From assembly GCA_036172245.1 (NCBI GenBank), contig JAYWIR010000024.1, positions 3,038,001-3,102,000 of the forward strand: DNA of 64,000 nucleotides, in the 5' to 3' direction. Positions 1-64,000 of the stretch are shown piece after piece. Origin of the DNA: Raillietiella orientalis (taxonomy: Eukaryota). The position numbers and the translations under genes are program-made. The notes beneath the pieces were generated by a model. That model was not told where the DNA came from, made no database searches, and saw only the letters and a list, made by a program, of their open reading frames with translations. The first letter of the stretch is position 1. Every line of letters starts with the position of its first letter.

Positions 1-744
1 CCTACATGACTAGGAGATAATGGTAACCAGGTATGACTTAGCAACCGGTGGCCTCTTATGCTTGCCACTTCGAAGCGAAATTTTAGAGTGCTGCCGCCCC
101 CCACCCCACCTAAAGAATGAAGCTTATGATCGAAAGCACTCACGATGGTGTAGTTCTTGATGCAAACTTTTTTCGCATTCCCTTTTTTCTCTATTCTTCC
201 GATGGCATCAGCTGAAATAGAAATCAATTTCTATTTCATAGATGATAAATTGCTGCAACTCTTTCCTCCGTACGACGAATCGATTCACGATGTCTTTTTA
301 ATATGATCACGGCAAGGATTCAGGGAGCTGATGCATTTCATTCCACTGCAGCTGAGGATAGTCTGTTCTTCTACTGGAACTGGCTCGACCATGATGTCTG
401 ATGTTTCCATTAGAAGTTGCGGTGTTCCCTTGCTAGTGAGAGGGATAGCAGCAACATGCATCGTATGCCAGCATCTTTCGTGACAACCGGGCGAGTTCGA
501 GATCTCGGGACTCTTTCTTTGAATTTTAGAACTGCTTCGCTTTCCACGTGTCTTGCGATGACGCCGTATGCCTGGGAACCTCACATGCCAAAGGTCAAAG
601 GTCACGCAGACACGGAGTTTTTGTTTTGAGTCCACTAAGAAAAACAGACTGGGTTTTCGAGGAAACCCAGAGTTCCCTACATCCGGACTTGCCAAGGCCG
701 TCTCAAGTGACACCAGAGCCATTTCATGCTCTTCATCACCTGCA

Positions 745-1057
745 TCACTTGATGGGCGGGAATGCTGCAGGAAGAGCGACTGGGTTCAAGGCTAGGTAGA
801 ACGGGAGATGGAAACAGAGGGTGCCATCGAGGTACCTGAAGTGACTTGGTTTCCGATCTTCGTTTCAGATCCAGATTCAAGACAGAGTGGTGCAGACTGT
901 CATGAATCTGGGCGATGAATAGAGGAGTCAATCTCGTGACCTCCACAAGTCGAAGTGGCACTTAAAGAGTTTGTAAAGATCCTCGCCGTGAGTGGCTTCT
1001 GGACGGAATTTCGAATACCAGGACGCCTGGAGTGTCTTAGCATTCGAAAAGTCCGTC
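745..1057 (-). CDS. Last two exons (1057-941, 835-745) of an unidentified intron-containing gene; a possible upstream exon ends at 1136
   Basis: Phase-compatible GT-AG introns 940-836 and 1135-1058, the latter with a long polypyrimidine tract. Spliced peptide ...R-TDFSNAKTLQASWYSKFRPEATHGEDLYKLFKCHFDLW-R-YLDGTLCFHLPFYLALNPVALPAAFPPIK*. No family recognised. Confidence 0.45.
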
Positions 1058-2160
1058 CTGAAGAGCAGAAGTACAGGGAATTGGGGGGGGGGGGGAAGAA
1101 AAACAAGAATTCATCGTGGACCCGTTGCTGATCACCGGATGCAAGGTTTCCAGCCGAACGACCGCCGGAACATGCCGGAACCAAAGCGGGAAGGTGATGG
1201 TGGCGACGGCAGCAGCAAGCAGTGGGAGAAAGAATGATGAAGATGCGATGACAGACTCAACAGCCGAACGGCAACGGCTGCAGCGACCACGGTGATGGAG
1301 AAGTTCAGAACCACAGGAGCACAGTGGCGGGGAAAGCTCGGGTAACTAGCCTTTCTTGGGCCATTCTTCGGAGGCTGGCAGGAAAAAAAGTGCATGCTCA
1401 TGTTCCGCGACGCTGGTGAATGCCACCCTTCCGCTCCCCCTTCTTGGCTTCTCGGGGGAGGTTTCCACCGCACCCTCCCTCCTGTTCTCAGTAAAGGAAG
1501 AAGACTCCTCGCGAGTTCGCTTGGATGGGGAAGTTGAGGAAGCCAGGATGGAGCCAGAGTGGGGGCAACATCCTTCTGCGCTCTCTCGCCGGGCATACAA
1601 ACGGCCTTGGGGAACGGGAGTAGGAGCCTTAGCGGGAGGAAAGCTGCCTAGTTTGCATCCCAGAGAACGGCCCTCCGTGACTCGTCCTTGTTCGTGCCCT
1701 TGCGTATCTCTTGGGGTCCGCGTCCTGCGTGGGGCTCCTCTCAAACCGCTCAACGATGAGATCTGCCTCCACCGAGGACGCCCTCTCAGCTCCAGGAAGG
1801 GGGGAGGGTTCTTGCTTCGTCCGGATGGTACCGCTGTCCCCTCCGCGTCTCTCGACCCGTATTCACTTAATGGATCCTTTTCGCACCAGGTGCCAGGCAC
1901 GACCAGGTGGCTCCCTCGTTCCTCCCTTTCTTTCTCTCTCAAGAGTCCAAGCTCACATGTCGTCTTCAGAGTGGGAAGGGAAGCCTTTCTCACCCTCTCC
2001 CTCAGATGGGGAGACTGAGTCTTCTTTCTCCTGGGCGTTTGAGATCGTCTGGGGTGCAAAGTGCTCCCTGTTTTCCCACGGCTGGAGAGCTCCGAACCCC
2101 AATAGCGGAAGGGAGAGGGTGAGAAGACAGGAAAGATCCGAGGCGAGCCGACTGCGGCGG

Positions 2161-2175
2161 TGACGTCACTTCCGC
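2161..2175 (-). promoter_or_regulatory. Overlapping ETS-CRE composite motif (GCGGAAGTGACGTCA)
   Basis: Exact 15-mer TGACGTCACTTCCGC on + within CpG-rich sequence. Function not shown. Confidence 0.3.
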
Positions 2176-3018
2176 CGAATGCCCGCGATCTGCCGTCACC
2201 TTCCTCGCAGTGGCAGCAGGATCGTAGGCCGCAGCAGCCGTGGGGATCGATCCTTCGGGATGTCTTCTCTCCGACCCCTTTTGGCCGAGGGTTCCCGGCT
2301 GTCGCCACCTTTGCAGACTCCCACTGAGTTCAGATGGTCGGACGTTCCCGTTCGAGTCGCCTGCGCTGTCCACGTCCCCTTCCGCTTGCTTCTCCTGCTT
2401 CTCCGGAAGGCCCGAGGACATCCCGAGGAAGGCTCGCCCGTTTTCCCATGGTCACGCGGGGATCAACGGAACAAAGGGATCTTCGAGGAGGGGCCTTCTC
2501 TTCACCTCCGGGACAAAGAGAGGGAGGGGGGGGGCAAAGCACAGGGAGCACCGTGGGGAGGGGAGGGCAGGGGGCTGGCTGCAGGGCTCCCGTCTCTCCC
2601 CGAGCGAGCGCGACCAGTGCCACAAGGAAAGGACACCCGTCGAAACGCCCTCGCGTTTCCAGGATGACGCGCATTCCGGCTAAGGTAAGGGGGGAAAAGC
2701 CAAAGACGATCGTTGTCGCTCCTTTCGGCCTGCTGCCAGCCGAAGGAGACCGTGCTGCTTTTTCGTCCTCCCTCACCCCCTCCTCCTCCTTCTTCCGGCA
2801 ACTTTCTCCCGTGTTCGCGAGCTCGGGTACTGCTCCTGACAAGGTTGCTGAGCGGGCGGCCGGGACGCCACTCGGGCGCCCTTCGATCACACGTTCGGAG
2901 GATAGTGCAGGGCATACAAAGTATTACAATCGTATCGCCGTCTGGGGATCCGGAGAGAGGGGGGACGCGCGCTAGTGATCGCCGGGAGACGGGGCAAAGA
3001 CACCAAGCTGGCGGGAGC

Positions 3019-3063
3019 CAGCACCACCACCACCAGCAGCAGCAACAGCAGCAGAAGCAGCAA
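3019..3063. repeat. (CAC)n/(CAG)n compound microsatellite
   Basis: cagcaccaccaccaccagcagcagcaacagcagcagaagcagcaa. Confidence 0.8.
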
Positions 3064-3728
3064 CGTCTGGCCGCCGCGTCTTAGAGTGGCGGCGGCAACC
3101 AACGAAGAGTTTTTTTGTTTTTGTTTTTGTTTTCCCGCTTTTTCTTTGCCTTTAGCTACGTGCGCGCAAGCGCGTTTCCTTCCTGTGATCTCTCTCGTAC
3201 GCCTGGGTCGTGACCAGGGTGGTGGTAGTGGTGATGATGCTAATGCTGAGGAGGCGGCGGTGGCGGCGGTGGAGGAGGAAGAGAGCACGAAAAGGGGGGA
3301 TGAGAGTTCGCCTTGCCTCATGCCGCCTCCGAGCCTCTTCCGCTCGCCGGCGGCGGCTCATCGGGAGAGAAGAAAGGGGAGATCCGCAGCCTCTCAACCT
3401 CGAAAACGCTCCCTCCTCTGCGCGGGTAACCCGGGCGGGCGGCGACCCGCGGAGGGACACTCTGAGGGTCTTGCCTCGGGCGCCCGTGAACGCCGCGCGC
3501 GGAGAGAGATGTGAAAGTTCGGACCCGCGGGTTGTGTGTGGTGGTGGTTGATCTCCCGGACGGCCTTTCGGAAAGCGTGACCAGGACGCGATTCTGTGCG
3601 GTGGCGAAGGCAGACGAGCTTGCCCGTCCCTGGCCTACCGGGACGGACGCATTACCAAGCTCTACGGGGGAAGGCGGGGAGGGAGGGTCGGGGAAGGGGG
3701 TTGTTGCGGTTGCCTGCTGCCGCCTGCC

Positions 3729-5079
3729 TTTTACACCCGGGTGTGCCGGGGCGTTTATTTTTTAGTAAAAACAAACAAGCAAGTGTAGGGCTATTGCCCC
3801 TACAGCGTCCTAAAAAAATGTTCTAATAAAGAGTCTGAAATTGCCGAGTAGCAAGCACGCAGGCTGGCGAGTTCGACTCGGCAGCGGGGGGGGGGGGGGG
3901 AAGGACAAATAAAAACAAAAAGAAAACACTATTTACAAAAGCAGGGAGGAGTTGGGGAAGGGATCAGATTCCGCTGGAGTCGTCCTCTACATCCTTTCCA
4001 GGATGCCGGCAAGTTCGGTCCGCATATGCCCCAAATGGGACCATCTGGCTGCCGTCCTTAGGAAACGTAGGGCGGAGCAGATGATGTCCCTGTCGTTCAG
4101 TCCACCAGTGGCGGTGCTCCAGGCCGCCACAATCCCTCGTAGGCAGCAGAGGGCTGCAAGGGTTGCTGCAGGCCGAAGGGCGTCACGCACAGAGGCGCGT
4201 CAGAACGTCTCTAGGGTTGATCGTGGGTGCTCCTAGGGCTGTTGCGAAACGCAACCACAGAGGCCGGAGGGCAACACAGTCAAGAAGCAGGTGCGGGAGG
4301 GTTTCTTGTTCCCCGCACCTGACGCAATTTGGGTCCACAGCCCCCCTCGTCCAGTGAGATCGGCGGGCGTTGCTCGGGAGTCCCCAGTGCAACACCAGGA
4401 ACGCCAACTCCTGCCACTTCAGGGGGAGGGCCCGGGTAGTCTTCAGCACCGGGGGCCACTCGAGTACATCCATGGGGATGCTCAGCAGCTCGCTCCAGCG
4501 CAATAGTCCTTTCGGTGGGGCACTTGGGGTCGCAGTCTGCTGGTCCGTGGTCCAACCACCTTGTTGTTCCTTCTCTCTTGTTTCTTCTCTCTTCTTGAGA
4601 TGCTACAACGGACCTGCCAATTGGCCGGCTGACTGCTGCCCAGGTGCTCCCTGAGGTAGGGCAGAGGCGCGGCAAGGGAGGTCCTCTCAGCCCACGCACT
4701 CGGGGCGGGCTGCACAACGATGTCCTGCAGCGAGCGGCTCTTGTGATAGGAGAGCAGCATTCGCTGCCGCAACTCCGGGCTCGCTTCCTCGATCTGGGCC
4801 CACGTGCGAAGGCTTTCCTGCAACCAGGAAGTACCGTTCGCGGGCCGACAGGAGATCCAGGTGTTCGTTCTGGTCAGCTTCGCCACTCGCCGAAGTGCCA
4901 GTCCGCAGTGGAACAGGTACCGGCGTTAGCGGCGCGCTAGGAAGGTAGACAGTCCCGCGCAGCCGCTGGCTCGCTGAACAAGGCGTCGTGCAGGCTCGCA
5001 CCAGCTGGTGCTCCAGAGTTTCGCTCTAGAGCTAGAGTCCTGAACTGCAGCTGCAGTTCCAGCCGCTCCAGCGTGAGGA
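3729..5079 (-). mobile_element. L1/Tx1-like LINE, 5'-truncated copy A (ORF2 C-terminus + 3'UTR)
   Basis: zf-RVT-like segment LPLKWQELAFLVLHWGLP...NCVRCGEQETLPHLLLDC. 13-bp TSD GCTGCCGCCTGCC at 3716-3728 and 5080-5092. Near-identical to 46556-47984. Confidence 0.92.
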
Positions 5080-5151
5080 GCTGCCGCCTGCCGGCGTGGC
5101 TTCCAAAGCTCCCTTTGGCCAGTCAACGGTGCGCGCCTATTTGTTGCCGCA

Positions 5152-5411
5152 GACTGAGGGCATGTGGGGGTGTGTGTTGTTCCGTCACACGCCAGCCGTG
5201 GGTTCGTGTGCGAATGGGAAAACGCGGCGGCCCTGCGTGCACGCTCAGCAGCAGCAGCAGCGCCACTGGTGTGCGACGCCGACTGAGGGCATGTGGGGGG
5301 GGGGGTGTTGTTCCGTCACACGCCAGCCGTGGGTTCGTGTGCGAATGGGAAAACGCGGCGGCCCTGCGTGCACGCTCAGCAGCAGCAGCAGCGCCACTGG
5401 TGTGCGACGCC
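5152..5411. repeat. Tandem duplication, two ~130-bp units
   Basis: Units 5152-5280 and 5281-5411 (gactgagggcatgtggggg...ggtgtgcgacgcc) are identical except in the G/GT tract. Confidence 0.9.
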
Positions 5412-8400
5412 GAGTCGAGGGAACCAGAACCCGAAGGGAGCACCGACCGACCGAAGTACCCACCCTCGGGAGGCTCCAGCAAGTCCGGCGGCTGTTCCTC
5501 CGAGTTGAAAACACCGCGACCTTCCGGGCGGAAGCTGTGAAGTAGAGAGAAGAAAGGGGGGTGGGATGGGAGAGGGAGGGACCTGCTGGGGATCCCTCGG
5601 GAATTCGAGCGGGAATGCCGCTCTCCGCGCTAGCCGAGCTCTTTTTTTTTTTTCCTGTTTACCCGGCTGGACAGCAGGGAGTGTTTCCAGGGTTTTCCGC
5701 AGGAGAATTTTCGTTCCCGTGGCAACTCGCAGATGCTCGAAATGCTTGTGTGAGGGAGGAGGAGTCTGTGGGGGATGAGATGGTAGTGGATGATCTCCAA
5801 CTTGATTCGCCGGTCAGCACCTTGCAAGTGCCGGTCCTGGAATTCCCAGCACCTGTGGAACAAAAAAAAGGGGGGGGGGAGAGAAAGGAAGGTGAAGAGA
5901 GGCCTGGTGAGGTTTGCGGGAGACCTTCCGGAAGATCCTGGAAGGCGTCCAAGGACCTCTTGGTCGAGGATCGCCCTCTTCCCCGGGCATCACGGCGGGG
6001 GTTCTCTGTCCGCCGAAGAAGGAGCAGCGGACTACCCGTCCCCTCATCGCTCTCGGGAAACCTCGGGGGGTCACCAGCAGACGGCCGCGGGAGCGCCGCG
6101 GAGAAAGAGTTGCCGGCTGGCGCCAACTCCCGTCCGCCCGAACGGAACGGCGTTCCCGGATTGACACCTCCACCTCCTCGCCGCCCATGCGCGCCTCCGT
6201 CTTGGCTCTGGGGTGCGCCTCGGGGGATCACGGAGGGAGGCGCGGACCCCTCCCCGCGCTAACCGCTTCGGGGATCTGCCGGCTGCCTCCTCGACGGTCA
6301 TTACAAGCGACGGCAGCCTCCAAGATAGGGGGATTTGGGAGAGCAGGCGCCGAAATCCCACCCGTGTGCTGGAACATCTAGCGAAGGCGAGCCTCAGGGC
6401 ACACGGCAGTCGGACTGACTCGAAGCCAGCGGAGGCACCCTGCCGTTAGCCTGCCTCTGTCCCCGGAGCCCTCGGAAACCGCACTCGCCACCACGTGGTC
6501 GGACTCATCTCCACCCACAGCTTGTCTGCGTGCACCCTAATGGCCCTCCCTTCCCGCCCCATCCACCCCTGGCCTGGTCATCTGCCTGCTGGGGTTCCGG
6601 ACCTTGATAGCAGGTGACCGACCCTTCCCAATGGTGGGTTCGAAAAAAAGCGGCCTGGGGCACACCATTGGGGGTGCCATGTGCACTGCTGCTTTTTTCG
6701 CACTCCCATTCCTGACGTCAGAGGAGCGCCTCACGCTCCTGCGTGTCTCTCTGGAATCAGAAGCTCCCGTAGGCATCTGGGAACCATTGGGACCCATCCG
6801 AGCATCCATCCTGCACTCTCACTTGCACGGCGCCATCCCGGCTCCTGTTCCCGACCTTCCCGTGGCCCACGGAGACCCGGAAAGGTTTGCCAAGGAAATC
6901 TCTGCATCGACGAAATGCGACCTTTCCGGGTTCTGCCGGAGGGGCGCGATCGGGAGGGAGTGCCGTCCGCGTTTTCTGTCCCTTTAGTGGACCGGGGAGG
7001 GGGGGAAGAATTTCCGCCCACACCTTGCACCCAAGAAATCCTCGGATGCCTTCATTCTTCCCCCCGCCCCCATGCAACGGGAAGTCCGTTGCCTAGGCGA
7101 TCCGGGCGTTAGGTGCCGCTGCCCTTCGGGTTGATTCCAGGAGGCCGCCTTCATTCCCGCAGCGCGCGTGGCCTCCCAAGAAAGCAGCTCTCCTGGTTCG
7201 AGCCGGGGTCACACGGGCAGGTCACCCGCGACCGCCGCGTCTGCTCGTCCAACGAGCATTCTGTCGGGGTAGAGACCTTTGGGTGCTGGGAACGCTGCAG
7301 CTTGCCGCTTCCTGGGAACGGGAGGGCGGAACATCTGGCACGCGCGGTCCAAGGGGCGGGTTGGTGCCTGAGGAGGAGAGCCCGGAAGGGAGGAAGAGGC
7401 AAGGAAACGTCCTAACGTCACGGGCGGCGGCTGAAACCGACTGGACTTGGGTGGCTCTCTGCCCAGACATTCGCTGCCGTGGGGGGCGGCGGGGGTCTGC
7501 GAACCACGCGCCCCGGGTATCTCTCCCGTCTCAGCGCCTGCCTTCTGGTGCGAGCCGAAGGGGGCGCCTCCGGCAGCGAAAGCGCTCGTAGCTTCCGGAA
7601 GCCGGCAGCAGGGGTGAGAAGCTGTCCGGCTGAGTGCCATGTGTCTTGGGAAGTGCCGCGGAAGTCCTCGCTCGCCACAGAGGCGAATCCCTGGAGGTGC
7701 CGCGCGCTCATGCGGAGAGGATCGCCATCATAGGTCCTTTCTTGCCATCGGGTTCTTCGGAGTCAGTCAGACGCTGCCGACGCGGCTTGCGACGATACTA
7801 GGCAAAACGGAAGGGCCCGCTTCACTCTGCTCAGATCGCCCTCTGCGTCCACCTTGCCCGTCTCCAGCAGCCCGCCCCACTTCTTCCCTGTAAGGAGAAG
7901 CTGGCTGTCACCCGCTTTCTGTTTGATGCAGAAGGAACGTCGCTCCGCATCTTCTCGGACGGGGAAGAGCGGGGAGGCGGAACCAACCTGCCGTTGTCCA
8001 TCCTTCGGACGCTGAGGAGCTCCCCCCTCCTCGACCTGCGGTTTATTTGCTCATCTGCCTTATCCCACAGGGTCTGACCGACAGAACTCCTTCGGTGGCA
8101 CACACGGTCCAGCAGCAGACTTGTGGTGCGTGGGGCAGAGAGCCCTCGGCGATCCCCTGCGTGAGTGAGCGCCTGCGTTCTCTTTGAGGAGACGAGATAC
8201 CCACCGCGTGATCCATCTGCGTGATTTATTCTTTTCAGGCGGTTCCTGGATTCAGGTGATTTCCGGGATGCCAGCATCCGTGGAGGGCGCCACCTGACTG
8301 CCATTCTCGCCCGATCGCTCTTCCCTCTCCTTAGGGATGGATAAGACCTTTTTGCAGCAGTTCCGATACGTTTCGGAAGCAGCAGCGGCGTGGTCCCCAA

Positions 8401-8770
8401 GTCTCTGGAACCATTCTTCGTCTACCGATGATGATGATGTGTGACCCTCGGGTCCCTCATATTTTTTTTTTTTTATAGCTTCTCCTCTAGAAGAGTCTGT
8501 GAAGGTGATGGCAGAAAGCGCTCTGCTTGCTCCAGAACCTTCGTGTGCTACCACAGAGTGCGATGCTCCGGATCTGCCACACGATGGAATCCTTTCCAGA
8601 CGCTGCACACATTCAGAGAGACCGTTTCTGCGAGCTCGTAGGTGGCGGGAAGAACCTCCGAGGCACGGTTGTCCCGATGTGCTTTCGGAGGAAGTACGTG
8701 CTAAGGTTCGAAACAAACGAAAGAGGAGCCACCGTAAACAAGGATTCGATCCTCTGTACAAATGCAAATA

Positions 8771-9135
8771 CACTAATACTTCGGTACTCGACGGTATCGT
8801 AACTCGTCAAACTCAGCACTCGTCGCATTTCGACGAGAACAAAAAATGTTTCGACACTCAGTGCATGCATGCTCGGAACTCGACACCCCACTCAAGATGC
8901 GTGGACGCTTTCGTCTAGTGGTAGCTCGCGAAGAGCGCCGAACACTTGCATAGAGTGCTTCCCGGATCGTTCCCCTTTTGTGTGCTTTCCGTGCATTTTA
9001 AGCGTGAACCATGGGTGCTAAAATGGTTAAAAATGATACCACGAAGCCTAGAAAGGAAGCCGTTCAGTACTCGTCGGTTTCGGCACTCGTCACGAGTTCC
9101 GGAAAGAACCACCGACGAGTACCGAGGTTCCATTG
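8771..9135. mobile_element. pogo/Tigger-like MITE (Tc1/mariner superfamily, non-autonomous)
   Basis: TA at 8769-8770 and 9136-9137. Imperfect 25-bp TIRs: CACTAATACTTCGGTACTCGACGGT versus rc CAATGGAACCTCGGTACTCGTCGGT, resembling Tigger-type CAGTGGAACCTCGG termini. Subterminal ACTCGTC repeats. Confidence 0.65.
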
Positions 9136-12100
9136 TACATCTCCTTCATATCTGTTTGTAGTGCTCATTTGCGAACGTTTGCCTACGTAGGAATAAACAT
9201 GTACATTTACGTTCGCGCAAAGCATTTTGGTTAGACTTTCACTTTTTCTCACATCATTAATCACCACCATCTGCGCCGATTTGCTCCTTCGGCCGAGGTA
9301 AACAAACTGGCTCACGACTACAGCAGGGCCCCCTCGTGCAGCGCGAGCCAAACGTTCGTCAAGTGCTTCCGATGAAGAGACACGCAGCTGGTCCACGGGA
9401 AATGCGCTCCGAAAACCATCAATGCAATTGCAAACGTGTACGAACATGCACTGTACTGCGAATTCAGTTCCGTTCAACGAAGACAGGATTCAGAGGTGGT
9501 CACATCTTCTGGACCCATTCTTTGGGCTTCCTTCCTTCGTTCGCCTGGATCAGGTGCGCTTCGATGGAGACGTGGAGGTAAAGCGACTTCTTCTGCTGCG
9601 ACACCCTAGATCCCAGCTTCGGGCAGCCTCGGTGGGTTTCGCGCACCTGCAGGTCGCGGGTGCACGGCCTTCGTCCATTGCGTGACGACTGTCTACCATC
9701 CCAGAGCGGGGTGTGCTCCGTCACTCCGGCGCCTAGAAAAATCACGACATCAGATTTCAGCTTCCAAGGTAGCCGTGACCACCGGCGTCACCCGCATTCC
9801 CTTCGGGAAGCAAGCTTCGTGGCAGCTTTGCAAGCTCTTGGATGCTCTAGAAACAACCGATGCTGTTGGCAGCTCGTTCGACTGGACCACCCATCTCCTG
9901 GTACAGTCGGTGATGGCGGAGCTGCGCTGCAACGTACCTCCCGAAGCTGCGTTTCTGCAAGATGCTTGGCACCCGCTGTATTTTCATTAGTTTCCCGAAA
10001 TTGGCGGGCTTCGAAGACTGCTCTTCGTGTGATTTGGGATAAAAAGGGATTCCATGAAAACAAAAAGGATGAAGAAAAAAACGAAGATTGAATTTCAAAC
10101 TGGAGCATGGCGCAGGAAGGATCCGTTCGAGTCCAACGAGAGCGGACGCAAAGGAAGGAATCAGCGTGGCTCGCAAACACCGCAGACATTCCTCCCGTAC
10201 ACCGCCGATTTGGTACGGTACGCGACTAAGAATAAATGAGCGGCGGCCCTCGTATAACGCGGTAAAGCAGCCCTCTTACGCTGTGGATGGACTTCAGTTT
10301 TCTCGTGCCGGTTTAGAAAGAACACGAACACATGACTTGAGTAGACTGAATCGCGTTTCGTTCATATCTTTGTGAATGGCATAGCGCAAGAAGATGCAGT
10401 TTCCGACAATGGGAGTGATGGAGCCGAGGCTGTATAAAGTTGCTTCCATCGGTTCCAGTTATTGGTACAAGTTCAGGAAATTTTATAAATACTATCGTAT
10501 TATCCATGGGGCTCTTATAACTCAGAATGTTTATCCCGCGCTGTATGATAGCCTACTATAATGAATAATGTATTCGATTTCTACTTGTCATTTTCTCTGC
10601 TGCAGTTCTTCCATCCGCATTTACCGAAGGTAGCAGTTCCTTCTTTCATCCCCTCCCCCCCCTTTTTTTTTTATAATTTTTATTGATGTCGCGTAACCTT
10701 TGAATACTTTGCGTAGCCCTCAAGAATGCACGGGATTAGAGTATTGATTTCGGTGCGAGGTCTCCGATCTGGACCGCAAACCTGCTTTTCAAATTTTAAT
10801 CTGAAAGCCAATAACAGCACCGTGCTGCTGCCTCATATTGAGGAACACTTTCATATTGTGAAATTTATGTAGAGCAGCTCGAGCCCATTACACGACGGGA
10901 ATGCTGCTCGGATACCATTCACACAGCCTCCTCCTCCGAAATGAACCGGGGCAGTTCCGGGGCAATACAAGCCAGTTTCCAAGGAGCCCCTTCGTATCAA
11001 GACGATTCATGGACGAACGAGCAGCGCCATTGGCGTTGGAAATTATCTCAAGATGGTGAATAGCGCGTGGTGCAAACATACTTTCCGCCCTTCAAATGAA
11101 GAGAACTCATACTCGTTGTAAATAGAGGGTCATACAACTATCAACGATCTAATTCTCCGAAAAGATTGAATCTCGAATCCCGGAGCAGGAAACCTAACAA
11201 GCCGACCAATCTGCTGCCATCCAAAATTTGCTGAAAGGATTCTTAAACTCGTGAGGATGTTCCAGAGGAAGAGAGAACGCAGGAAAAGCCAATTCCGGGA
11301 TGCAACTCCCAAATAGGTAACTCCTAGGCACCCGGATGGGAAGTGGGGAAGAGAACTGGGAGCCCCTCACGAGGAATTCCTGGCACGAAATTTCGAGAAA
11401 AATTCTCTCGAGATGAAAAGGGTGGAATCTTCGGAGTGTGGACCGAATTAGACAAGAAAAAAAAAAAAAAAAAAAAAAAAGCAAAAAAAAAAAACACCGC
11501 GCCTGGAACAGAGCAGATGTGGGTAAAGCGAAGACAGGAGACCTCCGGAAATTTCGCATTGGTTTCGGGTCGGGTGCTTGCGTAGCTAGGAGAGGAATCC
11601 TAGAAGTGCAACAGCAGCAAGGAGAGATGACGGGTTTATTCTGTATCCGCTATTCCATCGACGGCTGAGCTTGTCAGAGACGGTTCCTGCGCAACTCACC
11701 ACCCTGCCACAGTATCATCACCAGGAAAAAAAATATCTCCCTCTGCAGCTCCTTAACTTTCTTCCCAAGTTTCCATAACGGGAACCCAAAGTCCTCATCA
11801 ATGAATAAATCCCTCATTTAAGTTTCGTGCTTTTTTTTTTGACGTGCCAGGTGAAGACCAACTCGGTAAGAGGAGAACTCCTTGCATCGACAAAAAGGAA
11901 AGACGTTTAATCAGGGAATATAATACCGGCGTCTGGGATATAGCAGCTTCCTGAAGCTGCATCCCACCTACGAAGCGAACGCAAACCGGGATGAAGCTGG
12001 AACGCAGATGATCGCGATGTTCCCTGGACCTCAAATCCCAGACATCACGTTCGTGCGACATACAGGGTGCGCGAAATTTGACAGTAGATGGTGCTTCTGG

Positions 12101-13485
12101 AAGCACGGAAAGGGATGCGCGGGTTCGTTCCAGGGGCAGTTCCAGCATACTCTCCACTTTCTCAGACGGAGGAGAAGCGCGGATCCATACCAGATGAGGA
12201 GTCTCCTCCGTCCTTTGTTTCGAAGTTGCGTCTGAGAAAGCAGAGCACGCTGGTCGCGGGAGATGCAACCTTCCAAAGGACGGAGCCTCACTTCCGGCGG
12301 GAAACCGAGCGCTGAAACTCAGCCGGGAACTCCCATGAACGCAGCTGGGAAACCTTGGTGCTGACGGTCCAAGAGCATAGCTGAACACAGCACGTTTGCG
12401 AGGCTGCATCTCTGCTTTCGTGGCCGACGCCGCGCGAAGACAGATGCAACTTCGCGCAGCATCCCCTCGTTCGGCGCGAAGCGCAGGGTAGTCCGGAGCA
12501 GCACAGGTGTCGTCTGCTTGCTCGTGAGTTCACCGGTAGGTCATAGCCATTTATTGTGCGCCAGATAGATTTTAAGCACCCTTCAAACCAAAGCTGCGCA
12601 CCGTAGCTACTTCTGAGGCTCAACCCCGAGGAAGGTCAGAAGAGTTCCGATGGCTGCCCTTCAGCTCTGGTGGACTTCCAAGTTACATGAGCTGCTCTTC
12701 TCGATGAGGATTTTTCTTCATCCGCCTTCAGGGAGAGGAAAGTTCGCCTCAGACGCATGCGCGCTCAGCAGCAGCAGCGGCAGGCAGCTCCCGAGCGTTT
12801 CCCGTTACACTTAGGCTGCTTCTACAAGATGAGAACCCAGCGCGGAGGCTGGATGCAGAGCCGATTCGCAACGGGACACGCCCCTCCCTAAAAACAAAAA
12901 AAAGGAGAGAGGAACAAAGGAAGGAACCACTCTTCCGATTCGGAGTACTGCTGCTGCCTCAGCTTTTGTCGTGACGGTGGCTGCTTGCTTGCTTACGAGA
13001 GACTCCTAGCAGATGCCCAACTCAGAATCCTTCTTGCCAAGCTTTTAATTCGCTCAGGAGTTTTTCTTTCTTCTTTTTCTTAAAAAAAAAAAGAACAAGG
13101 GCACACCTTCCCGGAGACTTACAGACTTACGGGGAGACGCGAGCGGAAGATGCTCGCGTCGGCCAGCGAGCGGGACCGCGTTCCTCCTCTTCGCCGATTC
13201 TGAGAAGAATCGTCTTTTGCCTCTGTAAGCTCGCACTCTTTAGCGATGTTCTCCGTGCTTTTCGGGGGTGCGATCGTGAAAGATCGCGCGCACCCCGGAT
13301 GACACGCGGTCAGAGGGAAGGGGGAAGGGGAGGTTCGTGCGAAAGAACGGCACGTTCCCGTGCTAGCGTCAACTGGAGACGGGAAGAAAAGGGATGGAAG
13401 AGGTTGCAGTTCCCGCTGCAAAGGCTATGGGAGGATTTGAATCCAGACTCGCTTTCCCTGAAGAAAGCGTTTCCTCCGAAAGAGC

Positions 13486-14205
13486 ATTCTCACACGGGTT
13501 CTCCGGGGCGTTTACTTTCAAAAATAAATAAATGAAACGATACGAAGGTATTAGGGCCATCGGCCCTACCGCGTCCAGTCTATTGAGGCTCCGGTGCGCA
13601 GACTGGCGAGGGCGGCCTCGACAGTAGAGGGGAAGCAGGAAAGCAAAAGGAAAAAAAATCAATAAAAAACAGAAACATAAAGAAAATAACTTTGAAGGGG
13701 CACGGGGAGGGGTCGCAGCCTGATGGGGGCCGTTCTCTGCATCATCTCGAAGATGCCAGAAAGTTCCCTGCCGCATGTTCCTCATACGGGGCCGTCTCGT
13801 TGATCTCTGCGAGAAATGTAGGAAGAAGTGGATGGCGTCCCTGTCGCTTCCCCCACCTCTGGCCTCGCTCCAGACCTCCGCGATCCCGCGCAGGAAGCGA
13901 AGAGCTGTTGAGGCGAAGCTTCGCGCACGAAGAGGGGTTTCAGTGCGTCCCTGAGGTTACCGCATGGGGTCCAGGGGATGCAGGAGGGATTCCGTGTTCC
14001 CCGCACCTGCTGCAGTTCTTGTCCACACCCTTCCATTTCTCTCTCTCTCCCCGGGTCCAGTGACGTCGGCTAGCGTTGCATGGGATATTCCAATGCAACC
14101 GCAGAAGCGTCGACTCCCGCCAATGGAGGAGGAGGGTGCGATTGCCTAGGAACACTAAGGGTCACGTGACGTCTTCACGGGGAATCACCAAAAGCTCGCC
14201 CCAGT
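13486..14205 (-). mobile_element. L1/Tx1-like LINE 3' fragment, copy B (diverged)
   Basis: LLHWRESTLLRLHWNIPCNASRRHWTRG...NCSRCGEH is homologous to copy A. Same 3'UTR architecture. Confidence 0.85.
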
Positions 14206-16187
14206 ACTGAAGACGGGAGAGCAGGAGGATGTGAAAGTGCTCATCCTACTCTTAAGTGGTTTCGTAGAGACGGAGAAATTCCCGCATGGTCACCTGAATC
14301 TGGATCCTTCAAGATGCAGGTTAGGAGCTGCCTTGGATCAGTAAAGATGACACACTGCTGACCCGGCCACCTTGGCAATTTGAATTTCCCGAGCATCGGA
14401 GATGTTCCAACGAAGAAAAATTATAAAATCGGAGGTTTGGGGTAAGGAGGGTGAAACAGGATGCTGGCCTTTTATCGGGACCCGTTTCGCGACCACCTGC
14501 TCCCTCCTACCCTTCGCTTGATCTTTTTTTTCCTTTCCTTTCTTCCCATCAATTCGGAAGACGGAGTCCAAAAGGATGCCTCGAAGATAATTCCGAAAAT
14601 TAAAAACTCGTTCCCATGACGACAGTTCCTGCGTTGGATTGGAGTGCGTTTGTAAAGGCCCCAAGTTCATTTGTCGGAGCTGCTGCAATGCAGGTAGATG
14701 GCGACACAGGTGAGGTTGCGCAGAAAGAAAGGGAAAAGAAGGGAAGTTCTTCCCCCCCCCCCTTCCTCACCTTCTCTCACCACGCACACGCAAGTAGGGC
14801 AGTTTTTTTTTTTTTCTCGCCTCAAGGTGCATCTCCGAACGGAGGAGCGGAGCATCAGAAGAGGAATCGTAAGGTCTGATCAGCCGACCGGGAGGCCATA
14901 AAACCAGAGAGCCGGAAACTCCACGATCTCAGGAGCACGGCCGCATTCTTCCCTAGCGGTCGATTGACCCCGCCGTCGGTTCGTCCGGACCCCCAAATCT
15001 GGCACGTCACCAGGATCGCTAGAAAGAGAAGGAGAAGCCAGGAGTCCCGCGCTTTGAACTGGAGCCCTTTCAGACGCTTCTATTCTCGATCCTTAAGGTC
15101 GAAGAGATCCATGATTTTTCACACCCTCGCGATGACGAAACGGTGACCAGGAGGCACGAGAGCAGTGCACGTGGTTTGAAGAGGAGGGGTGTGTGTGGAC
15201 CCGTGTGTGCCGCGAGAGTTCCTGGACCTACCTGACCTTCAGGGACGGGTCCGATAAGAGCAAGCTATCACCTCCTTCCTGGAGCCTTCTCTCTACTTAC
15301 AACTTCCGAAGCGCGAGTTATGCCTTGTACCGAATCGGGATTTGGGAAAGGGCAGGCTGAGTATTACAAAGAAGGCAGATCTCCTGTCCCTCTGGCAGAG
15401 CGGCGGAGTGGATGCGTCGGGAGGTGGCAAACTCAAAATGGCACTCGACTTGTACTTCCGAGGAGGATCAAGGTGGCCTGGAGCGCCAGAAGGCAGCAGA
15501 TTCGACGCCACGGGAATCTGGAAGAACTAATTCACAAGACGGGTAAGGCATTCCGGGGAAGTCTGCCACAGAGGGCACACCACTGCAGACGAACGGGGAG
15601 AGGATGTCGAGGTGAGTTTTATTGGATGTGGAGCTTCCCCGTGGGACTGCCAGGCAATTAACATTCAAAAAGCCTCGTTGGTGTGTCTCGCTCATGGAAG
15701 GGAAGTTAACTGGCCGCACCTGCACCTTCCATTCCTTTCAATCATTCCCCCAATACAAGAAGATGGAAGATTATCCGAGAATTTATTGGTCGCAGAAATG
15801 GCGCCATTGAGATGGCGCTTTCACCCATCTTGGACCTCAAGGATTCGAAAGACAGTTTTCAGAAAGAAAAACCGAGAGATAGAGCTTCTCCTTCGAACAG
15901 ATGAGGTCTTCTGCATGTGAGAGCACGACCGAAGTAGGGCTCGAGTAGGACCACTACATCTCGAAGGCATTACCAGGTGGCTGAAGATCCACCACATAGT
16001 CTCCGAGAATTCGGAGATCTGTTTTTGGGAAGGATGCCCATCGGAAGAGGTGACGCGAGATGTTAGTTCTCTCTCTCGGTTTGTGCTGCAGTGATCTGCT
16101 CTAGAGTCGATCGTATCGGAAGAGGTTTCTTTTCTCTATTCTGAAGATGCCGCACTGTTTTGTCGGTTCGACACTCCCACCCCGATG

Positions 16188-16945
16188 TGGATAAACCGCT
16201 TATGCCGGGGCACTTATTACATAAGGTAATAAAAATACATTGGTGTGGTCGAACTCTTGGTTCCACCACGTGCAACGAGACTGCCGAAGACCAATTCGCA
16301 CATCGGCCTTCGGCGGCCTCGAGAGAGAACAAAAAACAAACAAATAAACAAACAAAACAGGGGAGAGGAAATTATACAAGGGGAGGGTAGGGATCGAGGA
16401 AAGGATCATACTACACTGCCAGACGTCCTCTGCATTCTGTCCAGAATGCTGGCAAGTTCCGCCCGTGTAGCGCCCAGATGAGGCCATCTCGATTCTCACC
16501 CGGGGGTGTGCCGGGGCGTTTATGTCAAAAATAAACATTTCATAAGAACTGTGGTTGGACCAGCGGTCCAAGCACACACAATTTAATGGAGTCCTGCCGA
16601 GTCACCGGCTCGCAGACCAGAGCGGTCCACCATGGCAGCAAGATGTGGCCATCTCGAGGCGATCATCAGGAAGATCCGTGCCCAGTGATGGTGACCCTCC
16701 AGTCCGGCCTCTTCTGGCGTTCCAGGCCGCCGTGATCCCACAGAGACAGCAGAGAACTGCAAGGGATATGGTCGGAGAGCGGCACAGTCCAACACAAGGT
16801 GTGTTAGGCTCTCCTTCTTCCCGTACCTGCAGTACTCTGAGCACTCTGAGTTCACGTATCCAGTGGTGAAGACGCGCTTCGCAAGGGATTTTCCCATGAA
16901 CCACCAGCAACGCCAACTCCCGCGACTTGATGGGGAGGGCGCCAC
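16188..16945 (-). mobile_element. L1/Tx1-like LINE 3' fragment, copy C
   Basis: ALPIKSRELALLVVHGKIP and ECSEYCRYGKKESLTHLVLDC. 3'UTR closely similar to copy E (about 32850-33150). Confidence 0.85.
16493..16640 (-). mobile_element. 148-bp LINE 3'-tip inserted inside copy C
   Basis: 17-bp TSD AGATG(A/T)GGCCATCTCGA at 16476-16492 and 16641-16657. Sense end ...ATAAACGCCCCGGCACACCCCCGGGTGAGAA. Confidence 0.8.
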
Positions 16946-16949
16946 CGGT

Positions 16950-17245
16950 GATGGGTCCACCAGATGGTTCCATTTGCATAATTGGAGAAGAGCCCCGGAG
17001 GCAACCGGTGCTCCTTGGTTCCTGAAAGGGATCCCAGAGGATCGACTTCCGATCCCGGCCAGTCAGCTGGGGGTACCCGGTTTCTGACTGCTTCTTGCAG
17101 TGCCACTCTCGAAGCCCACAGGCCAACCAGAGCTTATCCTGCGGAGGGGCCTCGAAATCCGCGACGCATCCATTTCTGGGCGTGGATCCTCCACGTGGGG
17201 ATTGGAACTACTTGAAACCACTCGTGGAGACGGTGGTCACTCGGC
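16950..17245 (-). mobile_element. tRNA-headed SINE-like repeat, copy S1 (5' part)
   Basis: Closely matches 45745-46010, e.g. cgcgacgca.ccatttctgggcgtggatcctccacgtggggatt. B box degenerate. Confidence 0.75.
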
Positions 17246-17511
17246 GCCAGCGCGGGCGGAAAGAGCAGTGCTTGTAGCCATTGCGCTCTCAGCCTCTGCG
17301 ATCTCTTGCACGAATCACCCGTTCGCCGTGGAGGTAGCCGTGTTCTACGCGCACCTGATACGAACGTGAGTCTGTTGCTGGTTTGCTTTTTATCCGGTGG
17401 TCTGCGAGGTCAGAAACCTTCGTTTCCGCATGCCTCCCTAGAACGAAGGACTCTGGATTTTAGAAGGAACGCTTCCAGATCCTGTTCATGCTGCCATAAG
17501 ATGATTTGGTT

Positions 17512-17790
17512 TCATCCGTCTACATCTTCCATCCGCACAAGGCGGAGAGAACCGTTTTCGAGGTTTTCAACATCACTCTCCCAGGATCCCCACAGCCACT
17601 CTCGTGGTGGACCTCCGCATAGCCCTGGCGTTCGGTAAAGATGCATTTCTTTGGCCCAGCTTGCAAACGTATGGATGATGTTCCGATATTTTTCGATGTC
17701 AAAAAGGACGAACATTGCGTAAGTAAATGCATGTACAACATATTGTGGATAGACAAAAATGGCAGAAATGACAGAAAATGCACAAATCTT
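17512..17790 (-). CDS. Possible terminal exon of a membrane protein
   Basis: Stop-free frame KICAFSVISAIFVYPQYVVHAFTYAMFVLFDIEKYRNIIHTFASWAKEMHLY...EDVDG* with a hydrophobic stretch. Acceptor site unclear. Confidence 0.3.
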   Translation of the reverse strand, partial: KICAFSVISAIFVYPQYVVHAFTYAMFVLFDIEKYRNIIHTFASWAKEMHLYRTPGLCGGPPREWLWGSWESDVENLENGSLRLVRMEDVDG

Positions 17791-18792
17791 TTCACGTCCT
17801 CCACTCTTTCACGGTCTCCCTTCGGTCATCTCAAGTGAAATTCCGATCGCTCGCAGCAACTCCTCTCTTTCCTATGCTAGAAGGCACATGTGGAAGCTGC
17901 CATCCTGAATTGCTGCTCCAAGTTTTCAACTGAAAAGTGATCTTCCCGATGAAAAGAGTGAGTCACCTAGTCAGCTTTGTCGTCTTGCGTGCTGTGGTCA
18001 GTGCTTTCTTTGATTTCGGTCCGGGTTAATCTTGCTATCTCATGAGTGCTGGTTTCAGTCATCAGGAAGGGTACCTGATACCAACTGACCGCGTCCCTAA
18101 GGACCTCGGAATGTGAGCGCTCCTGTCTTCAAAACTCCAGCGATTCCGGTGGTTGGAAAAGAAAGAGATGGAGCGGAGAACCCTTCCGTCTTGGGAGGCA
18201 CTTCCTTAGCGTCGAAAGAATCCTTCCGGCGATTGGTTGTGGCCCTAGGGCCCACGATTGGCGTACATCAGGAAGTTAAATTCTTAAAAAAAAAAAAAAA
18301 ACTGCTTGCAGACGAAGAGAAAGAAGGAATGTATTGGGATAATTAGTGATTCGAGTAGAGTGTTTAGTAGCGCTGGGTCGAACTCGGAGCTGGGGCTGCC
18401 ATATCAAAGAAACTAAAGCCATCGTCGAGATGAAAATCCTCTGCTGCTGCTTCGTGGATTTCTTTTTGGGAACTCATACACGTCTTCATCTCTTGGTGAG
18501 AATTTTTTTCAAGTGTTGTTTCAGGGAAATAAGCAGAAGACGAAGAAGAAAATTCCTCCTTTAGCGACTGTTCGGAGGGACGTTGCTTGCCTTCTGCACT
18601 TTCCCCTTGTATTCACCTTCAGGCTCCAATGAATGTGAGAGACCCTCTGGCTTCCTTCGCGCCAGAGTCTCTTCGCCACACGGACTCACCCGCTGGCTAG
18701 ACACGCAACTTTCGTGGGACCCATGGGCTCCAGACTGTTGCAGTGCCAAACTGTCCTTTCCTTTGTTTTTCAGTCCTCTTGTTATGGAGAGT

Positions 18793-18942
18793 GGCGGGCT
18801 GATCCCGGAGGTGCTGCAATACCCGGTCAGCCCGCGACAGGAGAGGAGCAAGCTCCAAGCATCCCGTCCACTTCCAAAAAGTAGTTTAATATACTGGCCA
18901 CCAGATGAGTGGCGAATTAGGTACTGAGCTGATAGGGACAGA
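18793..18942 (-). pseudogene. U2: U2 snRNA, 3' ~150 nt (5' ~38 nt absent; interrupted by Utopia element)
   Basis: Sense TCTGTCCCTATCAGCTCAGTACCTAATTCGCCACTCATCTGGTGGCCAGTATATTAAACTACTTTTTGGAAGTGGACGGGATGCTTGGAGCTTGCTCCTCTCCTGTCGCGGGCTGACCGGGTATTGCAGCACCTCCGGGATCAGCCCGCC. It has an Sm-like site, stem III (GGAGCTTGCTCC), and stem IV (GCGGGCTGA/TCAGCCCGC) with loop ATTGCAG. Stem IIa is degenerate. Confidence 0.92.
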
Positions 18943-19705
18943 TTTTATTTCACAGTTGTTACAACTCATGCTAAACATTGACCCTTGTGGCTCTACCCAA
19001 TCTCCCTATTCTCTCTTCTGTGTAACCATCCACTGTTTTTTTGCAGGGGGACTGTTGGCATCCACTCAACCTGAACTTCCAAGTGGTCCCTTTGGTTGCG
19101 AGCATCGCCGGAAGTGTGGTCCAGTTGGTATTCCGAGTACGCATCCCAGCCACATCGAATGGCGGAGAATACAGTTCTTTTTTTCATTTTCTCCTCATAT
19201 CTCCGTGGGATGCGCACCTAATGTAGAAGTCCACCATTCCTAGGATCCCAAGAGCCAAGTGTTCCTATTATAAATGCCTGGACATCGGTTTTGATGACCT
19301 CTTGGGAGAGAGATCCTGCCATGCCTTGGTACTTCTTTCTCCCTTCTGGAAGCTTTAAGTGCGTCTTCCCCATTTCCAAACGGGGATGCAACATCCGACA
19401 CTACTACTGTGTGGGTGCAGAGGGTTCGTTGTCTTGGAAGCCATCGTTCCTCATGGACTTCGGAGACCGGCGGCCCCTTGCGGTTTTTAGGGAAGGAGAA
19501 GTGCACAGTGCACGAGATCCGTCCTCTCACTCCACCTTCGCCCCCGGTGCACCTGAGACGATACACCTTCCGGGTCCTTATGGCGAGCAACGCCCTGAGA
19601 CGGCCCGGTCCGCTCGCCTATCCAACCGACCGAACCTCCCGCCTTTTTTCTTTTTGATCGGCACTTGAAGGACCTGTCCCCCTGACCCTACCACTTTCAC
19701 CCGCA
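18943..19705 (-). mobile_element. Utopia (NeSL-related, RLE-type) non-LTR retrotransposon, decayed 3' part
   Basis: Reconstruction across one frameshift and one stop: VVVSDVASPFGNGEDALKASRREK-KYQGMAGSLSQEVIKTDVQAFIIGTLGSWDPRNGGLLH*VRIPRRYEEKMKKRTVFSAIRCGWDAY, matching the RLE C-terminal motifs DVxxPFEN / KxxKY / IVGxLGSW. The 3' end AATAAAA is joined to U2. Confidence 0.88.
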
Positions 19706-21159
19706 TTCACTATGCTGGGAAGCTGAAGCAGCAGACAGCCAGCATCCCATCATCCAACTCACTGGAATGATATCTGTGGTACCCACTCCCTTTCCCACTC
19801 AACACTCCCATCCCGATTCCAATACGCACGTAGTAACATTTACTAGCACCTTCCACTAATTTTCCACGAAATTCTTGCCCTCCCATCACGTCATGGCCAC
19901 ATCACTGTGGCTTCATCTAGCATTTCCCAGCTCGTCCGCCATTTTGGAAGTTTATCCCGATTCCGTTTGCTCGCAGTTGGCTTCGTGTGCCTCGCGCAGC
20001 TTGCTTCAGAACCTTTTCTGTAGTGCCGTGGTAATAGCATCAGTAGATGAGCGATGGATTGGGTTCATCTGTTTTGCTGTTCGCTTTCAGCCTTTTTTTC
20101 GGGTTTCCTTTTTTTTTTGGTTCGCCAAGTACTGAAAGACCGTTCGCCTAGGGGGCAAGGAAGCTCTTTGACATTATCCACGCTACCCGGAGGTATACAT
20201 TACGCTTCAAGACAAGGGGTATCCCGGGAGGGGACCACCCTATGAATCCAGAAAGGTTCCGGAGGAAAGAGTTTGTTTCTCCTACGCTTGGTAAGGAATC
20301 CTCGCCCTGGTTGTCTCCGATTTCCACTCGGACACTCCAGGGCGTAGATGAGTCGTAGACAGTGGCACAGGTAGGCGTATGATGCCGGATGCTGGATTGA
20401 GTGGATGTCTTTTGCTAGTATCCACTAAGTGGTTGAGTCACACCAAGGACATGTGTGGTCCAGAACGCTCAGCATCCTGGTACAAACGAAGCCGAAACGA
20501 GCAGTGCAAAAGCTGGAACCTTTGACGATCGGCTCCGAGTCGCCACCCTAGGCGAGGGACGGTAGCTCCAAGCGGGCGAAAGTTACGCTTCCGCGCGACG
20601 TAGCCGGTGCTCCGTGGAAACGGTCATCTCGTGGGCCCGACTCACGCACGTCAGGCAGAGATGCACCACGAGTTCGACCGCCTGGCCATATGAGCGCGAA
20701 GCTCACTGACACTTGTCCATGCCGTCGCCTGTGGCCCGGAGCGTACCACCAGTGCAGAGCCTTGCTGTGGTTGATGCTGGAGCGCACCGCCGTCCTCTTC
20801 GTGTTTTCTGCCTGCATAAGGGGAGTCCCAAGTTCTGCGAGCGCTTCCTTCTTCCCTGAAACCCCATTCGATCATTCAGATGCTTGATCTCAACTGGCAA
20901 CTCAGGCAGCGAACAGCTTAACGGGAGAAGCGAGAAAGGGTCGTTTCTGGAGGTTTCCAAGCGAGCTCTCTCGGTGCGTAGGTGTTGCAGACAAACAAAG
21001 AAAGCGGAATTTTCTAAAAAAAAAAAAAACATGAAATTAACAAAGAAAGAGCAGAGAATAAAAAATGAATAAGCAAGGGAGGATAAATACTCGAAACATC
21101 TAAGAGGAGTGGATGTGCTGCAAAGATGAGATTTTCCTGCAAAGGAAGAATCTTGGAGA

Positions 21160-21311
21160 AGCTTCCAGAATCTTCTTCAGCGTTGGTTTCGATGGCTCTT
21201 TTGCGGGAAAAGCAAACTCCAACACATAAATTGCAGTTACCGCCATGGTGGATAAAATAACAGCGAGGATAACAACGTTATGAAGGATTTTGAGGAGCGG
21301 CTCAGGTGTCT
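21160..21311 (-). CDS. Exon-like segment encoding one transmembrane helix
   Basis: After a CAG acceptor: TPEPLLKILHNVVILAVILSTMAVTAIYVLEFAFPAKEPSKPTLKK. Donor not identified. Confidence 0.25.
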
Positions 21312-22826
21312 GACCAAATATGCGACTGTGAGATGTCGAGCTCCACAATTCAGCTCGAGTGAATTTCAGGAACTGATATCAAACTCATCTTTTGGGATTC
21401 GTTTTTCTCACCTCTCCTCCATAAAGGGAGAGCACGGAGGCAAACGCCTGCATGACATTTGAGCTTTCTCGGGCATCCATAGATGAAAGAGGCCGACGGG
21501 AGCCGTTGTGGGCTGAGCTCCACGGAAACCTGTATCTGGGGGAACCACACTCCGAATTCGCAGGGAAACCTCCATCCGGTACTTCAAAGAATTCAGCGAC
21601 AGAAAACGAGCCTTCTTCCCGCACAGCATCCGTAGAGCCTTCTCTCGGTAAAAGAGAGAGCCACAAGGCATTAAGATTCTTTGATGACTAACGAGGCGAG
21701 GTGGGGTTCCATGTTACAGAATCAATGCTATGCTGAATTTTGATCCGAAGAAAATCAGCGGTCGGGTGTGGTTCCACTACCTGCTACGTCGGACTGCACT
21801 GACTCACGGGGTTGCCATGGGATCGCAGCCACGCCTGTGTGGTAAGCAAGGGTCGGACGGTTTCGTTTACCTGCTTCTATTTGCTTGCAGCAGACTGCAC
21901 CATGGGTTGCATCCCAGAATTCCCCTTCATTCAGATTTGGAGCACACGAGGATCGGTGTTTCCTTTACCCTGAATTCCCCATTGTTAATCCGTCTATCCT
22001 GGAATGCGGTTCCCTTCTCAGAAACGCGATCGCTGACAGCCACGACAACTTCTGGGACGCATCACGAGTTGCATCCAAGAAAAGTAGGAACTAACCAACA
22101 ACCCATTCGTGGAACAGATACCTTATACATCCCTGGAACGTCACTTGTGTAGAACAGATGGACGTAAATAGAATCTGCGAATGACAAGCACTTTGTCTCT
22201 TCTCTTCAAAGGCACATTCTACGAGCCCCGACTGACGATTTTCTTCTCCTCTGCTCGACCACAGTGGCATGTCCGCCCTCAAACAGCATCTGCGTAGCAG
22301 CTTCCAAGGAAAACCACACCCAAAGGAAGAGTCGGTGGCAAGAGGGAGAGCCATCCAAACCGCAGATCCTCCGCACAAGATCGATTGAGCTTCCTCCAAA
22401 CGTGTGCGAATACCGGTATCTTTGCTTACTCTCCCGTTCTCGTGTCAGCGGAGCGTGGCTGCTTACCATCCCGCATTCATCTCGCAAATGTTCCATCTCG
22501 CAGATCCGTACTTTTCCGTCTATCGGTCAATCCGGAATTCCCAACTGCGTGTCTTGCGATTTCCGACCGGATGTCTCGGACTGGGCGGCGTGAAGTGCCG
22601 AGTCGAAGAGAGGCAGCTTGGAACACATCCGGGATGAACGGAATGAAGTTTTCAGGATACGAGGGTGGTGAGTTCATCGTCGGCGACGATGAAAGAGTCA
22701 CTGCGCAGAACCTTGAAGGGTGCGCCTTTCCCAACAGTGCCTCTTCGGTTGTAAAGGGTGAATGTCTTCGAAAGCACCTGCTTTGCAAGTGCGTGTTCCG
22801 ACGTCCTCTGAAAGACGAACTTTGGT

Positions 22827-22978
22827 TTCACTGTATCCAATGGTGGCTTCACTGTATGTGATGGTAGCTCGACTGTTTCCAATGGCTGCCCTCAATCCCG
22901 TGGTGACCTGACTTTCGAATAATGTCTCCACTCTTTCCAATGGTGGCTTCACTCTTCCCAACGGTGGCTTCATTGATT
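22827..22978 (-). repeat. 21-bp minisatellite (~7 units) encoding A-T-I-G-x-S-E heptads, frameshifted
   Basis: Units include ttcactgtatccaatggtggc, ttcactgtatgtgatggtagc, tcgactgtttccaatggctgc, tccactctttccaatggtggc, ttcactcttcccaacggtggc. Confidence 0.8.
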
Positions 22979-24327
22979 CCTAAGCGTGGCTCCACTCTCT
23001 CCGTGAAATCCCAATCTCCATCAGCTTCGCGGGTGCTGGGAAACTTGGATTCAATGTGCTTCGGTTTCCGAGGAGATCGCTCCGGAATCGGAGGCTGCAT
23101 GCCTCTGAATGCCATGCTTGACGGGGCTACTCTTGGGGCTGTTCACTGAATTCAACGTGGCGTCTGGGGGGCTAGGCAAAACTCGGTGGGAGTTTGTCTG
23201 GAGGGCAGGCGGAGTAGGTCCGTGACGATAGGTGGAACATCACGGGAAGCCCCGAGCGATCATCAGCGCCCTTCCTTCCGGTTCCGGTACGTGGGAATGC
23301 TCTTCGCGCTTCCCGTCGCCGACTGGCGAGTGCCTCCGCTGGCGGATGGGGTCGCAGCACAGCGCTTTCTGGAAGCGAACTCGCGTCGGTCGTTTCTCGC
23401 TGCTGGACTGATTCCACCGAGAGGGCTGCTCCCGACGTGCGTGCTGGGAGCCGCTTCGGCACCGGCTGGCAACGACTTCATCTCGGGAGAATTCCCGAAG
23501 GTTTCTCTGGAGGTGGAGGGTCTCCGTGACTCCAGCTCGTGCGTCCGGAGAGTTATCTAGGTCTTTGGGGCGTTCAACTCCATTCCAGGCCTGGTTCATC
23601 TGGTGGTACACTTTGATGCATTTGGGAAGCGCAAGCGTGAGCATCTCATCATTCGGACGAAAGTACGACACCACTTGATAACAACGTGAAGAACTTCGAT
23701 GGTGATTCTCCTGGGGGTTTTGATTCCATCTCTGGAGGATTCTAGAAAACAAGCCAACTGTGATCAGCTCAAGCATTCGGAAGGAAAAGTCCATTCCCTC
23801 TGAAGAAACCCAAGGGACTTCCCGAATTTGCCGTGAGTCGAGGCAACAACACCTACAGCTCGCCATTTTTCCAGCTGTTGTGTCGCTGGCGATGTCGTTG
23901 ACCGATGCTGCGGGTTTCGCAGGGAACTGCAGCGCCTGCCGTGGCGGTCTTCCAGAGGAAAGTTGCCGGCAGCTGCTTCGCCTATTTAAGGGCAGGGTAG
24001 CACCTGACTTTCTAGTGGCTCCAGAGGATCGGGTTCTTCACTGCACTCCGGGAGTTTTCTCGTTTGCAAGAAGCTGGACTCGAGGGGACCACACACTGAC
24101 GCATCGAAGGGTTTGCTGTTCCCCTGATCCACTAATCTCAGCTCCCTACGGAGGGGCTCAAACCCGCGTCTTCCTACCTCCTGGAAAGGAGAACAGAGGA
24201 ATGGAAGCAGAAAACTCTGTTTGAGGATACCATGTACCAGGGAGGAAATTGCGAGAAGACCCGTCCGCGAACCCCCTAAGCGAGAACGGGTGAAATTCTG
24301 AGAGCAGAGAGACCACCGCAGTCTGCA

Positions 24328-24960
24328 TTGTTGGCCGCGTAGCTGTGGTCTCTAAGCGTGTGGCACCCAGTGTTGCGGGTTCCGGGGAAGGATGGGTGCC
24401 GAGAAAGATGGGGTGCGTCGTAATTTTCGATTCCTCCCATCAGGATGACACTGGTTGGCCTGGAGGCCTCAGGTGCTTCACTAGCGGAAGCCGGATGCCT
24501 CTGTTAACTGGTCGGGATTAGAAGTTGATCCTCCGGGGTTCTTCCAGGAATCAAGGAGCCCTTCGGGGTTCCCTCCGGTTGTTAAGATGAAGCCATCTTC
24601 CACCGTGTGCATAGAGCTGGTTAATACCCCTCTAAGCGGGCTGCTCTCCAGAGTGTCAGATGTGCGCTTTTCAGTGAAATAGGGAAGCATCCCTTCGGGG
24701 TTCTCTTCAGAGGAGGGAACAAGGAGCGGTTTCCTTGCGGATTCCCTCCGAAGAAGAACTCTCAGGAGCGGATCCTTTCCTAGTTCCCTTTGGATAAGAA
24801 ACAATGGAGCACTGGAGGGTCCCTCCGAGGAGAATAAGGAGGAGGTTCTTTTCGGAGACAGCCTGAGGAAGGGGTTCTCCCACCAAGCGTAAGACGAACG
24901 GATTCCTTCCTCGGGAGCCTTCCTGGATTCAGTTCGGAGCTTTCCGAATGGAAACTCCAT
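24328..24960 (+). mobile_element. tRNA-headed SINE-like repeat, copy S2
   Basis: Degenerate head, then family body motifs cttccaggaatcaaggagcc and acaaggagcggtttcctt. Confidence 0.75.
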
Positions 24961-25128
24961 GAAAGGAAATGCAGGCCTGGAAAGTATTTTGATGTTTCCC
25001 TCTGACGGGAAGACGCAGCGGCGTGACTGGGTCTGACCCTCTGTTGCAGCCTGTTGCGCGGGAAACCCCACTAGTCATGGAGAAGAATGCTGCATGCTGC
25101 TGCTGTTAGTTGGAAGGAAGGCATGTAC

Positions 25129-25343
25129 CGGTATGATGGGAGATGAGGAGTACACCAACTCCTGTGGTAGAATATTCAGAAGCTCATCACACAGAAGCGG
25201 AGCTTTCGAGAGAGCTCTGGGGGTTGTCGCGTCGGCCAGCCAGCCCACCAGCCAACAGCTTCGTTACCCCTGCCATGGGGTGCAGGGAAGCTCCCATCCA
25301 TCTGGTTTGCAATTGTCGTTCCTCTCGCATACAGAGGGCAGCA
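25129..25343 (-). CDS. Two small Cys/Trp-rich exons (25343-25268, 25161-25129) of an unidentified gene
   Basis: 106-nt phase-compatible intron GTAACG...CACAG. Peptide LPSVCERNDNCKPDGWELPCTPWQ-G-SWCTPHLPSY, followed by donor GTACAT. Confidence 0.4.
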
Positions 25344-26542
25344 CTGCAGCTGAGGGAGTGGCGGTGACTACTGCTAGGGACTGGGAAGACCATTTCCAAG
25401 TCGGCTCTCCCAAGAAGCAGGTCGGGGACGAAACGACTCCGGGTTAGCCCTCCTTCCAGCCCACTGCCTCTCATCTCTGCACATGAAATTTTGGCCCTCG
25501 GACACGTTGACTCATTTCCAGCAGTCCGACAGTCTGTTTCAGGGCTAGCTCGAGCTGCCCATCCCTGACTCGAGGAAGCGGAGACGCCAATCCCTCGAAG
25601 CCGAACGTCGACGTCTTCGGGAACATATGGAACATAACACTTTTACTTGTTGACCCTGAAACATTTATTAAAAAACCCACAAGCCAGTAGGGAACAGCGT
25701 CCCGTGAATACAAGAGACGCCCCCTCTTCCATCCAAAAAACACACACAAAAAACAGAAGTTTATTTGGAGATGACCATCGGCACGTATGCCGGCTCCTAA
25801 AACAGTAGGGAAAGGAGGGAGGGGACAACAAATAAAAAAAAAAAAGACGGGAGGGTAGGAACAGGGGTCTTTGGTTTTCTTCCTTCCTTTCTCTCTAGAA
25901 GTGGCTGTAAATGGTGGCAGTTTCATGGATGACCTCTTCTGGAAGATGAGGCCACCTTGTAGCCGTCCTCATGAAGGTGGCAGCCATGCTTGTGGTAACT
26001 TTTCGCTGCGAACGTGACTCCAGCACATGACTGACTGTCAATATGATTGGGTTAGCCACAGATGGCTGCTATCGCGGCGTCCGTCTTCAGCTCTCCTTGA
26101 GTGACGATGCACCACAACAAGCCCGAAACAGTGGCCTGAGGATGACGGACGCCACATGTCCTCACCTGGACACAAATGGAAACACAAGGAACTGCAGGCC
26201 AACAGGAGGTGCGGAATCGATTCCGTCGCCTGGAACAGTTCGGGGAGCTTCAACTCTCCTGAGAACCAGGTTCCTGCGATGATCGCACTGGAATTCCCGG
26301 TGTGTAAACAGCACAACAGGCACTTCCTCCTTGGCTTTCCCCTCCCTGGTCAGAAGAGAATCCAGGATTCTCTTGACCTGTCCGTGACTCGCGTTGTTGC
26401 AACTGCCACTATGTGCTGGCGAGGAACAGGTTGGTCTCCGTGGTTCGTCCGGGAATGGAGCGGGAACAGGGAAGTGTCCTCACACAGAGAGGGAACCGGG
26501 AGGTCCTTGGAGGGCACACCATTCAGGTCCAAGAAAAAGAAA

Positions 26543-27938
26543 ACTCCTGAGAATCTCCCTGTGGGGTAGAGGAAGGCAGCGAGTCCTCTTGAAACACTTG
26601 TGCGCTATGCATCGCGACGGAGGCCTCGGCCCCGTGACGCTGGATCGCCTGGAGCGGTAGCTCCGGTGGTGGACACTTGCCCTAGTGACGAAGCTTTGGA
26701 GCAGGAACTGGCACGAGCCCGCACGCTGACTGGTCAAGCGAGCCACCGGCTACGCGGGACGGTCTTCGTTCTTGGAGCGGCGGCGCAGACCCAACGTGTC
26801 CAGCTGCAGACCGGAGCTCCGGCCACTGGCCGAGCTGACCAGGACCAACTACTGGGTCTTCTTTCAGACCGCGAGAGGTGGTTCCTGGTTGCAGGAAACC
26901 GTCCGAACATGGAAAACACAAAAACAACGAAGCGAGCCTGAGGCTGCGGCAGCGAATGCTGCACTCCTCCAACAAGAACCGCTTGCTGCAGGACGTCATC
27001 GTGCAGCCCGCCACGCGTGCGTGGGCGCAAAGAACCTCCCTTGTCGCGGCCCCGCCCTCCCTCAGGTAGCACCTGGGCAGTAACCAGACGGCCAAATGGA
27101 TGGTCAGTTGCGCAATAGACAATTGAACGAAGGAATTAGGTGGTTGTTCTTCGGGCCTGTTCACGGACGCTTCAATCCCAAGTGTCCCATCGAAGGGACC
27201 ATTGAGCTGGGACGAGCTGCTGGAAATCTCACAGGAAGACATGGAAGCTGGTCTCCGCCACACGCTGAAGAACAACCACACCCTCCCCCTGAATTGTCGG
27301 CATTTCTTTTGTTGCATGGGGATCTCTCGTGCAAGGTCCGCTGCTCTCACTGGACCCGGGGAGCGGCGGACCCAAACCGCTGCAGGTGCGGGGAACGGGA
27401 ATCGCTCCCGCATCTGCTTGTAGACTGTTTCCTTCAGGCACTTGTGATTGCCCTTGGTGCACCGGCCGACAATTCCAGGGACTTGATGAAGCGCCTCTTT
27501 GTGCGCGATGCCCATTCGCCCTCCGCATCTCCAGGAACTCTTTGCTGCCTACGTGGGATTGTGGGGCTACGCGAGAGGAGGACGAAATGAGAGGGACGCC
27601 ATCTGCTTCGCCCTGCGCTTCCCGCGGACGGCAACAAGATGGCCCTACCTGAGGCATACTCGGATGTAACTTGCGAGCATCCTGGAAAGAGTGCAGAGAA
27701 CGCCGTCCAGCGGACAGTGATGCTTTCCCTAACCCTCCCATTTTTTGGTATATATTTTTTTGTTTTATTTTTATTTTTGTTTGCTCCGTCCCCCTCTGCT
27801 GCCAAGGCGAATTTCGCCGGCCTGCGTGCAGGTTACTCTGCAGGTTCCGAACATTTTCAGACAATGTAAGGCCGATGACCCTATACATGTATGTTTATTT
27901 CTTTTTATAATAGAGGTTCCGACGTGACGGTGGTAAAC
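26543..27938 (+). mobile_element. L1/Tx1-like LINE 3' fragment, copy D (diverged)
   Basis: LRISLWGRGRQRVLLKHLCAMHRDGGLG ... HWTRGAADPNRCRCGERESLPHLLVDC. 3'UTR similar to copy H. Confidence 0.9.
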
Positions 27939-30900
27939 CAAGCAGGTCACCCCGCGTGAGACGTTCTACGGACAGCCGTTCCCGGATTTTCCCTTGCTTT
28001 CTCCCTCTCCTCTTTCCGTGTCAGGAATTGACTGGTGCGGTGGGAATCCAGGAAGACAAAACAGCGGCGGTGCAGGGAGCAGTCAGCTTTTTCCTGGAGG
28101 ATTTCGTCCCCGTTAGTTCACCCCGGAGAGTGGCGTGCCGGTCCGTCCTCACTCGTTTATTTGCAGACTTCCCTCCATTCCTCCCTAGTTCCGACACCTT
28201 AGTGAAAGCGGTTCCTTCCGACATCCTACTCTCCGTCTTCCCGTCTCTTCCGACATCCTACTCTCCGTCTTCCCGTCTCTTCCCACTCCTCCCAGGAGAC
28301 GAGACAGGTTCCTGGGGAGTCATCCCAGCACGCGCTTCTCTCGTTTCCTCCTGGAGCCACTTCTCTTTCTGGAGCTCCCCGCCAGTCCCTTCGGGACCTC
28401 CTGCTATTATACAACCATTCGCGTCCCAGGATCTTCTAGCTACTGAGGGTTTCCCCCTATGGAGGCGGACCGGGAGATATCTTTCTGATGACCCCTCACC
28501 TCCTCCTTCCCTTCCTTCGGAGCTGCCTCTTCTGGTCGAGTCAACCCCGCGAACGCTTCCGGTCTTCGAGTATTTGGTCTCCCTTGGATACGCGAAGAGA
28601 CCACGCGGTCTCTCCGAGCTGCCTTCTGCTCTCCCGAAAGCTCCGGACGTGCTCCAGCCCCGAACCTACTCCCGGGACGGGCACGACAGGACGCGCCGGT
28701 TCCTACGCCTTTGATCACCCCACTTTCCCAACGGCGTGTGGGCCGCGCTCTCGCCGGGTTCCGCTTTCGCTCCCGCGCTCCTTCGGTATCCCGTTTCCTT
28801 CCCACCCCTCGTTCCAAGAAAGGTCCGGGGGGCCTGCTAGGAAGACGAGACGTCGCCTGAGGTTTCCTCTGTTGGTCTCTCCACGGAGAGGATTCTCCCG
28901 TCGCGTGCCAGAGCTGCTCCCGTTTCCGGGATTCGTGACATTCCAGCCGCACTTCATTTAACCAGCGATGTCCCGGGCTTTCCAAAGGGAGGTCTCTTCG
29001 GTCAGGGAACCTCAGCTCAGGTTGCTGTGGAACACAGGAACGGGTCGTTTCCATAGCGAATCAGCGAGAGGGTTCCTCGGAAAACACTCGAAACACCGAA
29101 CACCTCTCTCCAGGAGTGATTTTCTCTAGGAAGCCTGGATCTTCCTTCCTCTAGAGGGAAAATTCCTCTCCCTTCCCCCTCCTCTGCCCAGAATGAGTCA
29201 TCGATTTTGACACTAGAGGGGAAGGAGGGAATACGAATCGTACCCACCTCCAGGTTTCCATTCATTAGCGCGGAAATGAAGGAGAAACACACACAAATCA
29301 TCCCGGGTGAGAAAATCACCTCTTGGTCGTGCTGAGCGCGAGCGCGCGCGCACATGCGTGACCGCACGAAGAAGCGCCTTCCTTCCCTGAACGAGTCCTC
29401 CTTGCTCTCGAAATCTCAGAAGGAATCGTCTCCGGGACTAGGAGGGGGAACCTCGTCCGGACCTCAAGGTCCGCCGGAGGAGGAATCGGCCACGTCGCCG
29501 CCTTACGCCCCACGCGGCCAGAAGCCCTCCCCACACCGGGAGGCGAGTGGAGATGCACATCTGAGCGGCCGGCGACTTCGTCGCTCGACCGGGGGGCGGG
29601 GAGGAGGCGACGCTAAGAGATGACGTCATGTGACTCTCTCTCTCTCTTTTTCTTCGTGACCAAACAAAACCGTATTTGGTGCACCGCCCTCGGGTGCAGC
29701 CGACATTGTCTGATTAGAGGAACATCTGGGAATCGGGATGCTTGCGGTAGCTCCTTGTGAGGCAGAAGAGGGAGGCGGCTTGCTTACCTACAGGCCCACC
29801 TTCTGTTCCACTCACCGATGCTTCCTGCCTGGATCTTTAAACGCCCGTAGAATTTCTTCGGTGCCTCAAGGCAGCAGCAGTCTCGGTTTCCGAGCTGGGC
29901 GTCGAGGCCGACAGAGAGTCCAGGCAGACCGCTCCCTTCGCGGGAATCAATCAACCGCTCTTTCCCATCCCTGTAAGAGGACTTGCGGAGAGGGCCGTTT
30001 CTCCTCCCGCTGACGGAGCAGCGCTCCCCTTCAGCGCCGTCGTCGAAGTTGCCGTGTCCTCCCAAGCAGTTGAGTCTCTTCGTCGCGATCCGGAAGGCCT
30101 CGTGCTTTGGATCCTCGTCCGCCAAACCCGCCGCCAAGTGAAACCTTACTTTAAGCGCGGGGTCTCACTGACTTTTCCGCTCGCTCGTGACCACCACGGG
30201 CGAGCTCGGAAGGCAAAGAACCTTTAAGAGGTTCTCCACTTCAGACTCATCTTCTGATCCTTTGCTCATTTTGCAATTCAAGAATCCCCAGCATCAAAAT
30301 CTCTGGTCTGTTCCCCTGCGACAATAAACTTCTTCCTCTCCCGGTCCCTCCCTTTATCCACCCTCCTCCTCCTCCTTGCATCCTCGGCATCTTCCCAGCT
30401 TCGCGAATTCTCTGCACTGAGATGCGCAAGTGCGGATGAGATGACGACAGTAACCGTGGCAGAGGAGAATGGAGATCGATGATGAAATAGGAGGGGCAAG
30501 TAAACGAGCATGTAGTGTGACATAGGATTGGCCTCCTACGGGACCGTGGGTGTGGATACGTAGATGAGGGGTGAATGATGAGGGATGTGATTTGATGTAG
30601 AGATGCAGGTGAAGTGATGATGCACGAGATGTGGATTGCCTCATCCTTAGAGTGAAGTCGGCGCGCGCGACAAGCCGTCCAAGACGCTGCTCATTCTCAC
30701 GAGAAGGTGACGAGGGAGTCGGAAAGCCCTGCTAAGACAAAAGCAGCTCTGGAGTGACCGAATCCAAGCCTCCTCTGGATGTCTGTTGCTTGACTTCGCC
30801 CCCGCTCTGCTTCGCCCTCACGATGATCCTTCCAGGAGCTCGCATAGCAAGATCTCGTTCCATTTTGACCGGGTCAGAGTCTCTGGCACACTGCTGTTTC

Positions 30901-31049
30901 CCATTTTGTCCCTGAATACTGAGATGGCTACCAAAACTGGGAATCATCTTCGTATTCATCTTCGAATCCACGGAAGAGATTGCAAAGGACAGCCTCTAAG
31001 TCAGAATGGGGACCCGACCGTGCGTAGGGCACAGATCGAATCCTTGTTC

Positions 31050-31895
31050 CCTCTAGCTGCCGCATGGCTGCGGTCTCCGCGCTTGTGGGGACCACGCGTT
31101 GAGGGTTTGAATCCCCACTTGGAGTTTCGACGCTGAGAAATGAGCACGTTCTCGTCTTCCCGCAGGGAGACGCTGGCTGGTCTGTAGACTCGCCTTGGAG
31201 GCAGCACTAATGGAAACCGGATGCCTTGGTTGGCCGGTCAGGATTGCAAGTTGACCCTCCGCGGTCCCTTCCAGGAATCAGGAAGTGCCAGTTGCCTTCA
31301 AGATTATCCGTCAGTTGTGAAGATGGAGCCGTCCACCCCCTCGTGTTCCATGGAGCTCTTTAATACCCTTCTCGAGGGGTCTCCTCTCCAGAGTGCAGGA
31401 CGCGCGCTGCTCCCTTCGGGGAGCAACTCTTCATACAAATTTGGAAGCGTCCCTTCACGGTCCTCTGCAGGGAGCGGAGCTTAACAAGGAGCGGTTCCCT
31501 TGCGGATACCCTCTATATAAGAGGAAATTCCAGGAGCAGATCCCTTGTGGTTACCCTTGGGAGGAGAAATGAGGAGTGGCTTCCTCCCTCCGAAGAACCC
31601 ACCCGGAGAGAAAAAGGAAGAGATCCCTTTCGGGGATTCCTATTAAGCGTAATAGGTACGGACTCCTTCCTCTGGAACCTAACTGGATTTGTAGGATGGT
31701 CCCTTCCTGGGGTACCTTCTCTAACTGGAAGAGTTAACGCGTACCCTCGGGTGGTGTGGACAATGTCAAAGAGCTTCGTGAGCCTCCGCTGAGGATGCGA
31801 ACGGTTCTTCAGCAATTGGAGAATAAAAAATAAAAGAAAACCAGAAAAGAAAAAATCTGGAAGGAAAGCAGCGAAAGCAGAGGAACCCCGAAAAA
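31050..31895 (+). mobile_element. tRNA-headed SINE-like repeat, copy S3 (most complete, ~850 bp)
   Basis: B box GGTTTGAATCC at 31104-31114. Body and A-rich 3' part (aaagaaaaaatctggaagg) are shared with copy S6. Confidence 0.78.
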
Positions 31896-33150
31896 TCCTG
31901 TTGCACGCCAGCACGGTATCTCGCTAAGAGCGCAACCGACCTCGAGGGACTCGCATCCTTCCTCGCCGCTCGCGAGATTGCTGAGACGTAGCGGATACCA
32001 ACTCCGCCTGATGATATCCCTGGTGAAGGAGAACAATTGGATCTCCTGCCCCCCCCGCGAACCGCACTGTCTGGCTCCAGGAGTGGGTCGTTGCATGGAG
32101 GAAGATCCACGGCGCGCGAGCGAGGCGGGGTGCACCTGCCTGCGACGAGGCATCGACGCTCGCAAGTCGCTGGAGGAGTTCGTCCGCAGTCCGCAGAAGT
32201 TGCAGTAGACCTCATCTACCCCCCTTGCTCCAGTTCTGCCCTCTCTAAGGGACGCAGAGGACAGCGTAATCCCGGCAAGGTGCTGCACATCAGCCAAGAG
32301 TATTGAAGGCGTGGACAACTCGGAGAGTGATGGCCTCTGTGACCCCGAGTGTCCCGCCCCAAGGCTTCTACGCCAGGGAGAGCTACTTGGCATCCCTCCA
32401 GAGGAAGTGAAGCGGTCCCCAGAGTTCTGGAACAGTGGCGCCTCCCCCCTCAAGTGGGCAGGAGTTGGCGTTGCTGGTGCTGCATGGGAGGAATCCCGTG
32501 CGAAGCGCACCCTAGCCACTGGACACGGGAGGATCGTGGACGCTAAGTGAGACAGGTGAGGGAAGAATGAGACCCTCCAGCACCTGCTGTTGGACTGTAC
32601 CCATCCTCCCATCCCTTTGGGATCTCTTCGCGACGATCCTAGGAACCCCGGCGGGCGGCCCCAGGGTTCAACCATTTTTAAACGCCTCTTCGCGCGTGCC
32701 GCTCTGCTGCCAGCAGCGCCCCTAACAGTTCCCTGCTGCTTCCGCGGAATCGTTGCAGCCTGGAACGCGGGAAGAAGGACTAGAATGGCAAAGACGCCAT
32801 CCACTGGGCGCGAATCTTTCTGAAGACCTTCGAGATGGTTCACCTGAACGAGACACGAACGGAACTTGCCAGCATCCTGCACAGGATGCAGAGAACGCTT
32901 GGCAGCGTGCTGTGGTCCCTTCCTCGGTTCCTCCTCCCCTTCCCCATGTATAATTTCCCCTCCCCTGTTTTGTTTGTTTATTTTTTTGTTTTTTGTTTCC
33001 CCTTCCCCACGCTACCGAAGCGGACCTCGCCGATGTGCGAACTGGCCTTCGGCAGGTTCGTTGCACGTGGTAGAGCCAAGGGTTCGACCACACCAATGTA
33101 TTTTTATTGCTTTATGTAATAAAATGCTCCGGCATAACCGGGTGATAATC
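31896..33150 (+). mobile_element. L1/Tx1-like LINE 3' fragment, copy E
   Basis: SCCTPARYLAKSATDLEGLASFLAAR aligns to SWCEPARRLVQRASGCAGLSTFLARR of copies A/I. Also ETLQHLLLDC and the terminal CCGG-CATAA-CCGG hairpin. Confidence 0.88.
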
Positions 33151-35704
33151 ATTGGGCGGGCAGCAGCAAACCGTTGCGAAGCATTCGGATGCCCGTCCTC
33201 ACGACGCGGAGGAGCTATTAGACTTTGCCCGAGGTGGTTGTGCGGTGGATCCCGTTTGCGGAGCTTTCGTAACGGTCTTCTCGCATGCCTTCGATTCCCT
33301 TCCCAAGAGTTCGTGGACTGCGAAGCTCGACGGGTCGAGTATAGACGAACCCTGGAAAACAAGTCCTTAGGGCCGGCGTCGTCCGATGGGAGACCGCAGG
33401 TCTATCGGGAGCATATCCGCGGGAATCGCAAGCGCCGAGACCGGGCGACCATTCACATCTAGGACAGCACTTCCTCTAGTGGCTCCCAATCACAAGACAG
33501 TGGGTTTTCAAAAAAGAGAAAAGAAAAAACATCAAAGGGTACTGGTCTCGAAATCTTCCCGAGACCAGGCATATGCTTCACACTCCTGATGACCGGTTTC
33601 GTTCTAGCATCTCAGGATTTTCTTCAGAATTTGGGGTTCGTCCCCTCAGCGCGAAGATGAAGCGAGTTTCGTCTCACACTTGGCATTCGGGAGTCTTTGC
33701 CTGCCGTCTTCCTCAAGAACTTTTTCAGGTACATTCTCAGCGTATCCGTGTTGAAACCATCCTTCTCTGAAGAGGTCCGTTTCTTGCCTGGAGGGAGAGC
33801 CTAAGACGTCACTTCAGAGAAACCACGCCCATAACTTCGTTTTCGATTCTCCCGATTTCCGTTCTTTAGGGCAGTGCCCAGGTCATTTCGAATAAAGTCG
33901 GTGCGAGTTTCCGAGCACCCGAAAACTTGCCACTGCATTCACTTGCAAGATGCAACGAGAACCTTCCAGAAATTCACGCCTACGAAGTGCCAGGGTGATA
34001 AAGAAAAAGGGGATGGGGGAGGAAGGCTTTCTGGATTGGATGGAATGCGGAGACCGGGGTCTCAGGGCGCGAGGAAAGGTGCTGTAGCCGCCGAAAGGAA
34101 TTGGTACGCTGCTTAGTGATTTCGATCTGAGCGTGCCGGAAGATGGATTGGTGATAACAAAAAGCCACCCGAATTTCCACCTCGGATGGCCTTTCCTCTG
34201 GAAGAATGCGTGGGTTTGGAAGATCTTCCTTCTCCTTGCTTCGCCCCATCACGAGTAGATTCGTGGGCGAGACGAAATCAGATCCGAGACGACAGTGCCC
34301 TGCAGAGACTAGACGTGAGTCCTTTCAAGTGGATCTTTCGCTCTCTTCCGGCTTTCGAAGCGCAGCATGCGTTGCACCTCGGAGCCAGCGAGGTCCTACG
34401 AAAATTGGAGAACTGCCACATTAGAGAACAGCGTCAAGAGTTGCCCACCTGTTGCTCCTTGCCAGAGGCTGGAGAAAAGGCACTTTAATGGCTGACGGGA
34501 TTTCCATCGATCGGTGTCACTGCCCGCGGAAGTTGCAGCTGTTGGCGGAGCCGAATGAACTTCCGTAGAGGTCGAACTGGTGCCGCCGTGTTGGCATCCC
34601 TTGCTCCCAGTCGGTTCTGTTACGAAGCAGCACGCCTTCCTCAAGTTTCCAAAATTTCCTCTTCGGCGTATTCTGTTCTTCTTGCGAGAATGGAATAGAA
34701 GAGGTGGGAAACGACTAAATGCGCTTGGAGGGAACCAAATCTGGAAGCACGCATCAGTTCCTGCTTCACCTGATGGACCCAAACGGACGGGATCCTCATC
34801 GTTTTTGTTTTTATTCTTCTCTTTTTTCTCGTTTCTTTTTTTTTTTCGATTTGGTCAGAAGCCGCTGCTTCGCCGCGCACCCGACGTGCTCCAGTGCTCC
34901 CGAACGATGCGTCTCGTTCTGTCAGTCACCTGCAAGCATCGTTGCATTCTGCAAGCACCTTTCTTGTTTCGTTTGATCTCTCCATCCATTTCGAATTCAT
35001 GGGAGGACGATTCTTTGTGTCTACCAATTCGAACGGCTAAGCTTGACAGCAGCGAGGAACAATTTCTTGGAGGTAGGGAACAGGGCAGAGCAGGTAGCAC
35101 AATGGTATTTGCTGGCATTTGAGTTCTCTTCGACTCAGGATTTTGTGCACACTTTCGGAACCGAGGCGTCTCAGCTTCTGTATCGTGCATGCTTGTGTGG
35201 AATGTTGAAGGCTTCTTTCAGTGGAGATGTTTCTTAGCCGTCGAATGCTTCTTCGATATGCGTCCCTCCCCCCCTCCCCGAGAAAAATTCCCTTGAGAAG
35301 CAGAGAGGCGGAATGCCTAAAATGCGCACGCACTCGTGCACGCAAGAGATGAAGTTTTCCGATTCCCATGGCCGATCTTCTTATTAATCTTCGGACGATA
35401 GCCGACCCGAAGAGGCCTCTCCATGACCACGGGTTTCAAACGATCATTTAAAAGTGACTTTTACTTTCCAGAGAGCATCCTTCGGGAAACGTCTGGACAT
35501 CCAAATCAAATTATTTCTCACTGGAGAAGCGGAACTTTGCCTGCAGAGCCAGCAACAAAAATATGAACAGTAATGACCCCAGGTCTTGACGTGGCATTTT
35601 TTTTTTTTTTTTTGCAGCCATAAACAAAACTACAACAGCCATGAGAAACCATTTTGCAGCAATTGACCGCATGAGAAATCAGCTGCAGGCCGCAGTTTTA
35701 TATA

Positions 35705-36700
35705 CGAGGTGCATCGCAAAAGTAAGGGCGGATGGGATATAAAGAAAGAACAAATGAGAGAAGCAAAAATGCATTGGTGGTTCTAAACACATACATCCCC
35801 ATGTCAATTCTCTACGCAGTCACCATTTTTTTTTCTTCAAACACTTTCTCTCTTCCACTCCCCCTCACTTTCCTCGAACCGTTGAGCCACTTCTTGAGAT
35901 GCAGGAAGACGTGGTAGCCGCTGGGCACGAGATCAGGACTGGGTGATCAAAAAGTTCCCATTTGAATCTCTGAATGGTCTGGGATGTGCAGACACGGCAG
36001 TGTGTGGGACCAAAAGGGTGTGCTTTTGAAGGGTGGACTTTATGGAGCGTGGAGCAACCATCACTTCCCAAGTCCACCGTGAAACACTTTCCAAACTGCG
36101 GCTCTTAGTGGACTCTGGTATCCAGTAACCGCAGAGTGCCAGGGAACCACCTCCACCCTAAAACCAGATGTAGTTTTAGAGAAAAGCGATCGAATAGGTG
36201 TGCTGGACATCTCCTGCCTATTTGAAAACGGAAAGGAGGCGTTCACCACGTCTAGAAAAACAAAGGAGACCAGATACCATGATGCCTCCGTGCAACTTGG
36301 AAACACTGGGAAAACAACCAAAGTGCAGGCGATCCTTATCGGCCCACTTGGAGCATCGGATTCCGAAAACGAAAACGTTCTACGATACATAGGAATTCCG
36401 AAAAAGAAGCTGATAAGGATACGGCAGCGGAAGGTAGCCACCTGCATCCGCTTCTCAAGTAGCATCTATGCAACACATGTAAGAAGAAAAAATGCAGCCC
36501 AACCAGATGACCTGGACAATGCTCTCGCCCCGGAAGAGAACACTGAGGAACCGTGAAGAACACGGAGGAAACATCATTCGTGAAAGATTCTCCAGAGCCA
36601 TTCCAGCAATAGTTGTTGTAATAACCCCAATGCTCAATAAGTTTCCCTCATTTGTTCTTTCTTTATATCCCATCCCCCCTTACTTTTGACATGCGACTCG
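35705..36700 (-). mobile_element. Internally deleted mariner DNA transposon
   Basis: TA flanks at 35703-35704 and 36701-36702. ~54-bp TIRs CGAG....AAAAGTAAGGG.GGATGGGATATAAAGAAAGAACAAATGAG. Minus-strand transposase remnants TSQTIQRFKWELFDHP/SPDLVPSGYHVFLHLKKWLNG and C-terminal KCLKKKNGDCVEN* (stop 35804-35806). Confidence 0.93.
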
Positions 36701-39434
36701 TACAACAAATGCCACCAATTTCTCAAGTCCAAAATTCCCAACAGCCAGTTTTTTTTCTCCCCAGATTTCTTGAGTGAAAATTTACATAGAGAAATTGCCA
36801 TCAAAAGTTTCACATGAGCACGAGTGGTGGCCTCTATTTTCTCCGGTCAGTTATCTTCCTCTGGTTGCCAGGTGCTGGAGGTGGGTTCAAGGAAAAATGG
36901 ATGAAAGATTTAGAAAAACAAGTTTCTTCTCTCAAACGACTGTTGCCTTCACAGAACACGAAGTAATAAACGGTTGCGGAGAGGAAGCAAAGCTGTCAGA
37001 ACTTTAAACAAAGCTTTAATAATCCTCCATTTCTCAACTGGACCGAATTTAAAGGAAAAAAGAAATTCCAAGGAGTTTTCAAAATCCATCCCGGAAAAGT
37101 CTCCAGGGAGGCACGGGAAAAACGCCGAGGGCAGCATGAGGCTGGACGTTTCTAGTTTCCCACGGATAACCTAGAACGTTCCAGCCTTCGAGAGGGCATT
37201 ACGTGTCCATTAGCTGATACTCCTGCTTGTGCTTCGCCACCGCAAGTTTTCGCATCGGATTTTTTTGAAACGGCCAGCAAGAATTTTTTGCCTTTGTTTC
37301 CCGTTATTCAGTTGCCCTTCGCTGTGAATCTCTCTATTCGAATCTCACTGAATCATCCATGCAGTGATGATCGTTCTATGAAGTCCACTGGAGCACCGGG
37401 CTGGTCAAGCACGATAACACCATGCGGTTTGTTCTTTCATCTAGGGTTGCTCTTGCTATAGACAGCAATCCTGGACTGATCATCATGATCTTTTGTTTAG
37501 AAAGCTCTGCCCTCTCATTCGAGACCTCAGAAAACATAGCATATCGGTAATACATCTTCAGCAGGGAAGAAAATTCATGAAGGAACAAATGCTTCCAGAA
37601 CCAAACTCAGTCAGGTGTCTCGGCGACCTCATCAACGCAACTTTTACACCATTAACATCTTTCGTAGGAAGGCTTCTCTAGCTCTCGAAAATCATTCTTT
37701 CAGAAAATGTTGCTCGGCGTCTAAGGATCCAGGGAGACGATCCACAGCCATCTCTTTCACGGAACATGCTTATGCAAAGAAGGCATTTCCGCCTACCGTC
37801 ATTGCGAGGGAAAAAAAAAACGAAGAGAAGAGAATTTTGAAAAACTACGACTCTTTGATTCGTCTTTTTTTTTTTTGTTACCTCCTACGCTTTTGCTGGT
37901 TTCACTTTTATTCCTGTTGGCTTTTATTTTTTCAATAAATGGTGGCGGTCATTCTCTTGTGCTTATAATCGCCCACATCCCTATATCCGTCCGATGAGCA
38001 AACAAAGGAATCATTTGTGCCCTGAGGATAGGATGAGCTCGTTTCTCGTCTTATGAGAGTTCTCTTTGAGGTCAGCGGGTCAGCATTGGTTCGACGAAGA
38101 GCTTGAGACCTTGTGAGCAAGCTAAAGACAGTTTACACTACTTGAACTGCTTCTGCTGCGAAAGAAGATGGAACCATCGAGTTCCTATCCTCGGAAGAAA
38201 AGATAGGCTGATTAAAGCTCTTTACTGGGAGCTACTCCCTGAAAAAGCGAAGCCATGGTACACTTGTCAAGAATCCTGAAGGATTCCTTTCAGAACGATA
38301 ACCCATTCGGTCTATCGTGCCTAAAGGACCTTGGATACGGATGCAGTTGGACCCAATATGATCGCGGAATCTTCAACAGTTTCCATTGAAACATGTTGCA
38401 GGCTTGATGGCAACCCAGCAGTATGATGCAGCTGTTTCACGATTCATTGAGACCACCTGGTCAGTCGGTCGATCGACGTGCACACATTGGTGGCAGCAAC
38501 AACTTCAAACTCTGTGGAATGCTCTCGTCGACCTATGGAGCGCCAGCATTTGGATTTCCATGCCATAAGGCGTCGGAAACAAACTGCGTCCTCAAGTTGA
38601 GAGCACTTCTTGTCTTTTTGTAATCTTCTCTGTCTAGAACAGTGCAAGAACAGTTTTGCACGATAAGAACTAAGCAGCAAAGCTGCAAACGGCGCACGAG
38701 CCGGGGCTTCTACGGAAAAATGCCAACTTCTAACAACATTTAGCAAGTGCTAAGATTGTGGTGCAAGTGGTTCTGACACGTTGATTCCATCTAGTGGAAT
38801 TGACTGTTTCTCCTGCCGCCGCTAGAACCTCTAGATGGCTGCAGCCTTTGGTAGTTCTAGAGCTGGCAGTTCTGGATTTGAGTTTTTTTTTGTAGTCGAG
38901 TGACAGTTTTTAGTTTTCTTTGACACTTGGTCTTTTCGGACCAGTCATGTGACCTATGCTGGAATTGACCGGGAAGAAGAAAAGGGAGAAGCGATCCCTG
39001 ATGGAGGTTGTGAAATCCAGGAGGATGAAGTCTCCTGAGTTGCTGAGCATTGCAGCAGAACCAAACTGGTTGCTTAGAATGGAGCTCGACCTGACTGTCT
39101 GCGTAGATTTGTTCCCGGGATTTCCCCCTACTGGCTGCCGGGAGCTGAGCACCCCTTACTGGCCTCTTTCGGCGGTAAATAACGACCAGTTTCTTTCGCC
39201 ATCGGACCTAAGCAAAGGGACGCGTCCTGTCCTGGAAGCAGAGGAAGGAGAAGAGAATCATCTCAACCATGAACTTTGACTCCCCGTGACGATACGCTTG
39301 CAACTTCAAACTCATCCTTGGTCCGCAGAAAGGTTTTGCATGCATGAAAGACTTTCCTGAGGGCCGATACAGCAACAACCTTCGAACACGGAACGGTTCT
39401 TAGTTCGCCTCCACTTCCATGTTAGGCCAGCCTC

Positions 39435-40915
39435 CATGTTGGCGGCCTCGCGGCTGAGGTCTCCGCGCGTGGCACCGCGCGTTGAGGGTTCGAATGCCCA
39501 CGTGAAAATGGCTGAGAAAGGGGTGAGTCGGTGGGTTTCGAGTCTCCCCCGCAAGATGATGCTGGTTCGCCAGTAGGTTTTGGGGGAGGCGCTCAGGTCA
39601 CGCCGGGGCGTTTATTTATAAAAAATAAACGTCTGTCAGGACGTGTGATCCTGCCACGTTACTTACGAATACGAAAAGGTACCTGCCAGGATCTGGCACG
39701 CAGGTCAGCGGGGTTCGCCTCGGCAGCACAGGGGATGGGGACACAAACAAAAAGAAAAGAATAAAACAAAAAACATACAGGCGGAAAAAAAGGGAGGAGG
39801 GGTTCAGAAAGGGATCACTGTGTGCTGGAGAGTGTCCTATGCATCCTTGTAAGGATTCCGGCCAGTTCCTGTTTCAAGACTCCCAGATGGGGCCATCTTG
39901 ACGCTGTCCTCACGGAGAGGACAGCCAAAAAGATGGCATCCCTGTCGTTCTGGCCTCATCTGGCGTTGCTCCATGCAGCCATGGTCCCGTAGCGTAAGCA
40001 GCGCAATGCTGCTGGGGATGCGGCCGGCGTGTGCAAGAAGAGGAAGAGGCGCTTTAAAACGTTTCTGGGGTTGTCTCCCGGGGGTGCCAGCGTGGCAACA
40101 AAGCCCCCCTCAAAGGGGCCAGAGGGCAACACAGTCCACTAGGAGGTGCGGGCGGGATTCTCGCTTGCCGCACTTTGCACAGTTTGGATTCACACACTAC
40201 CGTGTCCACAGATGCCAGCGGGCGTTGCACAGGAGACCCCAGTGCAGCGGCATCAATGCTGACTCCTGTCACTTTAAGAGGGTGCGGCAGCAGAGCTGAA
40301 GGAAGCCCCTGTTGACTGCTCGGGATTGGAATTTGACCCTCCGGGTCATGTAACGGAATGGAACTCCTTGAGTCATGGAAGGACTCCGCAAGAGCCCTCC
40401 TTCCAAGAATCAAGGAGTCGGCTTTCTTCTGGGTTCTCCCTCCAGTTGTGAAAGAGTAGTCTTTAATCTTGTTGGAGCTGGTGGATCGATACCTCTCCAG
40501 AGTGGAAGAAGCGCGCTGCCTCCTTCCGGGAGCGACCCTTCAATGATTCGTCCCTTCGAGGTTCTCTTCAGAGGAGGATGCAAGGAGCCGTTCCCTTGCA
40601 GGTTCCCTCCGGAGAAGAAATTCAGGATCGCGGACCCTTTCCGTGTTTCCTTCGGCTGGAGAGAAATGGATGACCCCCTCTGGGAAACCTCTCCGGAGAG
40701 AATGAGGTGGAGGTCTTTTCCGTGTTTCCCTATTAAGCATGAGAGGAACGGAATCCTTCGTTCGGAACCTAACTGGATTACTGGATTCATAGGATGGTCT
40801 CCTCGCGGGGTGCCCCCTATAACTTGAAGAGTTTCAGGCACCCTTGAATGGCGTGAGCAGTGTTTGAAGAGTTTCGTGAGCCACCTCTAAGAAGGCTCAC
40901 GGTTCTTCAGCACTC
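39435..40915 (+). mobile_element. tRNA-headed SINE-like repeat, copy S4, split by LINE copy F (head ~39435-39596, body ~40300-40915)
   Basis: B box GGTTCGAATGC at 39487-39497. The body resumes after the LINE with gaccctccggg...cttccaagaatcaaggag...ggaacctaactggatt. Confidence 0.72.
39597..40290 (-). mobile_element. L1/Tx1-like LINE 3' fragment, copy F
   Basis: Degenerate zf-RVT region (sense tgtgcaaagtgcggcaagcgagaatcccgcccgcacctcctagtggactgt). Family 3' end aataaacgccccggc. Confidence 0.82.
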
Positions 40916-40929
40916 CGATTTAAAAGGTT

Positions 40930-41498
40930 GTAGATTATGTCGTTGTCCTCCGACCCCTCTGGGAACACTTTGCCGCGTCCCTAGGAACTCCGGGGCGGCA
41001 ACTCCAGGGAGGCATCGAGACCTCTCCTCGTCCGCGACGCACTTCGGCCGGCAGCCTCGTTAGCAGCCCTCTGCTGCCTATGTGGGTTCGTCGCAGTCTG
41101 GAGCGGCGCAAGGGGAGGGAAGAGCGACAGGGGTGCCACATCCATTTCACCGTCCGATTCATGAGGACGGCGAAGAGATGGCCCCACCTGAACGGCACTA
41201 TCCAGCAAGACCTTGCTGGTATCCTCGAAAGGATGCAGAGGACCGCCCCCAGCAGGACGTGATCCCTTCCTGCATCCCCTCCTTCTCTGAATTTATTTAT
41301 TTACTTTTATTTTTGTTTCTTTTTTTCCTTCTTTCGCTCGCCCCCTCTCCTCTGCTGCTTGGAGCACCTCACCGGTCAGCGTACCGATGACACAGCAGGC
41401 TTCCGAAAAAATTGCACGTGGCTGAACCATCAGTCCAACCATAGAGACTGATTTTTTTCTATATGAAATGAACGCCCAGGGCGCACCCGGGTGAGAAT
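40930..41498 (+). mobile_element. L1/Tx1-like LINE 3' fragment, copy G
   Basis: RFMRTAKRWPHLNGTIQQDLAGILERM matches RFLRTAARWSHLGHMRTELAGILERM of copy A. Ends gcccagggcgcacccgggtgagaa. Confidence 0.82.
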
Positions 41499-42479
41499 CA
41501 ATTAAAAAGGCTCAGCTTTCGTGAGTCTGGTCAGCAGAGCCTCTTTGTTTCGAGCTTACAAGGACTAGATGACAGACTGACGAGGAGTTGCTATGAATGA
41601 CGAACCGGTACCTTTAAGCCACCGTGTCATCATTTTGTCACATGAGAGACACTGTTGAACGCCTTCCGATTCCTTACCGATACAACGTACGTTTACAGCG
41701 TGTACACGAAGTAGTCGATGCACATTCGTTAGCGCAAGATCCGGATCTCCATTGTTCGCCCCCCTCCTTCCCCCCAAGCATGTCCGGAAAAGCTCTACAC
41801 TCGCATCCCCGATGCAAATGCTTGCCCACAGGAGCGCTGCTCTGCCCGGTCTTCCCCACCGCACGTGGTAACTGGACATCTGGAGCTAAGGTGAGGTCCG
41901 AAAACCGCGAGGCCACAGTGGTCGTGGCTCGAAAATCATGGATCTCTTTCTTAGAGGGGATACACACCCTGGGGAAAATCGGTGCAAGAGACCAGGGAGG
42001 AATGTGCACTGAGGGCACAATCATCTGAGGTTTCTCCGAGGATGTGACTCGAGCCTCAGGGCGACGAGAACAGTCCGGGCTCGGCTCCCCGTCCGCCGTG
42101 CGTGCTTCCCTCATCACCCTCCGTCACTCCCCGAGAGGTGGGGCGGCGAGGAAGACCACCAGGTGACCTCCTCCCAGAAGAGCAACTGGAGAACAGCTGC
42201 AAGAAGTGCGAATCTACGTCTGAGGCGCGCGCTCGTGCCCTAGGGCGGCAAGGAGGCACTTGGCGCTCCTTCGTCGAGAAGCATCCAGACGGAAGGGCAG
42301 CCACGCCTTGCGTTCGGCGGCGCCGCCATGCCCTCCAGCTGCTCGCTGCGTGCCGGGGACCACCTGCGGTTCCCAAGGCGACTCGCTGCTGGTACGGGGC
42401 GGTGCCCGCAGGAAGCGTTGCGGGTCAAACGCTCGGCAGGTGCTCGGTCTGACGCTGTTCCACGTCACCCAAGGTAGCG

Positions 42480-43150
42480 TCACCCGTGGAACGCTTCACG
42501 ATTTTGCGCGTCGTAACCCTTCAAGTTATAGGGGGTACCCCGGGAGAGGAGCGCCCTGTGAATTCAGGAAAGGTTCCAGGGAAGGGAGCCCGTTCCTCTC
42601 ACGCCTGGGGAGGGATCCCCGAAGGGAACCCTTCACCCTGGTTGCTCTGAAGGAACCTCCGAAGGGGTCCTCTTCATTTTTTCTTCTCCGAAGGGCAAGG
42701 GAACCCGGAAAGGATCCACTCCCTATTTTCTTCTTCCTCTGAAGAGAACCCCGAAGGGACTCTTCCGAAGTTTCTCAGAAGGGCACTCCCCGAAGGGAGT
42801 GGCACACTTCTCTGCACTCTCTGGAGAGACGATGACACACCTACTCCTAGGAGGAGTGCCCCCGAAGGGAGGGGGTCTGTTCCTTTGCACAGCCGAAGAG
42901 GAACTCCCACTTCTTGATTCCTGGAAGGACCCGCAGGTCGACTCCCATTGTCCTGGCTCTTATCGGGGGCATCCTGTTGGAACCGCTACCAGTGCCGCAC
43001 ACGAATGAATGGAGGCCAACCAGCGCCATCTTGCGGAGGGAACTCGAAACCCACCGACTCACTCGTTTCTCTGACGTCAATCCTTTCCGGGTGGGATTCG
43101 AACCCAGGACGCTGGGTGCCACGCTCCGAGACCTTAACCTCATGGCCTTC
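42480..43150 (-). mobile_element. tRNA-headed SINE-like repeat, copy S5
   Basis: Sense head ggccatgaggttaaggtctcggagcgtggcacccagcgtcctGGGTTCGAATCCCAccc, with a perfect B box at 43094-43104 and a T-stem. Confidence 0.78.
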
Positions 43151-43454
43151 AGCGATGCGCCTGGAACCCGCCCTCAGCCGTTAGATGCGTAGTTCCGCCA
43201 TCATCGAGAAGGGCCATGACCCAGGGACACGAAGTTTCGCAGCTCCGTGCCGCCTCCGCGGCACAATCAAGGAGTGCAGCCCAACGGGGACAGGACTGCG
43301 GGGAAGCCACTCCCATGATGGCCTCCATTTTAAAGGGAGCGGAGGCCAAGATGGTCCCCACCATAGTGGACGCAAAAGGAGGAGCCTGCAAGCATCCCTT
43401 GTTGGACTCAGAGGATCTCAGGAGAGCACCAGTGACGACCTTTTCACCCCGCAG

Positions 43455-44043
43455 TTGAGTGCTGCAGGAGCAGGAACGGGAATCCCTCCCACATCTGCTC
43501 GTAGACTGTTTCACATCCACCAGGAGGGTGCAGCTGATTACACTGACCGCCCCTGTGGTTGCCCTTGGTGCACCGACCGATAATCCCAGGGATGTGATGA
43601 AGCGTTTCTTCGTGCGCGAAGCCCCACGCATCCCCAGCAGCTCTTTTCTTCCTACATGGGATTGTGGAGCTACGCGATAGGAGGACAGCGCGATGGGGAC
43701 ACTATCTGCTTTGCCCTGCACTTCCTGCGGACGGCCGCAAGATGACCCCACCTGGGGCATACTCGGGTGGAGCTTGCCGTCATCCTGGGAAGATGATGTG
43801 GATGCCCTCCAGTGGACAGTGATCCCTTCCCTAACCCTCTGATTTTTTTGTATATATTTTTTTGTTTTATTCTTATTTTTGTTTGCCTCCTCCTCCCTCC
43901 TCTGCCGAGACGAAACTTGCCGGCCTGCGTGCCGGTTACTCGGCAGATTCCGAGCATTTACGGACAACGTGGGGCCGATGGCCTTATACATGTATGTTTA
44001 TTACTTTCAATAATAGACTTCCTGGCGTGATCGAGTGTTAACC
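43455..44043 (+). mobile_element. L1/Tx1-like LINE 3' fragment, copy H
   Basis: ERESLPHLLVDC...VALGAPTDNPRDVMKRFF. Probable TSD CACCCC(G/A)CAG at 43445-43454 and 44044-44053. Confidence 0.85.
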
Positions 44044-45347
44044 CACCCCACAGAAGGATAGCTTTCGTCTTTTGTCTTTGCTCGGCACCCCTTCTCTTCC
44101 GCCTCCGAGGAGCAGCTCGTCGACAATCCAGGAAGTCCAGAAAATTTCGGACTTTCGTTGTTGCATTCTCTGCATTCTTCTTTTTTTTCTTCAAATTCCT
44201 CCTGTGTTCCCTGTGAATTTGCAGCAGATGCCCAGCGTGACCTTATCATTCCGGACGGAAGGGTCGCCCGCTGGACGAGAAGGGATGAAATTTACACAGA
44301 TCGAGGAGAAGGACCGGCACGTCTAGACCAAAAGCCAAGGGAACTTCCCTTGCTTCAAACAGAACTGAATAGGCATGGAGAGAGAGTGGGGAGTACTGAG
44401 AAATAGGCGGGGATCGGGATGGATTGGTCTTACGGCGCTGTTCCGCGATCCCCTGCGATCGTGTAGGGAAGGGGCGGAAGGGTTATGCTCCCATGGTCAC
44501 CCGAGGGCTCCCCTTGTACCTCGCACCCGCCCACTTCAGCTCCCTTGGCATGCGGGCGGTAAAGATTGTGGACGGCTCTCGGGAAACCGCGGCCATGCCT
44601 TCCTCTGTTTCGGCGGTCAGCGTCGCCTGCACGTCGGCGAAGGGGCGGCCTGTTAATGCTGGGGAAGATGAGCGTTTCCTTCGAGCAGGTCTTGTGGGGA
44701 CCAGCGTTCGGGAAACCGAGGTGCCTCGACGATGCTCTTCCATCCCCTGGTGTGGAGGGAGGGTCTCCGCTAGCCCGCAGTGGAGGGAGGGCATTCCTTG
44801 GGCATTCTCCCCGCTAAGGCCTGTTGGAGTTCCTCGGTTCGGGGGAGGGCTCAGTGCCACCGGCGAGGTGGTGGCTGGTCTTCTGGTGGAGGCTTGTCGG
44901 AGAGACAGGAGGAGCACGCTGCCGACGCCATAGAGGAAGCCACTCAGGCGTGCTGCGAACCGCTGGCCGGCAAGCCCCAGGGGCTGCTCGGGAGTCCAAC
45001 CAGAGGACCACGGCCAAACGGGAGTGGACCATCCTTCTTCTTCGGCGTTAGAGGAGGCAACCTGGCTGGTGGTGGGGGATCCCAGGATCCGAAGAACGAA
45101 GACGAATGGATCGGAAGAATTGGTCCCGGTGAGCTGTACCTGCCGAGCGGCGGAAGATTCCTGAGCGGGGGAGAGGGTGGGAGTAGGTGCAGCCTCCCAG
45201 TGTTTCCAAGCAACCGCTCCCAAGCCCGGCTGCTCAACGGATCCAGCTCCCTTTATCTCTGCTCCTCGTTCCTCTTTCCATTCCCACGCCTCTTCTCTCG
45301 CGCCGTCTTCCTCAGAAGCCTCCGGTCGACAATCCCCTATAATGATA

Positions 45348-46028
45348 ATCCTTTTGGGTCTTTCCGTTCCCGCTGCTTTCCTTCCAGATTTTTTCTTTTT
45401 GGGTTCGCCAATTACCGAAGAACCGTTCGTCTCCTTGGGGGGGACTCATGAAGCTCTTTTACAACCGTCCACTCCACCCAAGGATGCGTGTTAAGTTAGG
45501 AGGCAACCCCGTAGGACCACCCAATGGAATTAGGAAGGTCCCCGAAGAAGGAGTCTGTCCCTCTCTCACTCCTCGAAGGGAATCCCGAAGGGAACCTCTT
45601 CCTTGTTCTCTAAGGAGGGTACCTGCAAGGCAACCTCTCCCTGTTTCCTCCTTGAAGAGAACTCCGAAGGGAGCAGCGCACTTCTGTAGCGCTCTGGAGA
45701 TGCAGCCCCCCGAGGAGGGTTTCAACCAGCTACATGGAGCCAGAGATGGATCAACCAGAAGGCTCCATTTTGACAACCGAAGACAACCGGCTCCTTGGTT
45801 TTTGGGAGGGACCCCGGAGGGTGGACTTCCAATTCCGGTCGCTCAACAGGGCATCCGTTTCCAGATGCTTACTGCAGCGCCGCACCCGAAGACTACAGGC
45901 CAGCCAGCGCCATCCTGCGGGGAGGACTCGAAACCCGCGACGCACCCATTTCTGGGCGTGGATCCTCCACGTGGGGATTCGAACCACTTGGTACCACGCG
46001 TGGAGACTTTATCCACAAGGCCACCAAC
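45348..46028 (-). mobile_element. tRNA-headed SINE-like repeat, copy S6
   Basis: Sense head GGTGGCCTTGTGGATAAAG (A-box-like), then GGTTCGAATCC at 45975-45985. Body shared with S3. Confidence 0.8.
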
Positions 46029-46555
46029 GCGGTATCTTCTGCGACGCATCTGCGTTGCCAGGATGGGCAGTCAGAATCCGGATCGATCCATCGATGTGAC
46101 CATGGCTTGTTCTTCGTGACCGGTCAAGGTGCTTCTTCCACATCCTTTGCTTGTTTTTGTAACATCGTAGAACACGTAATAGATCACAGATGCTGTCATT
46201 TGCTTCCCTCGGCACCTCTAATATCCACTCTGTTTCCGACCTTTCTTCGTTGTCACGAGGAGGCCGCAGGCCCTAAATAGTCCTTCGAATCCTTCGCACC
46301 TCAAGGTCATCCTCCCTAATAAACGCTGCTGTTGCCACCTGCTCGTCCATTTGAATCACTCTCGTGTTCGAAATTCGCGAAACCCCTGCTCACTTTCGGA
46401 GGTTGTGGAGAATGATCTGCTGGTTCTCGGTCCCCCATCGCCTTGGATCAAGATCGGAGCGAAAGGAGAAATCGCACCCCTTGCGCACACGCAAAAAAGC
46501 ACGAAGAAGAGGGTGGTGGTGTGTGCCGACATCCAGCGCACCTGCGACATTTGCT

Positions 46556-47984
46556 TTCACACCCGGGTGGGCCGGGAAGTTTATTTTTGTAAAAAAACAA
46601 ACAAGCATGTGTAGGACCATTGCCCCTACAGCGTTCGATAAAAAACTCTGAACTTGCAGAGTAGCCAGAGCGCAGGTCGGCGAGTTCGACTCGGCAGCGG
46701 AGGGGGAAAGGACAAATAAAAACAAAAAAAGAAAACACTATTTACAAAAGCAGGGAGGGGTTAGGGAAGGGATCAGATTCCGCTGGAGTCGTCCTCTACA
46801 TCCTTTCCAGGATGCCGGCAAGTTCGGTCCGAATACGTCCCAGATGGGACCATCCGTCTGTCGTTCTCAGGAAGCGCAGGGCGGAGCAGATGATGTCCCT
46901 GTCGTTCAGTCCACCAGTGGCGGTGCTCCAGGCCGCCACAATCCCTCGTAGGCAGCAGAGGGCTGCAAGGGCTGCTGCAGGCCGAAGGGCGCCATGCACA
47001 GAGGCGCGTCAGAACGTCTCTAGGGTTGATCATGGGTGCTCCTAGGGCCGTTGCGAAACGCAACCACAGAGGCCGGAGGGCAACACAGTCAAGAAGCAGG
47101 TGCGGGAGGGTTTCCCGTTCCCCGCACCTGACACAATTTGGGTCCACAGCCCCCCTCGTCCAGTGAGATCGGCAGGCGTTGCTGGGGAGTCCCCAGTGCA
47201 ACACCAGGAACGCCGACTCCTGCCACTTCAGGGGGAGGGCCCGGGTAGTCTTCAGCACCGGGGGCCACTCGAGTACATCCATGGGGATGCTCAGCAGCTC
47301 GCTCCAGCGCAATAGTCCTTTCGGTGGGGCACTTGGGGTCGCAGTCTGCTGGTCCGTGGTCCAACCACCTTGTTGTTCCTTCTCTCTTGTTTCTTCTCTC
47401 TTCTTGAGATGCTACAACGGACCTGCCAATTGGCCGGCTGACTGCTGCCCAGGTGCTCCCTGAGGTAGGGCAGAGGCGCGGCAAGGGAGGTCCTCTCAGC
47501 CCACGCACTCGGGGTGGGCTGCACGATGAGGTCCTGAAGCGAGCGGCTGTTGTAAAAGGAGTGCAGCAGTCGCTGCCGCAACTCCGGGCTCGCTTCCTCG
47601 ATCTGGGCCCACGTGCGAAGGCTTTCCTGCAACCAGGAAGTACCGTTCGCGGGCCGACAGGAGATCGAGGTGTTCGTTCTGGTCAGCTTCGCCACTCGCC
47701 GAAGTGCCAGTCCGCAGTGGAACAGGTACCGGCGTTAGCGGCGCGCTAGGAAGGTAGACAGTCCCGCGCAGCCGCTGGCTCGCTGAACAAGGCGTCGTGC
47801 AGGCTCGCACCAGCTGGTGCTCCACAACTGCGCCACTGGGGCTAGCGTCCTGAACTGCAGCTTCAGTTCCAGCCGCTCCAGCGGGAGGAGGCCGAGGCCT
47901 CCCTCGAGACGCGGAGCACACAAGTCCTTCAGGTGGACTCGGGGCCTCCCTCTGCCCCAAAGGGCGATCCTCAGGAGGTCCTTC
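46556..47984 (-). mobile_element. L1/Tx1-like LINE, 5'-truncated copy I
   Basis: LRIALWGRGRPRVHLKDLCAPRLEGGLGLL ... NCVRCGERETLPHLLLDC. 12-bp TSD GCGACATTTGCT at 46544-46555 and 47985-47996. Confidence 0.93.
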
Positions 47985-48649
47985 GCGACATTTGCTGGGA
48001 AGAAGTCTTGGGTCAGCGGTCAAGATGATGAGCTGCCGGCGAGTCTTCGGCAGGCTAGGGGAATACCGAGACGCCCTCGTCTCCCCAAGCACTCGTTGTA
48101 GGATGATATTGGAGGTGAAGGCTGGAGCCCACGTTGGTCCTAGAATACCCCCTTGTTTCTTTGAGTGCCAAGCAGGAAAGCTACCACTTCCGTCCACCTT
48201 CCTGGAGAAATAAAGGACGTCTGAAGATGACGCTCTAGCAAACGCGGAGGTCGAGGCCTCTCTGTTGATCTCAACAACTGCTCAACAAAGAGTTCTCGAT
48301 CCCGAAGAAAACCTTGATGAAGGCCGTTGCTCCAGCCACTGGGTCTTCGTTGGCAACCTCTCCTGACTGTTGAAATTTTTCAGTTATAAATAGATGCCAC
48401 CAAAGAATGATTGACAACCGAATGTGCTCTTGCTGCGCAGCGCCTGTTTCTTTTTCTCTCCCTCCCCTCGACGTTTGCGGCAAGTGAGGGAAGAGGGAAT
48501 GAGAGGGGGGAGGAGAGAGAAAGGAGGTTTGTGAAGCCCCCCAGCATGCCCCGGGAGGCTGTTCTCGGGTACCTGGCTTTGGTCTGATCGGAGAGGGGAT
48601 GTCCGTGACGGCTCGTACTCGTCGGCAAGGCCGAGGTCACGAGGCTCGA

Positions 48650-48885
48650 GCGGAAGGGGCGAAGAGAAAGAAGGAAGACGAAGGCAGTGGTGGTGGAAGA
48701 GAAGAACGAAAACGTGAAGGAGGAGGGGAAGGAGGAGAAGCGAAAGGATCAGAACGAAGAGGAAGAGGAAGAAGAGGAAGGTGGAGGAGGGAAAGAATGA
48801 TGACGACGAAGAGGAGAAGGAAGAGGACGAAGAAGGAAGAATAAAAGGATAGTGACGAAGAGGGAAAGGAGGATGGTGAGGAAAA
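48650..48885. repeat. Purine-rich (GAA/GAG/GGA) low-complexity tract
   Basis: gaagaggaagaggaagaagaggaagg... runs. Confidence 0.8.
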
Positions 48886-49077
48886 CTTCTCTCGTTGCCC
48901 CAAGAGAACATTCCCAACTGCCGTGGTTGTTCTTTTTTTCTTCTTCTTCCTGGAGCGTTCTTGGCCAGAGGGAGTGTTGGTTATGGAAGCAAGAGAGCAG
49001 GCAAACAAGCGGTCCACGAGGATTGTCGTCCCCACCCCTGCCCTCGCCGCCTCTGTGCTTAACTGCAACAGCAGCAG

Positions 49078-52000
49078 GCAAGGCATGGATGAGTGGCCTA
49101 TCGGCGGCCCACAGATCAGCTGCATCCTCAAGGACTTTGAGCTCACTTTCCCCTCCGCCTTCCTCTCCAAGGTCGAAAGAGCGCGCAGGGAGGGGGGATC
49201 TGATTGCGGAGGGAAAAGGGAGGACGTCCCAAGCTTTCAGGGAGCGGAGAAGGGCTCCGCCGGTGGCTCTCCGATCTTCCCGCCCCCCGGGGGACGGTCA
49301 TTCCCAAGAGGCAAGCACGCACTCCTCCCCATCCCTCGGCGTCTCCGGGGGAGCGAGGTGGCTTTCTTGGAGAGGGCGCACCATTCACCGGAGACGCGCA
49401 CGAGATGCTGCCGTGCGGGATGCAGCCGCAGACTCTCTGCAGTTGCTGCGCCATCCAGTCCGAGGTCGCTGCGAGGGAAGGGCAGGGGATGAGGGGAAAG
49501 AAGGAGCAGAGAAAGATGTCTCAAGGTCCTCCTCGCGACCCTCCTTAGGATCCTCCGATCCGTGTCCGGCCGTGCTTCCTCTCAATCCCAAAGTCCCTGG
49601 ATCCGCCGCCAACCTGGGGTGGGGCTTCTTCCGGCTGCGCCTGCGGCGCCGCGGAGAGAGCTGCGAGCCTCCGGGGCAGCCACGCCCATCATTCAGTCCT
49701 CGGGGACCTCTACGAAGCGTGAAGCGCCTCTTTCGGGATTCCCGAATTCGCAGGGAGGGGAGCGGTTCGGTTCGGATCGCCGCTCACGCGAGGAACGCGC
49801 ATCTCCCCCTCCTCCCCTTCGCTGCGCGCTTTTGTCTGGCCTCTTCCACCGGGATCTTTCCGGCGTACGCGCGCGAGGGAGGGAGGCGACGGAATGCGGG
49901 AAAGGGTCGGAGGGAGCACCGAGAATTCCTTCCGCCCTCCCTCTTCTTGCAGCGGCAGCCTCCGATTGGAGAGAGAGCGAGGAAAAGGAAAAGCCGTCGT
50001 TCGCAGCCTGTGGCGCCACTTTCCCTCCCTCTCCGCCGCGACGAGCTGAGATCCGAGGGGAAGTCCCAGAGGGTCCCCGGGGGTAAACAAGCCCTGAGGG
50101 CGTCCTAACTCTCACTCCGTAAGCCGTCCTTGCTGCGATGAACGGATGCCCTGGAGAGGAGGAGGAGGAGAGAAGGATGGAGGACTCACGACCTCGGAGG
50201 ACGATCAGACGGGAGGGAAGCGCCAGCTGCCGCCCCGTTTTCTCCCTGCAAGATGAGGAGCGCCCTCGAGACGCACTCTCTCCAGAAAGCGCACCTGGAA
50301 TTTCCTTATTCAGGATGCCTGTGCTCCCCTTCGGAGGACCACGAATGCTTCGGGGTCGCTTCCTGCCTCTCCAGACCGTTGAGAGGAAGACTAGCACCTT
50401 CTTCAGCCTCCTGGTAAGGGGAAGGGGGAAGGGAAGAAAGGAAAAGAGGAGGAAAGAGAGGAGTAGGAAGAATGCAGGAGGAGGAGGAGAGGGATGACTC
50501 TCCGCAGGCGACTTCTCCCCGGTGTGCTCGTGCTTGCAGCATCTCTGGTTTCCTCCGAATAGAGGGCGCGCGGATTCCACACAAATCTCCTGCTCTCCCG
50601 GCTGCAGGGATCATCGGCAGGGTTCCTCTCTGGCAGCGGTGTTGCAGGTCGGGAATGGGACGCGAGCTTCCGCCCGAGGGAACTAGGTTGGCACGTAGGA
50701 GGTCTCCACGTAGTAGATCTCTGGGATCCCTGAGGGGGGGGCGCCCGCGTCAGGTGGGGGATCGGGAGGGAGGACGCTTTCGCAAGGACCGAGCGGATGG
50801 ACTCCTCTGACCTCGCCCTCCCACTCTTCCCGCCTGCCTCCCGCGACCCCTCCCCCACTCCTGGGGACGATCCCCCGAGGCGAGATGCTGGGGGCGGAGG
50901 ACGGGGGATGAATCTGCCGGTGCGTGTCTTCCGTGGCGCGCGCGACCAGCGGCGCGGAAAACCCTCCGCCGCTCCGCTCCCAGTCGTCGCCAGTGAGAGC
51001 TGCGTCCTGTGTGCAGGTGGTTCGTTGATCGTCTCCGTGTGGACCGTCCGTCTCGACTAGAGAAGGTAAAGGGGGAAAAGGGTTACCGGGGAGTCACCCG
51101 AAGAACCATCGAAGCGCGCCATGCCGTTCGGCTTTTCGACCCGGGGGAGCGAGGAGGTCGACAGGTGAAATGCGGAAAGGCCACCTTCGAAAGACATCTC
51201 CGGAGCGGATGGCATGCTTCCGCTGCCGTTGCCATGGCAACGGGGGGGGATCTCTCGTTGGAAGTCTTTGTGGCGGCTTTTCGTCTCGCCAGCAGGGAGA
51301 CAGGACTGTCTGTCGCCCTCGGACTGCGAAGAGAACCTGGGCAGAATGGGAACGCGAACCGGAAGCAGTCCCGCCGGAGAAAGGGTGGGGGTCCACGGGA
51401 GTGAGTGGGGGTGGGGGTGGAGGTGTTTCCCCTCGCTTGCACTTCTGATGGGAGCGCCGACTCTCTCGTTTCGCCCCCATCTTTCCTCAGCGGCGCTCCT
51501 TCAGCTTTCTCCTTCCACGCCGATGGGCGCGGGCGAGTTTGGGGCGTGGCGAAGGGCAAAAAGAGAACGCAAAGGTGCTCCTCTCCGATCCTGCCGTCCT
51601 TCCCTTACCATGGTCCCCCTTCTCCCAGCATTCCCCCTTGAGGAAGGGGGAGGAGGGAGGTGCACGACTTCCAGTCATCTTGAGAGAGGACCATCTGGCT
51701 CGCACTGGGAACCGCGCGCTCTGTAGGATGGGGGTATTCCGTTCGCACGCGGACCCATTTGCCTCTCTGACCCAGTATATTTGCTCGCCAGTCCAATACA
51801 CAATTTTGTGCGTACGCTGTCCTTAGAAAAGGGACTACGTAGGAAGTGGGGAAGTGGAAGGAAGGGAGGGAAATGCCCTGTGAAAGGGAACCCCGCGTTT
51901 CAAAATCCTTCCCCAGTCATTGAGCTACCAGAGAAGCTCCTGAAATCCTGCCTCCTACATTCCTCCTCTTTCCCTTTCGTTCTTGCTCCGTAAACTCTGT

Positions 52001-52264
52001 TTCTCTTTCTCTCTTTCTTTCATTCTTCCTCCACCTCTCTTTCTTCCCACCTTCCTCCTCCTCCACAGTTCTTCCTTCCCACCTTCCTCTCCCCATGGAC
52101 CCCGCTCTCCTTGGCCACTCGCAGACCTGAGTGACCAGGACATCGAGGTCTTCGCCCGCGTGCCTACGCGGAGGCCACGCAGACGAAGCGGCCCCCCGAG
52201 AGTGATTCCCTCTCGCGTCCCTTCCATCGGGATGACACCGGGAAAGGAGGAACTCCAGGGAGAG
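49078..52264 (+). CDS. Putative multi-exon gene of unknown product (candidate exons 49078-49171, 50375-50413, 51017-51065, 51727-51811, 52125-52264 or beyond)
   Basis: AG/GT-bounded short frames QGMDEWPIGGPQISCILKDFELTFPSAFLSK | TVERKTSTFFSLL | ... | WFVDRLRVDRPSRLEK | DGGIPFARGPICLSDPVYLLASPIHNFV-H-LSDQDIEVFARVP... Phases are compatible except between 50413 and 51017. Confidence 0.4.
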
Positions 52265-53939
52265 GTGTCCCTTGTTCTTTTCTTCATTGGGATGAGCTGC
52301 ATCCCCGAATGCGATTTGGAAGTACAAGAAGGGGAGGGAGAGGGGAATAAAAGCAAAGGGGTGAAGGTGCCCTTTTACCCAGGGTCCTCACGTTGTTCCT
52401 TCCCCAAAGTTTCTCCTGACGACGGGTGTGACTCTGGTCCCGATTCTAACGCATAATTCTTTCGTCTTTTACTAAAGAATTCCGTAAACAGGGACTTCTA
52501 AATGAGTCTTTAGACACTCGAAACCGAGAAGCAACAACCCTGCCCAGCTAATCAAGGTCTACCAGAGCACTCGGGGAAGAAGAAAGGGAGGAGGAAAAGA
52601 GAGGAATCGCCCTAGGCGTTCCATGGAAAAGGACTCGAACTCACCGATAGGTGGACTCTCCAACTGCCTCCTCCTTCCTTTCACCAGATTGTGAGGAAGG
52701 CGTTGGTCCACGTCCAGCTTCTCTTGAGCCTCCAGCTTGCGCCATCTTCTCGGTTCGGACCCCGTCGTCTGTCTCTGTCTTCTAGAAGGTTGTCCCGGGA
52801 AGCCAAAGGAAGCGTCCAGTGAACTGAGAGCGCCTGATGACCCTCACCTTCGTCGCCAGCTACCGCTCTTGGGCCGAACGCCCCCGCTCTTCCTCCCCTC
52901 TCTTTTCCTTCTGCTCTCCCCAGGGGCGGAGGACCCTGCTCTCGCACCCTCCTCTTTGGGAGGAGAGTCTCCCCACGTCGAGGAGGTGGGATCGTTCCCG
53001 AGCTTCTCCTCTGGCCCTTAGGGTCCATGGTCCGGAGGAGGAGGAAGATGCACTGATCACCTTGCCTTCCATTGTTTGTCCGATCCTGGCCCTGAATCTT
53101 CTTTAGAGGGCCGCTGCCTTGACCACCGGAGGCCTTCTGCACTTCGGCTCTTCTTCCTCTTTGTCGTCCCGAGGCTTTCGCTGGCGCCCCTGAAGATCCC
53201 GGACTACCGAAGAACAGAGAGGAATCGCCACTCTTCTTAAGTTGGGGTCCCGTCCGCTCTTTCTCGAAAGTTCGCGGAATCTGGTCCGGTTCTAGGGAGA
53301 GCCATGAGAACTTCCTAAAAATCCCGCTGGCAGTCCGGTTGGATAGGGACGGCGTGACTGGTGACCTCAGGAGCTGATGTGTCTCCAAGGATCCAGGCCA
53401 AAACGGCTCCGGGCCGGACCTTCCAGAATAAGAAGGGGAGGGTGGCGAGCAGATACGCAAGGGAACTGGGGTACTGCGAGCCTATTCGGGAGAGGTGCCG
53501 CGGCAGTTCGCTCCGCATGAGCCTGTGCGCACAACAGGTTCCTGCAGGACGTCGAAGCAACAGCCCTTCCTCTTCTTCCACCTCCTCCCTTCCCGAGGCT
53601 GCGGTCGCTCCGTGCACCTCGGTGGCGTTCAGCGGGGACTCCGGGCTGCCGACAGGAACCGGGAAGACGAAACCCACAAGGCGTTGGCGCCGGTTGGCCC
53701 AGGGGCTTCAGGTGCGGCACTGGCGGGACGCGCGTGAGCTTTGGGAACCGTCTGCTGCGTTGACAGGCTGGCATCGGAAGTCGGCCTTCCGAGGGCTTTC
53801 CGGGAATCATGTAGGCATCTCCTTTCGAGTCTCTCGGGTCCTCGCTTCCTCTCCTTCCCCCCAATCGCGCAAACGCAGCCGCCCACGGGCTTCGAGTGTC
53901 GAAAGTTGTCCGCTTCTGACGCTCTGGGGAGGGTAAAGG

Positions 53940-54295
53940 TGGACCCCTCCAGATGGTCGGGACAGCCCTCAGAGGAGGAAACAAGGAGTGGTTCCCTTAC
54001 GGGTTTCCTCCGAAGAAAAATCAGGAGCGACCCCTTCCAGCGGAAAGTACTCCTCCTTTTTTCCAGAGTGCGTTCCTCTGGTAACAACCAGGGCGGAGAT
54101 TCCCTTCTGGGTTCCCTCCGAAGAGTGAGCGAGGGCGGGACTCCTTCCTCTGGAGTCTTCCTAGATTAATAAGAGGGATCCTTGGAAGTTGCCTCCCTAA
54201 CCGAGTTGCGCGCACCCTCAGATGGTGTTGACGATGTTTCAAGGGCTCTGTGAGTCCCTCTGATTCCTCGCCCCTAAGGGAACGAAGGGTGTTCA
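53940..54295 (+). mobile_element. Headless body fragment of the SINE-like family, copy S7
   Basis: cagaggaggaaacaaggagtggttccctt...tcaggagcg matches the S2/S3 body. Confidence 0.65.
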
Positions 54296-56695
54296 GTGTG
54301 CCAGCCGCCTTACTGTGAGGCGTTGTCTTGACAAAGTCTTACTATAAAAAAGAAAGAAAGAAAGAAAAATTCACGAGGCTGCGGACAGATTTCTCATGCC
54401 AGCATCCGTTCTCTTTCCAGAAACCATCCATCACCGCCAGGCGCGTATCGAGGAGGATGCTGGAGATGCTTCGTTTCCCGTGCATAGTGCTGTGCCTGAC
54501 GAGCCTCTCGGTTGCCGGGTGAGGAAAAGAGGAAGGCGTCTGCCGGAAAACAGCGGGACGGGGTGATGCGAGGAGGCTACTCCCTGGCTCTCCGCTCGCT
54601 CCCGGTCAGAGGCGGTGAAAGGCACAGGCCCATCCGGGAGAAGCAAGTCGCCCCCAGGGACTCCGAGCCCGCGTTTCCGGAGAGGCGCAAATGAGGGAAG
54701 GGGCAGGGTCAGGAGTTTCTTGGGCGACGCGGCGCAGCGCGCCACGGTCGCAGACGCATGGGGGGTGCACCCAGGTGTTTCTCTCGAAGGAAGGGAGGAT
54801 GCGGTGGTGAGGAGCTCACCCCAATGTGTTGCTCTTCTCCTTTCCTTACGCGAGCTCTCCTGAACGCCTTTGGCGCGGTTTCCTCAGATAGAGGTCAGGT
54901 TGCACCGGCAAGACTCCGCGCCGGGATTCCTTCGGCTGCTGTAGATCCAGCGCCCGAGATGCCTCGCGCCCTCTCGATGGCTGCGAAAGTTCCGCGCGCA
55001 CTTTCTCAAGGTCTCGCGGTCGCGTTTGGTCAACGGTGCGTCCGGGTGCCAACGGGCAAGGCAGATCCGTTCTCATCCCTCGCAGTCTCCTCCGCTCCAC
55101 TCTCTCCCGACTTCGGAAAGCCGAACCAGCGTCTCGCGCCATCTGCTGTGTTCGAGGGAGCCTCCCGGAACGCACAGCAATTGTCCAGCATCCACGCGCG
55201 AATCCACATCCGAATCCGAGGTCCTCTTCCAAGTGCGGAAAGATGTCTGCCCCGGATGGAGATTCTCAACCTCGAATTGCGTGAGGCCATCCTTCTAGCA
55301 GTATCATCGAGACCTTCCGTTCCATTGCAAAAAAAAAAAATGGCGCTCCGGTATCTCCATCGTCTCCGTGGAGAGAGGAGTCGCGCCCGAGGGGCAACTT
55401 CCGAACAGGAGGACTGTCTGCGGAGTGAACAGCAGCCTACGTTCGCGGCGTAAGTGACCTCGACCCCGTGCCTCAAGATCGAGCTGGGATCCACACGTGG
55501 CAGCATCCCTTCACGGGATGTCCTTCGAACGGAAGGGCTATGTCGCCCGATCTTCAGCAGCATGACAGAGGGGACCACGAGACGGCGCACCCAGCCCATC
55601 GGACATCCCTACCAGGTCTCCCGCCTCCTGGTTACCCCGGAGAAGACTCGGGATGCTGCAGGTCATGCATTCGGGCAAAGCCGCGCGCGAAAGAAATTTG
55701 GCCGCTTCCTGGAGATCAAGCGAGACAATCAGAGCGAGTCGACCAACTGTCTTCCCATCAGGGACTCCTTCCTTGCTCTCTACTGAGTCTCCCACGGGAT
55801 CTTCCTTTTTCCCTTCCTCGGTTCTCTTCTCCGCCTCGCTTCCTCTTTTTCACTCTTTCAGCTACGCAGGAGCGGCGAATCAGGTTGGGTAGGCGGGAAG
55901 AGGGGGGGGGAGGGGTTTTACCATCTTCCCCTCGAGAAGGAAAGGCGTGAAGTCACGTGCTGCCCGAATAAACCGATCGCAAAAGCGTGGTTTTCTAGCA
56001 GGAGGTGGTTTCCTCGACCCCACTGCGATCCACGGTCCATCCGGTCCTTCGTTCCTCTTTCTCCCCGTGCGTCCGAGCGTCAGCGGGCAGCGGCGTGCGA
56101 CGACCACGGGAGGATCTTCCAACCGCCTCGGGAGCATCGTGCGGAACCGTGAGGATCGCAACACGGAGAGCTACCAGAATAAAGAGCAACCCGTGGACCA
56201 TGAACTGCCGAGGTCGGCGTTTCCTGTCTCCGTGGAGCGAGCGGTCGGAGGAAGAAACAAAACGAAACAAAAGGAAGAGAGGGAGAGGGGGAGAGACAAC
56301 CTGGTTGGAGCGGCAGAGCTACTTGAAACCGTGGTATCACCAGAGCCGCCAGGGATCTCCTCATTTGTTTAGCGCACCTCTCCACGTGGAGGCCGGGTCC
56401 CCCCCCCCTTTCCCTCCCACGTTCGCAAGAGAAGACTTTCGCGGATGCTGTGACTTCGAGATGATCCCCTAAGAGAGCGCGAGACCCGTCCCTGCTGCTT
56501 GCCTTCCCGGGGCGCACCTCGGTGTTTCCGTCAGATCCCTGCAGATGCGTGCTAGCGGGCTGTTTTGATCTTTCCGAGATGGCCTTCGGTTCGCCAGGAT
56601 CTCGAGATTCCAGGAACCGAAGAGCCTGGGACGGCCGAAGGATGGCGTCGCCCGCCGTCCGACATGGCCGAGGCTCCTGCTAGACCCACTGGCTG

Positions 56696-56755
56696 GCGTA
56701 CACCCAGGTGTTCCTCTCGAAGGGATAACGCGAAGGGAACACCTAGGTGCACATC
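56696..56755. mobile_element. ~60-bp hairpin mini-MITE with target-site duplication
   Basis: Arms GTACACCCAGGTGTTCCTCTCG and rc GTGCACCTAGGTGTTCCCTTCG (18/22). Direct repeat CCACTGGCTGG at 56686-56696 and 56755-56765. The same arm recurs at 54765-54790. Confidence 0.6.
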
Positions 56756-58729
56756 CACTGGCTGGGGCCACCACCTTCCGAACAAATGACCTTCAGACCC
56801 GCGCCAAACGTGGAAATGCAAAGAGAGGGGGACTTGCTGCAGCGGGTGGGGAGCGGTCTTAGCCGTCCCGTCGTCGCTGCAGGAGCGGAAGGCCGAGAGT
56901 TCGAACCGCTAGGTGGACTCATTCCGCGCGCCGGTCGCCCACCTCTCTCTCGTCCGCAGCGGTGACGAACCTGGACGCCGAGTGGTGAGGGCGGTCGCTG
57001 CTTTCTGTTGGAGCCACCCCTGCCTCCACGCGTGGGTGAACGAGCGCCTGAAGGCGTGCGGGCGCGAGCCAGAAAAATCGCCAGCGAACGCTGGGGGAGA
57101 GAGGGTGGGAGGGGAGCGACGGAGCAGCCACGTGAACGCTGAACGCGAACGCGTTCAGTGGTCGTCAGTTGGCTTCCGAACACGGGGACGCAGCAGATTG
57201 CGCACCCGCAGTCGAACATCCGAGGTCCACGCCTCCTCCGAGATCCTCCTAAAAATCCGACGGTCGCTGACCACCCAATTCGTTGTCTGGCGAGTTGCGT
57301 GGACGCATGGCACCGGCCGGTCCTACGCTCGCGAGGCGTTCATTGCGACCACGTGGGAGAAGAAGAAACCCTCCGAGAGTGCGCGCGCGACTCAGTTGCC
57401 TTGGATGCTGGGGCTGCGTGCTGCTCCTCTCTCCAGGAATTCCGCTCCTCCCAGAGACAAATCGATCTGTTTCTTTCCTTCTTCCCCCTTTTATTTTTTG
57501 TTTTGTTTGCGTGCAAGCAGGACGAAAATGAATTTCATCCGAGCTGTAGCCTCAGTTTTGCAAGCCAGCAGTCCTCCATCTTACGGCACGCTGCGAGGAC
57601 CCCAGACGACAGCAAACGTTTGCCAAGAAAACTGTCTGCTTGCAGCAGCATCGGATTCCCCTTTCTGTTTCATCATGCGCTGTTCTGTTGCCAGCGCCAT
57701 GTGCGCGCAGATACGTGGGCGCACACAGTACTCATGAAAGTGGATAGAAAGTCGTAGAAGATCTAGAATGTCCCCTGAGCCGAGGGTTGGGAACGAAAGA
57801 GTATCTCCACTCCGCGTGAGTGGATCGAAACCGAAGATGCGTAGACGTCGGTCCGGTTACGCGCTGCACCGTGCTGCAAATCCGTTACCAAGGAAGCGCA
57901 GATCCCCGACGTAGCTCAATAGTGTATTTCGAGTCTCGAACGGATCGTCCAACATGATGGCTTCAGCTCTCTCCCGGAAAGATCTGGTGCTCCGTGCCAG
58001 GTGGATCGTGAATGTAGTTGACAAAACAATAATTGAATGATTCAAAGTCCACGACGTGACGTCATTTATTTTGATAATCACTCTCGAGAAGATTAAGTTG
58101 AAATGTCTCTACAGTTTAAGATGGACGCATTTAGCACTACGAAGTAATGAAAAAGATTTCCCTTACCCACCCTACAGCCCTAATTTCATCAATCAGGAAA
58201 ATTCGGCCTCGAAGCTATTTTCCAAGATGACCTATGGGTGTCAGCTTGTGAATTTCTCGACTCGGAGTCACGTCCAGCGTGAGGATAACACGAAAGCTGG
58301 ACAAAGGAGAGTCCAGCGTTGGACGGCAGAGTTCGAGGAGATGCGCTTAGTTGGAGACTCCGGAGAGGCGAGGCCGGATCGGAGAAGACATGAGATCAGA
58401 GTGCCCTCTAATAGGCAGATTAATGTGGAAGGGCAGCGGGTGGCTTGGACTGTTGCAGACTCCCACGAGGAAAGCTGGACCGAGCGATCATTGCCCAGTT
58501 CCCACCGGAGAGCAAAGAGGAGAGGAGGAAGGGCAAGTGACCTCTCGGAAAATGCGAGCAGACTGGAGCTTCATTCCCTAGCCTACAAACAGGTCAACCC
58601 GCGACCCGGGCCGCTTTCGATGAGACCCCCAAGGATGCACGCCGCTGTGCGCTGCACGTGGGTGGAAGCGATGTGTGTCCTCTCGTGCGCCAGCTCGCTC
58701 TGGGAGCGATGAGTTAAGCAATGTCGGCG

Positions 58730-59240
58730 ATGAGGCGGCCGCCTCTGCGCGTGCCCCCGAGCGCTGCGGGTTCGAATCCCTCCCAGGGAAGGGACGACGC
58801 CGAGAATTGGAGGGTGCGTCGTGGGTTTCGAGCCCCCCCCCCCCCTTTTCAAAATGACCCTGGTTGGCCTGTGGGCTTGGGTGAGGCACTTGTGGAAGCC
58901 GGGTGCTCCCATCGAATGGCCAGGATTGGAAAGCAACCCTCCGGGGTCCCTTCCAGGAATCAAGAAGCCCTTCGGAGTTTCCCTCCGGTTGTGGAAAGGG
59001 AGCCGTTGCCATGGAGTTGGTGATACCTCTCCAGAGCGTCAAGGAGTGCGCTGCTCCCTTGAAGGAGAGACCTTTCAGGGAAATTGGGAAGCGTCCCTAT
59101 GGGGTCCTCTTCAAAAGGAGGGGGGGGAGACAGGGAGCTGTTCCCTTGCGGGTGCTCTCTGGGGAAGAAATTTCAGGAGAGGATTCTTTCCCGAGTTCCC
59201 TTCGGAGGCCAGCTAGGGCCGAGGGTTCCCTCCCGAACGC
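58730..59240 (+). mobile_element. tRNA-headed SINE-like repeat, copy S8
   Basis: B box GGTTCGAATCC at 58769-58779. Body accctccggggtcccttccaggaatcaagaagcccttcgg. Confidence 0.78.
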
Positions 59241-60196
59241 AAGAGTAACGGACACCTGCCAGCAACGAGGGACATGGCGTCCCTGGATGACCCAAGCGGC
59301 GGTTGATCCACCAACGTCCCTTTTCTGGGAAAGGCGTCTAGTCTGGTTCGTTCTGTGCTCCCGCTTCTGCGATTCCTCCAGGAAGTCGTTCGCTGGCTGG
59401 CGCTCGTCACGCAGCGCGGCGTGCAAGGGCGGAAGGGGCCTCTTCCGAAGTTTCCAGCGGGCTGCTTCCAGAGCCGAGGATCGCACGAGTGGTCAGCTTG
59501 CATGATGAGCCCAGAGCGATTTCTTTTGGCATCCGGAGCATGCTGACAGACTACCGGATGTTTTTTTTTTTCCTCCCAAGAAAAAAAAAGAGATTTCCAC
59601 GAAATAATCATCCGCTGCACTGTGCGTGCGCACCGGCTCGAGTGACGCGCGCGCACTGCATGGTGCTTGAAACGCAGTTACCCGTGGCACGTCGGATTCC
59701 GTGAAGCGCCTTCCCTGGCGCGCGAAAACCTGCGTCGATCTGGAACGCACAGCCTGACGCTGGCGCTGCTGCTGCCGGCGCCGCGTTGCCTTGGTGTCAC
59801 TCGCGGACCGCTACTTTCCCGCGCTCCCGAGCGGCGAACCACGTGACACTCGCCTTGAAGATTCCGCGGAGCGCCCACGGCTGGTTTCCGCGAGCAGCCT
59901 TCTTTTTCTTTCTTTCTTTTTTTTTTCGCACGTCGCACGCGCGCGCGTGCATTGTTCGAAGCGTCCCACGCTGTTTCGTGGTATCCGGGAGACGTTTGCA
60001 CACGCTCTGCCCTCGCCCGCGTTTGAGCGCCGCCGACGCGACCGGCCCCATCCATCCACGTCTGCTGTCGAAATGTCCTTACGTTTCGTCGATATCCCGG
60101 AAGTTTCCTGCATCTCGCCGCATCGGCTCTTGGCGCGCATTCTGGAACTTTCCGAGGCTTTTCCTTCTTACGAGGCTTTTTTGCTTTTTTTTCTAG

Positions 60197-62918
60197 CGCC
60201 CTCAACGCCACGCAGGAGGAGGAGGCCGAGCCGCAAAGAAGTCCCCTTCTGGTGAACCTGTCGGTGTTCTTCCTGAACGTGCACAAAGTCGATGCTCAGA
60301 CAGGCGTGAGTGCTGGGGTGCGCCTGCGGAACGCGCACATCCCGGTGGGTTCCCCCAGACCATCTCCATCAGCGCCTTCTTCCGCATGAAATGGAACCAC
60401 ACAGAAGCGCAGGAGATTTTCCCCGAGGTCAACTCGCCCGCGAGAGCGCCGCTGACGGCCAAGCGCTGGCAGCCCGACCTCTTCATCCTGGAAGACGTGC
60501 ACGACAGAGCGATCGGCTCGTATTCCAGCAACTTCTTCGCCCGCGTCGAAAATGAGACGGTCGTGACCAGCAACAAGTAAGCGACTCCCTTCGCTCCCCG
60601 GTCAGGGGTCCTCCGAGGAACTGGACCTTCCTCGACGGAGCTGCGGACGATCCCTTCCGGTTTCCAGATCTCAGACTTGCTTCTGTTCTTATTGGCGGTC
60701 ACACTGAGCTTCCGAAGAACAGCCCCCTGCGACCTCTTCCATGAGTGACATGTGACCTCTTGCTAAGCTTAAGTGACCTCCTTACAGAGGTGGAAATTGC
60801 ATTGCTGGAGGGGCGGCAAATGACCCGACAAAAACCCCTCCTCTGCTTCCTACTGTTCTTGTCCAGCCTTGCCCGGCATCTCAACCTCTTAGTCCCTTGT
60901 CCCTATTCTTAGGGATCCTCCCTTCCTCCCCCTTTCGTCCTCTTCCCTTCCCCTTCTCCCTTCCTCCTCCTCCCTCCCTCTACCGTTCTCGGATTCCTGT
61001 GTTCTTGCCCAACCTTGCACGGCACCTCCACCCCTTAGTCCCTGGGTCACTTTTCTTCGGGCTCCGCACGCCCGCTTTCTGCCCCATTCGATCCGCACGC
61101 GGTTGCCGTGGGAACATCTCCGGATGCGATCCGATGCTGCAGGCGAGCACCCGCGATGCAGCGATGATTTTGGCGAACTTCTGGAGGACTTCGCGGACGT
61201 CGTCGCCCATTCCACATTTCGGACCTCCTTCCCCCAAGAGGAGGAACCCGTAAGTGCTGGACGGGGACCATGGAGCGTTTTGGCCCTTCGGTGCGACGAA
61301 CGTCACTCTGCGCGCGGTAAGGGCCCATCCCAAGAGAGTTCCCTCGCCCCGGAAGTGTCTCTATGGCAACCAGCTCTTTTCTCCTCGGGTTCCAGGGGCC
61401 GCGAAGGGAGTCTTCACCGGGGATGTCACAGCTCATTTCCGTGTATGGAAGACAGCGTCCCTCCTCCTCCTCCTCATCTTCCTCCCTTCCCCTTCTTCGC
61501 TTCTTCTCCTTCCTCCTCCTTCTCCTTCTTCCCTCTCTTCAACCACCACCATCATCATCCCCTTCATCCTCATCCTCTCTACCCCTCCTAGTTTCCCCGT
61601 CTACGGTGGCGTCTCTCGCAGTACGCAACCACTGTCGTGCCGTGGCCTAGAGTAAGGACGAGCCCGGAGGGCCGCAGCTTCTGCGTCCCTCGGGAAAGAC
61701 CCCGTCAGGAGGAAGAGGGAGGGTGGCCCCTGCGGTCTCCCACGGGAATGGCTCGTCCCCGCGCGAGGAAGCTCCTGTGCTCTTTCTTCTGCCCGAGGGA
61801 GCGGAGGAGCAGATTGGCGGCGCTAGGCTTCCGGGTCTCCACTGAGGGGAGGCAACGAGGTCCTCTCTACCGTTGCCTTCCGTCCCGCTCGTTCCGCTCT
61901 CTGGCGTTTCCGCGTCCGGCGACCACCTGCACTTTAAAAGCCTCCTCCTTTCACATGCATCCTTCGATGTGGTTCCAGGATCTCCCCTGTGGTGTTCTGC
62001 AGCATGGACTTCCGCAACTTTCCCTTCGACGACCAGCGGTGCATCCTGAACATCGAAAGCTGTGAGTCATCATCGGGTCCGCGCCGCAGCGCACGTCTTC
62101 GCGGCTGGCGGGAGCAACGCCGGTCGTCCGTGAAGGCGGAGGCGTGGAAAAGGGAAGGGAGGGGAGAAGCCCCGCGGGTTTGCGGACCTTCCCTTCTCGG
62201 AGGCACGAGCGGGAAAGAACGCGCGGAAGAGGGCGGAGCAGGAGGGATCGGGGGAAGAAGAAAGGAATGTCTTGGTGGCGACTGCCGAGACGAGCTTGCA
62301 CTTGCGCGCGCAGCAAGATGGCCGCGCCTTCGGGGAGAACTCGGAGGACGAATCCGGGGCACTTCCTCATCTGCAGCTTCTCGCGGAGGGGATGAGCAGC
62401 AACAGCAAAAGAAAGAAAGAAAGAAAAGCGCCTACTCCTCCCTTGGTCGGTGCTGCCACTTTCGTTTTTCCTCCAGTTCCTTCGTCCCCCGCGAGAGGCT
62501 GCAAGCGCTGCGAGAATTTCCGGAAGAACCCACGGCGCAGCGGCGGGCAGGGCTGACTCTGGACAGGTCGCATAGCGCTAGTCCGTCCCGGCGAGCCAGC
62601 CACGATCTGTGCCAGCGTCCTGGGAGGGTAGGTGGGTCCTCTGGTCAACCGTTTTTCTGCGCAACGAGGGGAAACGGGGACAGACGCGCCTCCAACTGGG
62701 AACTGCGCCTGCGCCTGCGCTTAATCACGACCTTCCCTGCCCGAGTGCGCATCCTGACCCCCTATTTCTCTTCCTTCTCCTTCCAAATGGAGATGGCAGG
62801 ACCGCTGATAGGATGCTTCTGAACTGGGAGAACTCCAGCCAGTCCGACCTGGTGGGCTCCGCCTCCGCAGCCGGATTTACGCTGTCCGTCACCAGCCTGG
62901 AAGTGACTGTCTCAGGAA
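60197..62918 (+). CDS. Cys-loop pentameric ligand-gated ion channel subunit, extracellular-domain exons (60197-60305, 60359-60576, 61979-62061, 62793-62918); partial
   Basis: Phase-compatible GT-AG splicing gives PLLVNLSVFFLNVHKVDAQTG-TISISAFFRMKWNH...RWQPDLFILED...VVTSN-K-ISPVVFCSMDFRNFPFDDQRCILNIES-Y-GRTADRMLLNW...GFTLSVTSLEVTVSG. It contains the C-x13-C loop with FPFD, loop A WxPD and loop B ESYG. First exon and TM exons not identified. Confidence 0.93.
61460..61590. repeat. Pyrimidine-rich (CCT/CTT/CAT) low-complexity tract in the channel intron
   Basis: ctcctcctcctcctcatcttcctcccttccccttcttcg... Confidence 0.8.
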
Positions 62919-64000
62919 GTAAGGAGGAGACTTGGGTTGCCATGGGGCCACCAGAGAGAGCGCCTGCGCGGAGGTGGGCTCGGAGGCAAAGGCTGGGGGC
63001 GAAGTCCTGGGGAAGAGGTGTGGGTGTTTCCCGCCGGTGGAGAGCGGTGCACTTGGCAGCCGCGTCTGGTAGGGAGGGAAGTGGAGGAAAGGGGGCGGGT
63101 GGCTGACGTGTAGGAGAGTCTTCTCCTCCCCTATACCGCGCTTTCCCTTTTAACCGCCGCTCGCTCCTCCGATGAGGCGATCCTCTCCAGGACTGCTCGC
63201 TCAAGGCCACGGAAGACTCAAGAAGCAACAGGCTCTGAGGTAGGGAGATGCCTGTGCCCGCCCCCTGCCTCTCCACCAAGAAAGCCCTGGTGACATCGCA
63301 GCGTCCACGACCCCATAGGAATTTGCCCCGGACTCTTTCTCTCCGTCATGGAAGGAATGACGAAGAGACCAGCGACTAGTGGCTGCGTCCCCGTGCACCG
63401 CGAATGCGCGTCAGTTCCGTCGCACTCCAAGCAGGGGCCACCCTCCCCCTGTCCTGTCCTGATCCTTTCGGTCATCGCCAGAGAGTGAAAGAGAGAAGCA
63501 CAAGGATCTTGGACATTCGCGGATGGCCGCTCATTCTTCACTGGAAGACGAGGCAGAGCTCGGAAGCGAAGGAACTCAAATAGCGGCAGCAGATGAAGAA
63601 GAAGAAGCTGATCTGCTGCATCAAAGGAGGCCGTGACTGCTCCAGCACTCTCATTCTCCCTCCTCCCCACCACCACGACCACCACAACCACGACGACCGC
63701 AGACACCACCACCATCACGGTCTCCTCGTCCGACCTACTGAGGGTCGATGCCTCTGCTGCCCTTCGTCATCTTTCACAGGGCGTAGCAGCTCACCTCTCC
63801 AGGCCGCCTTCGCTGACCCTCCGGACGCTTCTCTCCCCCCCTTCTCGTTCCGTTCCATCCCATCTCGAGAGGCGGGGGTTCTTCCTAGTCGCCCCGCTTT
63901 GGGGTGCCTGCAGGGGGCAGCCCCCCCTGCACGCCGCACTCTGAAAGCAGCTCCTAGGCACTACCCGTCGCAGCGGCGGGCAGTGGCTTCGCCCTGTTCG

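Follow-up and report, generated by a model that had tools for sequence, protein, structure and literature searches.

The 64-kb window, that is, the whole stretch of DNA that was analysed, contains ten 5′-truncated LINE 3′ ends, which fall into about six diverged subfamilies; nhmmer and a covariance model each recover exactly the same ten ends. Copy A (3729–5079, minus strand) is a 5′-truncated LINE of 1351 nt ending in ..GGGTGTAAAA, with its bounds set by TSDs (duplications of the target site) 13 bp in length. Its 3′ TSD GGCAGGCGGCAGC (3716–3728) is an exact 13-mer, repeated at 5080–5092 as the 5′ TSD, and directly adjoins the terminal tail TGTAAAA (3729–3735), which has four A's and no poly(A). 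The C-terminal region of ORF2 holds a CCHC motif of the form CX2CX7HX4C (4276–4326), and the reading frame closes with a TGA (3964–3966) that is aligned in seven of the nine copies reaching that far. The 235-nt 3′UTR following it has a pyrimidine-rich first part, T-rich and then C-rich (3885–3963), and three hairpins, denoted here H1 (3841–3884), H2 (3784–3804) and H3 (3736–3750). An AATAAA hexamer, read directly from the sequence and passed over in the sequence-only reading, lies at 3754–3759, 25 nt before the element end. More generally, the order of elements in the ~235-nt 3′UTR is pyrimidine tract, H1, H2, a T-rich stretch and the AATAAA-like hexamer, H3 and a terminus of the type GTG-N-N-AA. 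Four of the ten copies have the canonical hexamer and six a form that differs from it by a single base; in eight copies it is located 23–26 nt from the end. This spacing is canonical and fits an ordinary polyadenylated transcript.

Two further copies are flanked by TSDs. Copy I (46555–47984, minus strand, 1430 nt, ending in ..GGGTGTGAA(A)), delimited by TSDs, is 93.3% identical to copy A over 1356 nt in self-BLAST. Its TSD GCAAATGTCGC (46544–46554 and 47985–47995) measures 11 bp, or 12 bp with the final A counted as shared, and its hairpins lie at 46562–46576 (H3), 46611–46629 (H2) and 46654–46697 (H1). The 16493 insert (16493–16646, minus strand) is only 154 nt long, consists of 3′UTR alone and ends in ..GGGTGAGAA; it is flanked by the 11-bp TSD TCGAGATGGCC (16482–16492 and 16647–16657), carries H3 at 16499–16515, H2 at 16554–16572 and H1 at 16594–16638, and is a truncated LINE UTR. 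It interrupts copy D16 (16186–16945, minus strand), the 3′ end of which is decayed. The remaining copies are B13 (13487–13953, minus strand, ending in ..CCCGTGTGAGAA, H2 at 13551–13569), F27 (26544–27937, plus strand, ending in ..GACGGTGGTAAA, hairpins decayed), G33 (32337–33148, plus strand, ending in ..CCGGGTGATAA, H3 at 33128–33142 and H2 at 33067–33091), H39 (39590–40274, minus strand, with a decayed 3′ terminus), c41 (41026–41497, plus strand, ending in ..CCCGGGTGAGAA) and J44 (43461–44041, plus strand, ending in ..TCGAGTGTTAA), the last with the best-preserved H1 (43902–43946) and H2 (43969–43987). Ends of the seven copies lacking TSDs were set by alignment only; searches with exact or 1–2-mismatch words found no TSDs for them. 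A weak 12-mer TSD candidate for c41 lies 5 nt off the assumed end.

Termini and target sites

All three TSD-defined copies (A, I and the 16493 insert) end in two to four A's without poly(A), which bears out the sequence-only reading on this point. They share the terminus ..GGGTG(T/A)(A/G)AA, and a terminus of the GTG-N-N-AA type is found in eight of the ten copies, verified by TSDs in these three. The element thus has the defined, non-poly(A) terminus of stringent LINEs and not the poly(A) or A-rich tail of relaxed L1s such as those of mammals and the surveyed vertebrates. Each copy has a single terminal unit, with no tandem 3′ repeats of the (TGTAA)n kind known from stringent LINEs. Copies of 154, 1351 and 1430 nt have TSDs of 11, 13 and 11 (12) bp, respectively, and this combination of 5′ truncation with variable TSDs is as in the L1 superclade, where they measure some 7–20 bp. 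The TSDs directly abut the terminal A's. They start with GGCAGG, GCAAAT (or AGCAAA) and TCGAGA, and are neither A-rich nor complementary to the element end; the 5′ flanks end in CACGCC, TTCCCA and GATCGCC. Hence, in these three events the A/T-rich nick site of relaxed L1s is not seen. The sequences that received the three insertions are unrelated, and one insertion sits within another LINE copy.

Could such ends have been left by an ordinary poly(A)-dependent L1? Its RNA would be cleaved and polyadenylated ~23–26 nt past the hexamer, with priming on this tail. Short runs of A would then be due to a start at the tail's beginning or to later shrinkage, and the helices would have some other role, for example in RNA stability, export, translation, ORF1p packaging or 3′-end processing efficiency. 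The form and position of the hexamer agree with this view, as does the lack of covariation in H3 (see below). In addition, a pyrimidine tract combined with AATAAA is the 3′UTR layout of lizard, frog and fish L1s, as described in the vertebrate survey (PMC5381506). However, in all three TSD-defined copies the TSD directly adjoins only two to four A's. Copies A and I are ~7% apart and therefore not ancient, and, since the window still has A/T runs as long as 24 at other places, erosion of homopolymers is not general there. Moreover, the TSDs lack leading A's, unlike oligo(T)-primed sites. Taking both sides into account, we regard a poly(A)-dependent L1 as an unlikely, if far from negligible, explanation. 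The A/T runs were also tried as poly(A)-tailed controls, and no exact TSD of at least 10 bp was found on any of them.

No tail-sharing partner SINE was found in the 64 kb; the UTR profile and model match only the ten LINE ends. Searching metagenomes with the tail motif gave 18 loci, none of them element-like beyond the motif, and these were dismissed as chance matches in GC-rich DNA. A DNA sequencing run mapped on 27500–47400 yielded 320 short contigs, 225 of them less than 90% alike and mostly covering coding parts, with nothing usable at the 3′ ends.

Helices of the 3′UTR

The best-supported structure of the 3′UTR is H1, a two-tier stem located ~105–150 nt from the element end, which had escaped the sequence-only reading. 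In copy A it consists of an outer 8-bp stem, CTGCCGAG/CTCGGCA(G), enclosing the inner hairpin GCCRGC-CTGCGT-GCYGGY. In the loop of the latter, G, C and G are invariant in all ten copies. The H2 site likewise folds as a hairpin in every copy, in c41 in a shifted register, with a mean folding-energy z of −2.21 and p ≤ 0.045 in six of ten copies; the H2 of copy A, TGTAGGG-GCAATAG-CCCTACA in the sense orientation, has a z of −2.42. For the terminal hairpin H3, CCCGG-N5-CCGGG (CCCGG-CACAC-CCGGG in sense orientation in copy A), the mean energy z is −0.43, with none of the ten copies at p < 0.05. The bare motif CCGG-N5-CCGG occurs three times in the window compared to 2.0 expected, all three occurrences being at LINE ends, and mean pairwise identity is 0.74 in the arms and 0.50 in the loop. 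H3 taken alone is therefore not beyond chance, and what supports it is its position and the conservation of its arms. Seven individual hairpins listed previously (3736–3750, 46562–46576, 3784–3804, 13552–13568, 16555–16571, 33067–33091 and 43969–43987) were all confirmed in both position and sequence. Covariation had been claimed for the doubly hairpinned 3′ end as a whole; it holds for H2, in which three pairs changed on both sides, and fails for H3, which has no such pairs. Nor is H3 more stable than shuffled sequences.

In an unfitted MAFFT alignment of the ten sequences (one window, about six lineages), 83.1% of 337 cells are paired compared to 29.6–50.6% with the partners slid, a comparison biased in favour of the structure, which was derived from the same sequences. 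In a model-fitted alignment the paired fraction is 84.5%. Given column conservation, the excess is only about 4 points, since shuffled alignments already reach a mean of 79.1% in the unfitted case and 79–80% across both alignments. G-U cells (20) do not exceed A-C cells (22), so wobble pairs carry no sense-strand signal, and further pair types are no more numerous than in shuffles (176 and 198 of 500 for the unfitted and fitted alignment, respectively). Together with the shuffled-level stability of H3 and the chance-level count of its motif, these figures are compatible with helices that are not selected RNA structures but inherited GC-rich palindromes conserved as sequence (e.g. DNA- or protein-binding motifs), their covariation having arisen by chance among ten related, diverged sequences.

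Pairs that changed on both sides argue against this interpretation. Twelve of the 34 pairs did so in the unfitted alignment and 12 in the fitted one, numbers reached in only three and one of 500 shuffles, respectively; the shuffles give 6.2–6.4 such pairs and the slid controls 3–6 (4–6 in the unfitted alignment), and in the method's own trials the measure had 0–1% false positives. By helix, the changes affect three of eight pairs in the outer stem of H1, five of six in its inner stem, three of eight in H2 and none in H3. Placed by eye on the tree, they correspond to about 12 separate double changes, for example G-C to A-U in G33/D16 and, on the branch of C16493 and c41, A-U to U-A, in which both changes are transversions. 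Helix columns have a mean pairwise identity of 0.59–0.75 versus 0.50 for the rest. Between lineages, the identity of the non-helix UTR drops to 0.30–0.58, whereas the helices are still 82–85% paired. It appears improbable, then, that the helices are unselected palindromes. Rather, the 3′UTR has a conserved stem-loop with compensatory changes, as stringent LINEs do.

Two other pairings were rejected. Given the full alignment, RNAalifold paired the 5′ strand of H1 at long range with the region of CGCCCCGG, in preference to H1-outer and H3. This fold was dropped for the local stems; an 8-bp partner of its own is available to H1-outer, and three of the pairs are compensated. A helix between the U-rich stretch and AAUAAA is 92.9% paired, but five of its seven pairs vary on one side only, and we take it for trivial A/U complementarity. 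No Rfam family matches the UTR.

Affiliation of the element

Of nine copies scanned, four (A, I, F27 and H39) have the CX2CX7HX4C motif, while D16 has a variant with longer spacing. The element thus has the C-terminal CCHC (zf-RVT) region of the L1 superclade, with Pfam zf-RVT matches of E = 7.6e-6 (copy A) and 4.7e-4 whose scores (26.9 and 21.2 bits) are below the Pfam gathering score of 27.5. zf-RVT is the sole TE-related Pfam match in the window. RVT_1 was matched neither in 247 ORFs of at least 110 aa from the whole window nor in 137 ORFs of 45–109 aa from the repeated regions, the copies being 5′-truncated before the RT. Exo_endo_phos had no match in the window ORFs and is present only in an indirect relative, P0013 (see below). 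For the CCHC region, AlphaFold gave a model with a mean pLDDT of 41.2, too poor for a fold search.

With no RT or endonuclease domain in the window and sub-threshold zf-RVT matches, the element might belong to some other non-LTR clade with a CCHC motif, one that as a rule has structured tails without poly(A), and nothing about it would then be unusual. Searches of the PDB sequences with P0002 and A3, which did not directly match any solved L1 ORF2p chain, are in keeping with that possibility. A longer protein search with P0002 gave no match, and one with profile A3 gave six, all related to the remaining members of that profile. On the other hand, zf-RVT is the only family matched, and the nearest protein Atlas cluster to the CCHC region is again zf-RVT (score of 0.96). 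A representative protein library produced nine weak matches to the region (best real E of 1.4e-4), seven of which carry zf-RVT. The full-length relative of 1255 aa, linked through the CCHC region with 38% over 55 aa (E = 1e-8), has the domains Exo_endo_phos, RVT_1 and zf-RVT, hence an L1-like endonuclease and RT, and matches human LINE-1 ORF2p with E = 1e-91 and R2 with 2e-24, although the link to human L1 made in this way runs via an unrelated intermediary protein. TSDs of 11–13 bp are also L1-like, as is a UTR with AATAAA and a pyrimidine tract (PMC5381506). Membership in a different clade therefore seems to us very improbable. The target-specific insertion of many Tx1 members is not seen in the three TSD-defined insertions; since some Tx1 members also insert unspecifically, this is compatible with Tx1. 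Overall, the element is probably L1/Tx1-like. The placement is unproven, as the window is devoid of an RT domain and the CCHC (zf-RVT) region is the only coding evidence.

Start of reverse transcription and known systems

In textbook accounts, L1-type elements choose their templates in a 'relaxed' way, guided by poly(A), and this explains Alu-type SINEs and processed pseudogenes. Here, the folded 3′ ends with two to four A's suggest that the enzyme recognises RNA shape rather than poly(A). Our confidence is about evenly balanced that the window holds dead, 5′-truncated copies, in about six subfamilies, of one L1-superclade (L1/Tx1-like) lineage in GC-rich animal DNA which used a structure-guided ('stringent') start of reverse transcription. 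From sequence comparison we infer that the 3′UTR structures may serve 3′-end recognition. The ORF2 protein would bind the folded 3′UTR, with the inner hairpin of H1 as a sequence-specific handle and with H2 and H3 as spacers or anchors beside the template end. Target-primed reverse transcription would then begin at a fixed point, presumably at the end of the RNA body or only a few bases away from it, in the 'stringent' mode of L2, CR1, RTE, R2 and SART1. Initiation independent of oligo(T) annealing to poly(A) would give rise to new copies with two to four A's, at sites that are not A/T-rich, with TSDs of 11–13 bp. Cleavage and polyadenylation of the RNA ~23–26 nt past the hexamer may nevertheless take place, given that an AATAAA-like hexamer at this distance leaves a polyadenylated intermediate possible. 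Histone-type and snRNA-type 3′ processing were also considered and rejected, because both need signals 3′ of the mature end, which are lost in a retrocopy. It is conceivable, if somewhat doubtful, that we are dealing with an animal L1/Tx1-lineage LINE that does not use poly(A) as its initiation site, the ORF2p of which would read element-encoded helices (the GCG-loop inner hairpin and the two terminus-proximal hairpins) and start cDNA at a fixed nucleotide.

If this is true, stringent recognition occurs within the L1 superclade of animals and would be a natural counterpart of the stem-loop anchoring of human ORF2p on Alu RNA. With such a lineage, one would expect the host genome to have SINEs that share its tail, and to have few processed pseudogenes. 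If well supported, it could address whether stringent recognition is ancestral in animal L1/Tx1, would permit testing which parts of ORF2p read RNA, and would reveal how start-site precision is set. With evidence from ten decayed copies in one window, its value is that of a lead. The mechanism had been put forward as a candidate for an undescribed one, which is overstated: stringent, hairpin-bearing L1 lineages are known from monocots and Chlamydomonas (PMC3472496), and human ORF2p grips a template stem-loop (PMC10830416). A stringent, structure-guided start is a known kind of mechanism, of which we would have a new variant here, not a new mechanism. Apart from Repbase and the PMC3472496 supplements, the literature searched yielded no account of an animal L1/Tx1 family with a structured 3′ end lacking poly(A); a study of fish L1 from 2007 (Ichiyanagi et al.) may bear on this.

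The published exceptions to poly(A)-guided L1 considered here come from plants and green algae (PMC3472496). Of 15 green-algal L1 families, eight have repeats other than (A)n and five have no 3′ repeat (Table 1, PMC3472496). These families resemble the present element in belonging to the L1 clade and in having ends that are not poly(A), but reside in another host kingdom and mostly carry microsatellite-type repeats, absent here (PMC3472496). Closer are the stringent L1-clade lineages, the 'monocot 1a' group (LINE1-1_ZM) and Chlamydomonas L1-1_CR (Ohshima 2012, PMC3472496), those of monocots being marked by hairpins with compensatory changes. Likewise of the L1 clade, they have a conserved 3′ end and a compensated hairpin with conserved loop nucleotides, interpreted as template-specific recognition, whereas their hairpin has the loop UCU and the 3′ flank CGAG, and their tails are shared by partner SINEs (PMC3472496). 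The present element differs in its animal host, its mere 2–4 A's, its three helices with a GCG loop and the lack of a partner SINE in the window.

UnaL2 and ZfL2 of the L2 clade are stringent LINEs, their 3′-proximal conserved stem-loop being reportedly recognised by ORF2p (Kajikawa and Okada 2002, cited in PMC3472496; see also Hayashi 2014, PMC4176376). They share with our element such a stem-loop, the lack of poly(A) and a defined terminal sequence, but belong to another clade, terminate in TGTAA repeats, in tandem, that serve slippage, and are not known to have AATAAA. For ZfL2-1, TSDs of ~5 bp have been reported (PMC4245944). By contrast, our element has a single terminal unit, TSDs of 11–13 bp and the CCHC zf-RVT motif. 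SART1 (R1 clade) and R2, cited in PMC3472496, also require 3′UTR structure for a precise start of reverse transcription; both are target-specific and belong to different clades, and poly(A) is retained in SART1 copies. The three known target sites of our element, on the contrary, are unrelated.

Among vertebrate L1s, AATAAA is followed by a poly-A tail in all species examined, as stated in the survey by Boissinot and Sookdeo (2016, PMC5381506), which also describes a C-/T-rich pyrimidine tract and a canonical AATAAA near the end, as in our element. Here, however, the hexamer is followed by a GC-rich hairpin and 2–4 A's. Finally, a study of human L1 ORF2p on Alu-type templates (Thawani et al. 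2023, PMC10830416) reports that the C-terminal segment, which holds the CCHC motif, engages the template stem beside a 3′ single strand and helps to define the cDNA start, an unpaired stem leading to heterogeneous start sites. The human enzyme also needs a poly(A) stretch of at least ~15–20 nt, which it reads in a base-specific manner, and the human L1 3′UTR is said to be without such a stem, whereas in the element described here the stems are element-encoded and the A tract is minimal.

Family and clade of the LINE copies

Self-BLAST revealed a dispersed repeat family in the window, which has a GC content of 55.8% and a CpG observed/expected ratio of 0.86, that is, no CpG depletion, an unusual condition for a repeat-rich animal region. 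Inspected in the element sense, the repeats yielded ten 3′ ends, all from a single LINE lineage. Searches of the 64-kb window with two models built from these ends, a profile HMM and a covariance model, recovered all ten and no other noteworthy match. On non-helix UTR columns the copies form about six lineages, (A,I), (F27,J44), H39, B13, (G33,D16) and (C16493,c41), with inter-lineage identity of only 0.30−0.58. The sole Pfam match outside transposons in the 64 kb is a short one to Neur_chan_LBD, the Cys-loop receptor ligand-binding domain (61938−62819, + strand, ORF residues 15−42; E-value = 4e−6, 26.9 bits, cut-off 26); it represents one Cys-loop receptor exon and makes an animal the most likely source of the DNA.

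The copies are truncated ahead of the reverse transcriptase (RT) and endonuclease domains, and Pfam detected neither domain in 247 ORFs of at least 110 aa or in 137 shorter ORFs of the repeated regions. About 510−600 nt from the element end there is a CCHC motif, CX2CX7HX4C in A, I, F27 and H39 and a longer-spaced variant in D16. This region scores just below the 27.5-bit cut-off of Pfam zf-RVT (26.9 and 21.2 bits in two matches), seven of its nine protein-library matches carry zf-RVT, and the protein Atlas places it nearest a zf-RVT cluster (0.96). It is shared (38% over 55 aa, E-value = 1e−8) with a 1255-aa protein containing Exo_endo_phos, RVT_1 and zf-RVT, which among solved structures is closest to human LINE-1 ORF2p (E-value = 1e−91, versus 2e−24 for R2). 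Direct PDB searches with the CCHC region added nothing, and its AlphaFold model was uninformative (pLDDT 41). Taken together, the two-step protein link, target-site duplications (TSDs) of 11−13 bp and a UTR layout resembling that reported for lizard and frog L1 (PMC5381506) make an L1/Tx1-like affiliation probable but unproven.

Additional fragments with 66−79% mutual identity, lacking a 3′ end, lie at 24382−24853, 31104−31888, 40399−40912, 45371−46028, 58769−59206, 16995−17231 and 20061−20304. None of them has a Pfam match; they probably represent ORF2 upstream of the CCHC motif in further copies of the same lineage. Positions 31182−31453 are identical to one 272-nt contig of a DNA sequencing run; most of the run's other contigs aligned to the window are less than 90% alike. 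The run probably samples the same species, or a very close one, at low coverage. Rfam searches gave matches to U2 snRNA (18789−18974, − strand, full length, 76.8 bits) and U5 snRNA (52429−52519, + strand, 53.6 bits); by eye, both look diverged in the manner of pseudogenes. In the Tx1 clade, some LINEs carry snRNA sequences or insert into them (PMC4494074). None of this family's 3′ ends adjoins either match.

Organization and conserved helices of the 3′UTR

The ORF2 stop codon, TGA, is aligned in seven of the nine copies reaching that point and is followed by a 3′UTR of about 235 nt. In order, this comprises a pyrimidine tract (T-rich, then C-rich), a two-tier stem (H1), a second hairpin (H2), a T-rich stretch with an AATAAA-like hexamer, a terminal hairpin (H3, CCCGG-N5-CCGGG) and the tail. 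H1 consists of an 8-bp outer stem, CTGCCGAG/CTCGGCAG, around a 6-bp inner hairpin that reads GCCGGC-CTGCGT-GCCGGT in the best-preserved copy. The sequence-only reading, which proposed a poly(A)-less end with two hairpins (H2 and H3) and covariation, included neither H1 nor the hexamer.

Of the 337 cells in a plain MAFFT alignment, 83.1% are paired, versus 29.6−50.6% when partner columns are slid by 1−3 columns. Both partners change in 12 of the 34 pairs, versus 4−6 after sliding, a total reached in 3 of 500 column shuffles; for the model-fitted alignment, the corresponding figures are 84.5%, 12 pairs and 1 of 500 shuffles. These figures come from ten related, decayed sequences from which the structure itself was drawn, and pairing is only about 4 points over the shuffled mean. 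Both-side changes are distributed as 3/8 in the H1 outer stem, 5/6 in the H1 inner hairpin, 3/8 in H2, 1/7 in the helix pairing the T-rich stretch with the hexamer, and 0/5 in H3. With states set by eye on the non-helix-UTR tree, they amount to about 12 separate double changes, including A−U to U−A in C16493/c41 and G−C to A−U in G33/D16. Conservation is 0.59−0.75 in helix columns versus 0.50 elsewhere. The central GCG of the H1 inner loop is invariant in all ten copies; an invariant loop on a covarying stem is typical of hairpins bound by protein. The wobble pattern does not single out the sense strand, since G−U cells (20) are not in excess of A−C cells (22).

Compared with dinucleotide shuffles, H2 is stable in 10/10 copies (mean z −2.21; p ≤ 0.045 in six), with a shifted register in c41, and H1 moderately so (mean z −1.62; D16 and J44 near −5). 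H3 has no excess stability (mean z −0.43; no copy below p 0.05). The bare CCGG-N5-CCGG motif occurs in the window at chance frequency (3 versus 2.0 expected), and all three occurrences are at LINE ends. Based on covariation, stability and motif counts, there is support for H1 and H2 as conserved structures, and for H3 it is limited to its position and conserved arms about a variable loop. Of the two hairpins originally proposed, H2 shows compensatory changes and H3 shows no covariation.

Element ends, target sites and initiation

All coordinates and sequences listed in the sequence-only reading were correct on re-reading, and its claim that there is no real poly(A) tail is borne out: the three TSD-bounded ends each show 2−4 A's immediately against the duplication. 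Copy A (3729−5079) ends in GGGTGTAAAA and has an exact 13-bp TSD; copy I (46555−47984) ends in GGGTGTGAA(A), with an exact TSD of 11 bp (12 bp if the last A is shared). The third, a UTR-only copy of 154 nt (16493−16646) ending in GGGTGAGAA with an exact 11-bp TSD, is nested within D16, about 300 nt from the latter's own 3′ end, the whole insertion spanning 16482−16657. No TSDs were found for the remaining seven copies, five of which share the GTG-N-N-AA terminus by alignment; in D16 and H39 the tip has decayed. Long tails are unlikely to have been lost wholesale, because only about 7% divergence separates A from I and A/T runs of up to 24 persist elsewhere in the window. A separate A24-GC-A12 run (11457−11494), with no exact TSD of at least 10 bp nearby, may be the tail of another retrocopy.

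The main rival reading is that the RNA, which may well be polyadenylated at exactly this end, supplies the few A's as the first bases of its tail. Consistent with this possibility, the hexamer, canonical in four copies and one base off in six, lies at the canonical distance from the element end (23−26 nt in the eight copies whose tip can be read). Most likely, however, the element uses stringent, 3′-tail-specific template recognition, which fits the fixed terminus, targets that are not A-rich and the conserved helices. ORF2p would bind the folded 3′UTR and begin target-primed reverse transcription from a defined point, with no need for oligo(T):poly(A) annealing; the H1 inner hairpin may provide the specific handle, while H2 and H3 may position the template end. 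Such a role would be consistent with human ORF2p, in which the C-terminal segment and two other domains hold a template stem-loop, and start sites scatter once the stem is unpaired (PMC10830416).

The three TSD-defined target sites are mutually unrelated and do not begin with A's, and the flanks just 5′ of the TSD in element sense (5093−5099, 47996−48002 and 16658−16664) end in the C-rich words CACGCC, TTCCCA and GATCGCC. At these sites, therefore, the element displays neither the nick-site preference of mammalian L1 nor Tx1-style target specificity. The C-rich flanks may hint at a nick-site preference, three events being too few to judge.

Relation to known structured 3′ ends

In L2, CR1, RTE, R2 and SART1, structured 3′ ends with template-specific recognition are the norm. 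The sequence-only reading had suggested a candidate for an undescribed mechanism, but such ends are already described within the L1 clade, for a monocot lineage, with hairpins backed by compensatory mutations, and for Chlamydomonas L1-1_CR; among 15 green-algal L1 families, 13 lack an (A)n end (PMC3472496, PMC3747384). A vertebrate L1 survey reports AATAAA and poly-A in all species examined (PMC5381506). Our literature search found no description of an animal L1/Tx1 family whose 3′ end is structured and lacks poly(A), although there could be cases in Repbase, the Ohshima 2012 supplements or Ichiyanagi et al. 2007. Given the L1-clade precedents and none found for animal L1/Tx1, and with a thin sample limiting its value, we rate this end as a known kind of system, new in its animal L1/Tx1-like form.

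Follow-up and report, generated by a model that had tools for sequence, protein, structure and literature searches.

RLE elements nick their target and prime reverse transcription on their own RNA, and R2, an RLE element of 28S rDNA, is co-transcribed with its host gene. The closest described system for the locus studied here is Utopia, a group of NeSL-clade RLE non-LTR retrotransposons that insert into U2 snRNA genes directly downstream of GTAGTA (Kojima and Jurka 2015, PMC4640811). The same U2 site is used by Keno, which belongs to the Tx1 clade and carries an APE endonuclease (PMC4640811). In the parts of that paper covered here, insertions outside U2 are ascribed to weakened specificity and no read-through carry-over is proposed. 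An origin of R2 from Utopia or a common ancestor has also been proposed (Hassan et al. PMC13188248; 2026 review PMC13580325). As far as the covered parts of these two sources go, the Utopias of Porifera are not in 28S, and how RLE elements switch targets and how R2 reached 28S is an open question, with Utopia as a possible precursor.

Our locus lies in the window, by which we mean the whole 64,000-nt stretch of Raillietiella orientalis DNA that was analysed (contig C24, 3038001-3102000). On the minus strand, the sequence ...GAAATAAAA|TCTGTCCCTATCAG joins an element tail, AATAAAA (18949-18943), to U2 sequence starting at 18942. This is the published Utopia 3′ junction, in which TCTGTTCTT follows GTAGTA (PMC4640811 S1 Fig). 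The Rfam U2 model (RF00004) matches 18974-18789 with 76.8 bits (gathering 46; E 2e-13), the alignment being good only from 18942 on, which together with the minus-strand letters confirms the original prediction that the tail abuts U2 directly after GTAGTA. The U2 part (18789-18942, minus strand) extends from the base after GTAGTA through the U2 3′ end; it matches the U2 gene on contig C389, described below, at 136 of 154 bases, and the 5′ 39 nt are missing. It continues into about 30-45 nt of U2 3′ flank common to other loci (18748-18788, minus strand), after which similarity stops (blastn matches end at 18748-18773).

On the other side of the junction, the last codons of the element and its 3′ UTR ending in AATAAAA occupy 18943-19142 (minus strand; alignment to the L001 family and DNA profile). 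The C-terminal half of the RLE of a 5′-truncated Utopia occupies 19143-19416 (minus strand), as identified by protein and DNA profiles and by tblastn to the Utopia-like ORF of L037, a near-complete relative (E 1e-12, in two frames). This peptide remnant corresponds to positions 729-816 of the 820 in a Utopia-like protein profile. It keeps the second D, K..KY, and G.LG.W motifs of the RLE; the zinc knuckle and the PD half of the active site are absent, and the coding remnant is broken by a 5-nt deletion that shifts the frame near 19341 and by the TAG at 19220-19218. A DNA profile made from 19 other copies matches the window at 19412-18943 only (E 5.6e-49) and the protein profile is blank over 19420-19900, so 19413-19705 is not detectably element. 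The element, originally drawn to 19705, is therefore about 290 bp shorter, its homology ending at approximately 19412. Among the families found, the nearest to the window copy is the L001 family, 68% identical over 18765-19412, and this divergence, together with that of the U2 part, indicates that the copy is old and dead. Judged by its sequence, the window feature is a dead, decayed, 5′-truncated Utopia copy. Taken alone it is a decayed member of a known family, and its relatives matter more. Around it, no target-site duplication above chance was detected, no U2 promoter or U2 5′ part was found within 7 kb upstream, and a U2 leader scored 22, the same as the opposite-strand control.

Utopia families in this genome were shown to insert into real U2 genes after nt 37-39. 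On contig C389, where both junctions are visible, the order is upstream flank with promoter, U2 nt 1 to 37, short duplication, truncated element, and U2 from nt 40 to the end. A search with this promoter matched only C389, C482, and C30 (40 scored of 276 candidates); the U2 promoters match each other at 92%, and all four promoter-bearing U2 5′ pieces examined (C389, C482, and two on C30) are interrupted at nt 33-37. An uninterrupted U2 gene was found neither by the Rfam search (46 matches; 47 of 5640 candidates scored, 30 loci retrieved) nor by three pattern searches and the promoter search, which is likely explained by a collapsed array.

The junction seen in the window recurs at many loci. 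A U2 pattern beginning at the junction base occurs 63 times on 33 contigs, compared to two occurrences for the reversed control. From these and the 46 Rfam matches, we drew 51 unique U2-3′ loci, most of them viewed only 1.5 kb upstream. An AATAAA-like tail lies within 12 nt before U2 in 42 of the 51, against a 7% background for the loose motif, and the element-U2 junction is not due to chance. The element profile matched at the junction in 27 of the 51 loci, and in 14 of the 36 that lay outside profile building. By either test (tail or profile), 43 loci are element-type. The original prediction had pointed to other U2 loci for the same junction and for a full-length ORF: the junction was indeed found there, and the longest U2-flanked copy among those retrieved (L037) contains five stops. 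In six loci (L007, L009, L013, L014, L017, and L024), a second, diverged junction of element and U2 is found about 110 nt beyond the end of U2, facing the first one. Copies of this convergent two-junction unit occur on several contigs, with differing element tails in front of them.

We consider it probable that the window copy arose by reverse transcription of an RNA that reads through an interrupted U2 gene, and it probably lies outside any U2 gene. A Utopia-interrupted U2 gene would be transcribed from the U2 promoter, yielding an RNA that begins with U2 nt 1, spans the element, and extends over the 3′ half of U2 and its flank, and the Utopia endonuclease and RT would copy this RNA into other, U2-like sites by target-primed reverse transcription. 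Priming would start at variable points of the U2-derived trailer, giving dispersed copies with variable trailers; complete copying would keep the U2 leader, and incomplete copying would leave none. For the window copy, reverse transcription would have started about 40 nt past the U2 end and stopped after about 470 nt of element, with later decay.

The ends of the dispersed copies bear on this model. In the 43 element-type loci, U2 trailers range from 19 to over 190 nt and are cut at scattered points, being shorter than 150 nt in 19 loci (shortest 19) and at least 150 nt in 24. Trailers of 20 nt are also present at published aphid and beetle junctions (PMC4640811 S1 Fig), so the trailer pattern is not unique to this host. 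The C389 promoter is found upstream on the same strand in one of the 51 loci, and none of 17 upstream flanks matches U2 promoters, several of these 17 boundaries being still inside element sequence. Four promoter-less copies (L093, L096, L097, and L103) start with the first ~35 nt of U2. L178, which has no promoter, and C482/L150, which has one, are similar from exactly U2 nt 1 onwards, over U2 1-37 and another 220 nt or so of 5′ UTR, and L178 runs on into a Utopia RT. L092 consists of a U2 leader and element flanked by a 10-bp duplication resembling the U2 target. At the other end, 3′ flanks are common over 31-267 nt to copies with different tails. This genome-wide pattern of carried-along U2, together with the lack of an upstream promoter or U2 5′ part within 7 kb, makes it doubtful that the window copy sits at its U2 target site, as had been claimed. 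Several points speak against read-through. Duplications are missing at the window copy and at most other copies: a target-site duplication score of at least 12 was reached in 2 of 60 short loci, and a clean duplication is missing in four of the five leader-bearing units, L103 showing a 12-bp repeat 26 bp away. Moreover, the short U2 flank in the window could be the conserved 3′ processing box of a real gene, old U2 promoters may have diverged beyond recognition, and the U2 leader could have been added by template switching to U2 snRNA instead of co-transcription.

An insertion into a real, dispersed U2 gene at this very place, with the promoter and U2 nt 1-39 being lost either during integration or afterwards, appears unlikely to us. 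Such an insertion agrees with a window U2 in which nothing is missing between the target base and the U2 end and which continues into flank, with the lack of a duplication around the unit, with the 29 bp deleted upstream by the sister rDNA family (see below), and with the disrupted U2 genes of Phytophthora, which all lack nt 1-38 and point to integration deleting upstream U2 (PMC4640811). It is, however, at odds with the absence of any promoter trace within 7 kb, with promoter matches limited to C389, C482, and C30 among the 40 scored of 276 candidates, and with the scattered points at which U2 is cut short in 19 of 43 element-type loci. Copying of a piece of an interrupted U2 gene as DNA, by segmental duplication, repair, or capture by a DNA element, is improbable. 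The start of the promoter-less copies coincides with the cap site, U2 nt 1, or lies no more than a few bases from it, as expected if they are RNA-derived, and copies with a common downstream unit have different element tails, although the window unit shows no duplication at its ends and the convergent two-junction unit recurs at about six loci.

Were Utopia expressed from the U2 promoter and its leaders and trailers scattered in this way, being flanked by U2 would not amount to being inserted in a U2 gene, and U2 carry-over would alter genome-based counts of both Utopia target strictness and U2 gene numbers. No paper on such carry-over was found in the literature searched, which lay outside Repbase, and a prior description is possible.

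Promoter-less U2 1-37 pieces are numerous genome-wide (276 candidates; L051-L080, L153-L177). Some have 10-15 bp duplications, and L053 and L055 contain fold-back U2 sequence. Duplications scoring at least 9 were found at 7 of 29 and 5 of 26 pieces (overlapping sets), compared to 1.2% and 0.3% in controls. The idea that these pieces are mostly element 5′ ends was rejected, since a Utopia RT lies within 7 kb in only 2 of 18 (85 bits at L178 and 40 bits at L182). In their abundance, lack of promoter, and occasional short duplications, the pieces resemble the tailless U2 retropseudogenes that L1-type elements make in mammals, as described in the covered parts of PMC5322556 and PMC4494074, but they differ in ending at the Utopia site. 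Utopia is only one candidate maker of these tailless copies, the makers in mammals being L1-type and Tx1/L1-like remnants being present here.

The relatives also clarify what kind of element this is. Zinc fingers, RT, knuckle, and RLE parts are seen across them (the zinc-knuckle motif was read by eye, and L083 is split over two frames), and the full RPD..D..K..KY motif is present in L037, L081, and L083. We built a FastTree tree of 65 rows and, by a shortened search, an IQ-TREE tree of 28 of those plus one added sequence, a set without Repbase-labelled Utopia, NeSL, R5, HERO, and R2 references and with no LIN protein. In the IQ-TREE tree, the 17 sequences from this genome group in a single clade (UFBoot 100). 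Its sister group (UFBoot 99) consists of proteins from tick, aphid, spider, and crayfish along with L135, which comes from a metagenome, has an ORF of 1203 aa, and shows the U2 junction seen here. The window copy falls inside the Utopia-like clade, its exact position there being weakly supported (91 aa). On sequence grounds, we are highly confident that the window element is a member of Utopia. The original identification is supported: the endonuclease is of RLE type, the U2 site is exactly the published one, the tree places the element beside L135 and arthropod proteins, and U2 also flanks many other copies; the peptide did not group with a non-Utopia RLE clade. That the element is instead Keno, or an unrelated RLE clade adjoining U2 by chance, is extremely improbable: Keno does share the U2 site (PMC4640811) and Tx1/L1-like remnants are common in the window, but the window peptide is an RLE C-terminus, which speaks against Keno with its APE endonuclease, and it lies inside the Utopia-like clade.

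Compared to Utopia as described in the covered parts of PMC4640811, the elements of this genome show 1) the RLE type, 2) in long relatives, the parts of a zinc fingers-RT-knuckle-RLE layout, 3) the U2 3′ junction, 4) an arthropod-type AATAAA tail, 5) several coexisting families, and 6) disrupted U2 outnumbering intact U2. They differ in that most copies are promoter-less and dispersed over 33 contigs, some with U2 leaders. A search of the 210-Mb assembly for the RLE C-terminus gave 1897 rough candidates, of which the 150 scored show 34-79% identity, the self match aside, indicating that the radiation is large and diverse. Numerous RLE copies among the relatives have no flanking U2, and the window itself contains a second RLE remnant (36116-36466, plus strand; tblastn E 9e-19) that groups with family L099/L100 and has no U2 after it. 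A metagenome scan with P0005 gave no match.

Within this clade, we found a lineage in 28S rDNA. L081 and L083 are followed by antisense 28S, and the exact junction is present at seven places in the genome. This antisense-28S Utopia-clade family comprises L081:1775-4664, L083:1875-7288, L088:1-1436, and L136-L142 (contigs C81, C83, C72, C33, C249, and C391). In L081, RT and RLE motifs lie in an open frame of 924 codons. L081 matches tick and aphid proteins with an E of 1e-195, compared to 1e-65 for solved R2 proteins. The junction lies 16 nt upstream of the R2 site with the element antisense; at the 5′ junctions of L083 and L088, exactly 29 bp are gone, the R2 site among them. When read antisense, the deleted 29 bases align gap-free to U2 nt 11-39, keep the register set by the junction, and agree at 18 of 29 positions. 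No other of the 9116 rDNA windows scores as high (next 16, mean 7.1), in a scan that covered the 28S-containing sequence at hand rather than the whole rDNA unit. The 28S target is also alone at the top for 24- and 39-nt windows and tied among six for 20 nt. The stretch common to U2 and antisense 28S includes TTTGGCTA at -24 to -17, and little similarity is seen downstream of the junction.

The 28S families sit in a clade (UFBoot 100) whose deepest branch is the L178/C482 family, with the C389 U2 insertion inside. Like R2, the 28S lineage is of RLE type and uses the same 28S stretch. R2 lies sense at TTAAGG|TAGC of 28S, whereas the lineage found here is antisense, has its junction 16 nt farther upstream, and in L083 and L088 has lost the R2 site from the target. 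No canonical R2 junction was seen among four matches in the poorly assembled rDNA, and Pfam detected no Myb domain in L081 or L083 at E 0.05, a weak test. R2 of fish deletes target, and the covered part of PMC5035012 mentions no antisense-28S family of this kind. The planarian R5/LIN elements (LIN9, LIN24, and LIN26) are likewise NeSL-clade and antisense in 28S, but LIN24 and LIN26 lie about 73 nt from the 28S site found here, LIN9 lies elsewhere, and their tails are T-rich (PMC4640811 S6 Fig); in addition, the family found here nests among U2-inserting families. In the literature searched, which excluded Repbase and the Fell et al. inventory, Utopia was not found described at this 28S site, and a prior description is possible.

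Overall, we lean towards a scenario in which a Utopia lineage retargeted from U2 to 28S through antisense mimicry of U2 nt 11-39, deleting the R2 site, and in which Utopia, driven by the U2 promoter, spreads leaders and trailers of U2. The proposed switch would have been possible because U2 nt 11-39 are mimicked, in register with the nick, by the antisense strand of the region that R2 targets, and since the 28S lineage still holds U2-inserting families, it would be a natural snapshot of retargeting. If true, this shows concretely how a Utopia-like ancestor could have come to the R2 region. A clade with both U2-inserting and antisense-28S families, which have an in-register upstream motif in common, makes the question of target switching testable with natural proteins, and it bears on RT-endonuclease tools for gene insertion.

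Further rDNA-clade families (L082, L084, L086, L090, L091, L085, L087, and L088) show long repeated 3′ UTRs, tandem self-insertion, or a GC-rich flank resembling rDNA spacer. By eye, L145 and L147 seem to be related 5′ ends joined at a nearer point, and L090 and L091 show, downstream of the element end (near 1970-1990), a likeness to a replication gene of circular single-stranded DNA viruses.

Elsewhere in the window, 3′ ends of Tx1/L1-like elements are repeated (3728-5080, 26544-27904, 43461-44045, 46554-47977, and others), with a weak zf-RVT match, and two of them are 93% identical. A short dispersed repeat at 20061-20345 is also present at 31631-31888 and at many other loci. A U5 snRNA match (52429-52519, plus strand; 53.6 bits) seems to be without Sm site and 3′ stem and is possibly a tailless retrocopy. 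At 61980-62063 (plus strand), a stretch of exon size matches PF02931, a domain of ligand-gated ion channels (E 4e-6). Finally, an RPC1 exon, which lends no support to a nematode host and points to an animal, probably an arthropod, lacking close relatives in the protein database, has its best match there in a cricket (77% identical), and arthropods lead the full-length matches.
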